Shown here one piece after another: positions 1 to 64,000 of a stretch of DNA of 64,000 nucleotides (positions are counted from its first letter, which is position 1; every line of letters starts with the position of its first letter). Under the pieces are notes generated by a model. That model saw only the letters and a list, made by a program, of their open reading frames with translations. It was not told the DNA's origin and did no database searches. The translations under genes and the position numbers were made by a program. Origin of the DNA: Leucoraja erinacea (taxonomy: Eukaryota); assembly GCF_028641065.1 (NCBI RefSeq), contig NW_026576777.1:1-64000 (forward strand), given 5' to 3'.

Positions 1-3000
1 GCTAGTAGACAGAATGGGAGGCAGGAAGCAGAAAAGGGAAGCACTCAGACACGAGGAGAAAGAAAAAAAAGGAAATAAACAGAGAAGAAGAGACGGGGGG
101 GTTTCTTAAATGTGCACATTTTAATGCTAGGAGCATTGTAAGAAAGGTGGATGAGCTTAGTCTGGATAGACACCTGGAAGTATGATGTTGTGGCGATCAG
201 TGAAACGTGGTTGCAGGAGGGCTGTGATTGGAAACTAAATATTCCAGGATTTTGTTGCTTCAGGTGTGATAGAATTGGAGGGGCAAGAGGTGGAGGTGTT
301 ACATTGCTAGTTAGGGAACATATTACAGCAGTGCTTTGGCAGGATAGATTGGAGGGCTCATCTAGGGAGGCTATTTGAGTGGAACTGAGAAGTGGGAAAG
401 GTGTAGCAACACTTATAGGGGTGTATTATAGACCGCCAAATGGGGAACGAGAATTGGAAGAGCAAATATGTAAGGAGATAGCAGATATTAGTAGTAAGCA
501 CAAGGTAGTGATTATGGGAGATTTCAACTTTCCACACATAGACTGAGAAACACATTCTGTAAATGGGCTGTGTTTAAGAAGGAACTGCAGATGCTCGAGA
601 ATCGAAGGTTACACAAAAAAGCTGGAGAAACTCAGCGGGTGCAGCAGCATCTATGGAGCGAAGGAAATAGGCAACGTTTCGGGCCGAAACCCTTCTTCAG
701 ACTGATCGGGGGCGGGGGTGGGCGGGGACAAGAAACGAAAAATGAGGAGGAGACAGCAGGGGGACAAGCGAGCAGCACCGGAAATTGGAGGAACAGCACC
801 TCTTATTCCGTTTAGGGAGTCTGCATCCTGGGGGCATGAACATCGAATTCTCCCAATTTTGTTAGTCCTTGCTGTCTCCTCCCTTTCCTCAGTCCCCCTG
901 CTGTCTCCTCCCATCCCCCCAGCCTTCGGGCTCCTCCTCCTTTTTCTTTTCTTGTCCCCGCCCACCCCCGCCCCCGATCAGTCTGAAGAAGGGTTTCGGC
1001 CCGAAACGTTGCCTATTTCCTTCGCTCCATAGATGCTGCTGCACCCACTGAGTTTTCTCCAGCTTTCGTGTAAATGGGCTGGATGGTTTGGAGTTTGTAA
1101 AATGTGTGCAGGATAGTTTTTTGCAGCAATACATAGAGGTACCTACTAGAGATGGGGCAGTGCTGGACCTCCTGTTAGGAAATGAGGCGGGACAGGTGGC
1201 GGACGTATGCGTTGGGGAGCACTTCGGGTCCAGTGATCACAATACCATTAATTTCAATATAATTATGGAGAAGGTCAGAACTGGACCTAGGGTTGACATT
1301 TTTGATTGGAGAAAGGCTAACTTTGAGGAGATGCGAGATGATTTAAAAGGAGTGAACTGGGACTTTTTGTTTTATGGGAAAGATGTAGAAGAGAAATGGA
1401 GGACATTTAAAGGGGAAATTTTAAGAGTACAGAATCTTTATGTTCATGTTCGGTTGAAAGGAAACAGTAAAAATTGGAAAGAGCCCTGGTTTTCAAGGGA
1501 AATTGGACATCTTGTTCGGAAAAAGAGGGAGATCTACAATAATTATAGGCAGCATGAAGTAAATGAGGTGCTTGAGGAGTATAAGGAATGTAAAAAGAAT
1601 CTTAAGGAAGAAATTAGAAAAGCTAAAAGAAATCCAAAGGGTTTCTACAGCTATATTAATAGCAAAAGGATAACAAGGGATAAAATTGGTCCATTTGGAG
1701 AGACGGAGTAGGCAGCTATCTGCAGAGCCAAAAGAGATGGGGGAGATATTGAACAATTTATTTTCTTCGGTATTCACCAAGGAGAAGGATATTGAATTAT
1801 GTGAGGTAAGGGAAACGAGCAGAGTAGCTATGGATACTATGAGTTTCAAAGTAAAAGAAGTACTGACACTTTTGAAAAATATAAAAGTGGATAAGTCTCC
1901 AGGTCCTGACAAGATATTCCCTAGGACATTGAGTGTAGAAATAGCCGGGGCTTTGACAGAAATATTTCAAATGTCATTAGAAAAGGGAATAGTCCCCGAG
2001 GATTGGCGTACTGCGCATGTTGTTCCATTGTTTAAAAAGGGTTCTAAGAGTAAACCTAGCAATTATAGACCTGTTTGACTTCAGTGGTGCGCAAATTAAT
2101 GGAAAAGATACTTAGAGATCATATATATAAGCATCTGGATAAACATGATTAGGAACAGTCAACATGGATTTGTGCCTGGAAGGTCATTTTTGACTAATCT
2201 TCTTGAATTTTTTTGAAGAGGTTACTAGGGAAATTGACGAGGGTAAAGCAGTGGATGTTGTCTATATGGACTTTAGTAAGGCCTTTGACAAGGTTCCTCA
2301 TGGAAGGTTGGTTAAGAAGGTTAAACTGTTGGGTATAAATGCAGGAATAGCAAGATGGATTCAACAGTGGCTGAATGGGAGAAGCCAGACGGTAATGGTG
2401 GATGGCTGTTTGTCGGGTTGGAGGCAGGTGACTAGTGGGGTGGTAATGTACATCAATGATCTGGATGAAGGGGTGATAAATTGGATTAGTAAGTATGCAG
2501 ATGATACCAAGATAGGGGGTGTTGTGGATAATGAAGAGGATTTCCAAAGTCTACAGAGTGATTTAGGCCATTTGGAAAAATGGGCTGAAAGATGGCAGAT
2601 GGAGTTTAATGCTGATAAATGTGAGGTGCTACACCTTCGCAGGACAAATCAAAATAGGATGTACATGGTAAATGGTAGGGAATTGAAGTTGAACAGAGGG
2701 ATCTGGGAATAACCGTGCATAGTTCCTTGAAGGTGGAATCTCATATAGATAGGGTGGTAAAGAAAACTTTTGGTATGCTAGCCTTTATAAATCAGAGCAT
2801 TGAGTATAGAAGCTGGGATGTAATGTTAAAATTGTACAAGGCATTGGTGAGACCAAATCTGGAGTATGGTATACAATTTTGGTCGCCCAATTATAGGAAG
2901 GATGTCAACAAAATAGAGAGAGTACAGAGGAGATTTACTAGAATGTTGCCTGGGTTTCAACAACTAAGTTACAGAGAAAGGTTGAATACGTTAGATCTTT

Positions 3001-3445
3001 ATTCTCTGGAGCGCAGAAGGTTAAGGGGGGACTTGATAGAGGTCTTTAAAATGATGAGAGGGATAGACAGAGTCGATGTGGACCAGCTTATCCCTTTGAC
3101 AATAGGGAAGATTCAAACAAGAGGACATAACTTCAGAATGAATGGACAGAAGTTTAGGGGTAACATGAGGGGGAACTTCTTTACTCGGAGAGTGGTAGCG
3201 GTGTGGAATGAGCTTCCAGTGGAAGTGGTGGCGGCAGGTTCATTGGTATCATTTAAAAATAAATTGGATAGGCATATGGTTTCCATGCTGTAATTGTTAT
3301 ATGGTTATTATATGGTTATACGGATGAGAAGGGAATGGAGGGTTATGGAATGAGTGCAGGCAGGTAGGACTAAGGGAAAAAAGTTGTTCGGCACGGACTT
3401 GTAGGGCCGAGATGGCCTGTTTACGTGCTGTAATTGTTATATGGT
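1..3445 (+). mobile_element. CR1 LINE (family A, TTATATGG-type tail), decayed ORF2 with endonuclease and RT; 5' part outside the window
   Basis: ORF fragments with [30 protein letters not shown] and YADD; frameshifts; duplicated 3' tail at ~3280-3445. Confidence 0.95.
571..1068 (+). mobile_element. Penelope-like element fragment with inverted pseudo-LTR arms, inserted in CR1
   Basis: 13-bp TSD tgtaaatgggctg at 558-570 and 1069-1081. Internal KLEEQHLLFRLGSLHPGGMNIEF resembles the Penelope GIY-YIG C-terminus. Arms ~618-735 and ~948-1066 are inverted. Confidence 0.8.
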
Positions 3446-6400
3446 TATAAACCAAGTCTATCCAGTCTTTCTTCATAAGACAGTCCTGACATCCCAGGAA
3501 TCAATCTGGTGAACCTTCTCTGCACTCCCTCTATGGCAATAATGTCCTTCCTCAGATTTGGAGACCAAAACTGTACGCAATACTCCAGGTGTGGTCTCAC
3601 CAAGACCCTGTACAACTGCAGTAGAACCTCCCTGCTCCTGTACTTAAATCCTTTTGCTATGAAAGCCAACATACCATTCGCTTTCTTTACTGCCTGCTGC
3701 ACCTGCATGCCTACCTTCAATGACTGGTGTACCATGACACCCAGGTCTCGCTGCATCTCCCCCTTTCCCAATCGGCCACCATTTAGATAATTGTCTGTTT
3801 TCCTGTTTTTACCACCAAAATGGATAACCTCACATTTATCCACATTATACTGCATCTGCTAAACATTTGCCCACTCACCCAGCCTATCTAAGTCACCTTG
3901 CATTCTCCTAGCATCCTCCTCACAGCTAACACTGCCCCCCAGCTTAGTGTCATCCGCAAACTTGGAGATATTGCCTTCAATTCCCTCATCCAGATCATTA
4001 ATATATATTGTCAATATCTGGGGTCCCAGCACTGAACCTTGCGGTACCCCACTAGTCACTGCCTGCCATTTTGAAAAGGACCCGTTTACTCCTACTCTTT
4101 GCTTCCTGTTTGCCAGTCAGTTCTCTATCCACATCAATACTGAACCCCCAATGCCATGTGCTTTAAGTTTGTATACTAATCTCTTATGTGGGACCTTGTC
4201 GAAAGCCTTCTGGAAGTCCAGATACACCACATTCACTGGTTCTCCCCTATCCACGCTACTAGTTACATCCTCGAAAAATTCTATAAGATTCGTCAGACAT
4301 GATTTACCTTTCGTAAATCCATGCTGACTTTGTCCAATGATTTCACCACTTTCCAAATGTGCTGCTATCCCATCTTTAATAACTGGCTCTAGCAGTTTCC
4401 CCACTACCGATGTTAGACTAACTGGTCTGTAATTCCCCGTTTTCTCTCTCCCTCCCTTCTTAAAATGTGGGGCTACGTTTGCTACCCGCCAATCTTCAGG
4501 AACTACTCCAGAATCTAAAGAGTTTTGAAAGATTATTACTAATGCATCCACTATTTCTGGAGCTACTTCCTTAAGTACTCTGGGATGCAGCCTACCTGGC
4601 CCTGGGGATTTATCGGCCTTTAATCCATTCAATTTACCCAACACCACTTCCCGACTAACCTGGATTTCACTCAATTCCTCCAACTCCAATTATTTATGTC
4701 TTCCTTAGTGAAGACGGAACCAAAGTAGTTATTCAATTCGTCTGCCATATCCTTGTTCCCCATGATCAACACCTGTTTCTGACTGCAAGGGACCTACATT
4801 TGTTTTAACTAATCTCTTTCTTTTCACATATCTATAAAAACTTTTGCAGTCAGATTTTATGTTCCCTGCCCGTTTTCTTTCATGATCCATTTTTCCTTTC
4901 CTAATTAAGCCCTTTTTCCTCTGCTGGTCTCTGAATTTTTCCCAGTCCTCCGGTATGCTGCTTTTTCTGGCTAATTTGTACGCATCATCCTACGCTTTGA
5001 TACGGGTGGCCAATAGTCTGCAAAGCAGTAGGCAGGTAGTGCAGGAGTCCCCTGCGGTCATCTCCCTCCTAAACAGGTATACCATTTTGGAAACTGTTGA
5101 GGGAGATTGCTCATCAGGGGAAGGCAGCAGCAGCCAAGTTCATGGCACCATGGGTGGCTCTGCGGCACATGAGGGGGGGAAAAAGAGTGGAAGGGCAATA
5201 GTAATAGGGGATTCAATTGTCAGGGGAATAGATAGGCGTTTCTGCGGCCGCAAAAGAGACTCCAGGATGGTATGTTGCCTCCCTGGTGCAAGGGTCAGGG
5301 ATGTCACTGATCGGCTGCAGAACATTCTGGAGGGGGAGGGTGAACAGCCAGTTGTCGTGGTGCATATTGGCACCAACGATATAGGTAAAAAAAGGGATGA
5401 GGTCCTACAGGATGAATTTAGGGAGCTAGGAGATAAGCTTAAAAGTAGGACCTCAAAGGTAATAATCTCTGGATTACTACCAGTAGCACGGGCCAGTCAG
5501 AGCAGAAATAGGAGGATATTGCAGATGAATACGTGGCTTGAAAAATGGTGCAAGGGGGAGGAATTCAAATTTTTAGGGCATTGGAACCAGTTCTGGGGGA
5601 GGTGGGACCAGTACAAACAGGACGGTCTGCACCTGGACTGGAATGGAACCAATGTCCTTGGGGGAGTGTTTGCTAGTGCTGTCGGGGAGGATTTAAACTA
5701 ATGTGGCAGGGGGATGGGTACAAGAGCAGAGAGGCAGGGGAGTGTAAAATGAGGGTAGAAGCAATAGGTAGCAAGGTGAAAAGTAAAAGTGGCAGGCATA
5801 CAAAACCAGGGCAAAAATCAAAAAGGGCCACTTTTCAACATAATTGTATAAGGGGTAAGAGCGTTGTAAAAACAAGCCTGAAGGCTTTGTGTCTCAATGC
5901 AAGGAGTATTCGTAATAAGGTGGATGAGTTGAACGTGCAGATAGCCATTAATGATTGTGATATAGTTGGGATCACGGAGACATGGCTCCAGGGTGACCAG
6001 GGCTGGGAGCTGAACATCCATGGATATTCAATATTCAGGAGGGATAGAGAGAAAGGAAAAGGAGGTGGGGTAGTGTTGCTGGTTAGAGAGGAGATTAACG
6101 CAATGGAAAGGAAGGACATTAGTTTTGAGGATGTGGAATCGGTATGGGTAGAGCTGAGAAACAATAAGGGGCAGAAAACATTGGTGGGTGTTGTGTACAG
6201 GCCACCTAACAGTAGTAGTGAAGTTGGAGATGGTATCAAACAGGAAATTAGAAATGCTTGCGACAAAGGCAAAGCAGTTATAATGGGTGACTTCAATCTA
6301 CATATAGATTGGGTGAATCAAATTGGCAGGGGTGCTGAGGAAGAGGATTTCTTGGAATGTATGCGGGATAGTTATCTAAATCAACATGTAGAGGAACCAA

Positions 6401-9226
6401 CGAGAGAGCTGGCTATTTTAGACTGGGTATTGAGTAATGAGGAAGGGTTAGTTAGTAGTCTTGTTGTGCGTGGCCCCTTGGGCAAGAGCGACCATAATAT
6501 GGTTGAGTTCTTCATTAGGATGGAGAGAGACATTGTTAATTCAGAAACAATGGTTTTGAACTTAAAGAAAGGTAACTTTGAGGGTATGAGACGTGAATTG
6601 GCCAAGATTGACTGGCAATTAATTCTAAAAGGGTTGACGGTGGATATGCAATGGAAGGCATTTAAAGACTGCATGGATGAACTACAAAAATTGTTCATCC
6701 CAGGTTGGCAAAAGAATAAATCAGGGAAGGTAGTGCATCCATGGATAACAAGGGAAATCAGGGATAGTATCAAAGCAAAGGATGATGCGTACAAACTAGC
6801 CAGAAAAAGCAGCATACCGGAGGACTGGGAGAAATTCAGAGACCAGCAGAGGAGGACGAAGGGCTTAATTAGGAAAGGAAAAATGGATTATGAAAGAAAA
6901 CTGGCAGGGAACATAAAATCTGACTGCAAAAGTTTTTATAGATATGTGAAAAGAAAGAGATTAGTTAAAACAAATGTAGGTCCCTTGCAGTCAGAAACAG
7001 GTGAGTTGATCATGGGGAACCAGGATATGGCGGACCAATTGAATAACTACTTTGGTTCTGTCTTCACTAAGGAAGACATAAATGATCTGCCGGAAATAGC
7101 AGGGGCCCGCGGGTCAAAGGAGGTGGAGGAATTGAGTGAAATCCAGGTTAGTCGGGAAGTGGTGTTGGGTAAATTGAATGGATTAAAGGCCGATAAAACC
7201 CCAGGGCCAGATAGGCTGCATCCCAGAGTACTTAAGGAAGTAGCTCCAGAAATAGTGGATGCATTAGTAATAATCTTTCAAAACTCTTTATATTCTGCAG
7301 TAGTTCCTGACGAATCTTATAGAATTTTTCGAGGATGTAACCAGTAGCGTGGATAGGGGAGAGCCAGTGGATGTGGTGTATCTGGACTTCCAGAAGGCTT
7401 TCGACAAGGTCCCACATAAGAGATTAGTATACAAACTTAAAGCACATGGCATTGTGGGTTCAGTATTGATGTGGATAGAGAACTGGCTGGCAAACAGGAA
7501 GCAAAGAATAGGAATAAACGGGTCATTTTCACAATGGCAGGCAGTGACTAGTGGGGTACCGCAAGGCTCAGTACTGGGACCCCAGCTATTTACAATATAT
7601 ATTAATGATCTGGATGAGGGAATTGAAGGCAATATCTCCAAGTTTGCGGATGACACTAAGCTGGGGGGCAGTGTTAGGTGTGAGGAGGATGCTAGGAGAC
7701 TGCAAGGTGACTTGGATAGGCTGGGTGAGTGGGCAAATGTTTGGCAGATGTAGTATAATGTGGATAAATGTGAGGTTATCCAATTTGGTGGCAAAAACGG
7801 GAAAGCAGACTATTATCTAAATGGTGGCCGATTGGGAAAGGGGGAGATGCAGCGAGACCTGGGTGTCATGGTACACCAGTCATTGAAGGTAGGCATGCAG
7901 GTGCAGCAGGCAGTAAAGTTGGCTTTCATAGCAAGAGGATTTTAGTATAGGAGCAGGGAGGTTTTACTGCAGTTGTACAGGGTCTTGGTGAGACCACACC
8001 TGGAGTATTGCGTGCAGTTTTGGTCTCCAAATCTGAGGAAGGACATTATTGCCATAGAGGGAGTGCAGAGAAGGTTCACCAGACTGATTCCTGGGATGTC
8101 AGGACTGTCTTATGAAGAAAGACTGGATACACTTGGTTTATACTCTCTAGAATTTAGGAGATTGAGAGGAGATCTTATAGAAACTTACACAATTCTTAAG
8201 GGGTTGGACAGGCTAGATGCAGGAAGATTGTTCCCGATGTTGGGGAAGTCCAGAACAAGGGGTCACAGCTTAAGGATAAGGGGGAAATCCTTTAAAACTG
8301 AAATGAGGAGAACTTTTTTCACACAGAGAGTGGTAAATCTCTGGAACTCTCTGCCACAGAGGGTAGTTGAGGCCAGTTCATTGGCTATATTTAAGAGGGA
8401 GTTAGATGTGGCCCTTGTGGCCAAGGGGATCAGAGGGTATGGAGAGAAGGCAGGTACGGGATACTGAGTTGGATGATCAGCCATGATCATATTGAATGGC
8501 GGTGCAGGCTCGAAGGGCCGAATGGCCTACTCCTGCACCTAATTTCTATGTTTCTATGATACTATCCCTGATTTCACTTGTTATCCACGGATGCACTACC
8601 TTCCCTGATTTATTCTTTTGCCAAACTGGGATGAACAATTTTTGTAGTTCATCCATGCAGTCTTTAAATGTCTTCCATTGCATATCCACCGTCAACCCTT
8701 TTAGAATTAATTGCCAATTAATCTTGGCCAATTCACATCTCACACCCTCAAAGTTACCTTTCTTTAAGTTCAAAACCATTGTTTCTGAATTACCAATGTC
8801 ACTCTCCATCCTAATGAAGAACTCAACCATATTATGGTCACTCTTGCCCAAGGGGCCACGCACAGCAAGACTGCTAACTAACCCTTCCTCATTACTCAAT
8901 ACCCTGTCTCAAAGAGCCTGCTCTCTCGTTGGTTCCTCTACATGTTGATTTAGATAACTAACCCGCATACATTCCAAGAAATCCTCTTCCTCAGCACCTC
9001 TGCCAATTTGGTTCACCCAATCTATATGTAGATTGAAGTCGCCCATTATAACTGCTCTGCATTTGTCGCACGCATTTCTAATTTCCTGTTTGATACCATC
9101 TCCAGCTTCACTACTACTGTTAGGTGGCCTGTACACAACACCCACCAACGTTTTCTGCCCCTTAGTGTTTCGCAGCTCTACCCATACCGATTCCACATCC
9201 TCCAAACTAATGTCCTTCCTTTCCAT
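3446..9226 (-). mobile_element. CR1 LINE (family B), split into 3446-5003 and 8557-9226 by a younger CR1 insertion
   Basis: Minus-strand RT and endonuclease ORFs; the sequence ...tttgatac|tatccctg continues across the insertion; tgatac is duplicated at 4998-5003 and 8557-8562. Confidence 0.9.
5004..8556 (+). mobile_element. CR1 LINE (family B) with SGNH-esterase ORF1 (~5004-5700) and ORF2 (5701-8467) carrying an internal deletion at ~7310 and stops
   Basis: ORF1 GDS..GTND..DGLHL; ORF2 GITETWL, YRPP, GDFN, SDHN, FADD; tail ttctatgtttctatg. Confidence 0.95.
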
Positions 9227-9489
9227 GTTTCTTAGTGGGAGGATTGACCCCTTGGGGTGCAAGCTGAACTGGTGGCAAGATATTAATTCTATTCCCCTGG
9301 AATATGTTTGGTATATATAACTACCAAGAGTGATAGCTTCCCAACCAGGTGTGATTTTCTCCCCCCCCCCCCCCCCCCCCCTCCCCACTGTTAGTACAAA
9401 CCCTCCACCTGTGATGGTTGGAACCATACTTATCTGTCTTCACTGTTGTTTGGTGGTGTGTTCATTTCTTAGAAAATTAGAAATTAGAA

Positions 9490-11378
9490 ATTAGAAAAGC
9501 TAAAAGAAGATATGAGGTTGCTTTGGCAAGTAAGGTGAAAGTCAATCCAAAGGGTTTCTACAGCTATATTAATAGCAAAAGGATAACGAGGGATAAAATT
9601 GGTCCATTGGAGAGACAGAGTGGACAGCTATCTGCAGAGCCAAAAGAGATGGGGGAGATATTGAACAATTTTTTTTCTTCGGTATTCACCAAGGAGAAGG
9701 ATTTTGAATTATGTGAGGTAAGGGAAACTAGTAGAGTAGTTATGGATACTATGAGGTTCAAAGTAAAAGAAGTACTGACACTTTTGAAAAATATAAAAGT
9801 GGATAAGTCTCCAGGTCCTGACAGGATATTCCCTAGGACATTGAGGGAAGTTAGTGTAGAAATAGCCGGGGCTATGACAGAAATATTTCAAATGTCATTA
9901 GAAACGGGAATAGTCCCCGAGGATTGGCGTACTGCGCATGTTGTTCCATTGATTAAAAAGGGTTCTAAGAGTAAACCTAGCAATTATAGATCGGTTCGTT
10001 TGACTTCAGTGGTGGGCAAATTAATGGAAAAGATACTTAGAGACAATATATATAAGCATCTAGATAAACAGGGTCTGATTAGGAACAGTCAACATGGATT
10101 TGTGCCTGGAAGGTCATGTTTGACTAATCTTCTTGAATTTTTTGAAGAGGTTACTAGGGAAATTGACGAGGGTAAAGCAGTGGATGTTGTCTATATGGAC
10201 TTTAGTAAGGCCTTTGACAACGTTCCTCATGGAAGGTTGGTTAAGAAGGTTCAACTGTTGGGTATAAATGCAGGAATAGCAAGATGGATTCAACAGTGGC
10301 TGAATGGGAGAAGCCAGAGGGTATTGGTGGATGGCTGTTTATCGGGTTGGAGGCAGGTGACTAGTGGGGTGCCTCAGGGATCTGTGTTGGGTCCTTTGTT
10401 GTTTGTCATGTACATCAATGATCTGGATGAAGGTGTGGTAAATTGGATTAGTAAGTATGCAGATGATACTAAGATAGGGGGGTGCTGTGGATAATGAAGA
10501 GGATTTCCAAAGTCTACAGAGTGATTTAGGCCATTTGGAAAAATGGGCTGAAAGATGGCAGATGGAGTTTAATGCTGATAAATGTGAGGTGCTACACCTT
10601 GGCAGGACAAATCAAAATAGGACGTACATGGTAAATGGTAGGGAATTGAAGAATACAGTTGAACAGAGGGATCTGGGTATAACCGTGCATAGTTCCTTGA
10701 AGGTGGAATCTCATATAGATAGGGTGGTAAAGAAAGCTTTTGGTATGCTAGCCTTTATAAATCGGAGCATTGAGTATAGAAGCTGGGATGTAATGTTAAA
10801 ATTGTACAAGGCATTGGTGAGACCAAATCTGGAGTATGGGGTACAATTTTGGTCGCCAAATTATAGGAAGGATGTCAACAAAATAGAGAGAGTACAGAGG
10901 AGATTTACTAGAATGTTGCCTGGGTTTCAACAACTAAGTTACAGAGATAGGTTGAATAAGTTAGGTCTTTATTCTCTGGAGCGCAGAAGGTTAAGGGGGG
11001 ACCTGATAGAGGTCTTTAAAATGATGAGAGGGATAGACAGAGCTGATGTGGACAAGCTTTTCCCTTTGAGAATAGGGAAGATTCAAACAAGGGGACATGA
11101 CTTCAGAATTAAGGGACAGAAGTTTAGGGGTAATATGAGGGGGGACTTCTTTACGCAGAGAGTGGTGGCGGTGTGGAATGAGCTCCCAGTGGAAGTGGTG
11201 GAGGCAGGTTCATTGGTATCATTTTAAAAATAAATTGGATAGGCATATGGATGAGAAGGGAATGGAGGGTTATGGTACGAGTGCAGGCAGGTGGGACTAA
11301 GGGGAAAAAAAATTGTTTCGGCATGGACTTGTAGGGCCGAGATGGCCTGTTTCCGTGCTGTAATTGTTATATGGTTAT
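9490..11378 (+). mobile_element. 5'-truncated CR1 LINE (family A), RT region
   Basis: ORFs 9523-10494 and 10487-11227 ([16 protein letters not shown]), one frameshift, 3' tail. Confidence 0.95.
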
Positions 11379-11380
11379 TA

Positions 11381-12123
11381 AAGGTATGTACCTTATTTTT
11401 ACATTAAAAGGGGCTTCTTAAGAACCCTGTATATAAAGTTTTCTATAGCGAGTAGCTTATTTTGGGCTCTTTATATCCCGCAGTATTTTTCTGGGCATTT
11501 GAGGGCACAAATCCACTGCAATGTGAACGTTCTATACCAGCGCGTTCACAGGACCCACCAGAAAGGAGATTTGAATGGACTTTAATTTACAGCAATTGAA
11601 CACTAAATTCCTTCCATTTGGCCTATAAATTAATGTAAATGAGATTTTAAAATCATGTTTTATTGTGAATTATTTATGAATATTATTTGGACACTTGGGC
11701 TATTTAAAAACGTTTATCATTTATTAAGAAATGGATAGATGTTTAGATCTAGTAATTGAAGTTTGCTACACTTGGGTAACTAACTAATTATATGCTTTAA
11801 TTTCAGGTCATCCAAGTTAGATTATTTTATGTTTGTTTCAGAATGGTTCAATCTACGATAACTGAAAATTTCATTCAGTTCTCTTAATTTTTAAGAAGGT
11901 TATGGCCTTTTGACTGTCCATGATCACAGCTTTTTTGTTATGTCCATAGAAAATCAATAGGGAACAAGATGCTAATTTCCGAGTATGAAAATGGCCATAA
12001 CGTTTTAAATACTTGAGATATGAAAGTGAATTAGGTGTCAAATTAAACTTATTTTTATGCTTTATCTGATGGGATAAATTACAGACTTGATTTTTTAAAT
12101 CTCAAAATTTTGTAACATTGCTA
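11381..12123. repeat. AT-rich interspersed repeat, probably a non-autonomous DNA transposon; its end recurs at ~57015-57243
   Basis: ~11895-12120 is nearly identical to 57015-57240. Confidence 0.6.
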
Positions 12124-12578
12124 CTTTACCTGCCCGCCGGCCATGACCATTTACCTTGCCAATCATCGCCTCTCCAGCGGCTGCCAGCACCTACCTGGAT
12201 TCCAGGCCCAGTTTCCAACCGAGAGACTGAGGAAGGGTCACGACCCAAAACATCACCTGTCCATGTTCTCCAGAGATGCTGCCTGACCTGCTGAGTTACT
12301 CCAGCACTTATACAATGATAATCCCTTACTGAGTTATAGCGAACAATTGGTAATAACAGAGACCATTCTGCCTCCCCCCCCCCCCCCCATGGTCCTTTAT
12401 AAAGAGGGTTTACTGTAAAGTTATTATTATTGTTTACGGTGCTAACCTGTGTCTGAAAAGCATTTACAGGAAAAATGTTGATTTTTTTTTTTTGTCCAAT
12501 TTCTTTATTTTCAGAAGGACGTCGCTTAATCCGGGTGGATGATGGAAACAATTCTTCAGATTAATAAATCAAACAATG

Positions 12579-12885
12579 GGTGGCACGGTGGCACAATGCT
12601 AGAGTTGCTGCCTTACAATGCCAGAGACCCAGGCCCGATCCATATTATGGGTGCTGGCTATACAGAGTCTGTACGTTCTCCCCGTGCCCTGTGTGGGTTT
12701 TCTCTGGGAGCTCCAATTTCCTCCCACACTCCAAAGACGTACGGGTTTGTAGACTAATTGGCTTTGTTAGAATTGTAAATTGTCCCTCGTGTATAGGATA
12801 GTGTTAGTGTACGGGGATCACTAGTCAGCGCCAAATTGGTGGGTTGAAGGGCGTGTTTCTGTGCTGTATATCTAAACTCAACTAA
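12579..12885 (+). mobile_element. tRNA-derived SINE (HE1-like elasmobranch SINE); related copies at ~13240-13510, 13575-13810(-), 18836-18975, 37270-37640(-), 45800-46050, 46390-47080, 49805-50103(-), 55803-55930 and 61745-62010(-)
   Basis: Head ggcacggtggc..ccagagacc with A/B-box-like motifs, conserved body ctcccacactccaaagacgt, CR1-like tail ending in (aaact)n. Confidence 0.7.
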
Positions 12886-15169
12886 ATGTTATTGTTTAAA
12901 GTTCAGCCATACTCTCTTACTGCTCTCGCTCAGTGAGTTCTTCCTGCCATCGATAACATAGCCACGTGTGTTTCCTCAGCACTTGCCTTCACTGCTCAGT
13001 TGTTCCACATGGCTTCCAGTTCCAATTCAAGGTCTCTAGGTTTCTGGGCCATCCTGGGTCCAAAGTACCTGGACCCTACTCACCACTACTTGCTACACAC
13101 CCCATCCATGCTCCGAGTTCTACACTCTACGCCATGTGCTGGCACCAGTCGTCTCTCACTCGACCTCACCTGCAGCTCCGTGCCTCACTCAGACATGGAC
13201 CTTAAATAAGATCCACGTCATCCTCTGCCTGAACCTCCTCCTCACAGTAATGCAGTGGCAGGGTGGTTGCTTACAATGCAAGAGACCCGAGTTTTATCCT
13301 GACTGTGTGGAGTTTGCACATTCTCCCTGTGACCATGTGTTTTTCCTTTGTTATCCAAATTCCCCCCACATCCCAAAGACATGCAGGTTTGTAGGTTAAT
13401 CGGCCCATATAGGATGCAAAAATGAGATAATGTTGAACTAATGTACAGGTGATCGATGGTCATCATGGACTCGGTGGCCGAAGGGCCTGTTCTATGCTGT
13501 CTCTTTGAAACTTAAAAATATTAACTCCCGGTTTTTATGTAGGCAAGTTTGGTTTCCCGTGGTTATCACGGACATTCTGTCGATGCCGATCATCGATCAC
13601 CCGTTCACACTAGTTCACTTTCTTATCCACTCCCTACACACTTGGAGCATCTTTACACCCAATTAACCTACAAACCCACACATCTTTGGAATGTGGTAGG
13701 AAACCGGAGCACCCGGAGCAAACCCAATTGCAAACTCCACACACAGACAACACCTGAGATCAGGATCGAAGCCGGGTCTCTGGCGCTGTGAAGCAACAGC
13801 TCCACCCGCTGGAAACCCACTATTATTAAAATGTTTATTTTCTTATTTTTCTCGTTCTGAAACCTTGACAGGTGTCCACTCTGTTTCTCTTCCCAATAAT
13901 AATATTTTCTGCTTTTGGTTTGGATTTCCAGTATCTGCAGTATTCAATACAGTATATTAATTGTGCTAATTGAAATGTTTAATCGTATATAATTTTAATG
14001 CACAGCCTTTCCCAGGGTTAATCAGAGAGCCTAGGTTCAAGGCGAGAGGGGAAAGATTTAATGGGTACCTGAGGGGCAACTTTTTCACAAAGATGGTGGT
14101 AGGTCTATGGAACGAGCTGCCAGTAGAGGTCCTTAAGGCAGGTTCAATAACATTTAAAATACATCTGGACAAATACATGGAAAAATAAAAGTACTACCTT
14201 CAGAAAGGAGATGAGGAATTAAAAGGGGGTACATTCAGAGGGTGGTGATTCTGGGATTCATTTCACAGACCAATATTTCACAGGCCAAGTCTTTAGGTAT
14301 TTCTGACAGGCTCTCAATTAGTAAGGTTATGAGGAGAAGGCAGGAAAATGGGGTTGAGAGGGAAAGATAGATCAGCCATGTTGAATGACAGAGTAGATTC
14401 AATGGACCAAATGGCCTAATTCTGCTCCGACAACGTGATCTTATGATAGGAAAGTTTTCGAGGGATTTGGGCTAAACATAGGCAGGAAATGGTTGGCATG
14501 GGCAAGTTGGGCTGAATGGCCTGATTCCAAGGATTCTGACTCGTACATGACAGTAGAGGCTGTGTTGAGAAAGTTGGTTGTACATTAGCTCCACGAATGA
14601 GTGATATATGATGCTGCAGAATTCAACAGTTTGGGAAAAGTCTTAACTCGTATTATACAGGTATATCGATCCATAAGCATATGCAATCAAGGACAATGCT
14701 TGGGATGAAAGGATTTAGAATTCACCCAATCTCATAAATCAGATTAGAAAGGGAGATGAGTTGGACGTTCTTGAATATTGTTTGAAGTGAGGCCTTTGAA
14801 TAAGTTTATCTCAGTGAAATAGTGGACTTTTGAAACATATTAATCATTAGCATCAGCATTTAATGTTTTTTTGCGAATTGCAATATAATGAATGTTAATG
14901 AAAAGCTAGCAATCGTATAAGTAGAGTTAGACACAATGCTGGAGTAACTTAGCAGGTCAGGCACATTCTCCAGAAAATGGATAGCTGCATTTCAGGTTGG
15001 GGCACTTCATCAGACATTGTCTAAAGAAGGGTCCCTACCCGAAATGTCACCTATCCATTTCTACAGAGAATTTGCTTGACCTGCTGAGTTACTCGAGCAT
15101 TGTGTGTCTTATCTTTGGTATAAACCAGCAGCTGCAGTTTCTTGTTATTATAACCATATAAGCAACTGG

Positions 15170-17003
15170 TTTAACCATATAACAATTACAGCACGGAAAC
15201 AGGCCATCTCGGCCCTACAAGTCCATGCCGAAACAAATTTTTTTCCCCTTAGTCCCACCTGCCTGCACTCGTACCATAACCCTCCATTCCCTTCTCATCC
15301 ATATGCCTATCCAATTTATTTTTAAATGATATCAATGAACCTGCCTCCACCACTTCAACTGGGAGCTCATTCCACACCGCCACCACTCTCTGCGTAAAGA
15401 AGTTCCCCCTCATATTACCCCTAAACTTCTGTCCCTTAATTCTGAAGTCATGTCCCCTTGTTTGAATCTTCCCTATTCTCAAAGGGAAAAGCTTGTCCAC
15501 ATCAACTCTGTCTATCCCTCTCATCATTTTAAAGACCTCTATCAGGTCCCCCCTTAACCTTCTGCGCTCCAGAGAATAAAGACCTAACTTATTCAACCTA
15601 TCTTAGTTGTAACTTAGTTGTAACTTAGTTGTTGAAACCCAGGCAACATTCTAGTAAATCTCCTCTGTACTCTCTCTATTTTGTTGACATCCTTCCTATA
15701 ATTTGGCGACCAAAATTGTACCCCATACTCCAGATTTGGTCTCACCAATGCCTTGTACAATTTTAACATTACATCCCAGCTTCTATACTCAATGCTCCGA
15801 TTTATAAAGGCTAGCATACCAAAAGCTTTCTTTACCACCCTATCTGTATGAGATTCCACCTTCAAGGAACTATGCACGGTTATACCCAGATCCCTCTGTT
15901 CAACTGTATTCTTCAATTCCCTACCATTTACCATGTACGTCCTATTTTGATTTGTCCTGCCAAGGTGTAGCACCTCACATTTATCAGCATTAAACTCCAT
16001 CTGCCATCTTTCAGCCCATTTTTCCAAATGGCCTAAATCACTCTGTAGACTTTGGAAATCCTCTTCATTATCCACAACACCCCCTATCTTAGTATCATCT
16101 GCATACTTACTAATCCAATTTACCACACCTTCATCCAGATCATTGATGTACATGACAAACAACAAAGGACCCAACACAGATCCCTGAGGCACCCCACTAG
16201 TCACCTGCCTCCAACCCGATAAACAGCCATCCACCATTACCCTCTGGCTTCTCCCATTCAGCCACTGTTGAATCCATCTTGCTATTCCTGCATTTATACC
16301 CAACATTTGAACCTTCTTAACCAACCTTCCATGAGGAACGTTGTCAAAGGCCTTACTAAAGTCCATATAGACAACATCCACTGCTTTACCCTCGTCAATT
16401 TCCCTAGTAACCTCTTCAAAAAATTCAAGAAGATTAGTCAAACATGACCTTCCAGGCACAAATCCATGTTGATTGTTCAGACCCTGTTTATCTAGATGCT
16501 TATATATATTGTCTCTAAGTATCTTTTCCATTAATTTGCCCACCACTGAAGTCAAACTAACCGGTCTATAATTGCTAGGTTTACTCTTAGAACCCTTTTA
16601 AAAAAACAATGGAACAACATGCGCAGTACGCCAATCCTCGGGGACTATTCCCGTTTCTAATGACATTTGAAATATTTCTGTCATAGCCCCGGCTATTTCT
16701 ACACTAACTTCCCTCAATGTCCTAGGGAATATCCTGTCAGGACCTGGAGACTTATCCACTTTTATATTTTTCAAAAGTGTCAGTACTTCTTTTACTTTGA
16801 ACCTCATAGTATCCATATCTACTCTACTAGTTTCCCTTACCTCACATAATTCAATATCCTTCTCCTTGGTGAATACCGAAGAAAAAAAATTGTTCAATAT
16901 CTCCCCCATCTCTTTTGGCTCTGCAGATAGCTGTCCACTCTGTCTCTCCAATGGACCAATTTTATCCCTCGTTATCCTTTTGCTATTAATATAGCTGTAG
17001 AAG
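15170..17003 (-). mobile_element. 5'-truncated CR1 LINE (family A)
   Basis: Minus-strand ORFs 16598-16951, 15614-16555 and 15249-15596 with RT motifs. Confidence 0.95.
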
Positions 17004-17504
17004 CATGGTCTTGGCTGTTGAAATGTTATAAATTAAACTTTAGACGTAATGCACACTTGATCAAGGACAGGACAGATCCAACAGTTGAGTGTTGGTTGGT
17101 GAAGATGGTGTAGTCAACATAAGGATGTTAATTTGTTGGAGCCTGGAAAAGCTGGATCATGGCTGAGATGAGGATGAAGGGAGAGGGAGGTAAATCACCA
17201 GATTTGTGCAAGGTGAAGACCAGATTGCAATGAGGTATCTGGGGCTTTCAACCTTGACCTTGTGGGAATTGCAGCATGACAAAGGTTAAGGTAATGTGCA
17301 TCCAGCTACAGTTTTGTAATTTGAATTTGTTTTAGTTCTTAGTTAAATAGTGGACTTTAGAAATATTAATCATTAGTGCTGGATTTTAATGTTTTGTTAA
17401 TTGCAATGTCATGAGTTTTAATGGAAAACTAGAAATCCTATTTTAGATGGTTTAGATGCATGTTCTGTGCTGTTGATTTTTTCAATATTCTGATATTTCA
17501 CGAA

Positions 17505-17880
17505 TGTTATAGGAATATTTCAATCTTGACCTTGTGGAAACTGCCATGTGAGGAAGATTAAGGTAGCATGCAACCAGCTACAATTGTCCAGCTAAAGATC
17601 CTTGAGCACAAGATTAAATGCAAATAGAGGATTGAAATGCATGCAGTTTCTAATTTGATATTCGTGCTTTTATGAACGTATTGTGATTGGTGATAGGAAT
17701 TTGAAGAGTGCGCAAGATTTCAATCGGTCAGAATGTATATAAAAGTCGACACTTGCAAGCAGAATTTCAGAGTAGTGCGGTAACTGGGACTGTATTGCTC
17801 TTCTCTTGCACATGTAAATAAAGAGTGTTTGAGAAACGAAAGCATGTTGTCTGAGTCCAGTTGATCAGGGATGACAACCT
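17505..17880 (+). mobile_element. Possible solo LTR remnant
   Basis: Starts TGTT and ends near GACA; TATATAAAA at ~17736 and AATAAA at ~17817 in LTR order; partly repeated at ~17250-17320; no TSD found. Confidence 0.3.
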
Positions 17881-18993
17881 GTGTGGGATTAGGTGGTCAC
17901 ATCACTTTCTGCCAGCTATTAATGGGATACAGTATCAATGAATCTTTATACTGTCCAAGAATGCAGTGGAAAGGTGTGAAGACACCCTAGATGGAATGAT
18001 GATGGGTGCACTCTAATATTCAGAGACACCTGTCCCCTGCTTGCTTCCGTTGGATTGTATAATGATTCATTTACAACAATACATTTGGGTCTCCATTGGG
18101 TGTTGGAGTCACAGCCGATCGTTCTACCGCACTGCATTACATTAAAGCCGCATTAATAGTTTTATTGAGCTTTTAAATTTGTGATTGAGTTTAAGTTTGG
18201 ACATTATAAAAATAATGTATATAGTTAACATACATTATTTTAACTAAATGTTCATTCTGAAGTGACTTAAGACAAGTGAATATTGCATGTTTTACAAATT
18301 GGATGAAATTAGGCTGCCTTCATGTTACATGAGAGAGAGAGTTTGTATGCAATAAGTGGGAATGACAAAGTCACTGGATGTTTGTTGGGTAGGTGACAAT
18401 GTTTCTGCCAGAATAGAAATACGAAAAAAATAACTTTGAGTCGTATTGTGTATCATTTGGTATGGTTTATTTCATTTCATTTTATTTTTTGTTACCAATT
18501 ATGAATTTTTTAAATAATTCATTAAGATTTCTGATGAAAAATCTAAACGTTAATTTTTCTATTTTTAGGAATTAACTTCACAAAGGTTGATTTAATTAAA
18601 AGTATATTCCCAATTATTTCCTGTGTTTGAGTTATATCTTTTGATTTGAATTAATATTGGTTGGATTTTGACTGAATTCCACAGGTGTCGGTGCTATTCA
18701 TTTTAATGTAATGATTCCAATTCTGGATACAAGACCTACCTACCCCTGTCTATTCAAAGATATATTTTTAAGTGGCAATTTGGCAAATACATTTGATTCA
18801 TTTTTAGGAGTGAGCAAAGTGAAATTGCCCAGTCAGCAGTGGCGCAGCGGGCAAAGTTTCTGCCTCACAGCGCCAGAGACCCAGGTTCAATCACGACCTC
18901 GGGTGCTGACTTTGTGAGTGTGTGTGTTTTTTTTCTCTCCCTTCAATGCTGTATCACTAAACTAAACTAAAACTGCATAATGGGTTATGGATA

Positions 18994-20952
18994 GAAAGTA
19001 TTCAGACCTACACTTTTTCCACATTTATATATTTAGACTCAGTACTTTGTTGAGGCACCTTTGGCAGCGATTCTGCCTCAGGTCTTCTTGGGTATGACGC
19101 TACAAGCTTGGCACACCTGTATTTGGGTAATTTCTCCCATTCTTCACTGCAGATCCTCTCAAGCTCTGTCAGGTTGGACGGGGACCATCGATGCACAGTT
19201 ATTTTCAGGTCCCTCCAGAGATATCTGCTCGGGTTCAAGTCCGAGTTCTGGCTGGGCTTGTAACAGACTTCACAGACTTGTCACGAAGCCACTCCTGCAT
19301 TGTCTTGGCTGTGTGCTTAGGGTCGTTGTCCTGTTGGAACGTGATCCTCCACCCCAGTCTGAGGTCCAGAACGCTCTGGAGCAGGTTTTCATCGAGGATC
19401 TTTCTGTACTTGGCTCTGTTCATCTTTCCCTCGATCCTGACTAGTCTCTCAGTTCCTGCCGCTGAAAAACATCCCCACAGCATGATGCTGCCACCACCAT
19501 GCTTCACCGTACGTATGGTATTGGCCAGGTGATGAGCCGTGCCTGGTTTCCTCCGGCTGTGACGCTTGGCATTCAGGTCAAATAATTCAATCTTGGTTTC
19601 ATCAGACCGATGGCCTCCAACGGGAAGAAGCCAGGGACTCTGGTGCCGACTCACCGTTGCCGTCGCGGAGCTGGCCGAGACCGGAGCGGGTGGAGCGGTG
19701 GAGGAGTGCTGCTGATGCTGCTGCCGCTGCTGCTGTTGCTGCTGCCGATGCCGCTGCTGCTGCTGCTGCTGCCGATGCCGCTGCTGCTGCTGAGTCGGAG
19801 GCTGCTACTGCGGGTCTGCGGACAGCGGCACGGGAGCCCGCGGGTCCCTGGAGGGAGACCGCTTTTCGGGGCTCCTGCAACGGCGAATTCTCCCGCCCGT
19901 GTTGCGGGGTTGAAGAGCTCCTGGAGCGGGGCCTGACACCACTGCCCCGCGCGGCTGGAATGGCCGCGGGACAATCGCCATCGCCAGCCGGGGGCTTTGA
20001 CTTTGACTCGGACATCGGGGGGGGGGGAGAGTGCAGTGGAGAGAAGTTTTTTTTGGCCTTCCATCACAGCTATGTGATGGATGTTTATGTAAAATGTAAT
20101 TATGTTGTGTCTGGGGTCTATTTGTGTGTAATGTATGGCTGCAGAAACGGCATTTCGTTTGGACCTCCAGGGGTCCAAATGACAATTAAATTGACTCTCT
20201 TGACTCTTTTTTCTCCTGCCTTTTGACAAACTCCAAGCGGACTGTCATATACCTTTTACTGAGGAGTGGCTTCCGTCTGGCCACTCTACCATAAATGCCT
20301 GATTGGTGGAGTGCTGCAGATATAATTGTCCTTCTGAAAAGTTCTCCCATCTCCACAGAGGAACTGGAGCTCTGTCAGAGTGACCATCGGGTTCTTGGTC
20401 ACCTCCCTGACCAAGGCCCTTCTCCCCCGATTGCTCAGGTTGGCCGGGCAGCCAGCTCTATAAAGAATCTTGGTGATTCCAAAGTTCTTCCATTTAAGAA
20501 TGACCGAGGCCACTGTGCTCTCCGGGACCTGCAATGCTGCAGAAATTGTTTTATACCCTTCCCCAGATCTGTGTCTCAACACAATCCTGTCTCGGAGGTC
20601 TACAGACAATTCCTTCATCTTCATGCCTTGGTTTTTACTCTGACATGCACTGTAGGACCTTATATAGACAGGTGTGTGCCTTTCCAAATCATGCCCAATC
20701 AATTTAATAATGGTGGAGTCCAATCAAGTTGTAGAAACATCTCAAGGATAATCAATGGAAACAGGATGAACCTAACCTCAATTTTGAGTGTCGTAGCAAA
20801 GGGTCTGAATACATGTAAATGTGATATTTCAGTTATTTATTTTTAATGAATTTGTATAAATTTCTAAACACCTGGTTTCGCTTCTACATTCTGTAGTGCT
20901 GTGTGTAGATTGATGATAGAAAAATGAATGTAATCCATTTTAAAATAAGACT
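18994..20952 (-). mobile_element. Tc1-family DNA transposon, decayed and interrupted by an insertion at ~19611-20210
   Basis: N-terminal KELSVDLRDRIV..GYKTIS..LVREVTKNP; catalytic [34 protein letters not shown]; gaaagtattcagacc and gggtctgaatac IR/DR-type motifs. Confidence 0.9.
19611..20210 (+). mobile_element. Non-autonomous retroelement fragment (GC-rich, GCT repeats, cttgact tail); related sequence at ~48248-48320(-) and ~42800-43730(-)
   Basis: The 3' end gcatttcgtttggacc..ggtccaaatgacaattaaattgactc is repeated in reverse at 48250-48320. Confidence 0.6.
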
Positions 20953-20954
20953 AA

Positions 20955-21116
20955 TGTCAGTCACCGCCTCGCTGATTGGTTTCCTCTCCTGTCAGTCACG
21001 GCCGGGACGGCAAACCTCCTTCCTGCACCATCGCTGCCCTGATTGGCCGCGTCATCTGTCAGTCACCGGTGGAGCTCGCCTCACCTGGCGTTGACTGACA
21101 AGAGAGGAGACCAATC
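20955..21116. promoter_or_regulatory. Cluster of three CCAAT + TGACTGACAG composite elements (NF-Y with PBX/PKNOX type)
   Basis: GATTGG-9nt-CTGTCAGTCA at 20974-20998 and 21041-21065; inverted TGACTGACAA-9nt-CCAATC at 21092-21116; extra TGTCAGTCAC at 20955. Confidence 0.6.
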
Positions 21117-21668
21117 CGCTGGACGCAGCGAGGAGAATATTCCAACGTGAAAGGCAGGGGTCTGCAACCTACGGCCCGCGGGCCGCATTTGACTCGTAAC
21201 CCAAAATCATCCGGCCCACGGCCGGTTTTATTCCCCTGACATCTACACTTCTTTACAAAAACCCGGAACTGGGCAAGAGGTTAGTTGGATTAATGGACGC
21301 GGTTCCACTCAAAGATCCTAGAGGAGCAAGATAGACCACTCCTTCGAAATCCAATGGGCTGGCGTGTAGTACGTGACGAAACGTCACGGCCGCCATTTTT
21401 CATCCAAAGCAAAGATCCTCGAGTATCTTGTAGCGGGTACAGCCCCCTCCTTTGCGTAGTTTCCCTTGCATTGTATTGCTTTAACACACACTGCACAAAA
21501 TTAAATTTAACGTATACATATTATATATATTTATATGAATGCGTGTCTGTGTGTGAGAGGCAAGTTAGAGATAATTAAGTTTATTCTCATGGATCAGAAG
21601 CAAATTTGATTTAAATAATCACTATTAATTTATTTGTCTTGTAAGATGATATACATAAACCATAAAGG

Positions 21669-21819
21669 NNNNNNNNNNNNNNNNNNNNNNNNNNNNNNNN
21701 NNNNNNNNNNNNNNNNNNNNNNNNNNNNNNNNNNNNNNNNNNNNNNNNNNNNNNNNNNNNNNNNNNNNNNNNNNNNNNNNNNNNNNNNNNNNNNNNNNNN
21801 NNNNNNNNNNNNNNNNNNN
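21669..21819. other. Assembly gap (151 N) next to AT/AC low-complexity repeat 21820-21935
   Basis: Run of n. Confidence 1.
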
Positions 21820-21937
21820 CATATGGATACATTTATATGCATACATACACACATATAAACATATATATACATACATATATACACATATATACATATACAT
21901 GCATATATACACATGCATATATATTTATACATATGAT

Positions 21938-23107
21938 TAACATGTAGAGGAACCAAAGAGAGCAGGCTATTTTAGACTGGGTATTGAGTAATGAGGAAGG
22001 GTTAGTTAGCAATCTTGTTGTATGTGCCCCCTTGGGCAAGAGTGACCATAATATGGTTGAGTTCTTCATTAGGCAGGCAGTGACTAGTGGGGTACCGCAA
22101 GGCTCAGTGCTGGGACCCCAGCTATTTACAATATATATTAATGATCTCGATGAAGGAATTGAAAGCAATATCTCCAAGTTTGCGGATGACACTAAGCTGG
22201 GGGGCAGTGTTAGCTGTGAGGAGGATGCTAGGAGACTGCAAGGTGACTTGGATAGGCTGGGTGAGTGGGCAAATGCTTGGCAGATGCAGCATAATGTGGA
22301 TAAATGTGAGGTTATCCATTTTGGTGGCAAAAACAGGAAAGCAGACTATTATCTAGATGGCGGCCGACTAGGAAAAGGGGAGATGCAGCGAGACCTGGGT
22401 GTCATGGCACACCAGTCATTGAAAGTAGGCATGCAGGTACAGCAGGCAGTGAAGAAAGCGAATGGTATGTTAGCTTTCATAGCGAAAGGATTTGAGTATC
22501 GGAGCAGGGAGTTTCTACTGCAGTTGTACAGGGTCTTGGTGAGACCACACCTGGAGTATTGCGTACAGTTTTGGTCTCCAAATCTGAGGAAGGACATTAT
22601 TGCCATAGAGGGAGTGCAGAGAAGGTTCACCAGACTGATTCCTGGGATGTCAGGACTGTCTTATGAAGAAAGACTGGATACACTTGGTTTATACTCTCTA
22701 GAATTTAGGAGATTGAGAGGGGATCTTATAGAAACTTACAAAATTCTTAAGGGGTTGGACAGACTAGATGCAGGAAGATTGCCCCCGATGTTGGGGAAGT
22801 CCAGGACAAGGGGTCACAGCTTAAGGATAAGGGGGAAATCCTTTAAAACCGAGATGAGAAGAACCTTTTTCACACAGAGAGTGGTGAATCTCTGGAACTC
22901 TCTGCCGCAGAGGGTAGTCGAGGCCAGTTCATTGGCTATATTTAAGAGGGAGTTAGATGTGGCCCTTGTGGCTAAGGGGATCAGAGGGTATGGAGAGAAG
23001 GCAGGTACGGGATACTGAGTTGGATGATCAGCCATGATCATATTGAATGGCGGTGCAGGCTCGAAGGGCCGAATGGCCTACTCCTGCACCTAATTTCTAT
23101 GTTTCTA
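21938..23107 (+). mobile_element. CR1 family B with a large internal deletion (endonuclease end fused to RT at ~22072); left arm of the inverted duplication
   Basis: ORF 21984-23018 reads ..SDHNMVEFFIR|[11 protein letters not shown].. Confidence 0.9.
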
Positions 23108-23687
23108 TTATTTTCCAACGATCAATAGATTTACGATCAGTTCCTGTGGATTGGAGGATAGCTAATGCTATCCCACTTTGCAAGAAAGGAGCGAGAGAGA
23201 AAACGGGGAATTACAGACCAGTTAGCCTGACTTTGGTGGTGTGAAAGATGCTGGAGTCAATTATTAAAGATGTAATAATGGGACATTTGGATAGCAGTAA
23301 AAGGATTAGTCCAAGTCAACATGGATTTATGATTTTACAATGCATTTAAGCCTCTCCCATTTTTATGAGATGAATTCCTGGAATATGTAGGAAGTATATT
23401 GTAACCTAGTGCTACTTGCCTGAACAATGGATGATATATCACTTAAATGCAATTGTTTTCAGTTGTGTGGAGAAACCTGTATATTGAAAATGCGTTTTGC
23501 CTCTAATATGTCAATTTACCTTAAATGTAGAAGAGCTTATTAAAATCTTCTTACAAAGACCATTAAGTATTTTCTATCTATCCTCTTTTGGACCCAAGGC
23601 ATAGCAGAGCTGCCAACTCTCACGAAGAGGTAAGGGAGGGAGAGATGGAAGGGAGGGGAGAGAGGGAAGGGAGGGAGATCGCGAAGA

Positions 23688-23725
<38 letters not shown>

Positions 23726-26700
23726 GAGAGAAGAGATGGGAGCGAGAGATCGAGAGGAGGGGAGAGAGAGATCGGGAGAAGAGAGGGAGAAGGGGGGAGA
23801 GGGAGAAGGGGAAAGGGGGGACAGGGAGAAGGGGGGAGGGAGAAGGGGGACAGGGACAAGGGGGAGAGGGAGAAGGGGGAGAGGGAGAGTGGAACGATAG
23901 CACATTATAACGCGCAGCCGTCCCATTCCGACCAAAGATTATAGAGCAGAGCTCCACTAGTATCTTTGATTGCGGCCGCCGCCACTGAAACCCCCGACCC
24001 ACCATTGCACCCAAAGATGAAAGAGCAGAGTTATATAATATTTGATTGCACCCTTCTTCACAGCGGGCTTGTGATCTTTGCTTGTGATGTCTTGTATGTA
24101 TGTGAGTGTTGTTTGCTATGTCCCTATGTTCGAGGAATATAATGGGTAACAGCCGCCCATTCTCGGACTTGAATCTGAGCTCGAAAAATCTCCTGGTCAC
24201 TGGCAAAGATCCTAGAGGAGCAAGATAGACCACTCCTCGAAAAACGCGTAGTATCACGTGTGTGATCGTCGACGCCATTTTTCGAGGCATTTATTGGGCT
24301 TCCCCCATAATGTCATGGCGTCCTTATCTAAATTCCATCTCACTGCTCTGCTATCAAGTATTCTAATCGTCAATCTAAACGACCCAACCTGTCATTCTTT
24401 AGGTTCCCCAATAAAAAAGAAAGGTGAGAAAATATTTTTATTATTTTCAGTCGATATTCTGTCGTAGAAATGTTATTTTCTGTTCTCCCATCAACGGCCA
24501 TTGTGAAACTGGGTTTGTCGGTACATTAGAAAGTTATTAGACTTATTTTTAATAGATCTTTACTCACCACAATAATAAAGACAATTTTAACACTTCTGTA
24601 CGTTTTTGGTTTTGTTTTGTAAGGGATTAGTCTCCACAATATGGCCCGCGGGACACATTAGGTCCAGTGACCAGGAGATTTTTCGAGCTCAGATACGTCC
24701 GAGAATGGGCGGCTGTTACCCATTATATTCCTCGAACGTAGGGACATAACAAACAACACTCACATACATACAAGACATCACAAGCAAAGATCACAAGCCC
24801 GCCGTGAAGAAGGGTGCAATCAAATATTATATAACTCTGCTCTATCATCTTTGGGTGCAATGGTGGGCCGGGGGGTTCGGTGGCGGCGGCCGCAATCAAA
24901 GATGCTAGTGGAGTTCTGCTCTATAATCTTTGGTCGGAATGGGACGGCTGCGCGTTATAATGTGCTATCGTTCCACTCTCCCTCTCCCGCTTCTCCCTGT
25001 CCCCCTTCTTCCTCCCCCCTTCTCCCTGTCCCCCCTTTCCCCCTTCTCCCTCCCCCTTCTCCCTCTCCCCCTTCTCCCTCTCCCCCTTCTCCCTGTCCCC
25101 CCCTTTCCCCTTCTCCCTCTCCCCTTCTCCCTCTCCCCCTTCTCCCCCCTTCTCCCTCCCTTCTCCCTCTCTCCTCTCGATCTCTCTTTCCCCTCCTCTC
25201 GATCTCTCGCTCCCCTCTCTTCTCTCGATCTCTCTCTCTCTCTCTCTCCCCCTCTCTTCGCGATCTCCCTCCCTTCCCTCTCTCCCTCCCTTCCATCTCT
25301 CCGTCCCTTACCTCTTCGTGAGAGTTGGCAGCTCTGCTATGCCTTGGGTCCAAAAGAGGATAGATAGAAAATACTTAATGGTCTTTGTAAGAAGATTTTA
25401 ATAAGCTCTTCTACATTTAAGGTAAATTGACATATTAGAGATAAAACGCATTTTCAATATACAGGTCTCTCCACACAACTGAAAACAATTGCATTTAAGT
25501 GATATATCATCCATTGTTCAGGCAAGTAGCACTAGGTTACAATAAACTTCCTACATATTCCAGGAATTCATCTCATAAAAATGGGAGGCTTAAATGCATT
25601 GTAAAATCATAAATCCATGTTGACTTGGACTAATCCTTTTACTGCTATCCAAATGCCCCATTATTACATCTTTAATAATTGACTCCAGCATCTTTCACAC
25701 CACCAAAATCAGGCTAACTGGTCTGTAATTCCCCGTTTTCTCTCTCGCTCCTTTCTTGAAAAGTGGGATAGCATTAGCTATCCTCCAATCCACAGGAACT
25801 GATCGTAAATCTATTGATCGTTGGAAAATAATAGAAACATAGAAATTAGGTGCAGGAGTAGGCCATTCGGCCCTTCGAGCCTGCACCGCCATTCAATATG
25901 ATCATGGCTGATCATCCAACTCAGTATCCCGTACCTGCCTTCTCTCCATACCCTCTGATCCCCTTAGCCACAAGGGCCACATCTAACTCCCTCTTAAACA
26001 TAGCCAATGAACTGGCCTCGACTACCCTCTGCGGCAGAGAGTTCCAGAGATTCACCACTCTCTGTGTGAAAAAGGTTCTTCTCATCTCAGTTTTAAAGGA
26101 TTTCCCCCTTATCCTTAAGCTGTGACCCCTTGTCCTGGACTTCCCCAACATCGGGAGCAATCTTCCTGCATCTAGTCTGTCCAACCCCTTAAGAATTTTG
26201 TAAGTTTCTATAAGATCCCCTCTCAATCTCCCAAATTCTAGAGAGTATAAACCAAGTGTATCCAGTCTTTCTTCATAAGACAGTCCTGACATCCCAGGAA
26301 TCAGTCTGGTGAACCTTCTCTGCACTCCCTCTATGGCAATAATGTCCTTCCTCAGATTTGGAGACCAAAACTGTACGCAATACTCCAGGTGTGGTCTCAC
26401 CAAGACCCTGTACAACTGCAGTAGAACCTCCCTGCTCCTATACTCAAATCCTTTTGCTATGAAAGCTAACATACCATTCGCTTTCTTCACTGCCTGCTGC
26501 ACCTGCATGCCTACTTTCAATGACTGGTGTACCATGACACCCAGGTCTCGCTGCATCTCCCCTTTTCCCAATTGGCCACCATTTAGATAATAGTCTGCTT
26601 TCCCGTTTTTGCCACCAAAATGGATAACCTCACATTTATCCACATTATACTGCATCTGCCAAACATTTGCCCACTCACCCAGCCTATCCAAGTCACCTTG

Positions 26701-26868
26701 CAGTCTCCTAGCATCCTCCTCACAGCTAACACGGCCCCCCAGCTTAGTGTCATCCGCAAACTTGGAGATGTTGCCTTCAATTCCCTTATCCAGATCATTA
26801 ATATATATTGTAAATAGCTGGGGTCCCAGCACTGAGCCTTGCGGTACCCCACTAGTCATTGACTGCCA
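22072..26868. repeat. Inverted segmental duplication: arms ~22072-24203 and ~24664-26868, spacer 24204-24663
   Basis: Non-CR1 sequence 23330-24203 is the reverse complement of 24664-25610, including the GA/CT low-complexity tract and the same CR1 junction. Confidence 0.92.
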
Positions 26869-29460
26869 TTGTGAAAAGGACCCGTTTACTCCTACTCTTT
26901 GCTTCCTGTTTGCCAGCCAGTTCTCTATCCACATCAATACTGAACCCCCAATGCCTTGTGCTTTAAGTTTGTATACTAATCTCTTATGTGGGACCTTGTC
27001 GAAAGCCTTCTGGAAGTCCAGATACACCACATCCACTGGTTCTCCCCTATCCACGCTACTAGTTACATCCTCGAAAAATTCTATAAGATTCGTCAGACAT
27101 GATTTACCTTTCGTAAATCCATGCTGACTTTGTCCAATGATTTCACCACTTTCCAAATGTGCTGCTGTCCCATCTTTAATAACTGACTCTAGCAGTTTCC
27201 CCACTACCGATGTTAGACTAACTGGTCTGTAATTACCCATTTTCTCTCTCCCTCCCTTCTTAAAAAGTGGGGTTACGTTTGCTACCCGCCAATCTTCCGG
27301 AACTACTCCAGAATCTAAAGAGTTTTGAAAGATTATTACTAATGCATCCACTATTTCTGGAGCTACTTCCTTAAGTACTCTGGGATGCAGCCTATCTGGC
27401 CCTGGGGATTTATCGGCCTTTAATCCATTCAATTTACCCAACACCACTTCCCGGCTAACCTGGATTTCACTCAATTCCTCCAACTCCTTTGACCCGCGGG
27501 CCCCTGCTATTTCTGGGAGATTATTTATGTCTTCCTTTGTGAAGACGGAACCAAAGTAGTTATTCAATTGGTCCGCCATATCCTTGTTCCCCATGATCAA
27601 CTCACCTGTTTCTGACTGCAAGGGACCTACATTTGTTTTAACTAATCTCTTTCTTTTCACATATTTATAAAAACCTTTGCAGTCAGTTTTTATGTTCCCT
27701 GCCAGTTTTCTTTCATAATCTATTTTCCCTTTCCTAATTAAGCCCTTTGTCCTCCTCTGCTTGTCTTTGAATTTCTCCCAGTCCTCCTGTATGCTGCTTT
27801 TTTCTGGCTAATTTGAACGCATCATCCTTCGCTTTGATACTATCCCTGATTTCCCTTGTTATCCATGGATGTACTACCTTCCCTGATTTATTCTTTTGCC
27901 AAACTGGTATGAACAATTTTTGTAGTTCATCCAGGCAGCCTTTAAATGTCTTCCATTACATATCCACCGTCAACCCTTTTAGAATTAATTGCCAGTCAAT
28001 CTTGGCCAATTCACGTCTCATGCCCTCAAAGTTACCTTTCTTTAAGTTCAGAACCATTGTTTCTGAATTAACAATGTCACCTCCATCCTAATGAAGAACT
28101 CAACCATATTATGGTCACTCTTGCCCAAGGGGCCACTCACAACAAGACTACTAACTAACCCTTCCTCATTACTCAATACCCAGTCTAAAATAGCCTGCTC
28201 TCTCGTTGGTTCCTCTACATGTTGATTTAGATAACTATCCCGCATACATTCCAAGAAATCCTCTTCCTCAGCACCCCTGCCAATTTGATTCACCCAATCT
28301 ATATGTAGATTGAAGTCACCCATTATAACTGTTTTGCCTTTGTCGCACGCATTTCTAATTTCCTGTTTGATACCATCTCCAACTTCACTACTACTGTTAG
28401 GTGGCCTGTACACAACACCCACCAGCGTTTTCTGCCCCTTAGTGTTTCGCAGCTCTACCCATACCGATTCCACATCCTCCAAACTAATGTCTTTCCTTTC
28501 CATTGCATTAATCCCCTCTCTAATCAGTAACGCTACCCCACCTCCTTTTCCTTTCTGTCTATCCCTCCTGAATATTGAATATCCCTGGATGTTCAGCTCC
28601 CAGCCTTGGTCACCCTGGAGCCATGTCTCCGTGATCCCAACTATATCATAGTCATTAATAGCTATCTGCACATTCAACTCATCCACCTTATTACGAATGC
28701 TCCTTGCATTGAGACACAAAGCCTTCAGGCTTGTTTTTACAACACTCTTACCCCTTATACAATTATGTTGAAAAGTGGCCCTTTTTGATTTTTGCCCTGG
28801 TTTTGTCTGCCTGCCACTTTTACTTTTCACCTTGCTACCTATTTCTTCTACCCTTATTTTACACCCCTCGGTCTCTACGCTCACACATTTAAGAAACCCT
28901 TTCCCTTTAACTCCATCCTCCACTATCCCATTCAACACCCCACCCCCCTTATTCAGTTTAAAGCCACCCGTGTAGCAGTGGTAAACCTGCCTGCCAGAAT
29001 GCTGGTCCCACACCTGTTAAGATGCAATCCGTCCCTTTTGTACAGTTCCCCCTTACACCAAAACAGATCCCAGTGATCTGAGAATCTAAATCCCTGCCCC
29101 GTGCACCAGTTCCTCAGAAACACATTCAGGTCCCGTATCTCCCTGTTCCTGCTCTCGCTAGCACGGGGAACTGGAAGCAAACCGGAGATAACAACCCTGG
29201 AGGTCCTGCTTTTCAACATTTTCCCAAGCTCTCTAAAGTCGCGCTGCAGAATATTCATCCCCTTTTTTCCGACATCGTTTGTGCCGACATGCACTACCAC
29301 TTCCGGATATTCACCTTCACCCTTGAGGATTTTCTGCACTCTGTCCGTGACATCCTGGATCCTGGCACCGGGAAGGCAGCACACCATCCTCGCATCCCGT
29401 CTGTTGCCGCAGAAACCCCTGTCCGTACCTCTCACGATGGAGTCTCCCAATACAATGGCC
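25831..29460 (-). mobile_element. Near full-length CR1 family B (esterase ORF1 ~28953-29460; ORF2 frameshifted into 28048-29013, 27734-27916 and 25921-27660)
   Basis: GDSIVRG..GTND..DGLHL; endonuclease and RT motifs; 579-aa open RT segment. Confidence 0.95.
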
Positions 29461-30740
29461 ATTATACGGTTCACCATCCCTTCTCTGACACCTCGCCCCC
29501 GCTTCCTCCGAGAAATCACCTTCCATAATCTAAAATCCATTGATCCCCACCATCTCTCTGACCTGCTCTCCATCACTCTCCCCCTGGACTCAACCCCCAT
29601 CTCACCTGATGATCTCACAAACCATCTCAACTACACCTTGTCTACCTCCCTTAATACTATGGCCCCCCTCAAAACAAGAACCGTAACTAAAGAAGGCCCT
29701 CCTTTCAACATCTCCACTGACCTCCTTACCCCTCCTCCACACTGCTTCCTCTCCTAGTTTGACCTGGTCACCCCTATTGAAATCTCCAAACTCATCAGCT
29801 CTTCCAAACCCACTACCTGCTCCCTCGACCCTCTCCCCACTCCCCTGCTGAAGTCCTGCCTCCCCGTTCTCTGCCCCTACCTCACTAATCTCTGCAACTC
29901 CTCATTGTCCCAAAGAATTGTCCCCTCCGCTTTCAAAACTGCTGCTGTTACACCAATCTTAAAGAAACCTGGTCTTGATCCCTCCTCTCTCATTAACTAC
30001 TGCCCAATCTCAAACCTCCCCAAAAACCCTGGAGCGTATCATTGCATCGCAACTTCATTCCCACCTCCTTGCGTATAACCTACTTGAACCCCTCCAATCT
30101 GGCTTTCGCCCCCTCCATAGCACAGAAACTGCTCTCCTCAAAGTCTTCAACGACCTCCTCACCTCTGCTGACACTGGTTACCTCAACATCCTCATCCTCC
30201 TCGACCTGAGCGCAGCCTTCGATACAGTAAACCATAACATCCTGCTGACCAGACTCAAAGACCTCGGCATTCAAGGCTCTGCATTCAGCTGGCTCCGTTC
30301 CTACCTTTCCAACAGATCCCAATTCATCTCTCTCCATAACCACACCTCTGCTACAGCCACAGTCACTCAAGGCGTTCCCCAAGGCTCCGTACTCGGCCCC
30401 CTACTCTTCATCATCTACATCCTCCCCCTTGGTCAGATACTCCGGCACTTCAACCTGGACTTCCACTGTTACGCTGATGACACCCAGATCTACCTCGGCA
30501 CCAAATCCCCCCACAACCCCTCCCCTCTCCCATATCAACTCCTGTTTGTCAGCTATAAAAACCTGGATGCAACATAACTTCCTCACACTCAACAGCGATA
30601 AGACAGAATTCCTCCTCATAGGCTCCAAAGCCACACTCAGCAAAATCAATAACCCCACTCTCACCATCGATGGCACCACTGTCTCCCCATCTCCCCAGGC
30701 CTGCAACCTCGGCATGATCTTTGATTCCACCCTCTACCTT
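29461..30740 (+). mobile_element. L2-clade LINE RT fragment
   Basis: [56 protein letters not shown]. Confidence 0.88.
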
Positions 30741-30845
30741 TCGATGGGCCGAATTGCCTGTTTGCATGCTGTGTTTCTAAACTAAGCTCATGTTCTAAGT
30801 GAATTCCACGGGTTGCAGCCTGCAGGACCCGGTCGCAGTGTAGAT

Positions 30846-31590
30846 GGGCATGTCCCACTTGGCCGTCATTTGCGCCTCATTTACGCATCATATGTAAAAT
30901 AGGTTGACGCGTTGTGATGCACGGGTGGCGTGTGGGTAGCGCGGGACGGGCACATGGAGAGGCATGGAGGAGTGTGGAGTTGTGCGAGGTACCTCGCGTG
31001 CCACCTGCATGACGTATCGCGTACGCACGCTGCGTCCCGATGTCTCACGTGTATTGCGTGGTGACGCATGGTTACGTCAGTCGGCCACAATGAGAAAATA
31101 ATTGATAAACATCAATGTTTTCAGAGTAATACTTTCAGAGTAACACCTTAATAAGCATTTTTGAACCATCCTTAGTTGAGGATGTTTCAAAAGTTAACAT
31201 CAAGGTAAGGATTGCAGGTTTTATATCCTAAAAGAACACTAGTAACCAAATTCGTTTTTTAAATAACCACCAACAATTTTTCTAACACCATTAAAACAAA
31301 TTGCAAACTAATTCTGAAGCTGAGTTCAAACCCTCAAACTGCAATAATGGAAAACAAATAATGGTTTGTTGGGAGTATTTCACAAAGTTTAAAAGTAAAT
31401 GAATTTTTCCAGCAAATAATAATTTTATCAATGTTTCACTTAACAAATGATGTCAATACGCTGACTAATTCTACTTGCAGAGCAGATAAAATATTTGAAG
31501 ATGCATAATGACGGGTGATGACGCGCGCGACCGTCACGCGTCAGTCACTACCGGTCTGTCGCATAAATGACGGCCAAGTGGGACAGGCCC
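30846..31590. mobile_element. MITE, PIF/Harbinger-like, ~400 bp upstream of the receptor ATG
   Basis: 26-bp TIRs with one mismatch: gggcatgtcccacttggccgtcattt (30846-30871) and aaatgacggccaagtgggacaggccc (31565-31590); TTA on the right flank. Confidence 0.8.
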
Positions 31591-31879
31591 TTAAAGAAAC
31601 GAGACTTACTGCATGTCCGTGTAAGTGCCGTAGAAGAGATGCGTGTCGGGCCGAATGAATGAAGGCACAAAGCGCTGGAGTAACTCAGCGCTCGGGCAGC
31701 AACTCTGGAGAATGTGGAGAGGTGATGTTTTGGGTTGGGTCCTATATTCATGTTCTCTGCAGATGCTGCCTGATCCGCTGAGTTACTCCAGCACTCTGTG
31801 CCTCTTTTCTTGTAAACCAGCATCTTCAGTTCCTCGTTTCCACAAATGTACGAAGAGTTGTTTCACTGAACTACCGTCC

Positions 31880-31990
31880 AATCTGCGGTCGATCTGACGC
31901 ACAGCAGCGCAGAAAAACTCGCAGCGGTTGTGAATTCTGCAGAATGACCAGCGGCTCCGTGTAATCCGTGTCTCGGCACTTCCTTCACCA
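31880..31990 (+). promoter_or_regulatory. Possible proximal promoter of the VJ-C1 gene (RUNX-like TGCGGT 31884-31889, ETS-like CACTTCCT 31977-31984)
   Basis: Short motifs typical of leukocyte promoters in unique sequence just upstream of the leader ATG; motifs this short occur by chance. Confidence 0.3.
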
Positions 31991-31992
31991 AA

Positions 31993-32041
31993 ATGTCATC
32001 GTTTACACAATTCATCTCCACACTCTGCCTCTTTCTCCCAG
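31993..32041 (+). CDS. Exon 1: leader/signal peptide MSSFTQFISTLCLFLP(G)
   Basis: ATG at 31993, hydrophobic stretch, strong donor CAG|GTAAGT at 32041/32042, 49 nt, phase 1, like Ig/TCR leader exons. Confidence 0.8.
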
Positions 32042-35000
32042 GTAAGTCATTCATGTTCACCCTTGCCAACCTGCTCACGTTGTCTTCCTATAACTTGTTT
32101 CTTTCTATGCCTTTTGCACTAAAGGTTGTTTTTTTGCCGTATTTTAGAAACTTCTTGTGTAATTTATGTTCAATTTGTTTTTTGAATATGTGTTTGTTTC
32201 AGTGTAAGTGCATGTGATGCTGTTGCAAGCAAGATTTTAATTTAGACACAAAAGCAGAAATTGGACATTTAGTTAAAATAAGAATAAAGGGGAGACCATT
32301 ACAGACTAAGGTGAGAAACAGCTTTTTCACCCAGAGAGTTGTGAATTTGTGGAATGGTTCCGAACCGAAACGTCACCCGTCATTTTTCACCAGAAATGCT
32401 GCCTGACCCGCTGAGTTACTCCTGTACCTTGTGCCTATCTTAAATATAAGCGACACAAGGAACTAACTGTAGATGCTGGAAATGCAGTTCTTGTAAGTTT
32501 ACATGAGGACATTAACGCAAATAAATGTAAGCGACACAAGGAAGTGCAGATGCTGGAATCTTGAACAAAACACAGTACTGGAGTAATTCAGCGGTTCAGG
32601 CAGCATCTCTGGAGAACATGGACAGATGATGTTTCGCGTCGCGACCTTTCTTCAGACATGTTCTCCAAAGATTCTGCCAGCGCCGCTGAGTTTCTCCAGC
32701 ACTTTGTGTCTGTCTTCGATATAGATCAACATCTGCAGTTCCTTCCTACACAAGTGGTTACAGGTGAGAGAGGGGGGGGGGGGGGGGGGTTAATTGGGCC
32801 TGGACCTCACTGTCCTTGTGCCCATGATAGTAAACTCGAGTTACTCGGAAGGCGTCGTTAACTATGTTCACTTTCCGTGCCAGGGTCCGCTGTCGGTGTG
32901 AGGGTGAACCAGTCTCCTGCTGCTCTGACACGTCTCCGAGGACAGACAGCTAAGTTCACCTGCTCCCTGCTACCTGGAGAGGGGGAGGTAGTTTCAATGA
33001 GGCAATACTGGTTTCGGACGAAAGACAACCCGGAGCTCTGGGACAACAAGACCGAGAGTTTTCTGAAGACAGGCGACCGACTGTTCGTGTCCGTGGGCTC
33101 GCTGGTCATTCGGGAGGTGACTGTGCACGATGCAGACACTTACCATTGTGTGGTACTGAATGAAGATATCTGGAAAAAGTTTACAGGAAACGGAACCACA
33201 TTACACATCCAAGGTAATTAATATAATAATAAACAGGAACAGGCCCTTCAGCCCACTATGTTCGTGCGGACCATGAGGCCAAGTTAAACAAATATGTGTC
33301 TATCCAAATGTCTCTTAAACTCTACGATCGTATCTGCCTCCACAGCCACCCCGACATCTGATGCGATGGAGTTGGTGAATCACACGAACCCCAAGTTCCC
33401 CACCCCGAAACGCCGCCTGTCCATTCTCTCCGCAGATGCGGCCTTAACCGCTGAGTTCCTCCAGCATTTTGTGTTTTGCTTAAGACTGCAGCGCCTGCAG
33501 TTCCATGTCTCTACTTCCATTTCATTCCTGCATTTCATCTCTCTCTATTAATGCTCATTTTCCGGCACAAACCATCCCAGTCTGACAAAAGGTCCCGAAC
33601 TTAAACGTCATATATCCATGATTTCCAGAGATGCTGCCTGACCCGCTGAGTTACTCCAGCGCTTTGAGTCTTTCTTTGGTAAAAATAAACCTCGCATCTA
33701 CAGTTCCTCCTGTCTCCCTAATGATACAAAATAGATAATGAAAACAACATCAACCTCGGTCGCAGTGTTTATATCCCCCAACAGTTCTAGTGTTGGCATT
33801 TAATTCTCCTGATTTCCTTACAAGGAGGGAGTGTGGAAACAAAAGCATCTTTGTTTCTCTCAGTTTTCTCTAGATTCCCTCTTGACCTGAATTCGTCAAG
33901 TTGGGAAAAGGGGAAGTACAACGTGATCTGGGGGGTCCTTGTACATCAGTCTATGAAAGTAAGCATGCGGGTACAGCAGGCAGTGAAGAAAGCGAATGGC
34001 ATGTTGGCCTTTATAACAAGAGGAATCGAATATAGGAGCAAAAGGGTATTTCTGCAGTTGTACAGAGCCCTACTGAGACCACATCTGGAGTATTGTATGC
34101 AGTTTTGGTCACCTAATTTGAGGAAGGATTGCTATTGAGGGAATGCAGCGTAGGTTTACAAGGTTAATTCCCGGGATGGCGGGACTGTCATATGCTGAGA
34201 GAATGGAGCAGCTGGGCTTGTACACTCTGGAATTTAGAAGAATGAGAGGGTATCTTATTGAAACATATAAGATTGTTAAGGGCTTGGACACGCTAAAGGC
34301 AGGAAACATGTTCCCGATGTTGGGGAGTCCAGAACCAGGGGCCACAGTGTAAGAATAAGGAGTAAGCCATTTAGAACGGAGACGCGGAAACACTTTTTTC
34401 TCACAGAGTGTGGTGAGTCTGTGGAATTCTCTGCCTCAGAGGGCTGTGGAGGCAGGTTCTCTGGAAGCTTTCAAGAGAGAGGTATGTAAAGCTCTTAAAA
34501 TTAACAGAGTCATGGGATATGGGGAGAAGGCAGGAACGGGGTACTGATTGGGGATGATCAGCCATGATCACATTGAATGGCAGTGCTGGCTCGAAGGGCC
34601 AAATGGCCTACTCCTGCACCTATTGTCTATTGTCTATTGATTCTTGTCTTTGTCAAGTTCGGTTTAATATTTGCTTCCGGGCTCCAGGGAAGTATAATAA
34701 TGCCCCTGAAATAATTCCCGGCTGCGATAACCAAATGTGCGGCAGATGCATCATGTATATGTGTGAAAATGAACACAACTAAATATAAGCGATAGAATCA
34801 AGGAGGGCAGCAGTGAGAGAGGGCAGACTCCAAGTGATGGAGTAACAGCGGGCCAGGCATCATCTCTGTATATCATGGATAGGTGACGTCTCAGTACGGG
34901 GCCCTACTACAAACTCCGAGAGAGGTTATTACAGAACTGCTGTCGGAGAGAAGAGGATAACTTCTTCAATGAACGCACACCTTGAGGAATTTCACAGTGG

Positions 35001-37740
35001 AGCAGTCAAATGTAGACACTGGTTTATACCACTCAACGGGTCAGGCAGCACCTCTGGAGATCACGGATAGGTGACGTTTAGGGTCAGGGCTCTTCGTCAG
35101 CCTGTGTTGGTTTGTGCCTCAACGTGCACATTAATAGAGAGAAATAAAATGCAGGAAGGGAAATAAATAGAAGTGGAGACGGGGAACTGCAGGCGCTGGA
35201 GTCTGAAGCAAAATACAAAGCAACGGGGAACTCGGCGGTTAAGGCAGCATTCGTGGAGGTTTGGTGTTGGGGAACTTGGGACGTGTGTGAGGTCCCCACC
35301 CCACCGTCTCAGCGGACAGTGGGGGTGTTCGCACACATCCCTAACGCTTCATTGAAGGGAGGCAGCTACAATGCAAACGTGCGGCCGCTCTCCCATCGCT
35401 CACGGGCTGGCGAGAGGGAGCCCGACCCGCTCAGACTCTGTTAAATAATTCTGGCAACGTGAATCCATCTTCTGACCAATCTGGGCCGGACAGTGCCAGA
35501 TGTAACACAAAATGCTGGAGCTACTCATCGGGTCGGTCCGTATCTGTGTGCGTGTGTGGGAGGAGGGGGGGGGGGGATAATTTACCGATTCACATTGAAG
35601 GCTTCCAGTCGAAACCCTGACCCTGAGACACAAGGAACTGGAGGGGTTGGTTAAAACAAAGACGCAAAGTGCTGGAGTAACTCATCGAGTCAGGCAGCAT
35701 CTCTGGAGAACATGGACCGTCATTCTCTTCCCACGAATCAGGCCTGTCCGGCTGAATATTTATATGTTCTGTTTTAGATGTCCATCATCGGCTTGGATTT
35801 AGTTTACCGTCTACATATTCAGTTCCATTTCATGCATTAAAACACACAAAGTGTTGGAGGAACTCGGCGGGTCCGGCAGCATCTGTGGAGGGAATGACAG
35901 GCGGCGATTCAGACCGAAGAATGGTCCCGACCCGAAACACCGCCTGTCCATTCCCCCCGCAGATTCACTGTGATCATGGCTGAGCATCCACAGTCAGTAT
36001 CCCGTTCCTACCTTCTCCCCATATCCATGGACTCCGCTATCTTTAAGAGCTCTATAACTCTCTCTTAAAAGCATCCAGATAATTGGCCTCCACCGCCTTC
36101 TGAGGCAGAGAATTCCACAGATTCACAACTCTCCGGATGAAAAGTTTTTCCTCATCTCCATTCTAAATGACCTACCTTAAAAATTCCAGCATCTCCAATT
36201 CCTTGTGTCTCCAATTGCATTTCATTCGCTTCCTGTATTTTTCTCTCTTATTGTGCATTTTGAGACACAGACTGAAGAGATGTAGTCTGTAGATGTAACC
36301 CGACCCGAAACATCACATATCATCCATGAAGAGTTACTCCAGCACTTTGTGTCTCGTCAGCTATCCATGTTCTCCACAGATGCCGCCTGACCCTCTGAGT
36401 TACTCCAGTACTTGTGCCTTTCTTTGGTATAAACCAGCGTTTGCAGCTCCTCTTATTCCGCTAATAATCCATTGAATAACTTGGTTGCTCCTTAAGCAGG
36501 TGCACGGCGTGCCGTGTCATCATAGTTGTTCCATGCATGACTGAGAGCGACAGGAAGATTCACAGCGTGTTATTTTCCTACTTTACGCAGCGAAGCCTGA
36601 CATCTCCCTGACCCTGGATCCCGGGGTAAAAGGCGCAAAGACGCGGAGCCTGACTTGTGTGGCCGCCGGATTCTTCCCGAGGGAGCTGAACATGTCCTGG
36701 GCTGTCGTGGGCCAGTTGTCCTATGAAACAGAAGCGGGGCCGCTGAGGGAGAATGAGGATGGAAGCTTCAACGTGAGCTCCCGGCTGCGGCTCACCTGCC
36801 CTCGGCTAGAGGCGGGCATGGTCGTCACCTGCCTGGTTCAGCACCTCACGGGGACGGGCTCGGTGAGCGAACATTTCCCTCCCATCCCAAGTAAGTGGCT
36901 TGAATGAACGTGGCAGCCAGCGTCCTCCAATTACTGAAGATACACAGAGTGCTGGAGTAACTCAGCGGCTCAGTTACTGCCGAGTTACTCCAACATGTTG
37001 TGTCTATCTGCGCTGTAAACTAGCATCTGCAGGTCCTTCCTACACATGTCCAAGGTTGCAAGGTTTAATAGTACATGTGTACACATTTGTTAAACGTAGC
37101 CACAATGAACTGCAGATTCTAGATTACAAAAAAGACACAAAGTGTTGAAGTAACTCAGTAGCGTCTAGTAGCATCTCTGGAGAACGTTGAACGCAATTCA
37201 TAAACCTGATCAAAAGTGTATAAGATCACTCAATGTGTACAATATCTATTGCAAATATGTATTTAGACTTTCAGACTTTAGAGATACGCGGAAAAAGGCA
37301 TTTCGGCCGATCAGCGATCACCTCATACCGCTAGACAAACACACGCTGGAGGAACTCAGCGGGTGAGGCAGCATCTATGTAGAGAAGGATATGCGACGTT
37401 TCGGGTCGAGACCTTTCTTCTTAAACACATCATACACTAACACTATCCTGCACATTGGGGACAATTTACAATTTTACCGAAGCCAATTAACCTACAAACT
37501 CGTACGTCTTTGGAGTGTGGGAGGAAACCGGAGCACCCGGAAAAAAACCCACGCACGTCACGGGAAGAACGTACAGACTCCGCACATCCAACACCCGGAG
37601 TCAGGATTGAACCCGCGTCTACTGCGCTGTAACAGCAACTCAAGTACAGTTCATCCGTGCATCGATATATATATATACATATTTGAGTTCCTGCCATATA
37701 TATTATATATATGTATGTTTATGCATCGATGATATCAGCT

Positions 37741-37798
<58 letters not shown>

Positions 37799-40700
37799 TC
37801 ATTATTATTTGAAACATTTACCATTACAATATGGCGTAAGTGCTTTATCATATCAATATATTAACCATATAACCATATAACAATTACAGCACGGAAACAG
37901 GCCATCTCGGCCCTACAAGTCCGTGCCGAAAAACTTTTAATCCTTAGTCCCACCTGCCTGCACTCATACCATAACCCTCCATTCCCTTCTCATCCATATG
38001 CCTATCCAATTTATTTTTAAATGATACCAACGAACCTGCCTCCACCACTTCCACTGGAGGCTCATTCCACACCGCTACCACTCTCTGAGTAAAGAAGTTC
38101 CCCCTCATGTTACCCCTAAACTTCTGTCCCTTAATTCTGAAGTCATGTCCGTTTGAATCTTCCCTATTCTCAAAGGGAAAAGCTGGTCCACATCAACTCT
38201 GTCTATCCCTCTCATCATTTTAAAATGATGACATTATTATATACATCTTGTACCCTGTATTTTAACGGTAAATGTCTCAAATAATAATGGAAGTTGAAGA
38301 AAGATGTATAAAATTGATACTCGAGAAACTGCAGATGCTGGAATCTTGAGCAACATACAAAGTGCTGGAGGAACTCAGCATCTGTGGAGGGAATGGACAT
38401 GCGTCATTTCGGGTCAGGACCCTTCAGCTCACAGATGCCGCCTGACCCACTGAGTTCCCCCAGCACTTTGTGTTTTGTTCAAGATTGCAGCGTCTGCGGT
38501 TCCTTGTGTCTGCAAATTTCATATTGTTTAATTAATTAAATTTATTCTGCGTTCATCGACACACAGATGGAATCTCGACAAAAAGGGTTTAAGTAAATAT
38601 ATAAACTATAAACATGCGCAGCGGGTCAAGCAGCATCTGTGGAGGGAATGAACAGACGACGTTTCAGACTGAACAAGGTTCCCGATCCAAACATCGTCTG
38701 TCCATTCCCTCCACAGATGCTGCCTGACCCGCTGAGTACCTCCAACACGTTGTGTTTTGCTCACGATTCCAGCATCTGCAGTTCCTTGTATCTCCATAAA
38801 CTATACACAATACTTAATTATTTCCACTGCAATTTCGCTCCTGGTGCCCCACCGGTTATAGTGTTGCTGTTAAATCAACTTGGTTTCCTTACAAGGACAG
38901 TGGAATATGGTGGAACGGTGGGAAAAGGGCACAAATTGCTGGAGTAACTCAGCGGGTCAGGCAGTATCTCTAGAGAACACGGATAGGTGATGTTTCGGGT
39001 CAGGACCCTTCTTCAGACTGAATATTATATTATGAAATATTGTAATGTATACGACTCCTATGAAGGCAGCGTTGTGATGTTGCTGAATTTTCTAATGATA
39101 CAAAGACAGATAGGAACGTTGATTGTGGATAGAATATATGAACAAGAAAATAGATGTGAAGTCTAGCATAATGTGGGGGGGGGGAAAGCAACATTGTATA
39201 TTTTGATGAGAAAACAAAAGCTTTTTGCTGTATCTTAGTCTACGTAACAATAAACTAAACTAAATCTTGTTCTTCATGGACTTGTGGGCTGAAGGACCTG
39301 TTCCTGTATTGTTATATGTTCTTCTTTAGAGTAGTTTTCTTGTTTTCATTGGTCTATATTTGGTATAAACCAGCATTTCTTTCCTACATTCTCTATCTAT
39401 CTATCTGTCTGAAAAAGGGATGCGACCCTTTAAACATTGGATAGGCATATGGATGAGAAGGGAATGGAGGGTAATGGTATGAGTGCAGGCAGGTGGGACT
39501 AAGGGGAAAAAAAGTTGTTCGGCACGGACTTGTAGGGCCGAGATGGCCTGTTTCCGTGCTGTAATTGTTATATGGTTATATGGTTATATGGACCCGAAAG
39601 TCACCTACAGTATTTCTTTTCTTTAGAGATGCTGACTGAACAGCTGAGTTACTACAGCACTTTGTGTCTATCATCTGATTTTTATTTACTTTTGAAATTA
39701 TTACCACTTTTCCCCCAGGAATATCACCCTGGAAAACATTCCCCTGCAACCACAAGAGATGCAACACCTGTCCCAACTCCCTCGACTCCGTCCCGGGATC
39801 CCCGTAGTCCTTTCAGGTTAGGCAGAGGTTCACTTGCATCTCCTCCAACCTCACCTACTGTATCCGTTGTTCAATATGTGGACTCTTATATATCGGCAAG
39901 ACCAAATGTAGACTGGGCAACCATTTCGCTGAACACCTTCTCTCAGTCCGCCTGGCCCTACCTGATCTCCCAGTTGCTAAACACATTTAATTCTCCTTCT
40001 CATTCCCGCTCTAACCTTTCTGTTCTAGGCCTCCTCCATTGTCAAAGTGAGGTTAAATGGAAATTGGAGGAATGGCCCTATTTATTCTCAGCGATGGAAA
40101 CATTTCAACTGGGTGAGATGTTTTGCACATGGGTTAAGCTTTTATACACTAACCCAACAGCTAGCATGATGACAAATCAAATGTTATCAACAAAATTATA
40201 TTTATCTAAAGGTTTCAGACAAGGATGCCCGTTATCTCCATTATTATTCACCCTTGCTATTGAACCACTAGCAGAAAGTGTTCGAGTACATCCAGTAATA
40301 TATGGGTATAATACTAAAAACACAGTTAATAAAATCTCTCTATATGCAGACGATGTATTACTATATATTACAAACCCAGAAATCAGCATTCCAAACTTGT
40401 TAAATCTTGTAACTAAATTTGGTTTATTTTCGGGATATAGAATTAATTGGAATAAAAGTGAGATTATGCCAAGTTATACATATTGCAACAATCACCTTTC
40501 AGAATAGTCAGGGAAAAATGTAAATACCTAGGAATTTATGTAACCATGAAATATACTTCTTTATTTAAATCAAATTTCATGCCTTTACTTAATAAATTGC
40601 ATAAGAATATTCAATATTGGAAAACACTTCTCATTTCAATGCTCGGTAGATATAAAATGATTTTCTTCTACAATTGCTATAACCTTTTACAATCAATTCC

Positions 40701-43700
40701 TATAAATCTCCCAAAATATTTATTTTAAAAAGTTGACTCTATAGTGCCAAGTTTTATTTGGAATTATAAGAACGATTGAATAAGCAAAAAACACTTATGC
40801 AAATCCAAGACCAAAGGAGGATTGGTTTTACCAATTTTTTAATTTTACTTTTGGGCAGTCAATGTCAAAAATATGAATTTTTGGTTGGAAGATATGGATC
40901 AACAACCAGACTGGTTAAAGATGGAAAAGGAAGACTGTTTGCCTTTTGAAATTGGTCCGATTCTGTTAGCTCCCACAAAATTGAATTAAAAAATCTATAG
41001 TGAAAACCCTATAATATATAGTGGTATTCGACTTTGGAAACAACCAAAAAAGGCATTAAAATTGGATAATTTATCATTTTCTCTCCCCATTGCAAATAAC
41101 TCTTCATTTAAACCCTCAGTGTTGGATAAAGGTTTTGTACAATGGAAAAATCATGGAATTAAAAAATGGGACATCTTTATAGAAATTGTATTTTTCTCTC
41201 GTTTGAGGAGTTACAACAGAATTACGGATTACATTCAAATAATTTTTTTAGATATTTACAACTTAAGATTATGTTAAATCACATACACGAGAATACAGAA
41301 CCAGAGAACCAGAGATTCTAGATGAATGTTTGAATAAACACCCTAACACAGTCAAATTAATATCTCACATTTATAATACTTTTATAGACAGTGAGAATCC
41401 GTCCACGGAATTATACAGAGCAGCATGGGAAAAGGAATTAGCTCAACCTATAACGAAATATATTTGGGACGAAAGCCTACAACATATACACCAATGTTCG
41501 TTAAAAACCAGACATTCTTTAATACAATTTAAAGTACTAAATAGACTGCATTATTCTAAGACAAAATTAAATAGAATGTTTCCTAATATCTCTCCTATCT
41601 GTGATAAATGTCAATCACACATGGCTAATTCAACCCATACTTTTGTAAACTGTAGTAAAATTAAAAATTACTGGATGGATATTTTCAAAATAATCTCTGT
41701 AGTCGTCAATATCTAAATGGATCCCAATCCTAAATTAATAATATTGGGCATATCAGAACAATACCTAAAACTCACAATAAACCAAATAAATTTCCTTGAT
41801 TACAGTATAATAATTGGGAAAAAATTGATATTAAAATTTTGGAAAACCCAACAACCCCCACAATCAAGATGTGGATTATGGAGATGTCGGAGACCTTACA
41901 TTTGGAAACAATTAGATTTCTTAATTGACAAACCAGAATTATTTACTAGAATATAGTCTCCATTTATAGATTTATGAAGGGGTAGATCGGACTAGTGTGA
42001 AGGCTGGACTGAAGCCTGAACCCAGGACTAGATGAATAGTTATGTTCTCTGGCCCCAAGTTGTATTATTGACAGTTTATCCTATTTTTCTAATTTCCTTC
42101 TTTCTTTCTTTCTTTTTCCTATCTATAAATATAAATAAATAATTAGGGGCAATGTTAACATGTAAACGATAAAGGAGGATCCCAGCTACATTGGTAACTG
42201 GCTCCCTGGAAACCTGGATAGTTAATATGTAACCGTTAAACAAAGTCTGTACTGGTTTGGATTATGATATGCAGATGCCTCTAATAAAAATCTATTAAAA
42301 AAAAAAGGAAATTGGAGGAACAACATCTCATATTTCGCTTGGGTAGTTTACAACCCAGGGGTATGAATATTGATTTGTCTAACTTCAAGTAACCCTTGAA
42401 TTCCCTCTCTCTCTCCATCCCTCCCCATCCAAGTCACAAGTTTTTTGTTCTCACCTAGCTACAGCTAACAATGACCTGTTTCCTTTATCATCAATACTTT
42501 TTTGCATATCTTTCATTTAGTTGTTCTATATCTCTCGACATCATTGTCGATATCTCTTGTTTCCCTTCCCCTTGACTTTCAGTCTGCAGAAGTCTTGACT
42601 CAAAACGTCACCCATTCCTTCTCTCCAGAGATGCTGCCTGTCCCACTGAGTTACTTCAGCATTTTGTGTCTATCTTCGATTTAAACCAGCATCTGTCGTT
42701 CCTTCCAATGAAATTCTGCTCCTCTGTCATCTAATTTGCTCCCTGTTCTCACGATCGGTCCTTGACCTGTTTCTTTAACTTTGTTTCTCTTTACACATTT
42801 TTAGATTAGATTAGATTAGGTCCTTTATTTGTCATTCAGACCTTTCGGTCTGAACGAAATGTCGTTGCCTGCAGCCATACATGTAATAATAAACAACAAA
42901 ACACCGGGCGATGGTAGTCAGTCCCGCGGCTCACCGAGCTCCGTCAACGGGACGGTTCACGCTTCGCGGCCCGGGGTGGTCGAAGCTGCCACACTCCAGT
43001 CCAGCGGACGCAGCTGTTGCCGCGGGAGCTCCGGAAAACAGGCACCAGCCTGTGACCTGCGAGCTCCCGACGATGTCGTCCACTGGCCCGCGGCCGAGCC
43101 CCCGGATTCAGGTCGCCGCCGCCAGAACGCCGCCTCAGCTACTGGAGCACCGTCCCAGCCCCAAGCCGCGCCGCCCCCACGGGAGCGCCGTCCCAGCCTC
43201 GAGTCGTGCCGCTGCCACTGCGCCGGGCTGCCTCAGCCCCGTGCCGGGCCGCCTCAGCCACCGGATAGCCTTCCTGGCCCTGAGCCGGGCCACCCTCACG
43301 GGAGTGCCGTCCCACCGGAACATCGAGTCGTGCCGCTGCCACCGGAGCATCTCAGCCCCGCGCCGGGCCGCCCTCACGGGAGCGTCGAGTCACTGGAGCG
43401 CCCTAACGCCGCCACAGCTTGAAGACGGCCAGCCTAGTGTTGGTGAGTCCTGGCTGGCTCTACCTCCGGAGCCTCGAGGTCGGTCGCAGGTTGGAGGCCG
43501 CCAGCTCCGCCATTAGGCCTCAGCGCAGATGGAGGCAGAGGAGGGGGATATGACAAGAAAAAGTCGCATTCCCTGAAGGGAGAGACAGAAAGCCCTGTTT
43601 CAGCCGCCCTCCCCCACACACATAACACAACCTAATAAATTTAACCAAACAAGACAAAAAAACCAACACAAAAAAGTATAAACAGACGGACTGCAGGAGA

Positions 43701-46700
43701 GCCGTTCAACAGCGCCGCCACTTCCGGAGCCTGACCTGCTGCATATTTACAGCATTTTCTTTCTTTTCTTTAATTAAAAAAAAACTTCTTGTTGTAGATT
43801 GGTTACTTTACTTACTAACCAATGTAGTGCTTTATTATTATATGGCAGGAGACAGCGTTTATCCTCTGTGACCTGGGAGATCTTGGTTTCATAGTAAATG
43901 ATTTACCGAAGCCAGTAAGCAGATATAGCAAATCAACGTGAAAGCTGTATAGTGGAAATGTCAAGGACTAGAGGACATAGCTTCAAGGTGAGAGAAGCAA
44001 AGTTTAAAGGAGATGTACGGGACAAGCTGTTTTAAGCAGAGGGTGGTGAGTGCCTGGAACATGCTGCCAGTAGTGGTGGTGGAGGCTGATATGGTAGTGG
44101 CATTTAAGAGGTGTTTAGATAGGCATATGGATGTGCAGGGAATGGAGGGATATGATTCACGTGCAGGCAGAGAAGATTGGTTTAACTTGGCTCCATGTTT
44201 GTCACAGACATTGCAAACTGAAGGGCCTGTACTATGTTCTAAACTCTATGAGGTTGGCAGATTCTGTACACAACACATTCCAAGACAGACCATTACATAA
44301 AGGATTCACTGTTGATTTTGCATAATGATTTTTCCTTATTCTTTGGTTTATAAGGGGCAAAGTTTAACAAAGATGTGCAGGGTGAGTTCTTATACACAGG
44401 GTGGTGGGTTCCTGGAACACGCTGCCAGGGGTGGTAGTGGAGGAAGATATGATAGTGGTGTTTAAGAGGCTTTTAGGAAGCAGTTACGCAGCTGATTTTC
44501 CAATAAACCTGGGATGTCCTGGGATGTCAGGACTTTCATATGAAGAAAGACTGGATAGACTCGGCTTGTACTCGCTAGAATTTAGGAGATTGAGGGGGAA
44601 TCTTATAGAAACTTACAAAATTCTTAAGGGATTGGACAGGCTAGATGCAGGAAGATTGTTCCCGATATTGGGGAAGTCCAGGACAATGGGTCACAGCTTA
44701 AGGATAAGGGGAACACCTTTAGGACCGAGATGACAAAAACATTTTTCACGCAGAGTGGTGAATCTCTGAAACTCTCTGCCACAGAAGGTAGTTGAGGCCA
44801 GTTCATTTGCTATATTTAAGAGAGAGTTAGATGTGGCCCTTGTGGCTAAAGGGATCAGGGGATATGGAGAGAAGGCAGGTACAGGATACTGAGTTGGATG
44901 ATCAGCCATGATCATATTGAATGGCGGTGCAGGCTCGAAGGGCCAAATGACCTACTCCTGCACCTATTTTCTACGTTTCTATGTTTCTATGTAAACCCTA
45001 GTGGTTTGTGAAATGTTTCACTTCTCACTAAACAGCTCGGTAATTTACAACACCTATTGAGTCCACACCCAAGATTAGAAGTTGTTCAGCCACAGCCATA
45101 CAATGATGTCTGTCTTGCGCTTGTTGTGCTTCTTGTGCGTGATGGTGGGAGATTGGTGGAAACAGGGCCGCGACGTGAACGCTCTTTCCTTGACCCCATT
45201 TACAACACGTTATATTGCGGTCATTTACAACACAAGGATCCAATCTTTACCCCAGTAACAGTAAACTTAGTGAATAGTAAGAATGTTAATCTATGAATAG
45301 AATAATGTTGGTTTTCTCCTCTGAAAGGCCTGGCTCATTTCTTTAAGTATAGATATTTGTAGAAATAGAATATTAAGTGATAATCAAGGAGTATCTATAG
45401 TAACATTGACTTCTCTAACTTCAAGTAGCCCTTGCTTTCCCTCTCTCTCCATCTCCTCCCTCTTCCCAGTTCTCCTACCAGTCTTACTGTCTCTGACTAC
45501 ATTTTATCTCTGTACTGCCCACTTCCCTGACATCAGTCTGAAGAAGAGTCCCAACCAGAAAAGTCACCCATTCCTTCTCTCTAGAGATGCTGTCTGTTCC
45601 GCTGAGTTACTCCAGCAGTTTGTGTTTGCCTTCGATTTAAACCAACATCTGCAGTTCTTTCCTACACATATCTATATTAACAGACATATTGGTAATATTT
45701 ACCATGGAATTCCTGCAGAAAAAAATCCCATTGACATATTTCACAAGAGCAATATATCGGAAATATTAGATTTTAATATATTTCTGTTTCAATTGTCTGT
45801 GCGGAGATTGCATGTTTTAGCTGTGACCGCGTGGGTTTCCTCCGGGTGCTCTGGTTTTCTCGCATGTCCAAAAGACATAAAGGTTTGTAGTTCAATTGGT
45901 CCCTGCACATTGCCTCTAGTGAGTAGAGAGTGGATGTGAAAGGGTGATAACATACAACTGGTGTAAACGGATGATCGATAGTCAGCGTGGACTCTGCGGG
46001 TTGAAGCACCAGGTTCTATCTGTGTTTCTAAACAAAATTAAACTAAACGACATACATGATTAATGTTTCATGTAACAGTGCATTTAAATTATTTAATGTA
46101 ATGTAACATGCAATAGTCATGATTATATTTGCTATTCATTGTAGCATTATTTTGATTCATATTTCAATTGTGATTTTCAAGGATCCTCCAAGTATTATTT
46201 CATTCGACTGAGTCTGATCCTAATAGTACCAATATGGGTCTGGTTTGTGTATCATTATCACAGTAAATTGAAGAAAGGAAAAGGTAATGTATATATTGTA
46301 CATTTTATTTTGTAATTTAACTAAAAACTGAGTATATAAAAGTGAATATTGTCTTTAGTTCCCAGAGAGATTAAAATAATTTAAACAAAATGAGGGTGAC
46401 AGCTTGTAGAGCTGCTGCCTCACAGCGCTAGAGATCCAGGTTAGAAACATAGAAACATAGACAATAGGTGCAGGAGTGGGTCATTCAGCCCTTCGAGCCT
46501 GCACCGCCATTCAATATGATCATGGCTGATCATCCAACTCAGTATCCCGTACCTGCCCTCTCTCCATACCCCCTAATCCCCCCAGCCACAAGGGCCACAT
46601 CTAACTCCCTCTTAAATATAGCCAATGAACTGGCCTCAACTACCCTCTGTGGCAGAGAGTTCCAGAGATTCACCACTCTCTGTGTGAAAACAGCTTCGAA

Positions 46701-47150
46701 CCAGCACCACCATTCAATGTGATCATCTAAAATCAGTACACCGTTCTTGCTTTTTCACCATATCCCTTGATTCCTTTAGCCCTAAGAAATAAATCTAACT
46801 CTCTCTTGAATCCTGACTACGGGTGCTGACTTTGTGTAGAGTTTGCATGTTCTCCCTGTGACCACTTGGATTTCCTCAGAGTGCTTTGTTTTTCTCCCAC
46901 ATCCCAAAGATGTGTGGGTTTGTAGGTTAATTGACCCTGTGTAAATTGCCCCTAGTGCGCAGGGAGTGGATGTGAAAATGGGATAATGTAGAACTAGTCC
47001 GAACAGGTGATCGATGGTCGGCGTAGACGCGGTGGGCTGAATGGCCTGTTTCTGTCCTGTATTTCTGAAATACACTAAATATTCATGATATTTTTTATAG
47101 AATCATCTCTCCATGACACAACTGTTGATATTCAAAGCATGAGAAACTGA
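31993..47150 (+). CDS. Non-rearranging VJ-C1 Ig-superfamily type I membrane receptor (NKp30/SIRP/antigen-receptor-like), predicted join 31993-32041, 32884-33213, 36591-36890, 46182-46283, 47101-47150; 276 aa
   Basis: All five exons have GT/AG sites and phase-1 junctions typical of IgSF genes. Lengths 49+330+300+102+50=831 nt keep one frame. Domain order is signal peptide, V(J), C1, TM, short tail. Confidence 0.8.
32884..33213 (+). CDS. Exon 2: V-set Ig domain with built-in J-like G strand
   Basis: Acceptor ctttccgtgccAG, donor CAAG|GTAATT. Protein VNQSP..RGQTAKFTC..QYWFR..SLVIREVTVHDADTYHC..FTGNGTTLHIQ has the B-strand Cys, C-strand Trp, D-x-x-x-Y-x-C and G-x-G-T-x-L motifs. Confidence 0.93.
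33898..34640 (+). mobile_element. CR1 3' fragment in the V-C1 intron
   Basis: KKANGMLAFI, RPHLEYC, QRRFTRLIPG; tail tattgtc repeats. Confidence 0.9.
36591..36890 (+). CDS. Exon 3: C1-set Ig constant domain
   Basis: Acceptor ttttcctactttacgcAG, donor A|GTAAGT, 300 nt. AKPDISL..SLTCVAAGFFPRELNMSW..ENEDGSFNVSSRL..VTCLVQH matches the C1 signatures C-x-A-x-G-F-x-P, W, N-x-D-G-S-F and C-x-V-x-H. Confidence 0.92.
37744..37796. repeat. (AT)n microsatellite
   Basis: Direct reading. Confidence 0.95.
37863..38226 (-). mobile_element. CR1 family A 3' fragment
   Basis: Reverse complement of the family A 3' end with an (aaccatat)n tail. Confidence 0.9.
39726..42710 (+). mobile_element. Penelope-like element (GIY-YIG region and pLTR) split by an L1 insertion
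   Basis: An alternative frame reads CNHKRCNTC..FQVRQRFTCISSNLTYCIRCSICGLLYIGKT..RLG; resumes at 42321 with QHLIFRLGSLQPRGMNID. Confidence 0.8.
40073..42306 (+). mobile_element. 5'-truncated L1-clade LINE
   Basis: GFRQGCPLSPLLF, SLYADD, SGYRINWNKS, C-terminal CDKC..HTFVNC; AATAAA and A-tail; 14-bp TSD ggaaattggaggaa at 40059-40072 and 42307-42320. Confidence 0.92.
42800..43730 (-). mobile_element. GC-rich non-autonomous LINE-derived element with a (ctaat)n tail
   Basis: (ttaga)n end; 3' hairpin related to the 20140-20200 family; internal tandem GC-rich units. Confidence 0.55.
44515..44992 (+). mobile_element. CR1 family B 3' fragment (older CR1-like tails at ~43950-44480)
   Basis: PGMSGLSYEERL..; (tttctatg)n tail. 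Confidence 0.9.
46182..46283 (+). CDS. Exon 4: transmembrane exon RSSKYYFIRLSLILIVPIWVWFVYHYHSKLKKGK
   Basis: Acceptor tgattttcaAG, donor AAG|GTAATG, 102 nt, phase 1/1. About 19 hydrophobic residues containing one Arg, followed by the basic stop-transfer KLKKGK. Lies in non-repetitive AT-rich DNA. Confidence 0.75.
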
Positions 47151-47168
47151 AATACCTCAGTAAATGAG
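47101..47168 (+). CDS. Exon 5: cytoplasmic exon ESSLHDTTVDIQSMRN-stop (TGA 47148-47150), followed by 18 untranslated nt
   Basis: Acceptor attttttatAG at 47099-47100, consensus donor GAG|GTGAGT at 47168/47169. Confidence 0.65.
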
Positions 47169-47289
47169 GTGAGTAATTTAGTTTGATATTTACCCTTATG
47201 TTGCATGCACGATGTTCTAATGTACACTGCGGTATTGTCAGCTTATATGAACAAATTCGTCAGCACTATTGGATGTAATGGACTTTGTG

Positions 47290-48160
47290 GTTTTGCAGAT
47301 AGTGAAGATGATTGTGAAATATTGTAGCAGGATTGGCCAGGTGGGCAGAGGAATGGTTGATGGAATTTAATACAGAGATGTGTGAGATGTTGTATTTTGG
47401 GACATTGAACAAAGGCCTACACAGTAAATGGTAGGCCTCTGGGTAATATTGTAGAGTAGAGGCATCTACCTGGGACTCAACCATGGTTCGTTGAAGGTCT
47501 AGTCGCAGGTAAATAAGGTGGTCGAAAAGGCTTTTGGCACTTTGGCCTTCATCAGTCAAAGTATTGAGTATCAAAGCTAAGAGGTCATGTTGTAGTTGTA
47601 TAAGACGTTGGTGAGACGGCATTTAGAATATTGTGTTCAGTTTTGGGCACTATGTTAGAGGAAAGATATTGTCAAGCTTGAAAGGTTTCAGAAAATATTT
47701 ACGAGGATGTTGTCAGGACTAGAGGGTGTGAGCTATAGGTAGAGATTGAGTAGGCTGGGTCCCTATTCCATGGAGCACAGGAGGATGATGGGAGATCTTA
47801 TAGAGGTATACATAATCATGAGAGGAATAGATCGGGCAGATGCACAGAGGCTCTTGCCCAAAGTAGGGGAAGCGAGGACCAGAGGACATAGGTTCAAGGT
47901 GAAGGGGAAAAGATTTAATAGGAATCCGAGGGGTATCTTTTACACACAAAGGATGGTGGATGTATGGAACAAGCTGCCAGGTTAGGTAGTTGATTCTATC
48001 CCATCCTTTAAGAAACAGTTTGACAGGTAAATGGATAGGGCGGGTTTGGAGGGTTATGGACCAAGCGCAGGCAAGTGGGACTAGTGCAGCTGGGACATTG
48101 TTGGCCGGTGTGGGCGAGTTGGGCCAAAGGGCCTGTTTCCACACTGTATCTCTCTCTATG
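47290..48160 (+). mobile_element. Old, decayed CR1 3' region
   Basis: GDLIEVY.IMRGIDR, RTRGHRFKVKG, FYTQRMVDVWN. Confidence 0.8.
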
Positions 48161-50929
48161 TCTCTATAACACAAAACATTCTGCGGCACGGTGGCGCAGT
48201 GGGAGTGTTGCTGCCTCATAGCTGAGTCGCACGTTACGAGTTAACACAAGAGTCAAGAGTCAAGAGTCAAGAGTCAATTTAATTGTCATTTGGACCCCTG
48301 GGGGTCCAAACGAAATGCCAATGCCAAACTGAAGGGAGCGACTGCCCCGGGGCGACTGGCACTCACCTGCTGGCATCGCCGACGTGAAGACAGTTCAAAG
48401 CCCCCGCGCCAGTGCAATGGGCGGGGAGCTGGAGAGAGGAGGTAAAGGGTCACACACATGGCCGGGAAGCAGAGGGGTGTAGGTGGGGGTGGTGACAGAT
48501 AGGGCCAACAATGAGTGGAGAAAGACAGAAACACCGACGTGCAAAGAAGACCTACAACAAACAGTGCATGATCTCTCTTGCGTTATGGCAGCTGTTCCTG
48601 AAGCTAAAGCCTTGGGATCGTTGCCCTTCGTGTTGGTTTGGAGGGGGAGAGGGGGTATTGTGCTGTTTGATCGCCCCCTGCTATCCCAGGGACAATGAGA
48701 CACAGCGGCTTTTGAGACTGGTGGGCAATCACGTCTAAAGTGTCTGCCCACACAGTCAGTACACCTCTCCTACACTTGTCTCCACCTCTCCTACACCTGC
48801 CTCCACCACTTCCACTGAAGCTCATTCCACACCGCTACCACTCTCTGAGTAAAGAAGTTCCCCCTCATGTTACCCCTAAACCTCTGTCCCTTAATTCGTG
48901 GGTTTTCTCCGGGTGCTCCCGTTTCCTCTCATTCTTCAAATTGGATTCTGTAAAAACTATCACTAGTGTGTAGGATAGTGCTAGTGCAGGGGTTAATCGC
49001 TGTTCGGCACGGACTCGGTGGGCCGAAGGGCCTGTTTCCGCACTGTTTCTCTAAAGTCTACTGCATCTGCAGTTCCTTGTGTCAGCAAACCCGAATTGTC
49101 GCTGTCCTTTTTCAATCGAGAGAATTTTTCAATGTATTTAACTTGTTTGCCGTTTGCTTCCATCAGCTGGAATTATACTGCCAACAAAGTGAGATCCATA
49201 TTCCAAAACACACTCCCTCTTCAAGGAGGCCTTGTGATCAATTGCATACCAGTCATTGGGCATTGCTGTGTAATGAGTTTCATTGTTGAAGAAGTGATGT
49301 TGCTACTAATATGCGTTGGATTCCATTCTCTTCAACTAAATCTACTATGCGTAAAATGACCTCAAGTGCCTGGTTTACTCATTATTGTGAATGCAGGGTA
49401 TTTTACCCAGGATAGGAAAATCTGGCTGCGTTATTCAAGCACTTTGGGGCTTTTTCCAAGCCACCATCTGCAGTTCCTTGCGTATTTATTAAAGAAGTTC
49501 GGTTCTGTTACTTTTTAGCGTAAGAAAGAACTTCAGATGCTGGTAAAAATCAAAGGTTTTGATCAGTCTGAAGAAGGATCTCGACCCCAAAACGTCGCCC
49601 ATTCCTTCTCTCTAGAGATGCTGCCTCACCGGCTGAGTTACTCCTGCATTCTGTGTCTATCTTCTGTTACTTTTTTATTCTTCTACTCTGTGAAGACTTT
49701 AAGCTTGGAGTATAATTCCAGGGTCTCATTGTCCTCAATGTTATTTCTCACTTCTTCAAGTGTATATCCTAGCGTTGATGAAATGACATATCTTGACCAA
49801 GTCTGATTAGACTTTAGAGATACAGCGTGGAAACAGGACATTTGGCCCACCGATTCCGCACCGACCAACAATCACCTCTTACACTAGCGCGATCCTACTC
49901 ACTGGAGACATTTTACACATTTACTAAAGCCAATTAACCTACAAACCTGTATGTATTTGGAGTGTGGGAGGAAACTGGAGCATCTGGAGGTCCCACGCGA
50001 TCAAGGGGAGAACACATAAACTTTGTACAGACAGCACGTGTAGTCAGTCGGGATTAAAACCAGGTCTCTGCCGCTGTGAGGCAGCTACTCTACCGCTGCG
50101 CCAATGTGCCCCCTAATCATGCACCTTTTTGCACATAACATTAGTTGCACTCCTCAGACTGACTTTCACCTCCGTATCATTTTACACACACAAAACCTGA
50201 TAGCGACAAACAAAACAGCTGTTAATCTTGTCCTTTTAGAGATGGTCAGATACAGGTCACAATGGCAGATTATAGCAGGCACAGATATTCCCTACACACT
50301 GGGGGCAATTTACATAAGACCACAAACCCGCACTTCTTTGTGACATGGGGGGAAATTAGAGCATGGATGAATTAATTAACTCTGCCCGATATCTTTCCCT
50401 GGATGTGCAGCAGCTGAAAGTGATGGGGGTGGGTTTTCTCCTTAAACAGCTCAGTGAGTGGTCGGATGAATTTTTGCAGTTGGAGGTCACTTCAGTAAAA
50501 TATGAAGTGCCAGCGCAAAGTTCTCTGATTCTAGCAATATTCCACCGTCATATCACACTGTCCCCTACCAACAACAATCCCATCAATACCTCCCTGCCTG
50601 AGATCATTTGTTGCCGGCCCTGATTTGTCCCAGTCTTTGCTTACTTTCAGTCCCCCCCCCCCCAGTCTGAAGAAGAGTCCCAATCTGAAACGTCACCTGT
50701 CCACCACATAGACGTTGTCTGTCTCGTTGAGTTTGTGTCTATCTGATTCTAGCAAGCTTTGTTGTTGGGAAAACTGAATACAATGGACTGGCCATTGTTA
50801 AGATCAGAAAATGACCCAAAGACTCAACTGCCAGGCAGTATCTCTGCTGAATATGGATAGATATGTTTCCTCGACGGTGAAACTGATGAGAAGGTTGGTT
50901 GACCCTGTTAAGGGACAAGAGTGTTGTCA

Positions 50930-51365
50930 TTTGTTGTCATATACACTGACAACAGAACAATAACATTCTTATTTGCAGCAGCAAGCCTGTAAACACAAGG
51001 CATACAAAGAATATATAGCAAACAAAAATGCAATCCATTAATAACTCCAATACCATTGCAAAAACCCACAAAGTGTGTAGTGCAACTAAAGACAGTTTAG
51101 TTGATGTTGTGCAAGTGTTGAAGACCCTGATGGTTGGTGGAAAGAAGCTGTTCCTGAACCTGGACATTGCTGTGCACACATTCCTGTACCTTCTTCCTGA
51201 TAGCAGGAATGAAATGAAAGCGTGGCCAGAGTGCTGTGGGTCATTGATGTTATTGGTTGACTTTTAGAGGCAGCGCCTCCTGCAGATCCCTTCGATGTTG
51301 TGGTGGTCTGTTCCTGTGATGGACTAGGCAGTGCCCACCACTCTTTGTAATCTGCTTCATTCCTG
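50930..51365 (-). mobile_element. Rex1/Babar-like LINE 3' fragment; a second copy lies at ~53340-53670(-)
   Basis: C-terminal motif RFRNSFFP / SGRRYRSLKVRTNRFSNSFFPSVIRL. Confidence 0.6.
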
Positions 51366-52471
51366 GGTGATGTTGATAATGATATCAGTGAAACAGATAT
51401 TGCCCACATATGCCCATCGATCACTGACTAGTCCATGGACACACACACACCCACACTTTAGCTTTTGCCCATTTGGTGTTTACTAATCAAATTCGTTACT
51501 GATTTCACATGACTTTTCAATATAAATCAGGAACAGAGCCTCATTATAATTTATAAATTATAAATTATAAATCAGGAACAGAATACCTCATTAGATTCAG
51601 CTAAAAATAAAATGACCATAAGATCATCAGATATAGTAGCAGAATTAGGTCATTCAGCCCATCGAGTCTGCTCCGACATTCACTCATGGCTGATCTAATT
51701 TTCCCTCTCAACCAATACTCCTGCCTTCTCCCCGTAATCTTTGACATCCGTACTAATCAAGAATCTATCATTCTCCGCTTTAAAATTATCCAATGTCTTG
51801 GCCTCTACCACTGACTGCGCTAATGAATTCCACAGATTCACCACCATCTGGCTAAATAAATCCTCTCATCTCCGTTCTATTGTTATCCAAAATGTTCTAA
51901 AGTTCTAAAATTCCTCCGCACCTCCAATTCTAAAATGAAGTAAATATCTTTCTAACAATAAGTTGGAATGTATACAGAGACGATTTACGATGATGTTGAC
52001 AGGACTTGATGGAGAGGTTGAGCAGGCTTGGACTCACTGGAGCACAGGAGGATAATGGGCGATGTTATAGAGGTGTATAAAATCAGAATGGGAATATGTG
52101 GGTGAATGCACTGAGCTTTTATAGCCAAAGGGAATTGAGAAATAGCAGGCAAATGTTTAATGTGAGAGGGAAAAACCTGAGGGGCAACTTTATCATTCAG
52201 GGTATATGTGGGTATATGGAACTAGCCGCCGGAGGACGTAGTTGGGGCAGGGACTACAACACCATTTAAAAGATATTTGGACAGGTACATGGACACAAGG
52301 TTTAGAGGGACTAGTGCCAACCGCGGGCAAATGGGAACATCTTAGATGGGGCATCTTGGTCAGCGTAGACGAGTTGGGCCGATGGGTCTGTTTCCGTGCT
52401 CTATAACTATGATATCAACTCTATAACACTAATATTTGCAAGTGGTTCTTATTGTTATTTTTGTGTTGCAG

Positions 52472-52590
52472 GATAATGTTTCAATAAACTATGAAAATCT
52501 GCATTAGGCGCCTGTTTATTGCAAGGACAGGAATTGAGATGGACCGAGCAATCCCAAGAAACAGAATATGCCGTCTTAAAGGTCAAAGAT
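52472..52590 (+). pseudogene. Exon 6: now untranslated, decayed ITIM/ITSM-like cytoplasmic tail (DNVSINYENL..ETEYAVLKVKD)
   Basis: Acceptor tttttgtgttgcAG at 52470-52471. The phase-0 frame gives INYENL, and a second frame gives TEYAVL. Adding one T at 52504-52505 joins the two frames. Confidence 0.65.
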
Positions 52591-53900
52591 AACAATTCTC
52601 TCTTTTTTGCATCTTTCTTCTTTTTCTTCATTCTTTTCGTTTTTTTCTTTTCCTCGATTTATGTATCAATTTATTCTTTTCGATTTATGTATCAATTTAT
52701 AAGATGTTAAAAATGAAGCTGTACGGAAATTGTATAACTCTCATGCTGATTGCTTTATTCTTGTACAATAGCTCCTAATAAAATAAACATATTAAAAAAA
52801 AGATTAAAATAATTTATGAAGAACCGGTAACTTACTCCACAGTAATACATTGTCCCTCTTCAACATAACCGCAAACTGATACTTATCATACAACCACACA
52901 CTCATCTCTCAAACAACATATGCAGAATATAAAAAAAACAGAATCTAGCGGATGTGGCATGGCTGTCGAAACTTACTTCTCTATTCAATTACTTTCCTTG
53001 AGCTCAAAACCAATTGATCTTTGTGACTCGCCATAAATCGCCTTCTGAGAGTTCCAAATGTACTTAGAATAAAGGGGAGGCATTTAGATTGAGGTGAGAA
53101 AAAACGTTTTCACCCAGAGAGTTGTGAATTTGTGGAATTCCCTGCCACAGAGGGCAGTGGAGGCCAAGTCACTGGATGGATTTAAGAGAGAGTTAGATAG
53201 AGCTCTAGGGGCTAGTGGAATCAAGGGATATGGGGAGAAGGCAGGCACGGGTTATTGATTGAGGATGATCAGCCATGATCACAATAGTTGGCGGTGCTGG
53301 CTCGAAGGGCCGAATGGCCTCCTCCTGCACCTATTTTGAAAAGCTTTGTTTTGCATGCTATCCAATCAAATCAGATACTACTATACATAAATACAATTAA
53401 CCCAAACTCAAGTACAATAGGTGGAGCAAAGTAGAAGATACAAAGTGCAGAATTTAATTCTCAGCACTGTAGCACACCGGTTCCACAGACAAAGTCCAAT
53501 GTCCACAATGGGGTAGAGGTGAATCGGAAGCCTGATAACAGAGGGGAAGAAGCTGTTGCTGAATCTGTTTGTGCGCACTTTCAAGCTTCTGTACCTTCTG
53601 CCTGATGAGAGCAGGGAGAAAAATGAATGATCAGGTTGGGACAAGTCTTTGATTATGTTGGCTGCCAATCCGATGAGCCCCACACCTCTACTTTCAGAAG
53701 GTTCCGACCCAAAACGTCACCTATTTTTTCTCTAGAGATGCTGCCTGACCCGTTGAGCACTTTGTCTCTATCTAGAGCTGGGTTACACTGAAGATCATCA
53801 GTGCCCTAAAACATGACCCGTCCATGTCCTCCAGAGATGCCACTTGACTCTTCCTCAGTCTGAATGGGTCTTCTGTCCTGGCAGATGTTTTCACGAGGTT

Positions 53901-54572
53901 TAACCATATAACCATATAACCATATAACAATTACAGCACGGAAACAGGCCATCTCGACCCTTCTAGTCCGTGCCGAACACATAATCTCCCCTAGTCCCAT
54001 ATACCTGCGCTCAGACCATAACCCTCCATTCCCTTCCCATCCATATAACTATCCAATTTATTTTTAAATGATAAAAAACGAACCTGCCTCCACCACCTTC
54101 ACTGGAAGCTCATTCCACACAGCTACCACTCTCTGAGTAAAGAAGTTCCCCCTCATGTTACCCCTAAACTTCAGTCCCTTAATTCTCATGTCATGTCCCC
54201 TTGTTTGAATCTTCCCTACTCTCAGTGGGAAAAGCTTTTCCACATCAACTCTGTCTATCCCTCTCATCATTTTAAAAACCTCTATCAAGTCCCCCCTTAA
54301 CCTTCTGCGCTCCAAAGAATAAAGCCCTAACTTGTTCAACCTTTCTCTGTAACTTAGTTGCTGAAACCCAGGCAACATTCTAGTAAATCTCCTCTGTACC
54401 CTCTCTATTTTGTTGACATCCTTCCTATAATTAGGCGACCAAAATTGTACACCATACTCCAGAATTGGCCTCACCAATGCCTTGTTCAATTTTAACATTA
54501 CATCCCAACTTCTATACTCAATGCTCTGATTTATAAAGGCCAGCACACCAAAAGCTTTCTTTACCACCCTAT
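53901..54572 (-). mobile_element. CR1 family A 3' fragment; adjacent CR1 pieces at 53065-53337(+) and 54943-55270(-)
   Basis: DRVVKKAFG..RPILEYGVQFW..; (aaccatat)n tail. Confidence 0.9.
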
Positions 54573-56411
54573 CGCGTTCCTGTTTAGATTTAGCTCCAAG
54601 GGCTAACGGAATCAAAGGATATTGATAGAGAGCAGGAACGCGGTACTGATTTTGGACGATCAGCCATGATAATATTGGATGGCGCTGCTGACTCGAAGGA
54701 CCAAATGACCTATTCCTGCACCTATTTTCCATGTCTCTATGACCTGAAACATTGCCTGTCCTCATACTCCAGAGACGCTGACTGACTTGCTGAGTTACTC
54801 CAAGTTGATTAGTCCGACTGATTTTGGTAAGTCTGAATAAGGGTCTCGATCCGTTATCTAATCTGAAGAAGGGTCTCGATCCGTACGGTGCCTGTCCAGC
54901 TGAGTTCCTCCAGCACATTGTGTTGTGTTCCAGGTTCAATCATAGAAACATAGAAACATAGAAAATAGGTGCAGGAGTAGGCCATTCGGCCCTTCGAGCC
55001 TGCACCGCCATTCAATATGATCATGGCTGATCATAGAAACATAGAAACATAGAAATTAGGTGCAGGAGTAGGCCTTTCGGCCCTTCGAGCCTGCACCGCC
55101 ATTCAATATGATCATGGCTGATCATCCAGCTCAGTATCCTGTACCTGCCTTCTCTCCATACCCCCTGATCCCTTTAGCTACAAGGGTCACATCTAACCCT
55201 CTTAAATATAGCCAATGAAATGGCCTCAACTACCTTCTGTGGCAGAGAATTCCAGAGATTCACCACTCTTACCACCACAAGGGCCATTGTCTTGCAGAGC
55301 ACAGTTGCTTGTGTCATCCAAATTAACATCCATCTTTCTTGTTTTAATGGAGTTTTCCTGTCAGAGTGGTTGATGCAGGGAATTAGATTGTGGGGATAAT
55401 TTTCGCTTTTACCTGACTCCGGAGAAAACTGGAGCAATAGATCGTGGAATCTCACACGGCAATACTTTGTTCTGTTTACCACTGTATCTCTAGTTGGTCA
55501 CATCTGAGGTCAGATCAATTCCAGACCACTGCTTCAAAACATGCGCAAGCCATTACAATAAATTACGCAGAAGCAAACATGGTGATATTTACTCATATTT
55601 TGCAATCACTCTCTGCTCCCACCACATCCTGCCCATGAACATCTCCACCCAGTTTAGTTCACTTTAGTTTAGATTATTGTCCCGTGTACCGAGGTACAGT
55701 TAAAAGCATTTGTTGTTGTGTGCTAACCAGTCAGTGGAATGACAATACATGATTCCAATCAAGCCTCCACAGGGTAAAGGGAATAATGTTTAGTGCAAGA
55801 TTTGGGTGGCACGGTGGCACAGCTGGAGAGTTGCTGCCGTGCCAGAGACATGGATTTGATCCTGACTATGGGTGCTGTCTGTTTCCCGAAGGGCCTGTTT
55901 CCACGGTGTATCTCCAAACTAAACTAAATTAAAGTCCAGTAAAGTCTGACGGTGTGCAATGAGGTAGATCAGGACTGCTCCCTAGTTGGTGATAGGATGG
56001 TTCAGTTGCCTGATAACAGCTGCGAAGAAAGTGTCACTGAATCTGGAGGCTTGCGTTTACAAGCTGCTGTACCTCTTGCCTGACGGAGGAGGGTTGAATC
56101 CACTTTAAATGCAATTTTCATGGATCCTTACCTGATGTCAAGCAATCTTGTTGTGTATTTGGAGTATTGTTTTGTTTAAAGAGTAAGTCATAAAATGCTT
56201 GAGTAACAGCGGGTCAGGAAGCGACTGTAGAAGGAACGGACATGTGATGTTTCGGGTCGGGACCCTTCTTCAGACTGATTGTTGTAGGAGTGGGGGAGGA
56301 AACTAGAAAAGAGAGGTGGTAGTAGGACAAAGTGATAGGTGGATACAGGGGATGGGGGGGATTGATCAGCAGATTGGTTGAATAAAAGACCGATAAAGAA
56401 TAAAAGGCTGA

Positions 56412-57015
56412 ATAACCATATAACAATTACAGCACGGAAACAGGCCATCTCGACCCTTCTAGTCCATGCTGAACACGTATTCTCCCCTAGTCCCATACAC
56501 CTGCATTCAGACCATAACCCTCCATACCTTTCCCGTCCATATAACTATCCAATTTATTTTTAAATGATAAAAATGAACCTGCCTCCACCACCTTCACTGG
56601 AAGCTCATTCCACACAGCCACCACTCTCTGAGTAAAGAAGTTCCCCCTCATGTTACCCCTAAACTTCTGTCCCTTAATTCTCAAGTCATGTCCCCTTGTT
56701 TGAATCTTCCCTACTCTCAGTGGGAAAAGCTTATCCATGTCAACTCTGTCTATCCCTCTCATCATTTTAAAGACCTCTATCAAGTCCCCCCTTAACCTTC
56801 TGCGCTCCAAAGAATAAAGCCCTAACTTGTTCAACCTTTCTCTGTAACTTAGTTGCTGATACCCAGGTAACATTCTAGTAAATCTCCTCTGTACCCTCTC
56901 TATTTTGTTGACATTCTTCCTATAACTCAGCGACCAAAATTGTACACCATACTCCAAAATTGGCGTCACCAATGCCTTGTACAATTTTAACATTACATCC
57001 CAACTTCTATACTCA
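56412..57015 (-). mobile_element. CR1 family A 3' fragment
   Basis: ORF 56487-56993. Confidence 0.9.
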
Positions 57016-58360
57016 GAAAGTTATGGGCTTTTGACTGTCCACGATCACAGCTTTTTTGTTATGTCCATAGAAAATCAATAGGGAACAAGATGCTAATTTC
57101 CGAGTATGAAAATGGCCATAACCTTTTAAATACTTGAGATATGAAAGTGAATTAGGTGTCAAATTAAACTTCTTTTTATGCTTTATCTGATGGGATAAAT
57201 TACAGACTTGATTTTTTAAATCTCAAAATTTTGTAACATTCCTAGTCAGTGCACAAGAGTCGCCATGTTTCCGGCGCCATTTTGTGTCCTTGAGGGACGC
57301 CGCACAATGGCTGCCTCACCAACGGTCTGTCTTTGTCTTTTTCATTCTTTGTGTTTTTAGTTTGTTGTAAAATGTATGTTTTAGTTTATCTTTACTTTTG
57401 TATTTGTGGGGAGTGAAACTTTTCTTGCCTCTTTCCTCGACGGAGATATGACTTTTTCTATATCGTATCTCCATCGACACTGCGGTCTAACATTGTGGAG
57501 TTAGCTGCCTCTTGTTTGGGACTTCTAGGGCTCCAAAACAGTGGAGCTTGCGGGCTTTAACATCTCAGAGCGGTCGGGGTCGGCCTTTGGTGCTCAAATC
57601 TGCGGCTGCTGTGGATGTTAACATTGTGAAGCTCGTGGTCCCCGGTTAGCGATCAACTCCAAGCCACAGGAGTTTTGACCGCCCTGGTGTGGGAGCTTAG
57701 ACCGCCAGGACATGGGAGTTCGATCGCCGGCTGCAGATGGTTCGACTGCTTCAACTTCAGGAAGAAAGGTGGAAAGAAGATAAAACTTTATTGCCTTCCA
57801 TCCATATGTGGAGGAGCCGCTGTGGTGGACGTTTATGTTACATTTTTATGTAGTGTGCTAGTTGCTTTTTTCTTTTGACAGTTTGGCAAACCAAATTCCT
57901 TGTATGTTGCAAAACATACTTGGCTAATAGATCATGATTATGATCAGTATTTAGTCGTTAATTATTGTCACACGTACACATACAGTAAAAAGCTTTCCTT
58001 GCATGCTAACCAGTCAGCGGAAAAACTATGCATGATTATAGCTGTGAAAAGCTATATCAAGCCATCCACAGTCCACAGATACAGGATAAAGGCTATAATG
58101 TTTAGTGCAAGATAAAGTCCAGTAAAGTCAGTTTAAAGATGGTCCAAGGGTCTCCAATGAGGTTGATGGTACCACAGGACCACTCTCTAGTTAGTGCGAG
58201 GACGGTTCAGTCACCTGATAACAGCTGGGATGAAACAGAAACTGTGAATTGTTAAAAATGTTAGTGCCTTAACTTGGCCATAAAAGCCTGTTGTCATTTA
58301 TCCCTCTCACATTAAAGCTCTAGCCTTTCTAGTCTTTTATATTTCTATGAGGGAGATTCT

Positions 58361-60355
58361 AAGAGGGAGATCTACAATAATTATAGGCAGCATAAAGTAA
58401 ATGAGGTGCTTGAGGAGTATAAGGAATGTAAAAAGAATCTTAAGAAAGAAATTAGAAAAGCTAAAAGAAGATATGAGGTTGCTTTGGCAAGTAAGGTGAA
58501 AGTAAATCCAAAGGGTTTCTACAGCTATATTAATAGCAAAAGGATAACGAGGGATAAAATTGGTCCATTGGGGAGACAGAGTGGACAGTTATCTGCAGAG
58601 CCAAAAGAGATGGGGGAGATATTGAACAATTTTTTTTCTTCGGTATTCACCAAGGAGAAGGATATTGAATTATGTGAGGTAAGGGAACTAGTAGAGTAGC
58701 TATGGATACTATGAGGTTCAAAGTAAAAGAAGTACTGACACTTTTGAAAAATATAAAAGTGGATAAGTCTCCAGGTCCTGACAGGATATTCCCTAGGACA
58801 TTGAGGGAAGTTGGTGTAGAAATAGCCGTGGCTATGACAGAAATATTTCAAATGTCATTAGAAACGGGAATAGTACCCGAGGATTGGCGTACTGCACATG
58901 TTGTTCCATTGTTTAAAAAGGGTTCGAAGAGTAAACCTAGCAATTATAGACCTGTTAGTTTGACTTCAGTGGTGGGCAAATTAATGGAAAATATACTTAG
59001 AGATAATATATATAAGCATCTAGATAAACAGGGTCTGATTAGGAACAGTCAACATGGATTTGTGCCTGGAAGGTCATGTTTGACTAATCTTCTTGAATTT
59101 TTTGAAGAGGTTACTAGGGAAATTGACGAGGGTAAAGCAGTGGATGTTGTCTATATGGACTTTAGTAAGGCCTTTGACAAGGTTCCTCATGGAAGGTTGG
59201 TTAAGAAGGTTCAACTGTTGGGTATAAATGCAGGAATAGCAAGATGGATTCAACAGTGGCTGAATGGGAGAAGCCAGAGGGTAATGGTGGATGGCTGTTT
59301 ATCGGGTTTGAGGCAGGTGACTAGTGGGGTGCCTCAGGGATCTGTGTTGGGTCCTTTGTTGTTTGTCATGTACATCAATGATCAGGATGAATGTGTTGTA
59401 AATTGGATTAGTAAGTATGCAGATGATACCAAGATAGGGGGTGTTGTGGATAATGAAGAGGATTTCCAAAGTCTACAGAGTGATTTAGGCCATTTGGAAA
59501 AAATGGGCTGAAAGATGGCAGATGGAGTTTAATGCTGATAAATGTGAGGTGCTACACCTTGGCAGGACAAATCAAAATAGGACGTACATGGTAAATGGTA
59601 GGGAATTGAAGAATACAGTTGAACAGAGGGATCTGGGTATAACCGTGCATAGTTCCTTGAAGGTGGAATCTCATATAGATAGGGTGGTAAAGAAAGCTTT
59701 TGGTATGCTAGCCTTTATAAATCAGAGCATTGAGTAAAGAAGCTGGGATGTAATGTTAAAATTGTACAAGGCATTGGTGAGACCAAATCTGGAGTATGGT
59801 GTACAATTTTGGTCGCCCAATTATAGGAAGGATGTCAACAAAATAGAGAGAGTACATGGGAGATTTACTAGAATGTTGCCTGGGTTTCAACAACTAAGTT
59901 ACAGAGATAGGTTGAATAAGTTAGGTCTTTATTCTCTGGAGTGCAGAAGGTTAAGCGGGGACTTGATAGAGGTCTTTAAAATGATGAGAGGGATAGACAA
60001 AGTTGATGTGGACAAGCTTTTCCCTTTGAGAATAGGGAAGATTCAAACAAGAGGACATGACTTCAGAATTAAGGGACAGAAGTTTAGGGGTAATATGAGG
60101 GGTAACTTCTTTACTCAGAGAGTGGTAGTGGTGTGGAATGAGCTTCCAGTGGAAGTGGTGGAGGCAGGTTCATTGGTATCATTTAAAAATAAATTGGATA
60201 GGCATATGGATGAGAAGGGAATGGAGGGTTATGGTATGAGTGCAGGCAGGTGGGACTAAAGGGAAAAAAAAATTTGTTCGGCACGGACTTGTAGGGCCGA
60301 GATGGCCTGTTTCCGTGCTGTAATTGTTATATGGTTATATGGTTATATGGTTATA
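58361..60355 (+). mobile_element. 5'-truncated CR1 family A
   Basis: ORFs 58406-60259 with RT motifs and frameshifts; (ttatatgg)n tail. Confidence 0.95.
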
Positions 60356-62543
60356 CTCTGGGATAAGATTCTGACTGTCTACTCCATATCTGCCTCTCAG
60401 ACCATCATCTACTTCTATCAGGTTTCCCCTCAGCCTCTGGTGGTCCAGAAAAAACAATCCAAGTTTTCCAATTATAGTTTTATGCATCCTAAAACTTGGA
60501 AGGGTTCTTCTGCTCTGTTGAAAATCTGAGGTTGGCATTTTGGGCCTTGATAGTGCCTATCCATCATGATTCAGAATGTAGGTTAGAACATGAACTGTAA
60601 GTTACGAGGTTCCTAACCTAAGGAAACGCAGATTCAACAGAATAAGTGACCATCAAGTCTTGTCCGCCATTCGATCATGGCTGATCTAGTTTTCCCTCTA
60701 GATCGTATTCTCCTGCCTTCTCCACAAAACCTTTGATGGCCTTACTATTCAAGTACCTGTCATTCTCTGCTTTAAAAATACCCATAACAAAGACCTAATG
60801 TGAATGGGTGATCGATGGTCGGCGTGGACACGATGGCCCGGAAAGTCTATTTCCACGCTGTACCTTTCAATGAATCATTCAATCAACTTTAAAGTCAGAG
60901 TCATGAAAGCTGTTTGTGCTATGTTTGCAGGATGCCAAACAAGCTAAAAATGGACCTTTGTATATTGCTCCACTGCTGAAGACATCACCTATCTATGTCT
61001 TCCAGAGATGCTGCCTGCCTCGCTGTGTTACTCCAGTGCTTTGTGTCTTTTATTGTAAACCAGCATCTGTAGTTCCCTGACTCTGCATTTTACTGCTTCA
61101 TTGCAAAATCTCCTCAAGGTCTTCCTACTTTGAAGTTCTCCTCCTCTCTCTGATGAGACTTCTGTGAGACCGTCTCTTATAGCTCCCGCATCTGTGATTC
61201 ATCTTTCAGTTTTCTCCCCTCCCACCCCTCCACAAAATCAATCTGCAGAAGGGTTCCAACCCTAAAAGTCACCTATCCATGTGCAGGTTGGAATTGCAGA
61301 TGCTGGTTTATACCGGCGATAGACACAGAGTGCTGGATTAACTCAGCAGCTCAGCCACATCTCTGGGGGAAAAGGGAGGGTGTTATTTTGGGTTGGAACC
61401 CTTCTTCAGACACCTGTCTTGTGTTTTGGTTTTGTAAACAAGCATCTGCAGTTCCTGTTGCTCAGGGTCGATTAAGTATTTCACAAGGTTTGAGACTAAC
61501 CACAAAAATGGCACTCTTTCCACTCAGGCTATATGACTGAGTTACAACAGAGTAGAAATAAGGGCAAGGGTTGTTGGGCTGACTGACCACAATAACACAT
61601 TACCTGCCTTTCTATATTGTATCATTACCAAGGACCAGGCAGCAAACCGTGTAATACTCTCAATGGTTCTTATCAACGAATGGTAAAAATAATAGTTAAG
61701 CAAGACTGCAAGTGAAAGGGCATGGATATTTGTTAAAAGTATTTAGTTTAGTTTAGTTTAAAGATACAGCGGGGATACAGGCCCATCAGCCCACCGAGTC
61801 CGCATTGACCAGCGATTCTTGTACAATAACACTGTCCAAAACACTAGGGTCAATTTACAATTTTACCAAAGTCAATTAACCTACAAACCTGTACATCTTT
61901 GGAATGTGGGAGGAAACCGGAGCACTCAGAGAAAACCCACACAGATCACGGGGAGAATGTACACACTCCGCACAGTCAGGATGGAACATAGGTCTCCGGT
62001 GCTGCATCACTGAGTCTTTAGATAGAATGTTTGCAGGAACTTAACAATTGATCACAATGTAAATATTCATGAAATAGTTGAGTTTAGTTTATTGTCACAT
62101 GTCCAGAGCTACAGCAAAAAGCTTTTGTTGCGTGTTAACCAGTCAGGGGAAAGGCTATACATAATTTAATCAAGCCGCCCACTGTGTACTTATAAATAAG
62201 TCCAATAATGTCCGATTAAAAGTAGTCTGGCTCCAATGAGGTAGATGGGAGGTCAGGACTGCAATCTAGTTGGTGATAGGATCAGGGTCGGCCTTAAGCC
62301 GATTGGACCGATTGCTCCCAATTGGGCCCCGCGCCTAAGGAGGGCCTGCACTAATGTTCCGTATTTCGTACGGAAATACGAATTTGCTTTGTTAAATAAA
62401 GATTTTTTTTTTAAACATTCGCCATCCGGATTTTAAAAAAAACGAACATGGATAACAACCGCTGCATGGCCATCAGACACAAACGATTTGTTAACTACTA
62501 CTGTTAGCACTTGGTAACAGCCAGTAGTTAACAAGTAGTTATA

Positions 62544-62696
62544 CAATGTGTCATCAATGCATCGATCCACATTCCTCATTGTGTTTTGAACAAGTATTAA
62601 TGACACCGCGTTCCTTTGAATAAAATTCACGCGGCATCATTAATACTTGTTCAAAACACAATGAGGAATGTGGATCGATGCATTGATGACACATTG
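62544..62696. repeat. Perfect 60-bp inverted repeat (hairpin) inside a hAT-like MITE that starts at ~62282
   Basis: 62544-62603 is the exact reverse complement of 62637-62696. Confidence 0.95.
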
Positions 62697-62923
62697 AGAA
62701 TTTCTAAAAACTCACCATTATGATTGACGGCGCCGGACCGCGAGACGGGGCTTCTTCTTGGTGTCCTTGGTCATTCATCTACCGACCCACGTTGTGTCTC
62801 TCTGTCTTCCGCTCAACCCTCCCTCTCTCTCTCTCGCGCTCTCCCCATCTCGTCTCTCTCTAGCTCTCTCTCTCTCTCTCACCTTGTTGCCTCGGCATTC
62901 CCAAAATCATTGACGTTTTGCGG

Positions 62924-64000
62924 TAACCATATAACCATATAACAATTACAGCACGGAAACAGGCCATCTCGACCCTTCTAGTCCGTGCCGAACACGTATT
63001 CTCCCCTAGTCCAATATACCTGCGCTCAGACCATGACCCTCCATTCCTTTCCCGTCCATATAATTATCCAATTTATTTTGAAATAATAAAAACGAACCTG
63101 CCTCCACCACCTTCACTGGAAGCTCATTACACACAGCCACCACTCTGAGTAAAGAAGTTCCCCCTCATGTTACCCCTAAACTTCTGTCCCTTAATTCTCA
63201 AGTCATGTCCTCTTGTTTGAATCTTCCCTACTCTCAGTGGGAAAAGCTTATCCATGTCAACTCTGTCTATCCCTCTCATCATTTTAAAGACCTCTATCAA
63301 GTCCCCCCTTAACCTTCTGCGCTCCAAAGAATAAAGCCCTAACTTCTTCAACCTTTCTCTGTAACTTAGTTGCTGAAACCCAGGCAACATTCTAGTAAAT
63401 ATTTTCTGTACTCTCTCTATTTTGTTGACATCCTTCCTATAATTAGGCGACCAAAATTGTACACCATACTCCAGAATTGGCCTCACCAATGCCTTGTACT
63501 TACATCCCAGCTTCTATACTCAATGCTCTGATTTATAAAGGCCAGCACACCAAAAGCTTTCTTTACCACCCTATCTACATGAGATTACACTTTCAGGGAA
63601 CTGTGCACAGTTATTCCCAGATCCCTCTGTTCACCTGCATTCTTCAATTCCCTACCATTTACCATGTACGTCCTATTTTGATTTGTCCTGCCAAGATGTA
63701 GTACCTCACACTTATCAGCATTAAACTCCATCTGCCATCTTTCAGCCCACTCTTCCAACTGGCATAAATCTCTCTGTAGTCTTTGAAAATCTATTTCATT
63801 ATCCACAACCCCACCTATCTTAGTATCATCTGCATACTTACTAATCCAATTTACCACACCATCATCCAGATCATCGATGTACATGACAAACAACAGTGGA
63901 CCCAACACAGATCCCTGTGGCACCCCACTAGTCACTGGCCTCCAACCTGACAAACAACCATCCACCATTACTCTCTGGCAACTTCCATTCAGCCACTGTT
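62924..64000 (-). mobile_element. CR1 family A, running off the window end
   Basis: ORFs 63585-63968 and 63127-63489 with YADD. Confidence 0.95.

Follow-up and report, generated by a model that had tools for sequence, protein, structure and literature searches.

The locus described here is very probably a skate representative of a family of cell-surface receptors that occurs in elasmobranchs and whose genes do not rearrange. Its members share a split leader, a V domain of the VJ type encoded by one exon, a single C1-set domain, a transmembrane (TM) helix and a four-tyrosine cytoplasmic tail. Judged from its sequence, the skate copy is a truncated derivative of the long-tailed form of this family, with an ectodomain and TM helix that stay open and a tail exon that has decayed behind an in-frame stop. 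The family was already known in the form of predicted, automatically labelled proteins.

Gene structure

A previous, sequence-only reading of this DNA had proposed five exons that splice in frame and are spread among transposons. Both proposals were borne out, with coordinates and translations as given there and canonical splice sites, but the model needed two changes. The tail exon had been placed at 47101-47150, which is correct up to the stop, but exon 5 really extends to 47168; and a decayed sixth exon exists in addition to the five. The features are listed below by their positions in the window, which is the whole 64-kb stretch of DNA that was analysed.

31993-32041, + strand: exon 1, start codon and signal peptide (MSSFTQFISTLCLFLP plus 1 nt), of the split-leader type, with donor GTAAGT
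32884-33213, + strand: exon 2, end of the leader and complete V-set domain (Pfam V-set, Pristis homology, AF2/Foldseek)
36591-36890, + strand: exon 3, single C1-set Ig domain, then a short stalk, EHFPPIP (Pfam C1-set, Pristis homology, AF2/Foldseek)
46182-46283, + strand: exon 4, end of the stalk, TM helix (YYFIRLSLILIVPIWVWFVYHY) and basic stop-transfer sequence, SKLKKGK (tblastn/blastp to the TM exons of relatives)
47101-47168, + strand: exon 5, first cytoplasmic exon, ESSLHDTTVDIQSMRN followed by a stop and NTSVNE (aligns with DSSIHDKNVDGQIMGTLVNASVNE of Heptranchias P0059)
52472-52916, + strand: exon 6, decayed, fossil ITIM/ITSM tail (tblastn with eight relatives; three-frame reading)
52609-52790, no strand assigned: 182-nt T-rich (47% T) insert splitting exon 6 (three-frame reading of exon 6)

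From ATG to TGA there are 831 nt of coding sequence with no frameshifts and no internal stops. The donors of the first four exons are GTAAGT, GTAATT, GTAAGT and GTAATG, every acceptor is an AG preceded by a pyrimidine run, and the codons at the four junctions encode G, A, R and E, the residues found at the matching places in relatives. Exon 1 aligns with the leaders of the family (MSS...L.FCLG in Narcine P0004). The J-like G strand FTGNGTTLHIQ, which the sequence-only reading had placed within the V exon, is indeed there and is conserved across the family, and the Cys, the Trp and the DxxTYxC motif of the V domain are all intact. Exon 3 has an additional unpaired Cys (RLRLTCPRLE) where relatives have Asp. 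In the family alignment exon 4 has an Arg codon (CGA, 46205-46207) where relatives have Leu, and lacks the Cys that they have in the TM as well as their juxtamembrane Cys-Cys; nowhere has the skate gene diverged more than in its TM and juxtamembrane region. The in-frame TGA of exon 5 lies at 47148-47150, 18 nt upstream of the donor GTGAGT (47169).

The introns and flanks are rich in transposons, and a Pfam search of the 133 ORFs of at least 90 aa in the window found TE domains and otherwise only one V-set and one C1-set domain. No neighbouring non-TE gene was found among these ORFs, and no second C1 exon or paralogue was found in the window.

Domains and absence of recombination signals

Searches and fold predictions were run exon by exon. 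Profile searches matched both expected domains: the V exon matched Pfam V-set at E 2.4e-8, which exceeds the gathering score, and the C1 exon matched C1-set at E 4.8e-13 compared to 1.9e-4 for C2-set_2. The AlphaFold model of the C1 exon, folded as a single exon, had a pLDDT of 83, and its Foldseek neighbours were C1-set throughout (B7-H6 C, MHC II, TCR C-beta, beta2m and Fc; TM-scores 0.7-0.79). The model of the V exon had a pLDDT of 73, and the nearest folds were VNAR, CD79b, TCR V-alpha, Ig kappa and NKp30.

The absence of an RSS next to the V exon was also confirmed. The scan accepted a CAC-anchored heptamer with at most one mismatch, a spacer of 12 or 23 (+/-1) and a nonamer with at most two mismatches; it found 0 sites on both strands of 31-48 kb, where shuffled sequences gave a mean of 0.24, and there was no exact heptamer near the V exon. 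This result bears on whether the locus is a germline-joined Ig light-chain or TCR gene with fused V and J, of the type often met in elasmobranch Ig clusters. V and J do lie next to each other without a break, and some relatives have been automatically labelled Ig-kappa-like, TCR-beta-like or Ig-heavy-like, both of which would fit such a gene. However, in addition to the missing RSS, the best V match was only at E 4e-6 and about 25% identity even though the PDB includes VNARs from sharks and skates as well as numerous Ig and TCR chains, human C-lambda scored 10 bits against the C1 exon, and the VJ fusion, TM exon and ITIM tail are common to sharks, rays and a frog relative. This explanation is hardly credible and was rejected, since the gene is too distant from Ig and TCR and has a TM helix and an ITIM-tail plan that are foreign to them. 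The same observations support the original description of a non-rearranging leader-VJ-C1-TM gene that is neither Ig nor TCR.

An elasmobranch receptor family

When the V exon was searched against 1.84 billion protein representatives, four collinear proteins were recovered with E values of 5e-35 to 2e-16 (best 4.8e-35), and collinear V-C1-TM predicted proteins were found in 13 named shark and ray species. Identity to Pristis (sawfish) was 67% in V (P0001/P0054), 62% in C1 and 52% in TM. Across relatives it was 47-67% in V, 47-62% in C1 and 42-57% in TM (12 relatives for TM), with each exon matching 12-23 family members. The family's V, C1, TM and tail motifs recur in a frog protein. With homologues this similar in V in 13 elasmobranch species, plus the frog protein, the gene is not hidden in the sense of being new or special. 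The suggestion of an innate-type receptor family is supported. No skate protein of the V-C1-TM kind turned up in the protein database searches, so the skate copy is probably unannotated, as the sequence-only reading had proposed.

Elasmobranch proteins labelled SIRP-beta-1-like or SHPS-1-like (XP_051870356/57 of Pristis pectinata, XP_038658211 of Scyliorhinus canicula and XP_059824346/47 of Hypanus sabinus) have the same exon plan of leader, VJ, C1, TM and cytoplasmic exons as the skate gene, as well as the same J-like strand, N-glycosylation sites (N[IM]SW and N[LV]SS) and junction residues. The skate copy differs from them in that it stops at the TGA in exon 5 and its ITIM/ITSM exon is decayed, and in that its TM has Arg for Leu and none of the family cysteines.

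The long family forms have the tail motifs LHYAxV, TEYAxL, xxYSxV and TxYASL, and the tail resembles that of SIRP-alpha. Because they end in such ITIM/ITSM tails, the family would be one of inhibitory and activating receptors. Pristis P0055, Mobula P0066 and Hemitrygon P0067 combine the same V-C1 with a different TM exon that has an Arg and a short tail, so the family does make activating-type partners. Most relatives have a single C1 domain, and those of Mobula and Hypanus are V-C1-C1 through a recent tandem duplicate. The NCBI labels are inconsistent (SIRP-beta-1-like, SHPS-1-like, Ig-kappa-like, TCR-beta-like and Ig-heavy-like), with a SIRP-like majority, and a limited literature search found no publication on an elasmobranch V-C1 family.

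Relationship to SIRP

SIRP-alpha, SIRP-beta and SIRP-gamma (PDB 2wng, 4i2x) resemble the family in having a single-exon VJ-type V followed by C1-set, TM and a four-tyrosine ITIM-type tail, and in forming inhibitory and activating pairs in which the activating form has a basic TM residue. However, they have two membrane-proximal C1-set domains (V-C1-C1) compared to one in the skate gene.

One explanation of this resemblance is true orthology, with the family as the cartilaginous-fish counterpart of SIRPA/SIRPB, which would make the skate gene SIRP-beta-like. Most members are named SIRP-beta-1-like or SHPS-1-like by NCBI, and they share with SIRP the single-exon VJ followed by C1, the junction motif GT.L.[VI][QR]AKP, the GF.PRD..[IL].W motif and four YxxL/V/I tail motifs. 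Additionally, the family profile aligned without interruption to V and d2 of human SIRP-alpha (109 bits), and the sole outsider recovered in the profile search (E 7.5e-24) was a turtle protein, P0089, which is a true SIRP-alpha (E 2.9e-83 to PDB 2wng). The V-C1-C1 arrangement in two rays also fits. However, identity to the turtle SIRP-alpha is 23%, and against the PDB the same profile scored 121 bits with Ig lambda and 114 bits with UrIg2, so that SIRP-alpha does not stand out. The C1 exon gave 29.5 bits with SIRP-alpha d3, 30.6 with IgG CH3 and 27.9 with UrIg2 C3, while the best 60 PDB matches of the V exon were Ig kappa, VNAR, contactins and NKp30, with SIRP V absent. The family ground plan also has one C1 domain, not two. 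We therefore regard orthology as rather unlikely; by these scores none of SIRP, Ig light chains and UrIg2 appears clearly nearer to the family than the others.

Antigen-receptor ancestry

The sequence-only reading had pointed out that a single VJ plus a single C1 with a TM is the layout proposed for the pre-RAG ancestor of antigen receptors. The V-C1 layout is present in this inhibitory/activating family with ITIM/ITSM tails, but as a remnant of that ancestor it is at best putative. In its strong form this proposal makes the gene a surviving relative of the VJ-C1 precursor, nearer to Ig and TCR than to innate receptors, as has been claimed for UrIg and UrIg2. The layout of VJ, C1 and TM with a split leader agrees with it, the nearest sequences and folds of the V exon are Ig kappa, VNAR and TCR V, the best summed PDB match of the C1 exon is UrIg2, and the nearest ESM Atlas cluster is a "putative antigen receptor" (score 0.95, a lead only). 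UrIg-type genes also show that such relics exist in elasmobranchs (PMC12227049). However, none of these similarities is strong, at 20-30% identity and 20-30 bits per domain, and they are no better than those to SIRP or IgG CH3, while ITIM/ITSM tails with activating partners are a hallmark of paired innate receptors. A relic of this kind is thus distinctly improbable, and on present comparisons the skate gene is one more member of a SIRP-like family and no unique relic of the first antigen receptor.

UrIg and UrIg2 (PMC12227049; PDB 9dmx) are themselves elasmobranch genes with a non-rearranging single-exon VJ, a split leader and C1-type domains. They differ from the skate gene in that UrIg is secreted and has three C domains, UrIg2 has 9-11 C domains (PMC12227049), and neither has an ITIM tail. 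Membership in this group was rejected because the skate gene has one C1 domain compared to at least three, and because, domain by domain, it scores no higher with UrIg2 (19-28 bits) than with IgG CH3.

NKp30/NCR3 is another non-rearranging V protein with a GNGT J-like motif, and it also has a TM Arg and a short tail. It signals through ITAM adaptors. It differs in having no C1 domain, and the similarity in V is weak (19.9 bits; Foldseek rank 29). PRARPs reportedly consist of a single V domain with no C1, and identity with them was rejected on that ground.

It is also conceivable, though improbable, that the family is an independent ancient VJ-C1 lineage beside Ig, TCR and UrIg, separate from SIRP and found in sharks, rays, probably chimaeras, and amphibians. 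If so, it would be a membrane-bound, ITIM-signalling cousin of the antigen-receptor precursor, and the skate copy would show a flip from inhibitory to adaptor-coupled signalling.

Loss of the cytoplasmic tail

The decayed exon 6 follows an acceptor AG at 52470-71. It starts with DNVSINYENLH, a stop and APV, the TAG at 52505-07 replacing the first ITIM tyrosine codon. After a frameshift QETEYAVLKVKDNN is read in the second frame, with TEYAVL at 52561-78, and the third frame reads IYEEPVTYSTV..SST, a stop (TAA, 52866-68) and ..TTTHSSLKQ. The Tyr of the last motif has become His and the family stop codon is gone. A clean target-site duplication around the 182-nt insert was looked for and rejected, as its flanks match weakly. 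The four-motif tail of the family is therefore still recognisable, but it lies in a decayed exon behind the TGA at 47148, so the inhibitory tail is not encoded by the skate copy.

The homologous part of exon 6, about 255 nt, carries 5 or more disabling lesions. At this density the chance of finding zero lesions in the 831 nt upstream is about 8e-8, or 6e-5 when 3 lesions are counted. The contrast between the lesion-free coding sequence and the decayed exon suggests that the ectodomain and TM stayed constrained after the tail was lost. Of 64 conserved V and C1 positions, 12 (19%) are altered in the skate copy, which equals Narcine, the most divergent relative; the others have 0-12%.

A functional receptor or a young pseudogene

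Considering the intact upstream exons, the skate gene may be a functional short-tailed receptor converted from an inhibitory form rather than a pseudogene, a reading to which we give slightly better than an even chance. The rival view is that it is a young pseudogene, useless since the loss of its tail and unexpressed, with V, C1 and TM open only because the time has been short. The tail exons carry two independent stops, the conserved TM and juxtamembrane cysteines are lost, and the 19% deviation at conserved positions, which includes Tyr to Gln, Gly to Lys and the unpaired C1 Cys, could mean relaxed constraint. If annotation pipelines treated the gene as broken, that too would explain why the databases contain no such protein from a skate. 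However, at the lesion density of exon 6 some 10-16 frameshifts or stops would be expected in the 831 nt upstream, where 0 were observed, and the splice sites and structural core residues are all intact.

The pseudogene view also gains from the RNA data, in which no reads were found on the exons in the sampled run. The comparison covered 31700-37600 at 90% likeness and used three contig runs plus raw reads from one polyA run. In the polyA run (about 6% sampled, tissue unknown, with a differing species label) the depth on leader, V and C1 was about zero and there were 0 splice joints. The three contig runs gave repeat matches and one 161-nt piece (X1), which crosses the C1 acceptor unspliced, so that contig run is probably DNA. 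The proposed exon junctions thus received no support from spliced reads, with no joints in the shallow sampled run and all of the signal in repeats. However, sampling this shallow, in a tissue that is unknown, makes the null result too weak to count against expression. Taken together, the pseudogene is the less probable explanation but a serious rival.

The long-tailed relatives would signal through recruitment of SH2 phosphatases. If the skate gene is functional, it would have changed from an inhibitory to a short-tailed receptor that keeps ligand binding through its V domain. The TM Arg might then couple to an acidic ITAM adaptor dimer of the FcR-gamma, DAP12 or CD3-zeta type, which is pure inference; alternatively, the protein could be a non-signalling decoy. 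With 18 nt between the TGA and the last exon junction, nonsense-mediated decay should not affect a spliced message. The skate copy has the features of an activating partner, namely an ectodomain homologous to inhibitory members, a basic TM residue and no encoded ITIM. By alignment, the TM Arg and the loss of the TM and juxtamembrane cysteines are specific to this lineage.

Activating KIR and Ly49 receptors arose repeatedly out of inhibitory homologues (PMC2213150), and ITAM adaptor dimers assemble with their receptors at a basic TM residue (PMC1440944). The route would be the same in the skate, with the ectodomain kept, a stop removing the ITIM tail and a basic TM residue appearing. The families are unrelated, however, and the skate case is in a cartilaginous fish with expression and adaptor pairing that are putative.

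Significance

Genes with a single-exon VJ and a C1 domain are sought as clues to the origin of antibodies and T-cell receptors. For that search it is useful to know that the skate gene appears to belong to a widespread SIRP-alpha-type paired-receptor family and is not a lone relic. Since this family is conserved in sharks and rays, has a frog relative and carries contradictory database labels, it merits a formal name and a phylogeny. The combination of tail loss and TM charge is already well known from mammalian KIR and Ly49. The skate copy would illustrate it clearly in the most ancient jawed vertebrates, as an inhibitory receptor that has lost its tail and acquired a charge in its TM helix.

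Gene structure and domains

The sequence-only reading had proposed a non-rearranging VJ-C1 receptor gene in five exons. All five are present in the window sequence, and a last exon persists downstream in decayed form:

31993-32041, forward strand: leader exon, encoding the signal peptide MSSFTQFISTLCLFLP
32884-33213, forward strand: VJ exon, a V domain of 109 residues with the C-terminal end FTGNGTTLHIQ
36591-36890, forward strand: C1 exon, a C domain of 99 residues
46182-46283, forward strand: transmembrane exon, translated as SSKYYFIRLSLILIVPIWVWFVYHYHSKLKKGK
47101-47168, forward strand: exon 5, encoding the tail SSLHDTTVDIQSMRN, then a stop
52472-52916, forward strand: last exon, decayed

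The gene structure is real and had been read correctly. Pfam identified the second exon, proposed as the V domain, as V-set (E 2.4e-8) and the third as C1-set (E 4.8e-13), with the CD80-like C2 set reaching only 1.9e-4. Homology searches and structure models were run exon by exon, each alone. The neighbours of the AlphaFold model of the C1 exon (pLDDT 83) were all C1-set (B7-H6 C domain, MHC class II, TCR C-beta, beta2-microglobulin and Fc; TM-scores 0.7-0.79), and the weaker model of the V exon (pLDDT 73) was nearest to shark VNAR, CD79b, TCR V-alpha, Ig kappa and NKp30. Introns up to exon 5 are in phase 1 throughout with GT-AG borders, and the four junction codons specify Gly, Ala, Arg and Glu, the same residues that relatives have at these places. 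No RSS was found between 31 and 48 kb on either strand (0.24 expected), in agreement with the proposal.

If the C1 donor were unused, the frame would continue for six codons (SKWLE after Pro, then TGA; 36891-36908), and such an unspliced message would encode a secreted V-C1 protein. The transmembrane exon is skipped in some shark isoforms (P0062, P0063). The 5' flank at 31876-31992 is in frame (..TSFTK-MSS) and is similar to the extra N-terminal residues of the Narcine protein model P0004 (..SSFTN-MSS); that model has therefore probably been extended into a 5' UTR that is conserved.

A survey by Pfam of the 133 ORFs of at least 90 residues in the whole window returned transposon domains, one V-set and one C1-set, and nothing else. 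The gene's only neighbours are thus LINEs and a Tc1-type element, and these 64 kb contain no other host gene from which linkage could be read. The flanks (1-31000 and 53000-64000) hold only transposons, their 11 ORFs carrying RVT_1, endonuclease and GDSL/OSK-type ORF1 domains, and a Sleeping-Beauty-type transposase HTH lies at ~19.2-20.7 kb. A large palindrome at 22072-26867 (arms 22072-24168 and 24697-26867, 92-99% complementary, each with a LINE reverse-transcriptase ORF) starts ~250 nt past an assembly gap (21669-21819) and represents a genuine inverted duplication or else an assembly artefact of the fold-back type. At 19600-20230 and 42820-43520, GC-rich DNA can be read without stops in several frames of both strands, with products rich in Ala, Pro and Arg; these two stretches are probably CpG-rich or low-complexity repeats within transposon debris.

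A receptor family of rays and sharks

When the V exon was compared with 1.84 billion representative proteins, four collinear proteins stood far above the rest: P0001 from Pristis (E 4.8e-35, 67% identity), P0002 from Hypanus sabinus, P0003, and P0004 from Narcine. Protein searches placed the family in 13 named species, both rays (Pristis, two Mobula species, Hypanus, Hemitrygon, Narcine) and sharks (Scyliorhinus, Stegostoma, Hemiscyllium, Heterodontus, Heptranchias, Mustelus, Cetorhinus), plus one unlabelled entry (P0051). Every window exon matches it, with identities of 47-67% for V, 47-62% for C1 and 42-57% for the transmembrane exon. The window gene is a new member of this family and not a unique antigen-receptor relic. 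Collinearity with a shark member across V, C1, transmembrane segment and tail motifs, at 28% identity, is also seen in a frog protein (P0040).

The automatic names of the relatives are contradictory (SIRP-beta-1-like, tyrosine-protein phosphatase non-receptor type substrate 1-like, Ig kappa light chain-like, TCR beta chain-like, Ig heavy chain-like, uncharacterized). The family is so far known from automatic annotation only, and no published work on SIRP-like genes in cartilaginous fish was found within the limited literature searched. No skate protein of the family was among the matches of any protein search, the V-exon-only search included, so the window copy is probably unannotated, as first supposed.

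Full-length members consist of leader, VJ, C1, transmembrane segment and a ~110-residue tail. This tail bears four tyrosine motifs (LHYAxV, TEYAxL, xxYSxV and TxYASL), which we take to be of ITIM/ITSM type. In three rays (P0055 from Pristis, P0066 from Mobula hypostoma and P0067 from Hemitrygon) a near-identical V-C1 is joined to a different transmembrane exon that carries an Arg (IPFILRAVII...), and then to a short tail. Judged from these sequences, the long-tailed and the Arg-bearing short-tailed forms match what is seen in paired receptor systems with inhibitory and activating members, and the short-tailed ones look like activating partners made via exon exchange. Tandem duplication of the C1 exon has produced V-C1-C1 in two further rays (P0058 from Mobula birostris; P0002/P0056 from Hypanus sabinus). 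The two C1 copies are nearly identical, so this three-domain, SIRP-like form is a recent product of ray evolution.

In plan and tail the family is like SIRP, and the SIRP-alpha tail has a similar set of four motifs. However, a shark family protein is only 23% identical to an authentic SIRP-alpha from turtle (P0089; E 2.9e-83 to PDB entry 2wng). The family profile scored alike against Ig lambda (121 bits), UrIg2 (114) and SIRP-alpha (109), as did the C1 exon per domain against IgG CH3 (30.6 bits), SIRP-alpha d3 (29.5) and UrIg2 C3 (27.9), and no SIRP V domain was among the 60 best PDB matches of the V exon. SIRP membership is not established by these comparisons. UrIg and UrIg2 are non-rearranging shark VJ-C1 genes that have between three and eleven C domains and lack an ITIM tail (PMC12227049), and for both reasons the skate gene is not one of them. 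The conserved transmembrane segment and tail, together with the sequence distance, exclude a germline-joined Ig or TCR gene.

Tail loss and transmembrane change in the skate copy

Exon 5 runs beyond the tail first proposed, to 47168 with a GTGAGT donor, and reads ESSLHDTTVDIQSMRN*NTSVNE (asterisk, stop) where the shark counterpart reads DSSIHDKNVDGQIMGTLVNASVNE; by this alignment the TGA at 47148 is a nonsense change within a conserved exon. In the last exon a TAG at 52505 replaces the tyrosine codon of the first motif, now LH*APV. A frame shift follows, with QETEYAVLKVKDNN in the second frame, then a 182-nt T-rich insert. Past it, the third frame contains a TAA and a last motif with His for Tyr, and the terminal stop is lost. 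The transmembrane helix has Arg (CGA, 46205-07) in place of the family Leu. The conserved transmembrane Cys and the juxtamembrane Cys-Cys are absent, and an additional Cys is present in the C1 domain.

At least 5 disabling lesions lie in the ~255 homologous bases of the fossil exon, whereas the 831 bases from ATG to TGA carry none. The chance of this at equal density is ~8e-8, or 6e-5 counting three lesions only, assuming uniform rates; under that assumption the contrast argues that selection kept the ectodomain and transmembrane segment after the tail was lost. Under the 50-nt rule, nonsense-mediated decay should not apply, because the stop lies 18 nt upstream of the last junction. We lean slightly towards a functional short-tailed receptor. 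A young pseudogene is less likely but a serious alternative, and several observations point that way. The window copy deviates at 19% of family-conserved V and C1 positions, equal to the most divergent relative and above all the others. The spliced reads sought for the proposed exons did not appear: one RNA run (~6% read, tissue unknown, its species label differing from that of the best-matching DNA source) gave neither exon reads nor joints, and the signal in three other runs was of the kind given by DNA or by repeats.

For a functional receptor, the V domain would bind a ligand, and long-tailed relatives would recruit SH2 phosphatases to their phosphorylated tail, an output that the skate copy would have lost. 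Many activating receptors recruit an acidic ITAM adaptor dimer via a basic transmembrane residue (PMC1440944), and by analogy the Arg of the skate copy may do so. This Arg came from a point mutation, a different route from the exon exchange of the ray partners. The skate copy is of interest as a tail-loss variant, and its passage from inhibitory to activating would match the route seen repeatedly in KIR and Ly49 (PMC2213150).

Follow-up and report, generated by a model that had tools for sequence, protein, structure and literature searches.

The locus studied here raises the question of whether an inhibitory receptor has been turned into a short-tailed, activating form. The window, a stretch of skate DNA of 64,000 nt, carries a SIRP-like receptor gene whose reading frame stops in the membrane-proximal tail, and tyrosine motifs of inhibitory type follow the stop untranslated. 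It was suggested, from the letters alone, that the gene descends from an inhibitory receptor whose signaling exon became 3' UTR. Here, we compare the gene with its elasmobranch relatives exon by exon and weigh the histories that could have produced its tail.

Gene structure and family membership

The gene and its first four exons lie on the forward strand as follows.

31993 to ~52800, + strand: SIRP-like receptor gene of an elasmobranch family with V-set and C1-set domains
31993..32041, + strand: exon 1, ATG and signal peptide, ending in phase 1 (read from sequence)
32884..33213, + strand: exon 2, V-set (VJ-type) domain (Pfam V-set E 2.4e-8)
36591..36890, + strand: exon 3, sole C1-set domain (Pfam C1-set E 4.8e-13)
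46182..46283, + strand: exon 4, transmembrane (TM) segment, ending in phase 1 (tblastn E 2e-6 to P0004)

Exons were used singly as search queries. HMMER with the V exon retrieved four homologues (P0001-P0004), to which 12 further homologue sequences were added. Exon 2 shares 66% identity with Pristis P0001 (tblastn E 7e-40) and exon 3 62.5% (C1 tblastn E 3e-34). The leader in exon 1 is similar to ray leaders (..LWLFLPG..) and matches P0004 weakly by tblastn. With the V exon as query, phmmer matched P0001 at E 4.8e-35, in addition to the tblastn matches of the V, C1 and TM exons. Pfam and the exon phases place a V-set domain ahead of a C1-set domain, each in one phase-1 exon, as in the family. 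The limits of exon 4 are defined by the TM-less isoforms P0061 and P0058, and the boundary between exons 5 and 6 by an alternative end of Pristis X2 after ..SVNK, so that the junction proposed earlier falls on a family exon boundary. Exons 1-4 are open, their splice sites are all canonical and in the correct phases, and the Ig hallmarks are retained (Cys, Trp, DxxxYxC, a J-like GNGT motif and the C1 Cys pair). Judged by these sequence features, the gene is a member of the elasmobranch V-C1 receptor family, labeled 'SIRP-alpha-like' or 'SIRP-beta-1-like' by NCBI.

Searched by tblastn, the window yielded neither a further C1 exon nor another gene of the family, and both possibilities were rejected; both C1 copies of P0002 and of P0054 match one and the same exon, and the window therefore has a single C1 exon. 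An alternative TM exon of the ray type (LIPFILRAV.. of P0060 and P0062) was likewise rejected, as tblastn gave no hit in the window. Nor did tblastn find an inhibitory partner gene with a similar ectodomain within these 64,000 nt. The window includes a run of N at 21669-21819.

An arginine in the transmembrane helix

Within the TM helix (..YYFIRLSLILIVP..), the CGA codon at 46205-46207 encodes an arginine roughly five residues into the hydrophobic span, a basic residue of the kind carried by paired activating receptors. At the same alignment columns the family reads FALLSLI or FSLLSLI and the window FIRLSLI, with Arg in place of Leu; the arginine is therefore derived. A basic TM residue is a known docking site for adaptors (PMC1440944).

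The tail of intact relatives and its relic

Intact members of the family have a tail of ~110 residues with four tyrosine motifs (..LHYAxV..TEYAVLKVKDKNN..VxYSxV..TxYASL). This conserved tail was seen in Scyliorhinus, Heptranchias, Heterodontus, Stegostoma, Hemiscyllium, Mobula and Narcine (P0001-P0004 and the 12 added sequences). Because the four motifs are of ITIM/ITSM type, the intact members are presumed to be phosphatase-recruiting inhibitory receptors, and the proposed descent from an inhibitory receptor with several tyrosine motifs is borne out by these homologues. As a protein-search query, the shark tail matched sharks only and no skate protein, and a literature search on signal-regulatory proteins with ITIM in elasmobranchs or cartilaginous fish found no papers. 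The corresponding region of the window is arranged as follows.

47101..47168, + strand: exon 5, membrane-proximal part of the tail, interrupted by TGA at 47148-47150; aligns with the family's DSSIHDKNVD..SVNE
52472..52519, + strand: exon 6, piece a, frame 0, DNVSINYENLH-stop-APVY (tblastn and alignment)
52517..52521, + strand: frameshift site with a deficit of ~22 nt, or eight family codons (alignment, frames read)
52522..52596, + strand: exon 6, piece b, frame +2, QGQELRWTEQSQETEYAVLKVKDNN; TEYAVL, the second motif, lies at 52561-52578 (tblastn)
52597..52798, + strand: T-rich retro-insert of ~200 nt that splits the tail exon (sequence reading, word depth)
52809..52916, + strand: exon 6, piece c, frame +1, IIYEEPVTYSTV..SSLKQ (tblastn E 5e-6 to P0054, 8e-6 to P0057)

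Exon 5 reads ESSLHDTTVDIQSMRN, followed by the TGA stop, NTSVNE and a consensus donor (GAG/GTGAGT). Its phase-0 donor fits the acceptor at 52471/52472, which has a good pyrimidine tract. The sequence-only reading had described the TGA, this pairing of donor and acceptor, and a distance of 18 nt from the stop to the exon 5/6 junction, and all three were confirmed. The assembled protein ends at ..SMRN with a tail of 25 residues, in which no translated [SIVL]xYxx[IVL] motif is found. Rescue by skipping of exon 5 was rejected, as the product, GGA TAA, is an immediate stop.

The tail relic consists of four collinear pieces between 47103 and 52916 (tblastn, best E 2.5e-6), with matches at 47100-47168, 52472-52519, 52522-52608 and 52791-52916. 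A chance origin of these tail-like motifs was rejected by a shuffle test: the best single tblastn hit scored 40.8 bits versus a maximum of 20.0 among 200 shuffles, the sum of three hits was 101.7 versus a maximum of 50.1, and 0/200 shuffles matched the observed scores. In piece a, the TAG at 52505-52507 stands where the first ITIM of the family, LHYAxV, has its tyrosine. Piece b matches five homologues with tblastn E values of 2.5e-6 to 4e-5; the frame from 52507 contains ..QELRWTEQSQETEYAVLKVKD.., and the out-of-frame TEYAVLKVKD, already suspected to be part of a former tail, proved by tblastn and alignment to be a true relic. Piece c retains the third motif as VTYSTV (52827-52844), has an in-frame TAA at 52866-68, and has His (CAC, 52899-52901) in place of the fourth-motif Tyr. 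The motifs are thus present solely as an out-of-frame, interrupted relic and not as an in-frame tail, and no homologous protein was matched when the exon 6 ORF served as query. As its alignment to intact relatives indicates, the window copy is a truncated derivative of the SIRP-like family.

The motif INYENL (52484-52501) has a different origin. The family residues aligned to I-N-Y-E-N-L are L/A-S-N/S/D-E-T/S-L, and the motif is specific to this lineage, five residues upstream of the family's first-ITIM position. The expectation that related species would have an intact tail held for the four motifs and failed for INYENL, whose tyrosine is absent from every homologue.

The retro-insert has AATAAA at 52777-82 and at 52782-87 and an A-run at 52794-52801, its flanks form an imperfect direct repeat (52585-52596 and 52799-52813), and its word depth is ~30-250x that of single-copy pieces. 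The contigs X3 and X4, from related organisms, lose their match exactly at 52596. Neither the retro-insert nor the distal half of the tail (52809-52916) had been described in the sequence-only reading.

The TGA codon in related organisms

Four DNA runs were compared at 47148, all from related organisms (three in number) and none shown to be the reference individual or the same species. The contigs have C (X1, X3, X4) or A (X5) at this position, giving CGA or AGA, both Arg; T stands in the window and was found in 0/4 runs. These contigs could in principle derive from a very close paralogue. Inferred from them, the ancestral codon at 47148 is Arg. With Arg codons in the relatives and T in none of their contigs, the TGA is either the most recent of the lesions, a private change or an error. 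Since none of the runs can be assigned to the reference individual, a private allele or a fault of the assembly may account for it. The contig X1 has zero substitutions relative to the window over 52381-52625. The TAG is therefore common to X1, whose genome keeps CGA at 47148, and the tail was already dead before the TGA arose. The suggested change from CGA to TGA was thus the right guess in one respect, a C-to-T transition at a CpG, as relatives with CGA or AGA indicate; as the cause of the conversion of the signaling exon to UTR it did not stand, the TAG being older. The exon 6 contigs of the relatives carry 13 or 20 extra letters compared to the window, and in those with 13, TEYAVL may perhaps be in frame with exon 6.

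Proposed history of the gene

The tail lesions and the TGA make the assembled product a short-tailed V-C1 receptor. A short tail without inhibitory motif, inhibitory homologues and a fossil tail behind the stop together form the pattern of a paired activating receptor. From this pattern, it is likely that the gene is a dead-tailed copy of an inhibitory family with a new TM arginine, encoding a putative activating counterpart. Under this reading, a TAG replaced the tyrosine of the membrane-proximal ITIM, ~22 nt were lost just 3' of it, a retro-element of ~200 nt split the tail exon, and the distal tail acquired the TAA and the Tyr-to-His change; the latest step would be the conversion of the exon 5 Arg codon to TGA by CpG transition. 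The TM helix gained an arginine absent in the family. By analogy, the receptor would signal through an ITAM adaptor with an acidic residue, as an activating counterpart, while exon 6 would serve as 3' UTR with a poly(A) signal provided by the retro-insert. The sequence of events, with the TAG shared first, the retro-insert next and the TGA unseen in relatives last, would make the locus a datable natural series.

A rather doubtful alternative is that the TGA is not typical of the species, being a rare allele or a mistake of assembly or consensus, and that the normal protein continues as far as the TAG at 52505, with ..NTSVNEDNVSINYENLH as its end. The product would then be a receptor with the TM arginine and a single new ITIM-like motif at its C terminus, dual-signal or still weakly inhibitory and not purely short-tailed. 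The relatives' contigs, none of which has T at 47148, speak for it, as does the fact that INYENL matches [SIVL]xYxx[IVL] and needs one N/S/D-to-Y change within a conserved L/I..L frame. However, the runs are not shown to be of the same species, and the window also differs from all four of them at 47109 and 47259, within the same 200 nt; because of these differences, the T looks like real lineage divergence rather than random error. The most frequent type of substitution is CpG to TpG, the very change that the TGA implies, and a single residue after the +3 Leu of INYENL would be unusual for a working ITIM.

Unlikely, and less probable than an atypical TGA, is a stepwise switch still in progress. 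The TM arginine and the neo-ITIM INYENL would make the relatives' protein a dual-signal receptor of the KIR2DL4 type, with the TGA as a segregating or species-specific allele. One substitution would have made INYENL beside the TAG-destroyed ITIM, and the TGA would remove the last inhibitory motif.

It is similarly improbable that the whole gene is a dying pseudogene, its tail lesions the first visible decay and its short tail and TM arginine functionless. Over the final 450 nt of what was once coding sequence there are at least six disabling or altering lesions, and 3/3 differences of exon 5 from the relatives are amino acid changes. No RNA run was found among the sequencing runs containing the stretch, and the gene was absent among protein hits from annotated genomes. 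Against this, exons 1-4 are open with canonical, in-phase splice sites and their Ig hallmarks kept. The lesions of the tail exon all lie 3' of the first ITIM tyrosine, which fits a selected functional switch, and the arginine is just the change on which such switches depend (PMC2213150).

The repair model of the sequence-only reading, with INYENL as ancestral ITIM, one T lost at 52504/5 and an ITSM 26 residues downstream, is arithmetically correct in that one added base unites both frames, but it is refuted by the homologue alignment and can practically be set aside, since homologues have no tyrosine at INYENL, the ITIM tyrosine lies under the TAG, and the lesion is a loss of eight codons after APVY, between 52519 and 52522.

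Comparison with known receptor systems

The nearest known system is that of the elasmobranch SIRP-like receptors (Pristis pectinata P0001, Scyliorhinus canicula P0003, Heptranchias perlo P0055 and Mobula birostris P0054), which have the same leader, TM exon, exon 5 and exon phases. Identity to the window is 47-66% in the V-set exon and 48-62% in the C1-set exon, and the pieces of the relic run collinearly with the tails of these receptors. In contrast to them, the window gene has a tail with a shifted frame, two or three stops and a retro-insert, and Arg instead of Leu in its TM helix; it also has one C1 domain, whereas two are present in Hypanus and Mobula birostris. The practical gain is modest, consisting of a previously unannotated skate gene and the correct annotation of its 3' end.

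Human SIRP-alpha has four tyrosine motifs, including one of TEYA type. The likeness to the mammalian SIRP-alpha/SIRP-beta pair extends to the IgV tip, the C1-set domains, and the division into an inhibitory member with four motifs and a short-tailed activating member with a basic TM residue. However, mammalian SIRPs are V-C1-C1 and the window gene has a single C1, and orthology to SIRPA or SIRPB is unsupported. In a PDB search with exon 3, SIRP-alpha and SIRP-gamma C1 domains were among the best solved matches, but the window C1 scored higher against UrIg2 (9dmx_A, E 3.5e-19) and then Ig heavy chains (IgG/IgA) than against SIRP (SIRP-alpha C1, 6e-14). UrIg2, a non-rearranging shark gene (PDB 9dmx, PMC12227049), shares with the window gene a VJ-type V exon, a split leader and C1-set domains. 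It consists of a VJ domain and many C1-type domains, nine in nurse shark and 11 in epaulette shark, and the text of that paper does not mention ITIM (PMC12227049). The window gene differs in having one C domain and a SIRP-like tail.

The closest parallel in mechanism is found in hominoids. Short-tailed activating KIR arose from long-tailed inhibitory KIR when the TM segment acquired a basic residue and the membrane-proximal ITIM a stop codon (Abi-Rached and Parham, 2005, PMC2213150), and the window gene has the same two changes, its former tail being left, as in short-tailed KIR, as non-coding sequence (PMC2213150). KIR differ in belonging to an unrelated Ig family with C2/I-type domains, in using Lys rather than Arg, and in that DAP12 coupling was shown experimentally; the window gene has additional lesions (the retro-insert and the TGA), and its adaptor coupling is putative. 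The locus is a clear case, although one with precedents, of an inhibitory receptor that became short-tailed and probably activating. It would support the recurrence of such conversions across the immune receptors of jawed vertebrates, the route of ape activating KIR having been taken independently in a cartilaginous fish, by a receptor family with ties to antigen-receptor-like V-C1 genes.

Gene structure and family identity

Direct reading of the sequence resolved the gene into six exons on the + strand.

Exons of the receptor gene, all by direct reading
31993-32041, +, exon 1, ATG and leader, ending in phase 1
32884-33213, +, exon 2, V-set (Pfam E 2.4e-8)
36591-36890, +, exon 3, C1-set (Pfam E 4.8e-13)
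46182-46283, +, exon 4, transmembrane (TM) exon
47101-47168, +, exon 5
from 52472, +, exon 6

Exons 1-4 have open reading frames, canonical splice sites and the Ig hallmark residues. Translated together with the phase-1 base left over from exon 4, exon 5 gives ESSLHDTTVDIQSMRN, a TGA stop (47148-50) and then NTSVNE, and its 3' end is a consensus donor, GAG/GTGAGT. A good pyrimidine tract precedes exon 6, which encodes DNVSINYENLH before the stop TAG at 52505-07; ..QELRWTEQSQETEYAVLKVKD.. is read in the frame beginning at 52507. All features described in the sequence-only reading were thus found in place. Skipping of exon 5 yields GGA TAA and restores nothing.

None of the RNA sequencing runs searched for the stretch contains it. 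The exon limits are backed by family isoforms that break at the same places. P0061 (Heptranchias) and P0058 (Heterodontus) are predicted isoforms that omit exactly the block matching exon 4 while their tail stays in frame. Isoform X2 of Pristis pectinata (P0001) has a short tail, taking an alternative end directly after ..SVNK, the site of the 47168/52472 junction. Short or soluble forms in this family may also arise by splicing.

When the V exon was used as query in a full HMMER scan, one protein stood out as close, P0001 (67% identity, E 4.8e-35), with three others above E 1e-16. A follow-up search brought the family to 16 members from sharks and rays. The NCBI pipeline names some of them 'signal-regulatory protein beta-1-like' or 'tyrosine-protein phosphatase non-receptor type substrate 1-like' and mislabels others as Ig/TCR chains; the gene family is already predicted in databases. 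A literature search for ITIM tails in this elasmobranch SIRP-like family found no paper. When family proteins were compared with the window by tblastn, just one family gene was found, with a single C1 exon.

Two ray members, P0060 (Mobula hypostoma) and P0062 (Hemitrygon akajei), have the V-C1 ectodomain in common with the family and differ in their TM segment, which contains Arg (..LIPFILRAVIITVG..) and is followed by a short tail. They look like an independent activating-type partner using another TM exon. A TM exon of that type is absent from the window.

The surroundings are dense in LINE-type reverse-transcriptase and endonuclease ORF fragments on both strands (1-31000 and 53000-64000), several of them near-identical copies (e.g., 5677-7344 +, 9481-10491 + and 58678-59508 +), and an assembly gap of 151 N lies at 21669-21819. 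Long GC-rich, Pro/Ala/Arg-rich open frames at 42820-43513 + (intron 3) and 19486-20223 + (upstream of the gene) had no family matches and are probably low-complexity or repeat sequence.

A fossil of the family tail

Long-tailed members from Scyliorhinus, Heptranchias, Heterodontus, Stegostoma, Hemiscyllium and Mobula birostris (and Narcine, where the tail is covered only in part) have in common a tail of ~110 residues with four tyrosine motifs, LHYAxV, TEYAVL, VxYSxV and TxYASL. Homologs with an intact tail, including TEYAVL, thus exist in related species. Their tblastn comparison with the window gave collinear matches.

Relic matches to the family tail, by tblastn
47100-47168, +, weak by itself
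52472-52519, +
52522-52608, +, E 2.5e-6 to 4e-5
52791-52916, +, E 5e-6 to 1e-4, missed by the sequence-only reading

In a fragment alignment, the four pieces follow one another in the order of the family tail. When 52472-52920 was shuffled 200 times, no single match scored above 20.0 bits (40.8 observed) and no sum of three matches rose above 50.1 (101.7 observed). Sequence comparison thus supports the window tail being a real fossil of the family tail. The matches, alignment and shuffle control uphold the proposed inhibitory ancestry, demonstrating descent from a four-motif inhibitory-type receptor and loss of that tail.

The lesions differ from those first proposed. In alignment with the family, the TAG at 52505-07 occupies the column of the first-ITIM tyrosine (family ..(E/S)(T/S)LHYA(P/S/F)V, window ..ENLH-stop-APV). 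INYENL (52484-52501), five residues upstream of that tyrosine, had been taken for an ancestral ITIM, but the family has L/A-S-N/S/D-E-T/S-L there. It is not ancestral but a lineage-specific ITIM-like motif, created by one substitution to Tyr in the conserved L/I..L frame. Similarly, a single lost T does not account for the frame shift: behind APVY the family has eight further codons before QKQEL..., whereas 2 nt are present in the window, ~22 nt too few.

After ..KVKDNN the exon is broken by a T-rich insert of ~200 nt (52597-52798) with two AATAAA copies (52777-87) and an A-run at its end. An imperfect direct repeat lies on either side (52585-96 and 52799-813), and words from the insert occur in the DNA runs at tens to hundreds of times the depth of single-copy pieces. 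We interpret the insert as a retroposed repeat and as the putative source of the poly(A) signal. Beyond it, the distal relic (52809-52916) retains the third motif as VTYSTV, contains TAA at 52866-68 and has His (CAC, 52899-901) in place of the fourth-motif tyrosine.

The TM exon has also changed. The family has F-A/S-L-L-S-L-I where the window has F-I-R-L-S-L-I; the Arg (46205-07) is therefore derived, a gain in the window gene.

Order of the lesions

DNA contigs of related organisms were compared with the window over 47000-52850, with runs X1 and X3 from organism A, X4 from organism B and X5 from organism C; divergence in unique intron pieces is roughly 1.7% for A, 0.6% for B and 4% for C. 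Position 47148 is C (CGA, Arg) in all contigs of X1, X3 and X4 and A (AGA, Arg) in X5, and T was found in none of them. This makes Arg the ancestral state and the window T a CpG transition (CGA to TGA), as had been suggested. That T is either private to the window's lineage or individual, or an error. At 47109 and 47259, within the same 200 nt, the window again has a base seen in none of the four runs, which argues for real divergence over random error, although the runs may stem from samples other than the reference. Each of the three differences in exon 5 from the related runs alters the encoded residue (47109 L/V, 47148 stop/R, 47155 T/N); they amount to ~4% of 68 nt, vs 0.6-2% in adjoining intron pieces.

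The X1 contig has zero substitutions over 52381-52625. A genome that still has CGA thus already carries TAG and the beginning of the insert, which makes TAG older than TGA. TGA was therefore not what silenced the tail, contrary to the earlier supposition. A very close paralogue may be the source of the contigs, but X1 and X3 each have only one contig at 47148.

Unlike the X1 contig, which extends into the insert, those of X3 and X4 cease matching exactly at 52596, the base just before it, and continue for ~185 letters. They probably stem from an allele or copy that lacks the insert, which may be polymorphic or missing from a paralogous copy. Relative to the window, the exon-6 contigs carry 13 (X1, X4) or 20 (X3) extra letters somewhere within 52363-52596. 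If located at 52517-52521, 13 nt may return TEYAVL to the exon 6 frame, being right modulo three.

A possible switch and known receptor pairs

Exon 6 is predicted to be 3' UTR. Under the established 50-55 nt rule, the mRNA is expected to escape nonsense-mediated decay because the stop lies 18 nt before the last junction. The short-tailed product would signal activation through an ITAM adaptor whose acidic residue pairs with the Arg. This would be consistent with the general assembly rule, as outlined in one account, that a basic TM residue docks onto the acidic pair of a signaling dimer (PMC1440944).

Alternatively, Arg may be retained at 47148 in the normal allele of the species, whose product would then terminate with the neo-motif INYENL and act as a dual or weakly inhibitory receptor; for relatives that have Arg here, INYENL would be the C-terminal motif of the protein. 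The gene may also be decaying as a whole, but exons 1-4 are intact and every lesion lies at or behind the first ITIM, a pattern that favors a selected switch over plain decay.

The closest solved structure to the C1 exon is shark UrIg2 (9dmx_A, E 3.5e-19), followed by Ig heavy-chain constant domains and then SIRP-alpha (6e-14) and SIRP-gamma (5e-13). UrIg2 is a separate gene with many C domains (PMC12227049), whereas the window gene has one C1 exon. The new elements here are the TGA in exon 5 where relatives have an Arg codon, the order of the lesions relative to one another, and how INYENL originated. The inhibitory-to-activating mechanism itself is textbook knowledge for KIR, Ly49, SIRP and similar pairs.
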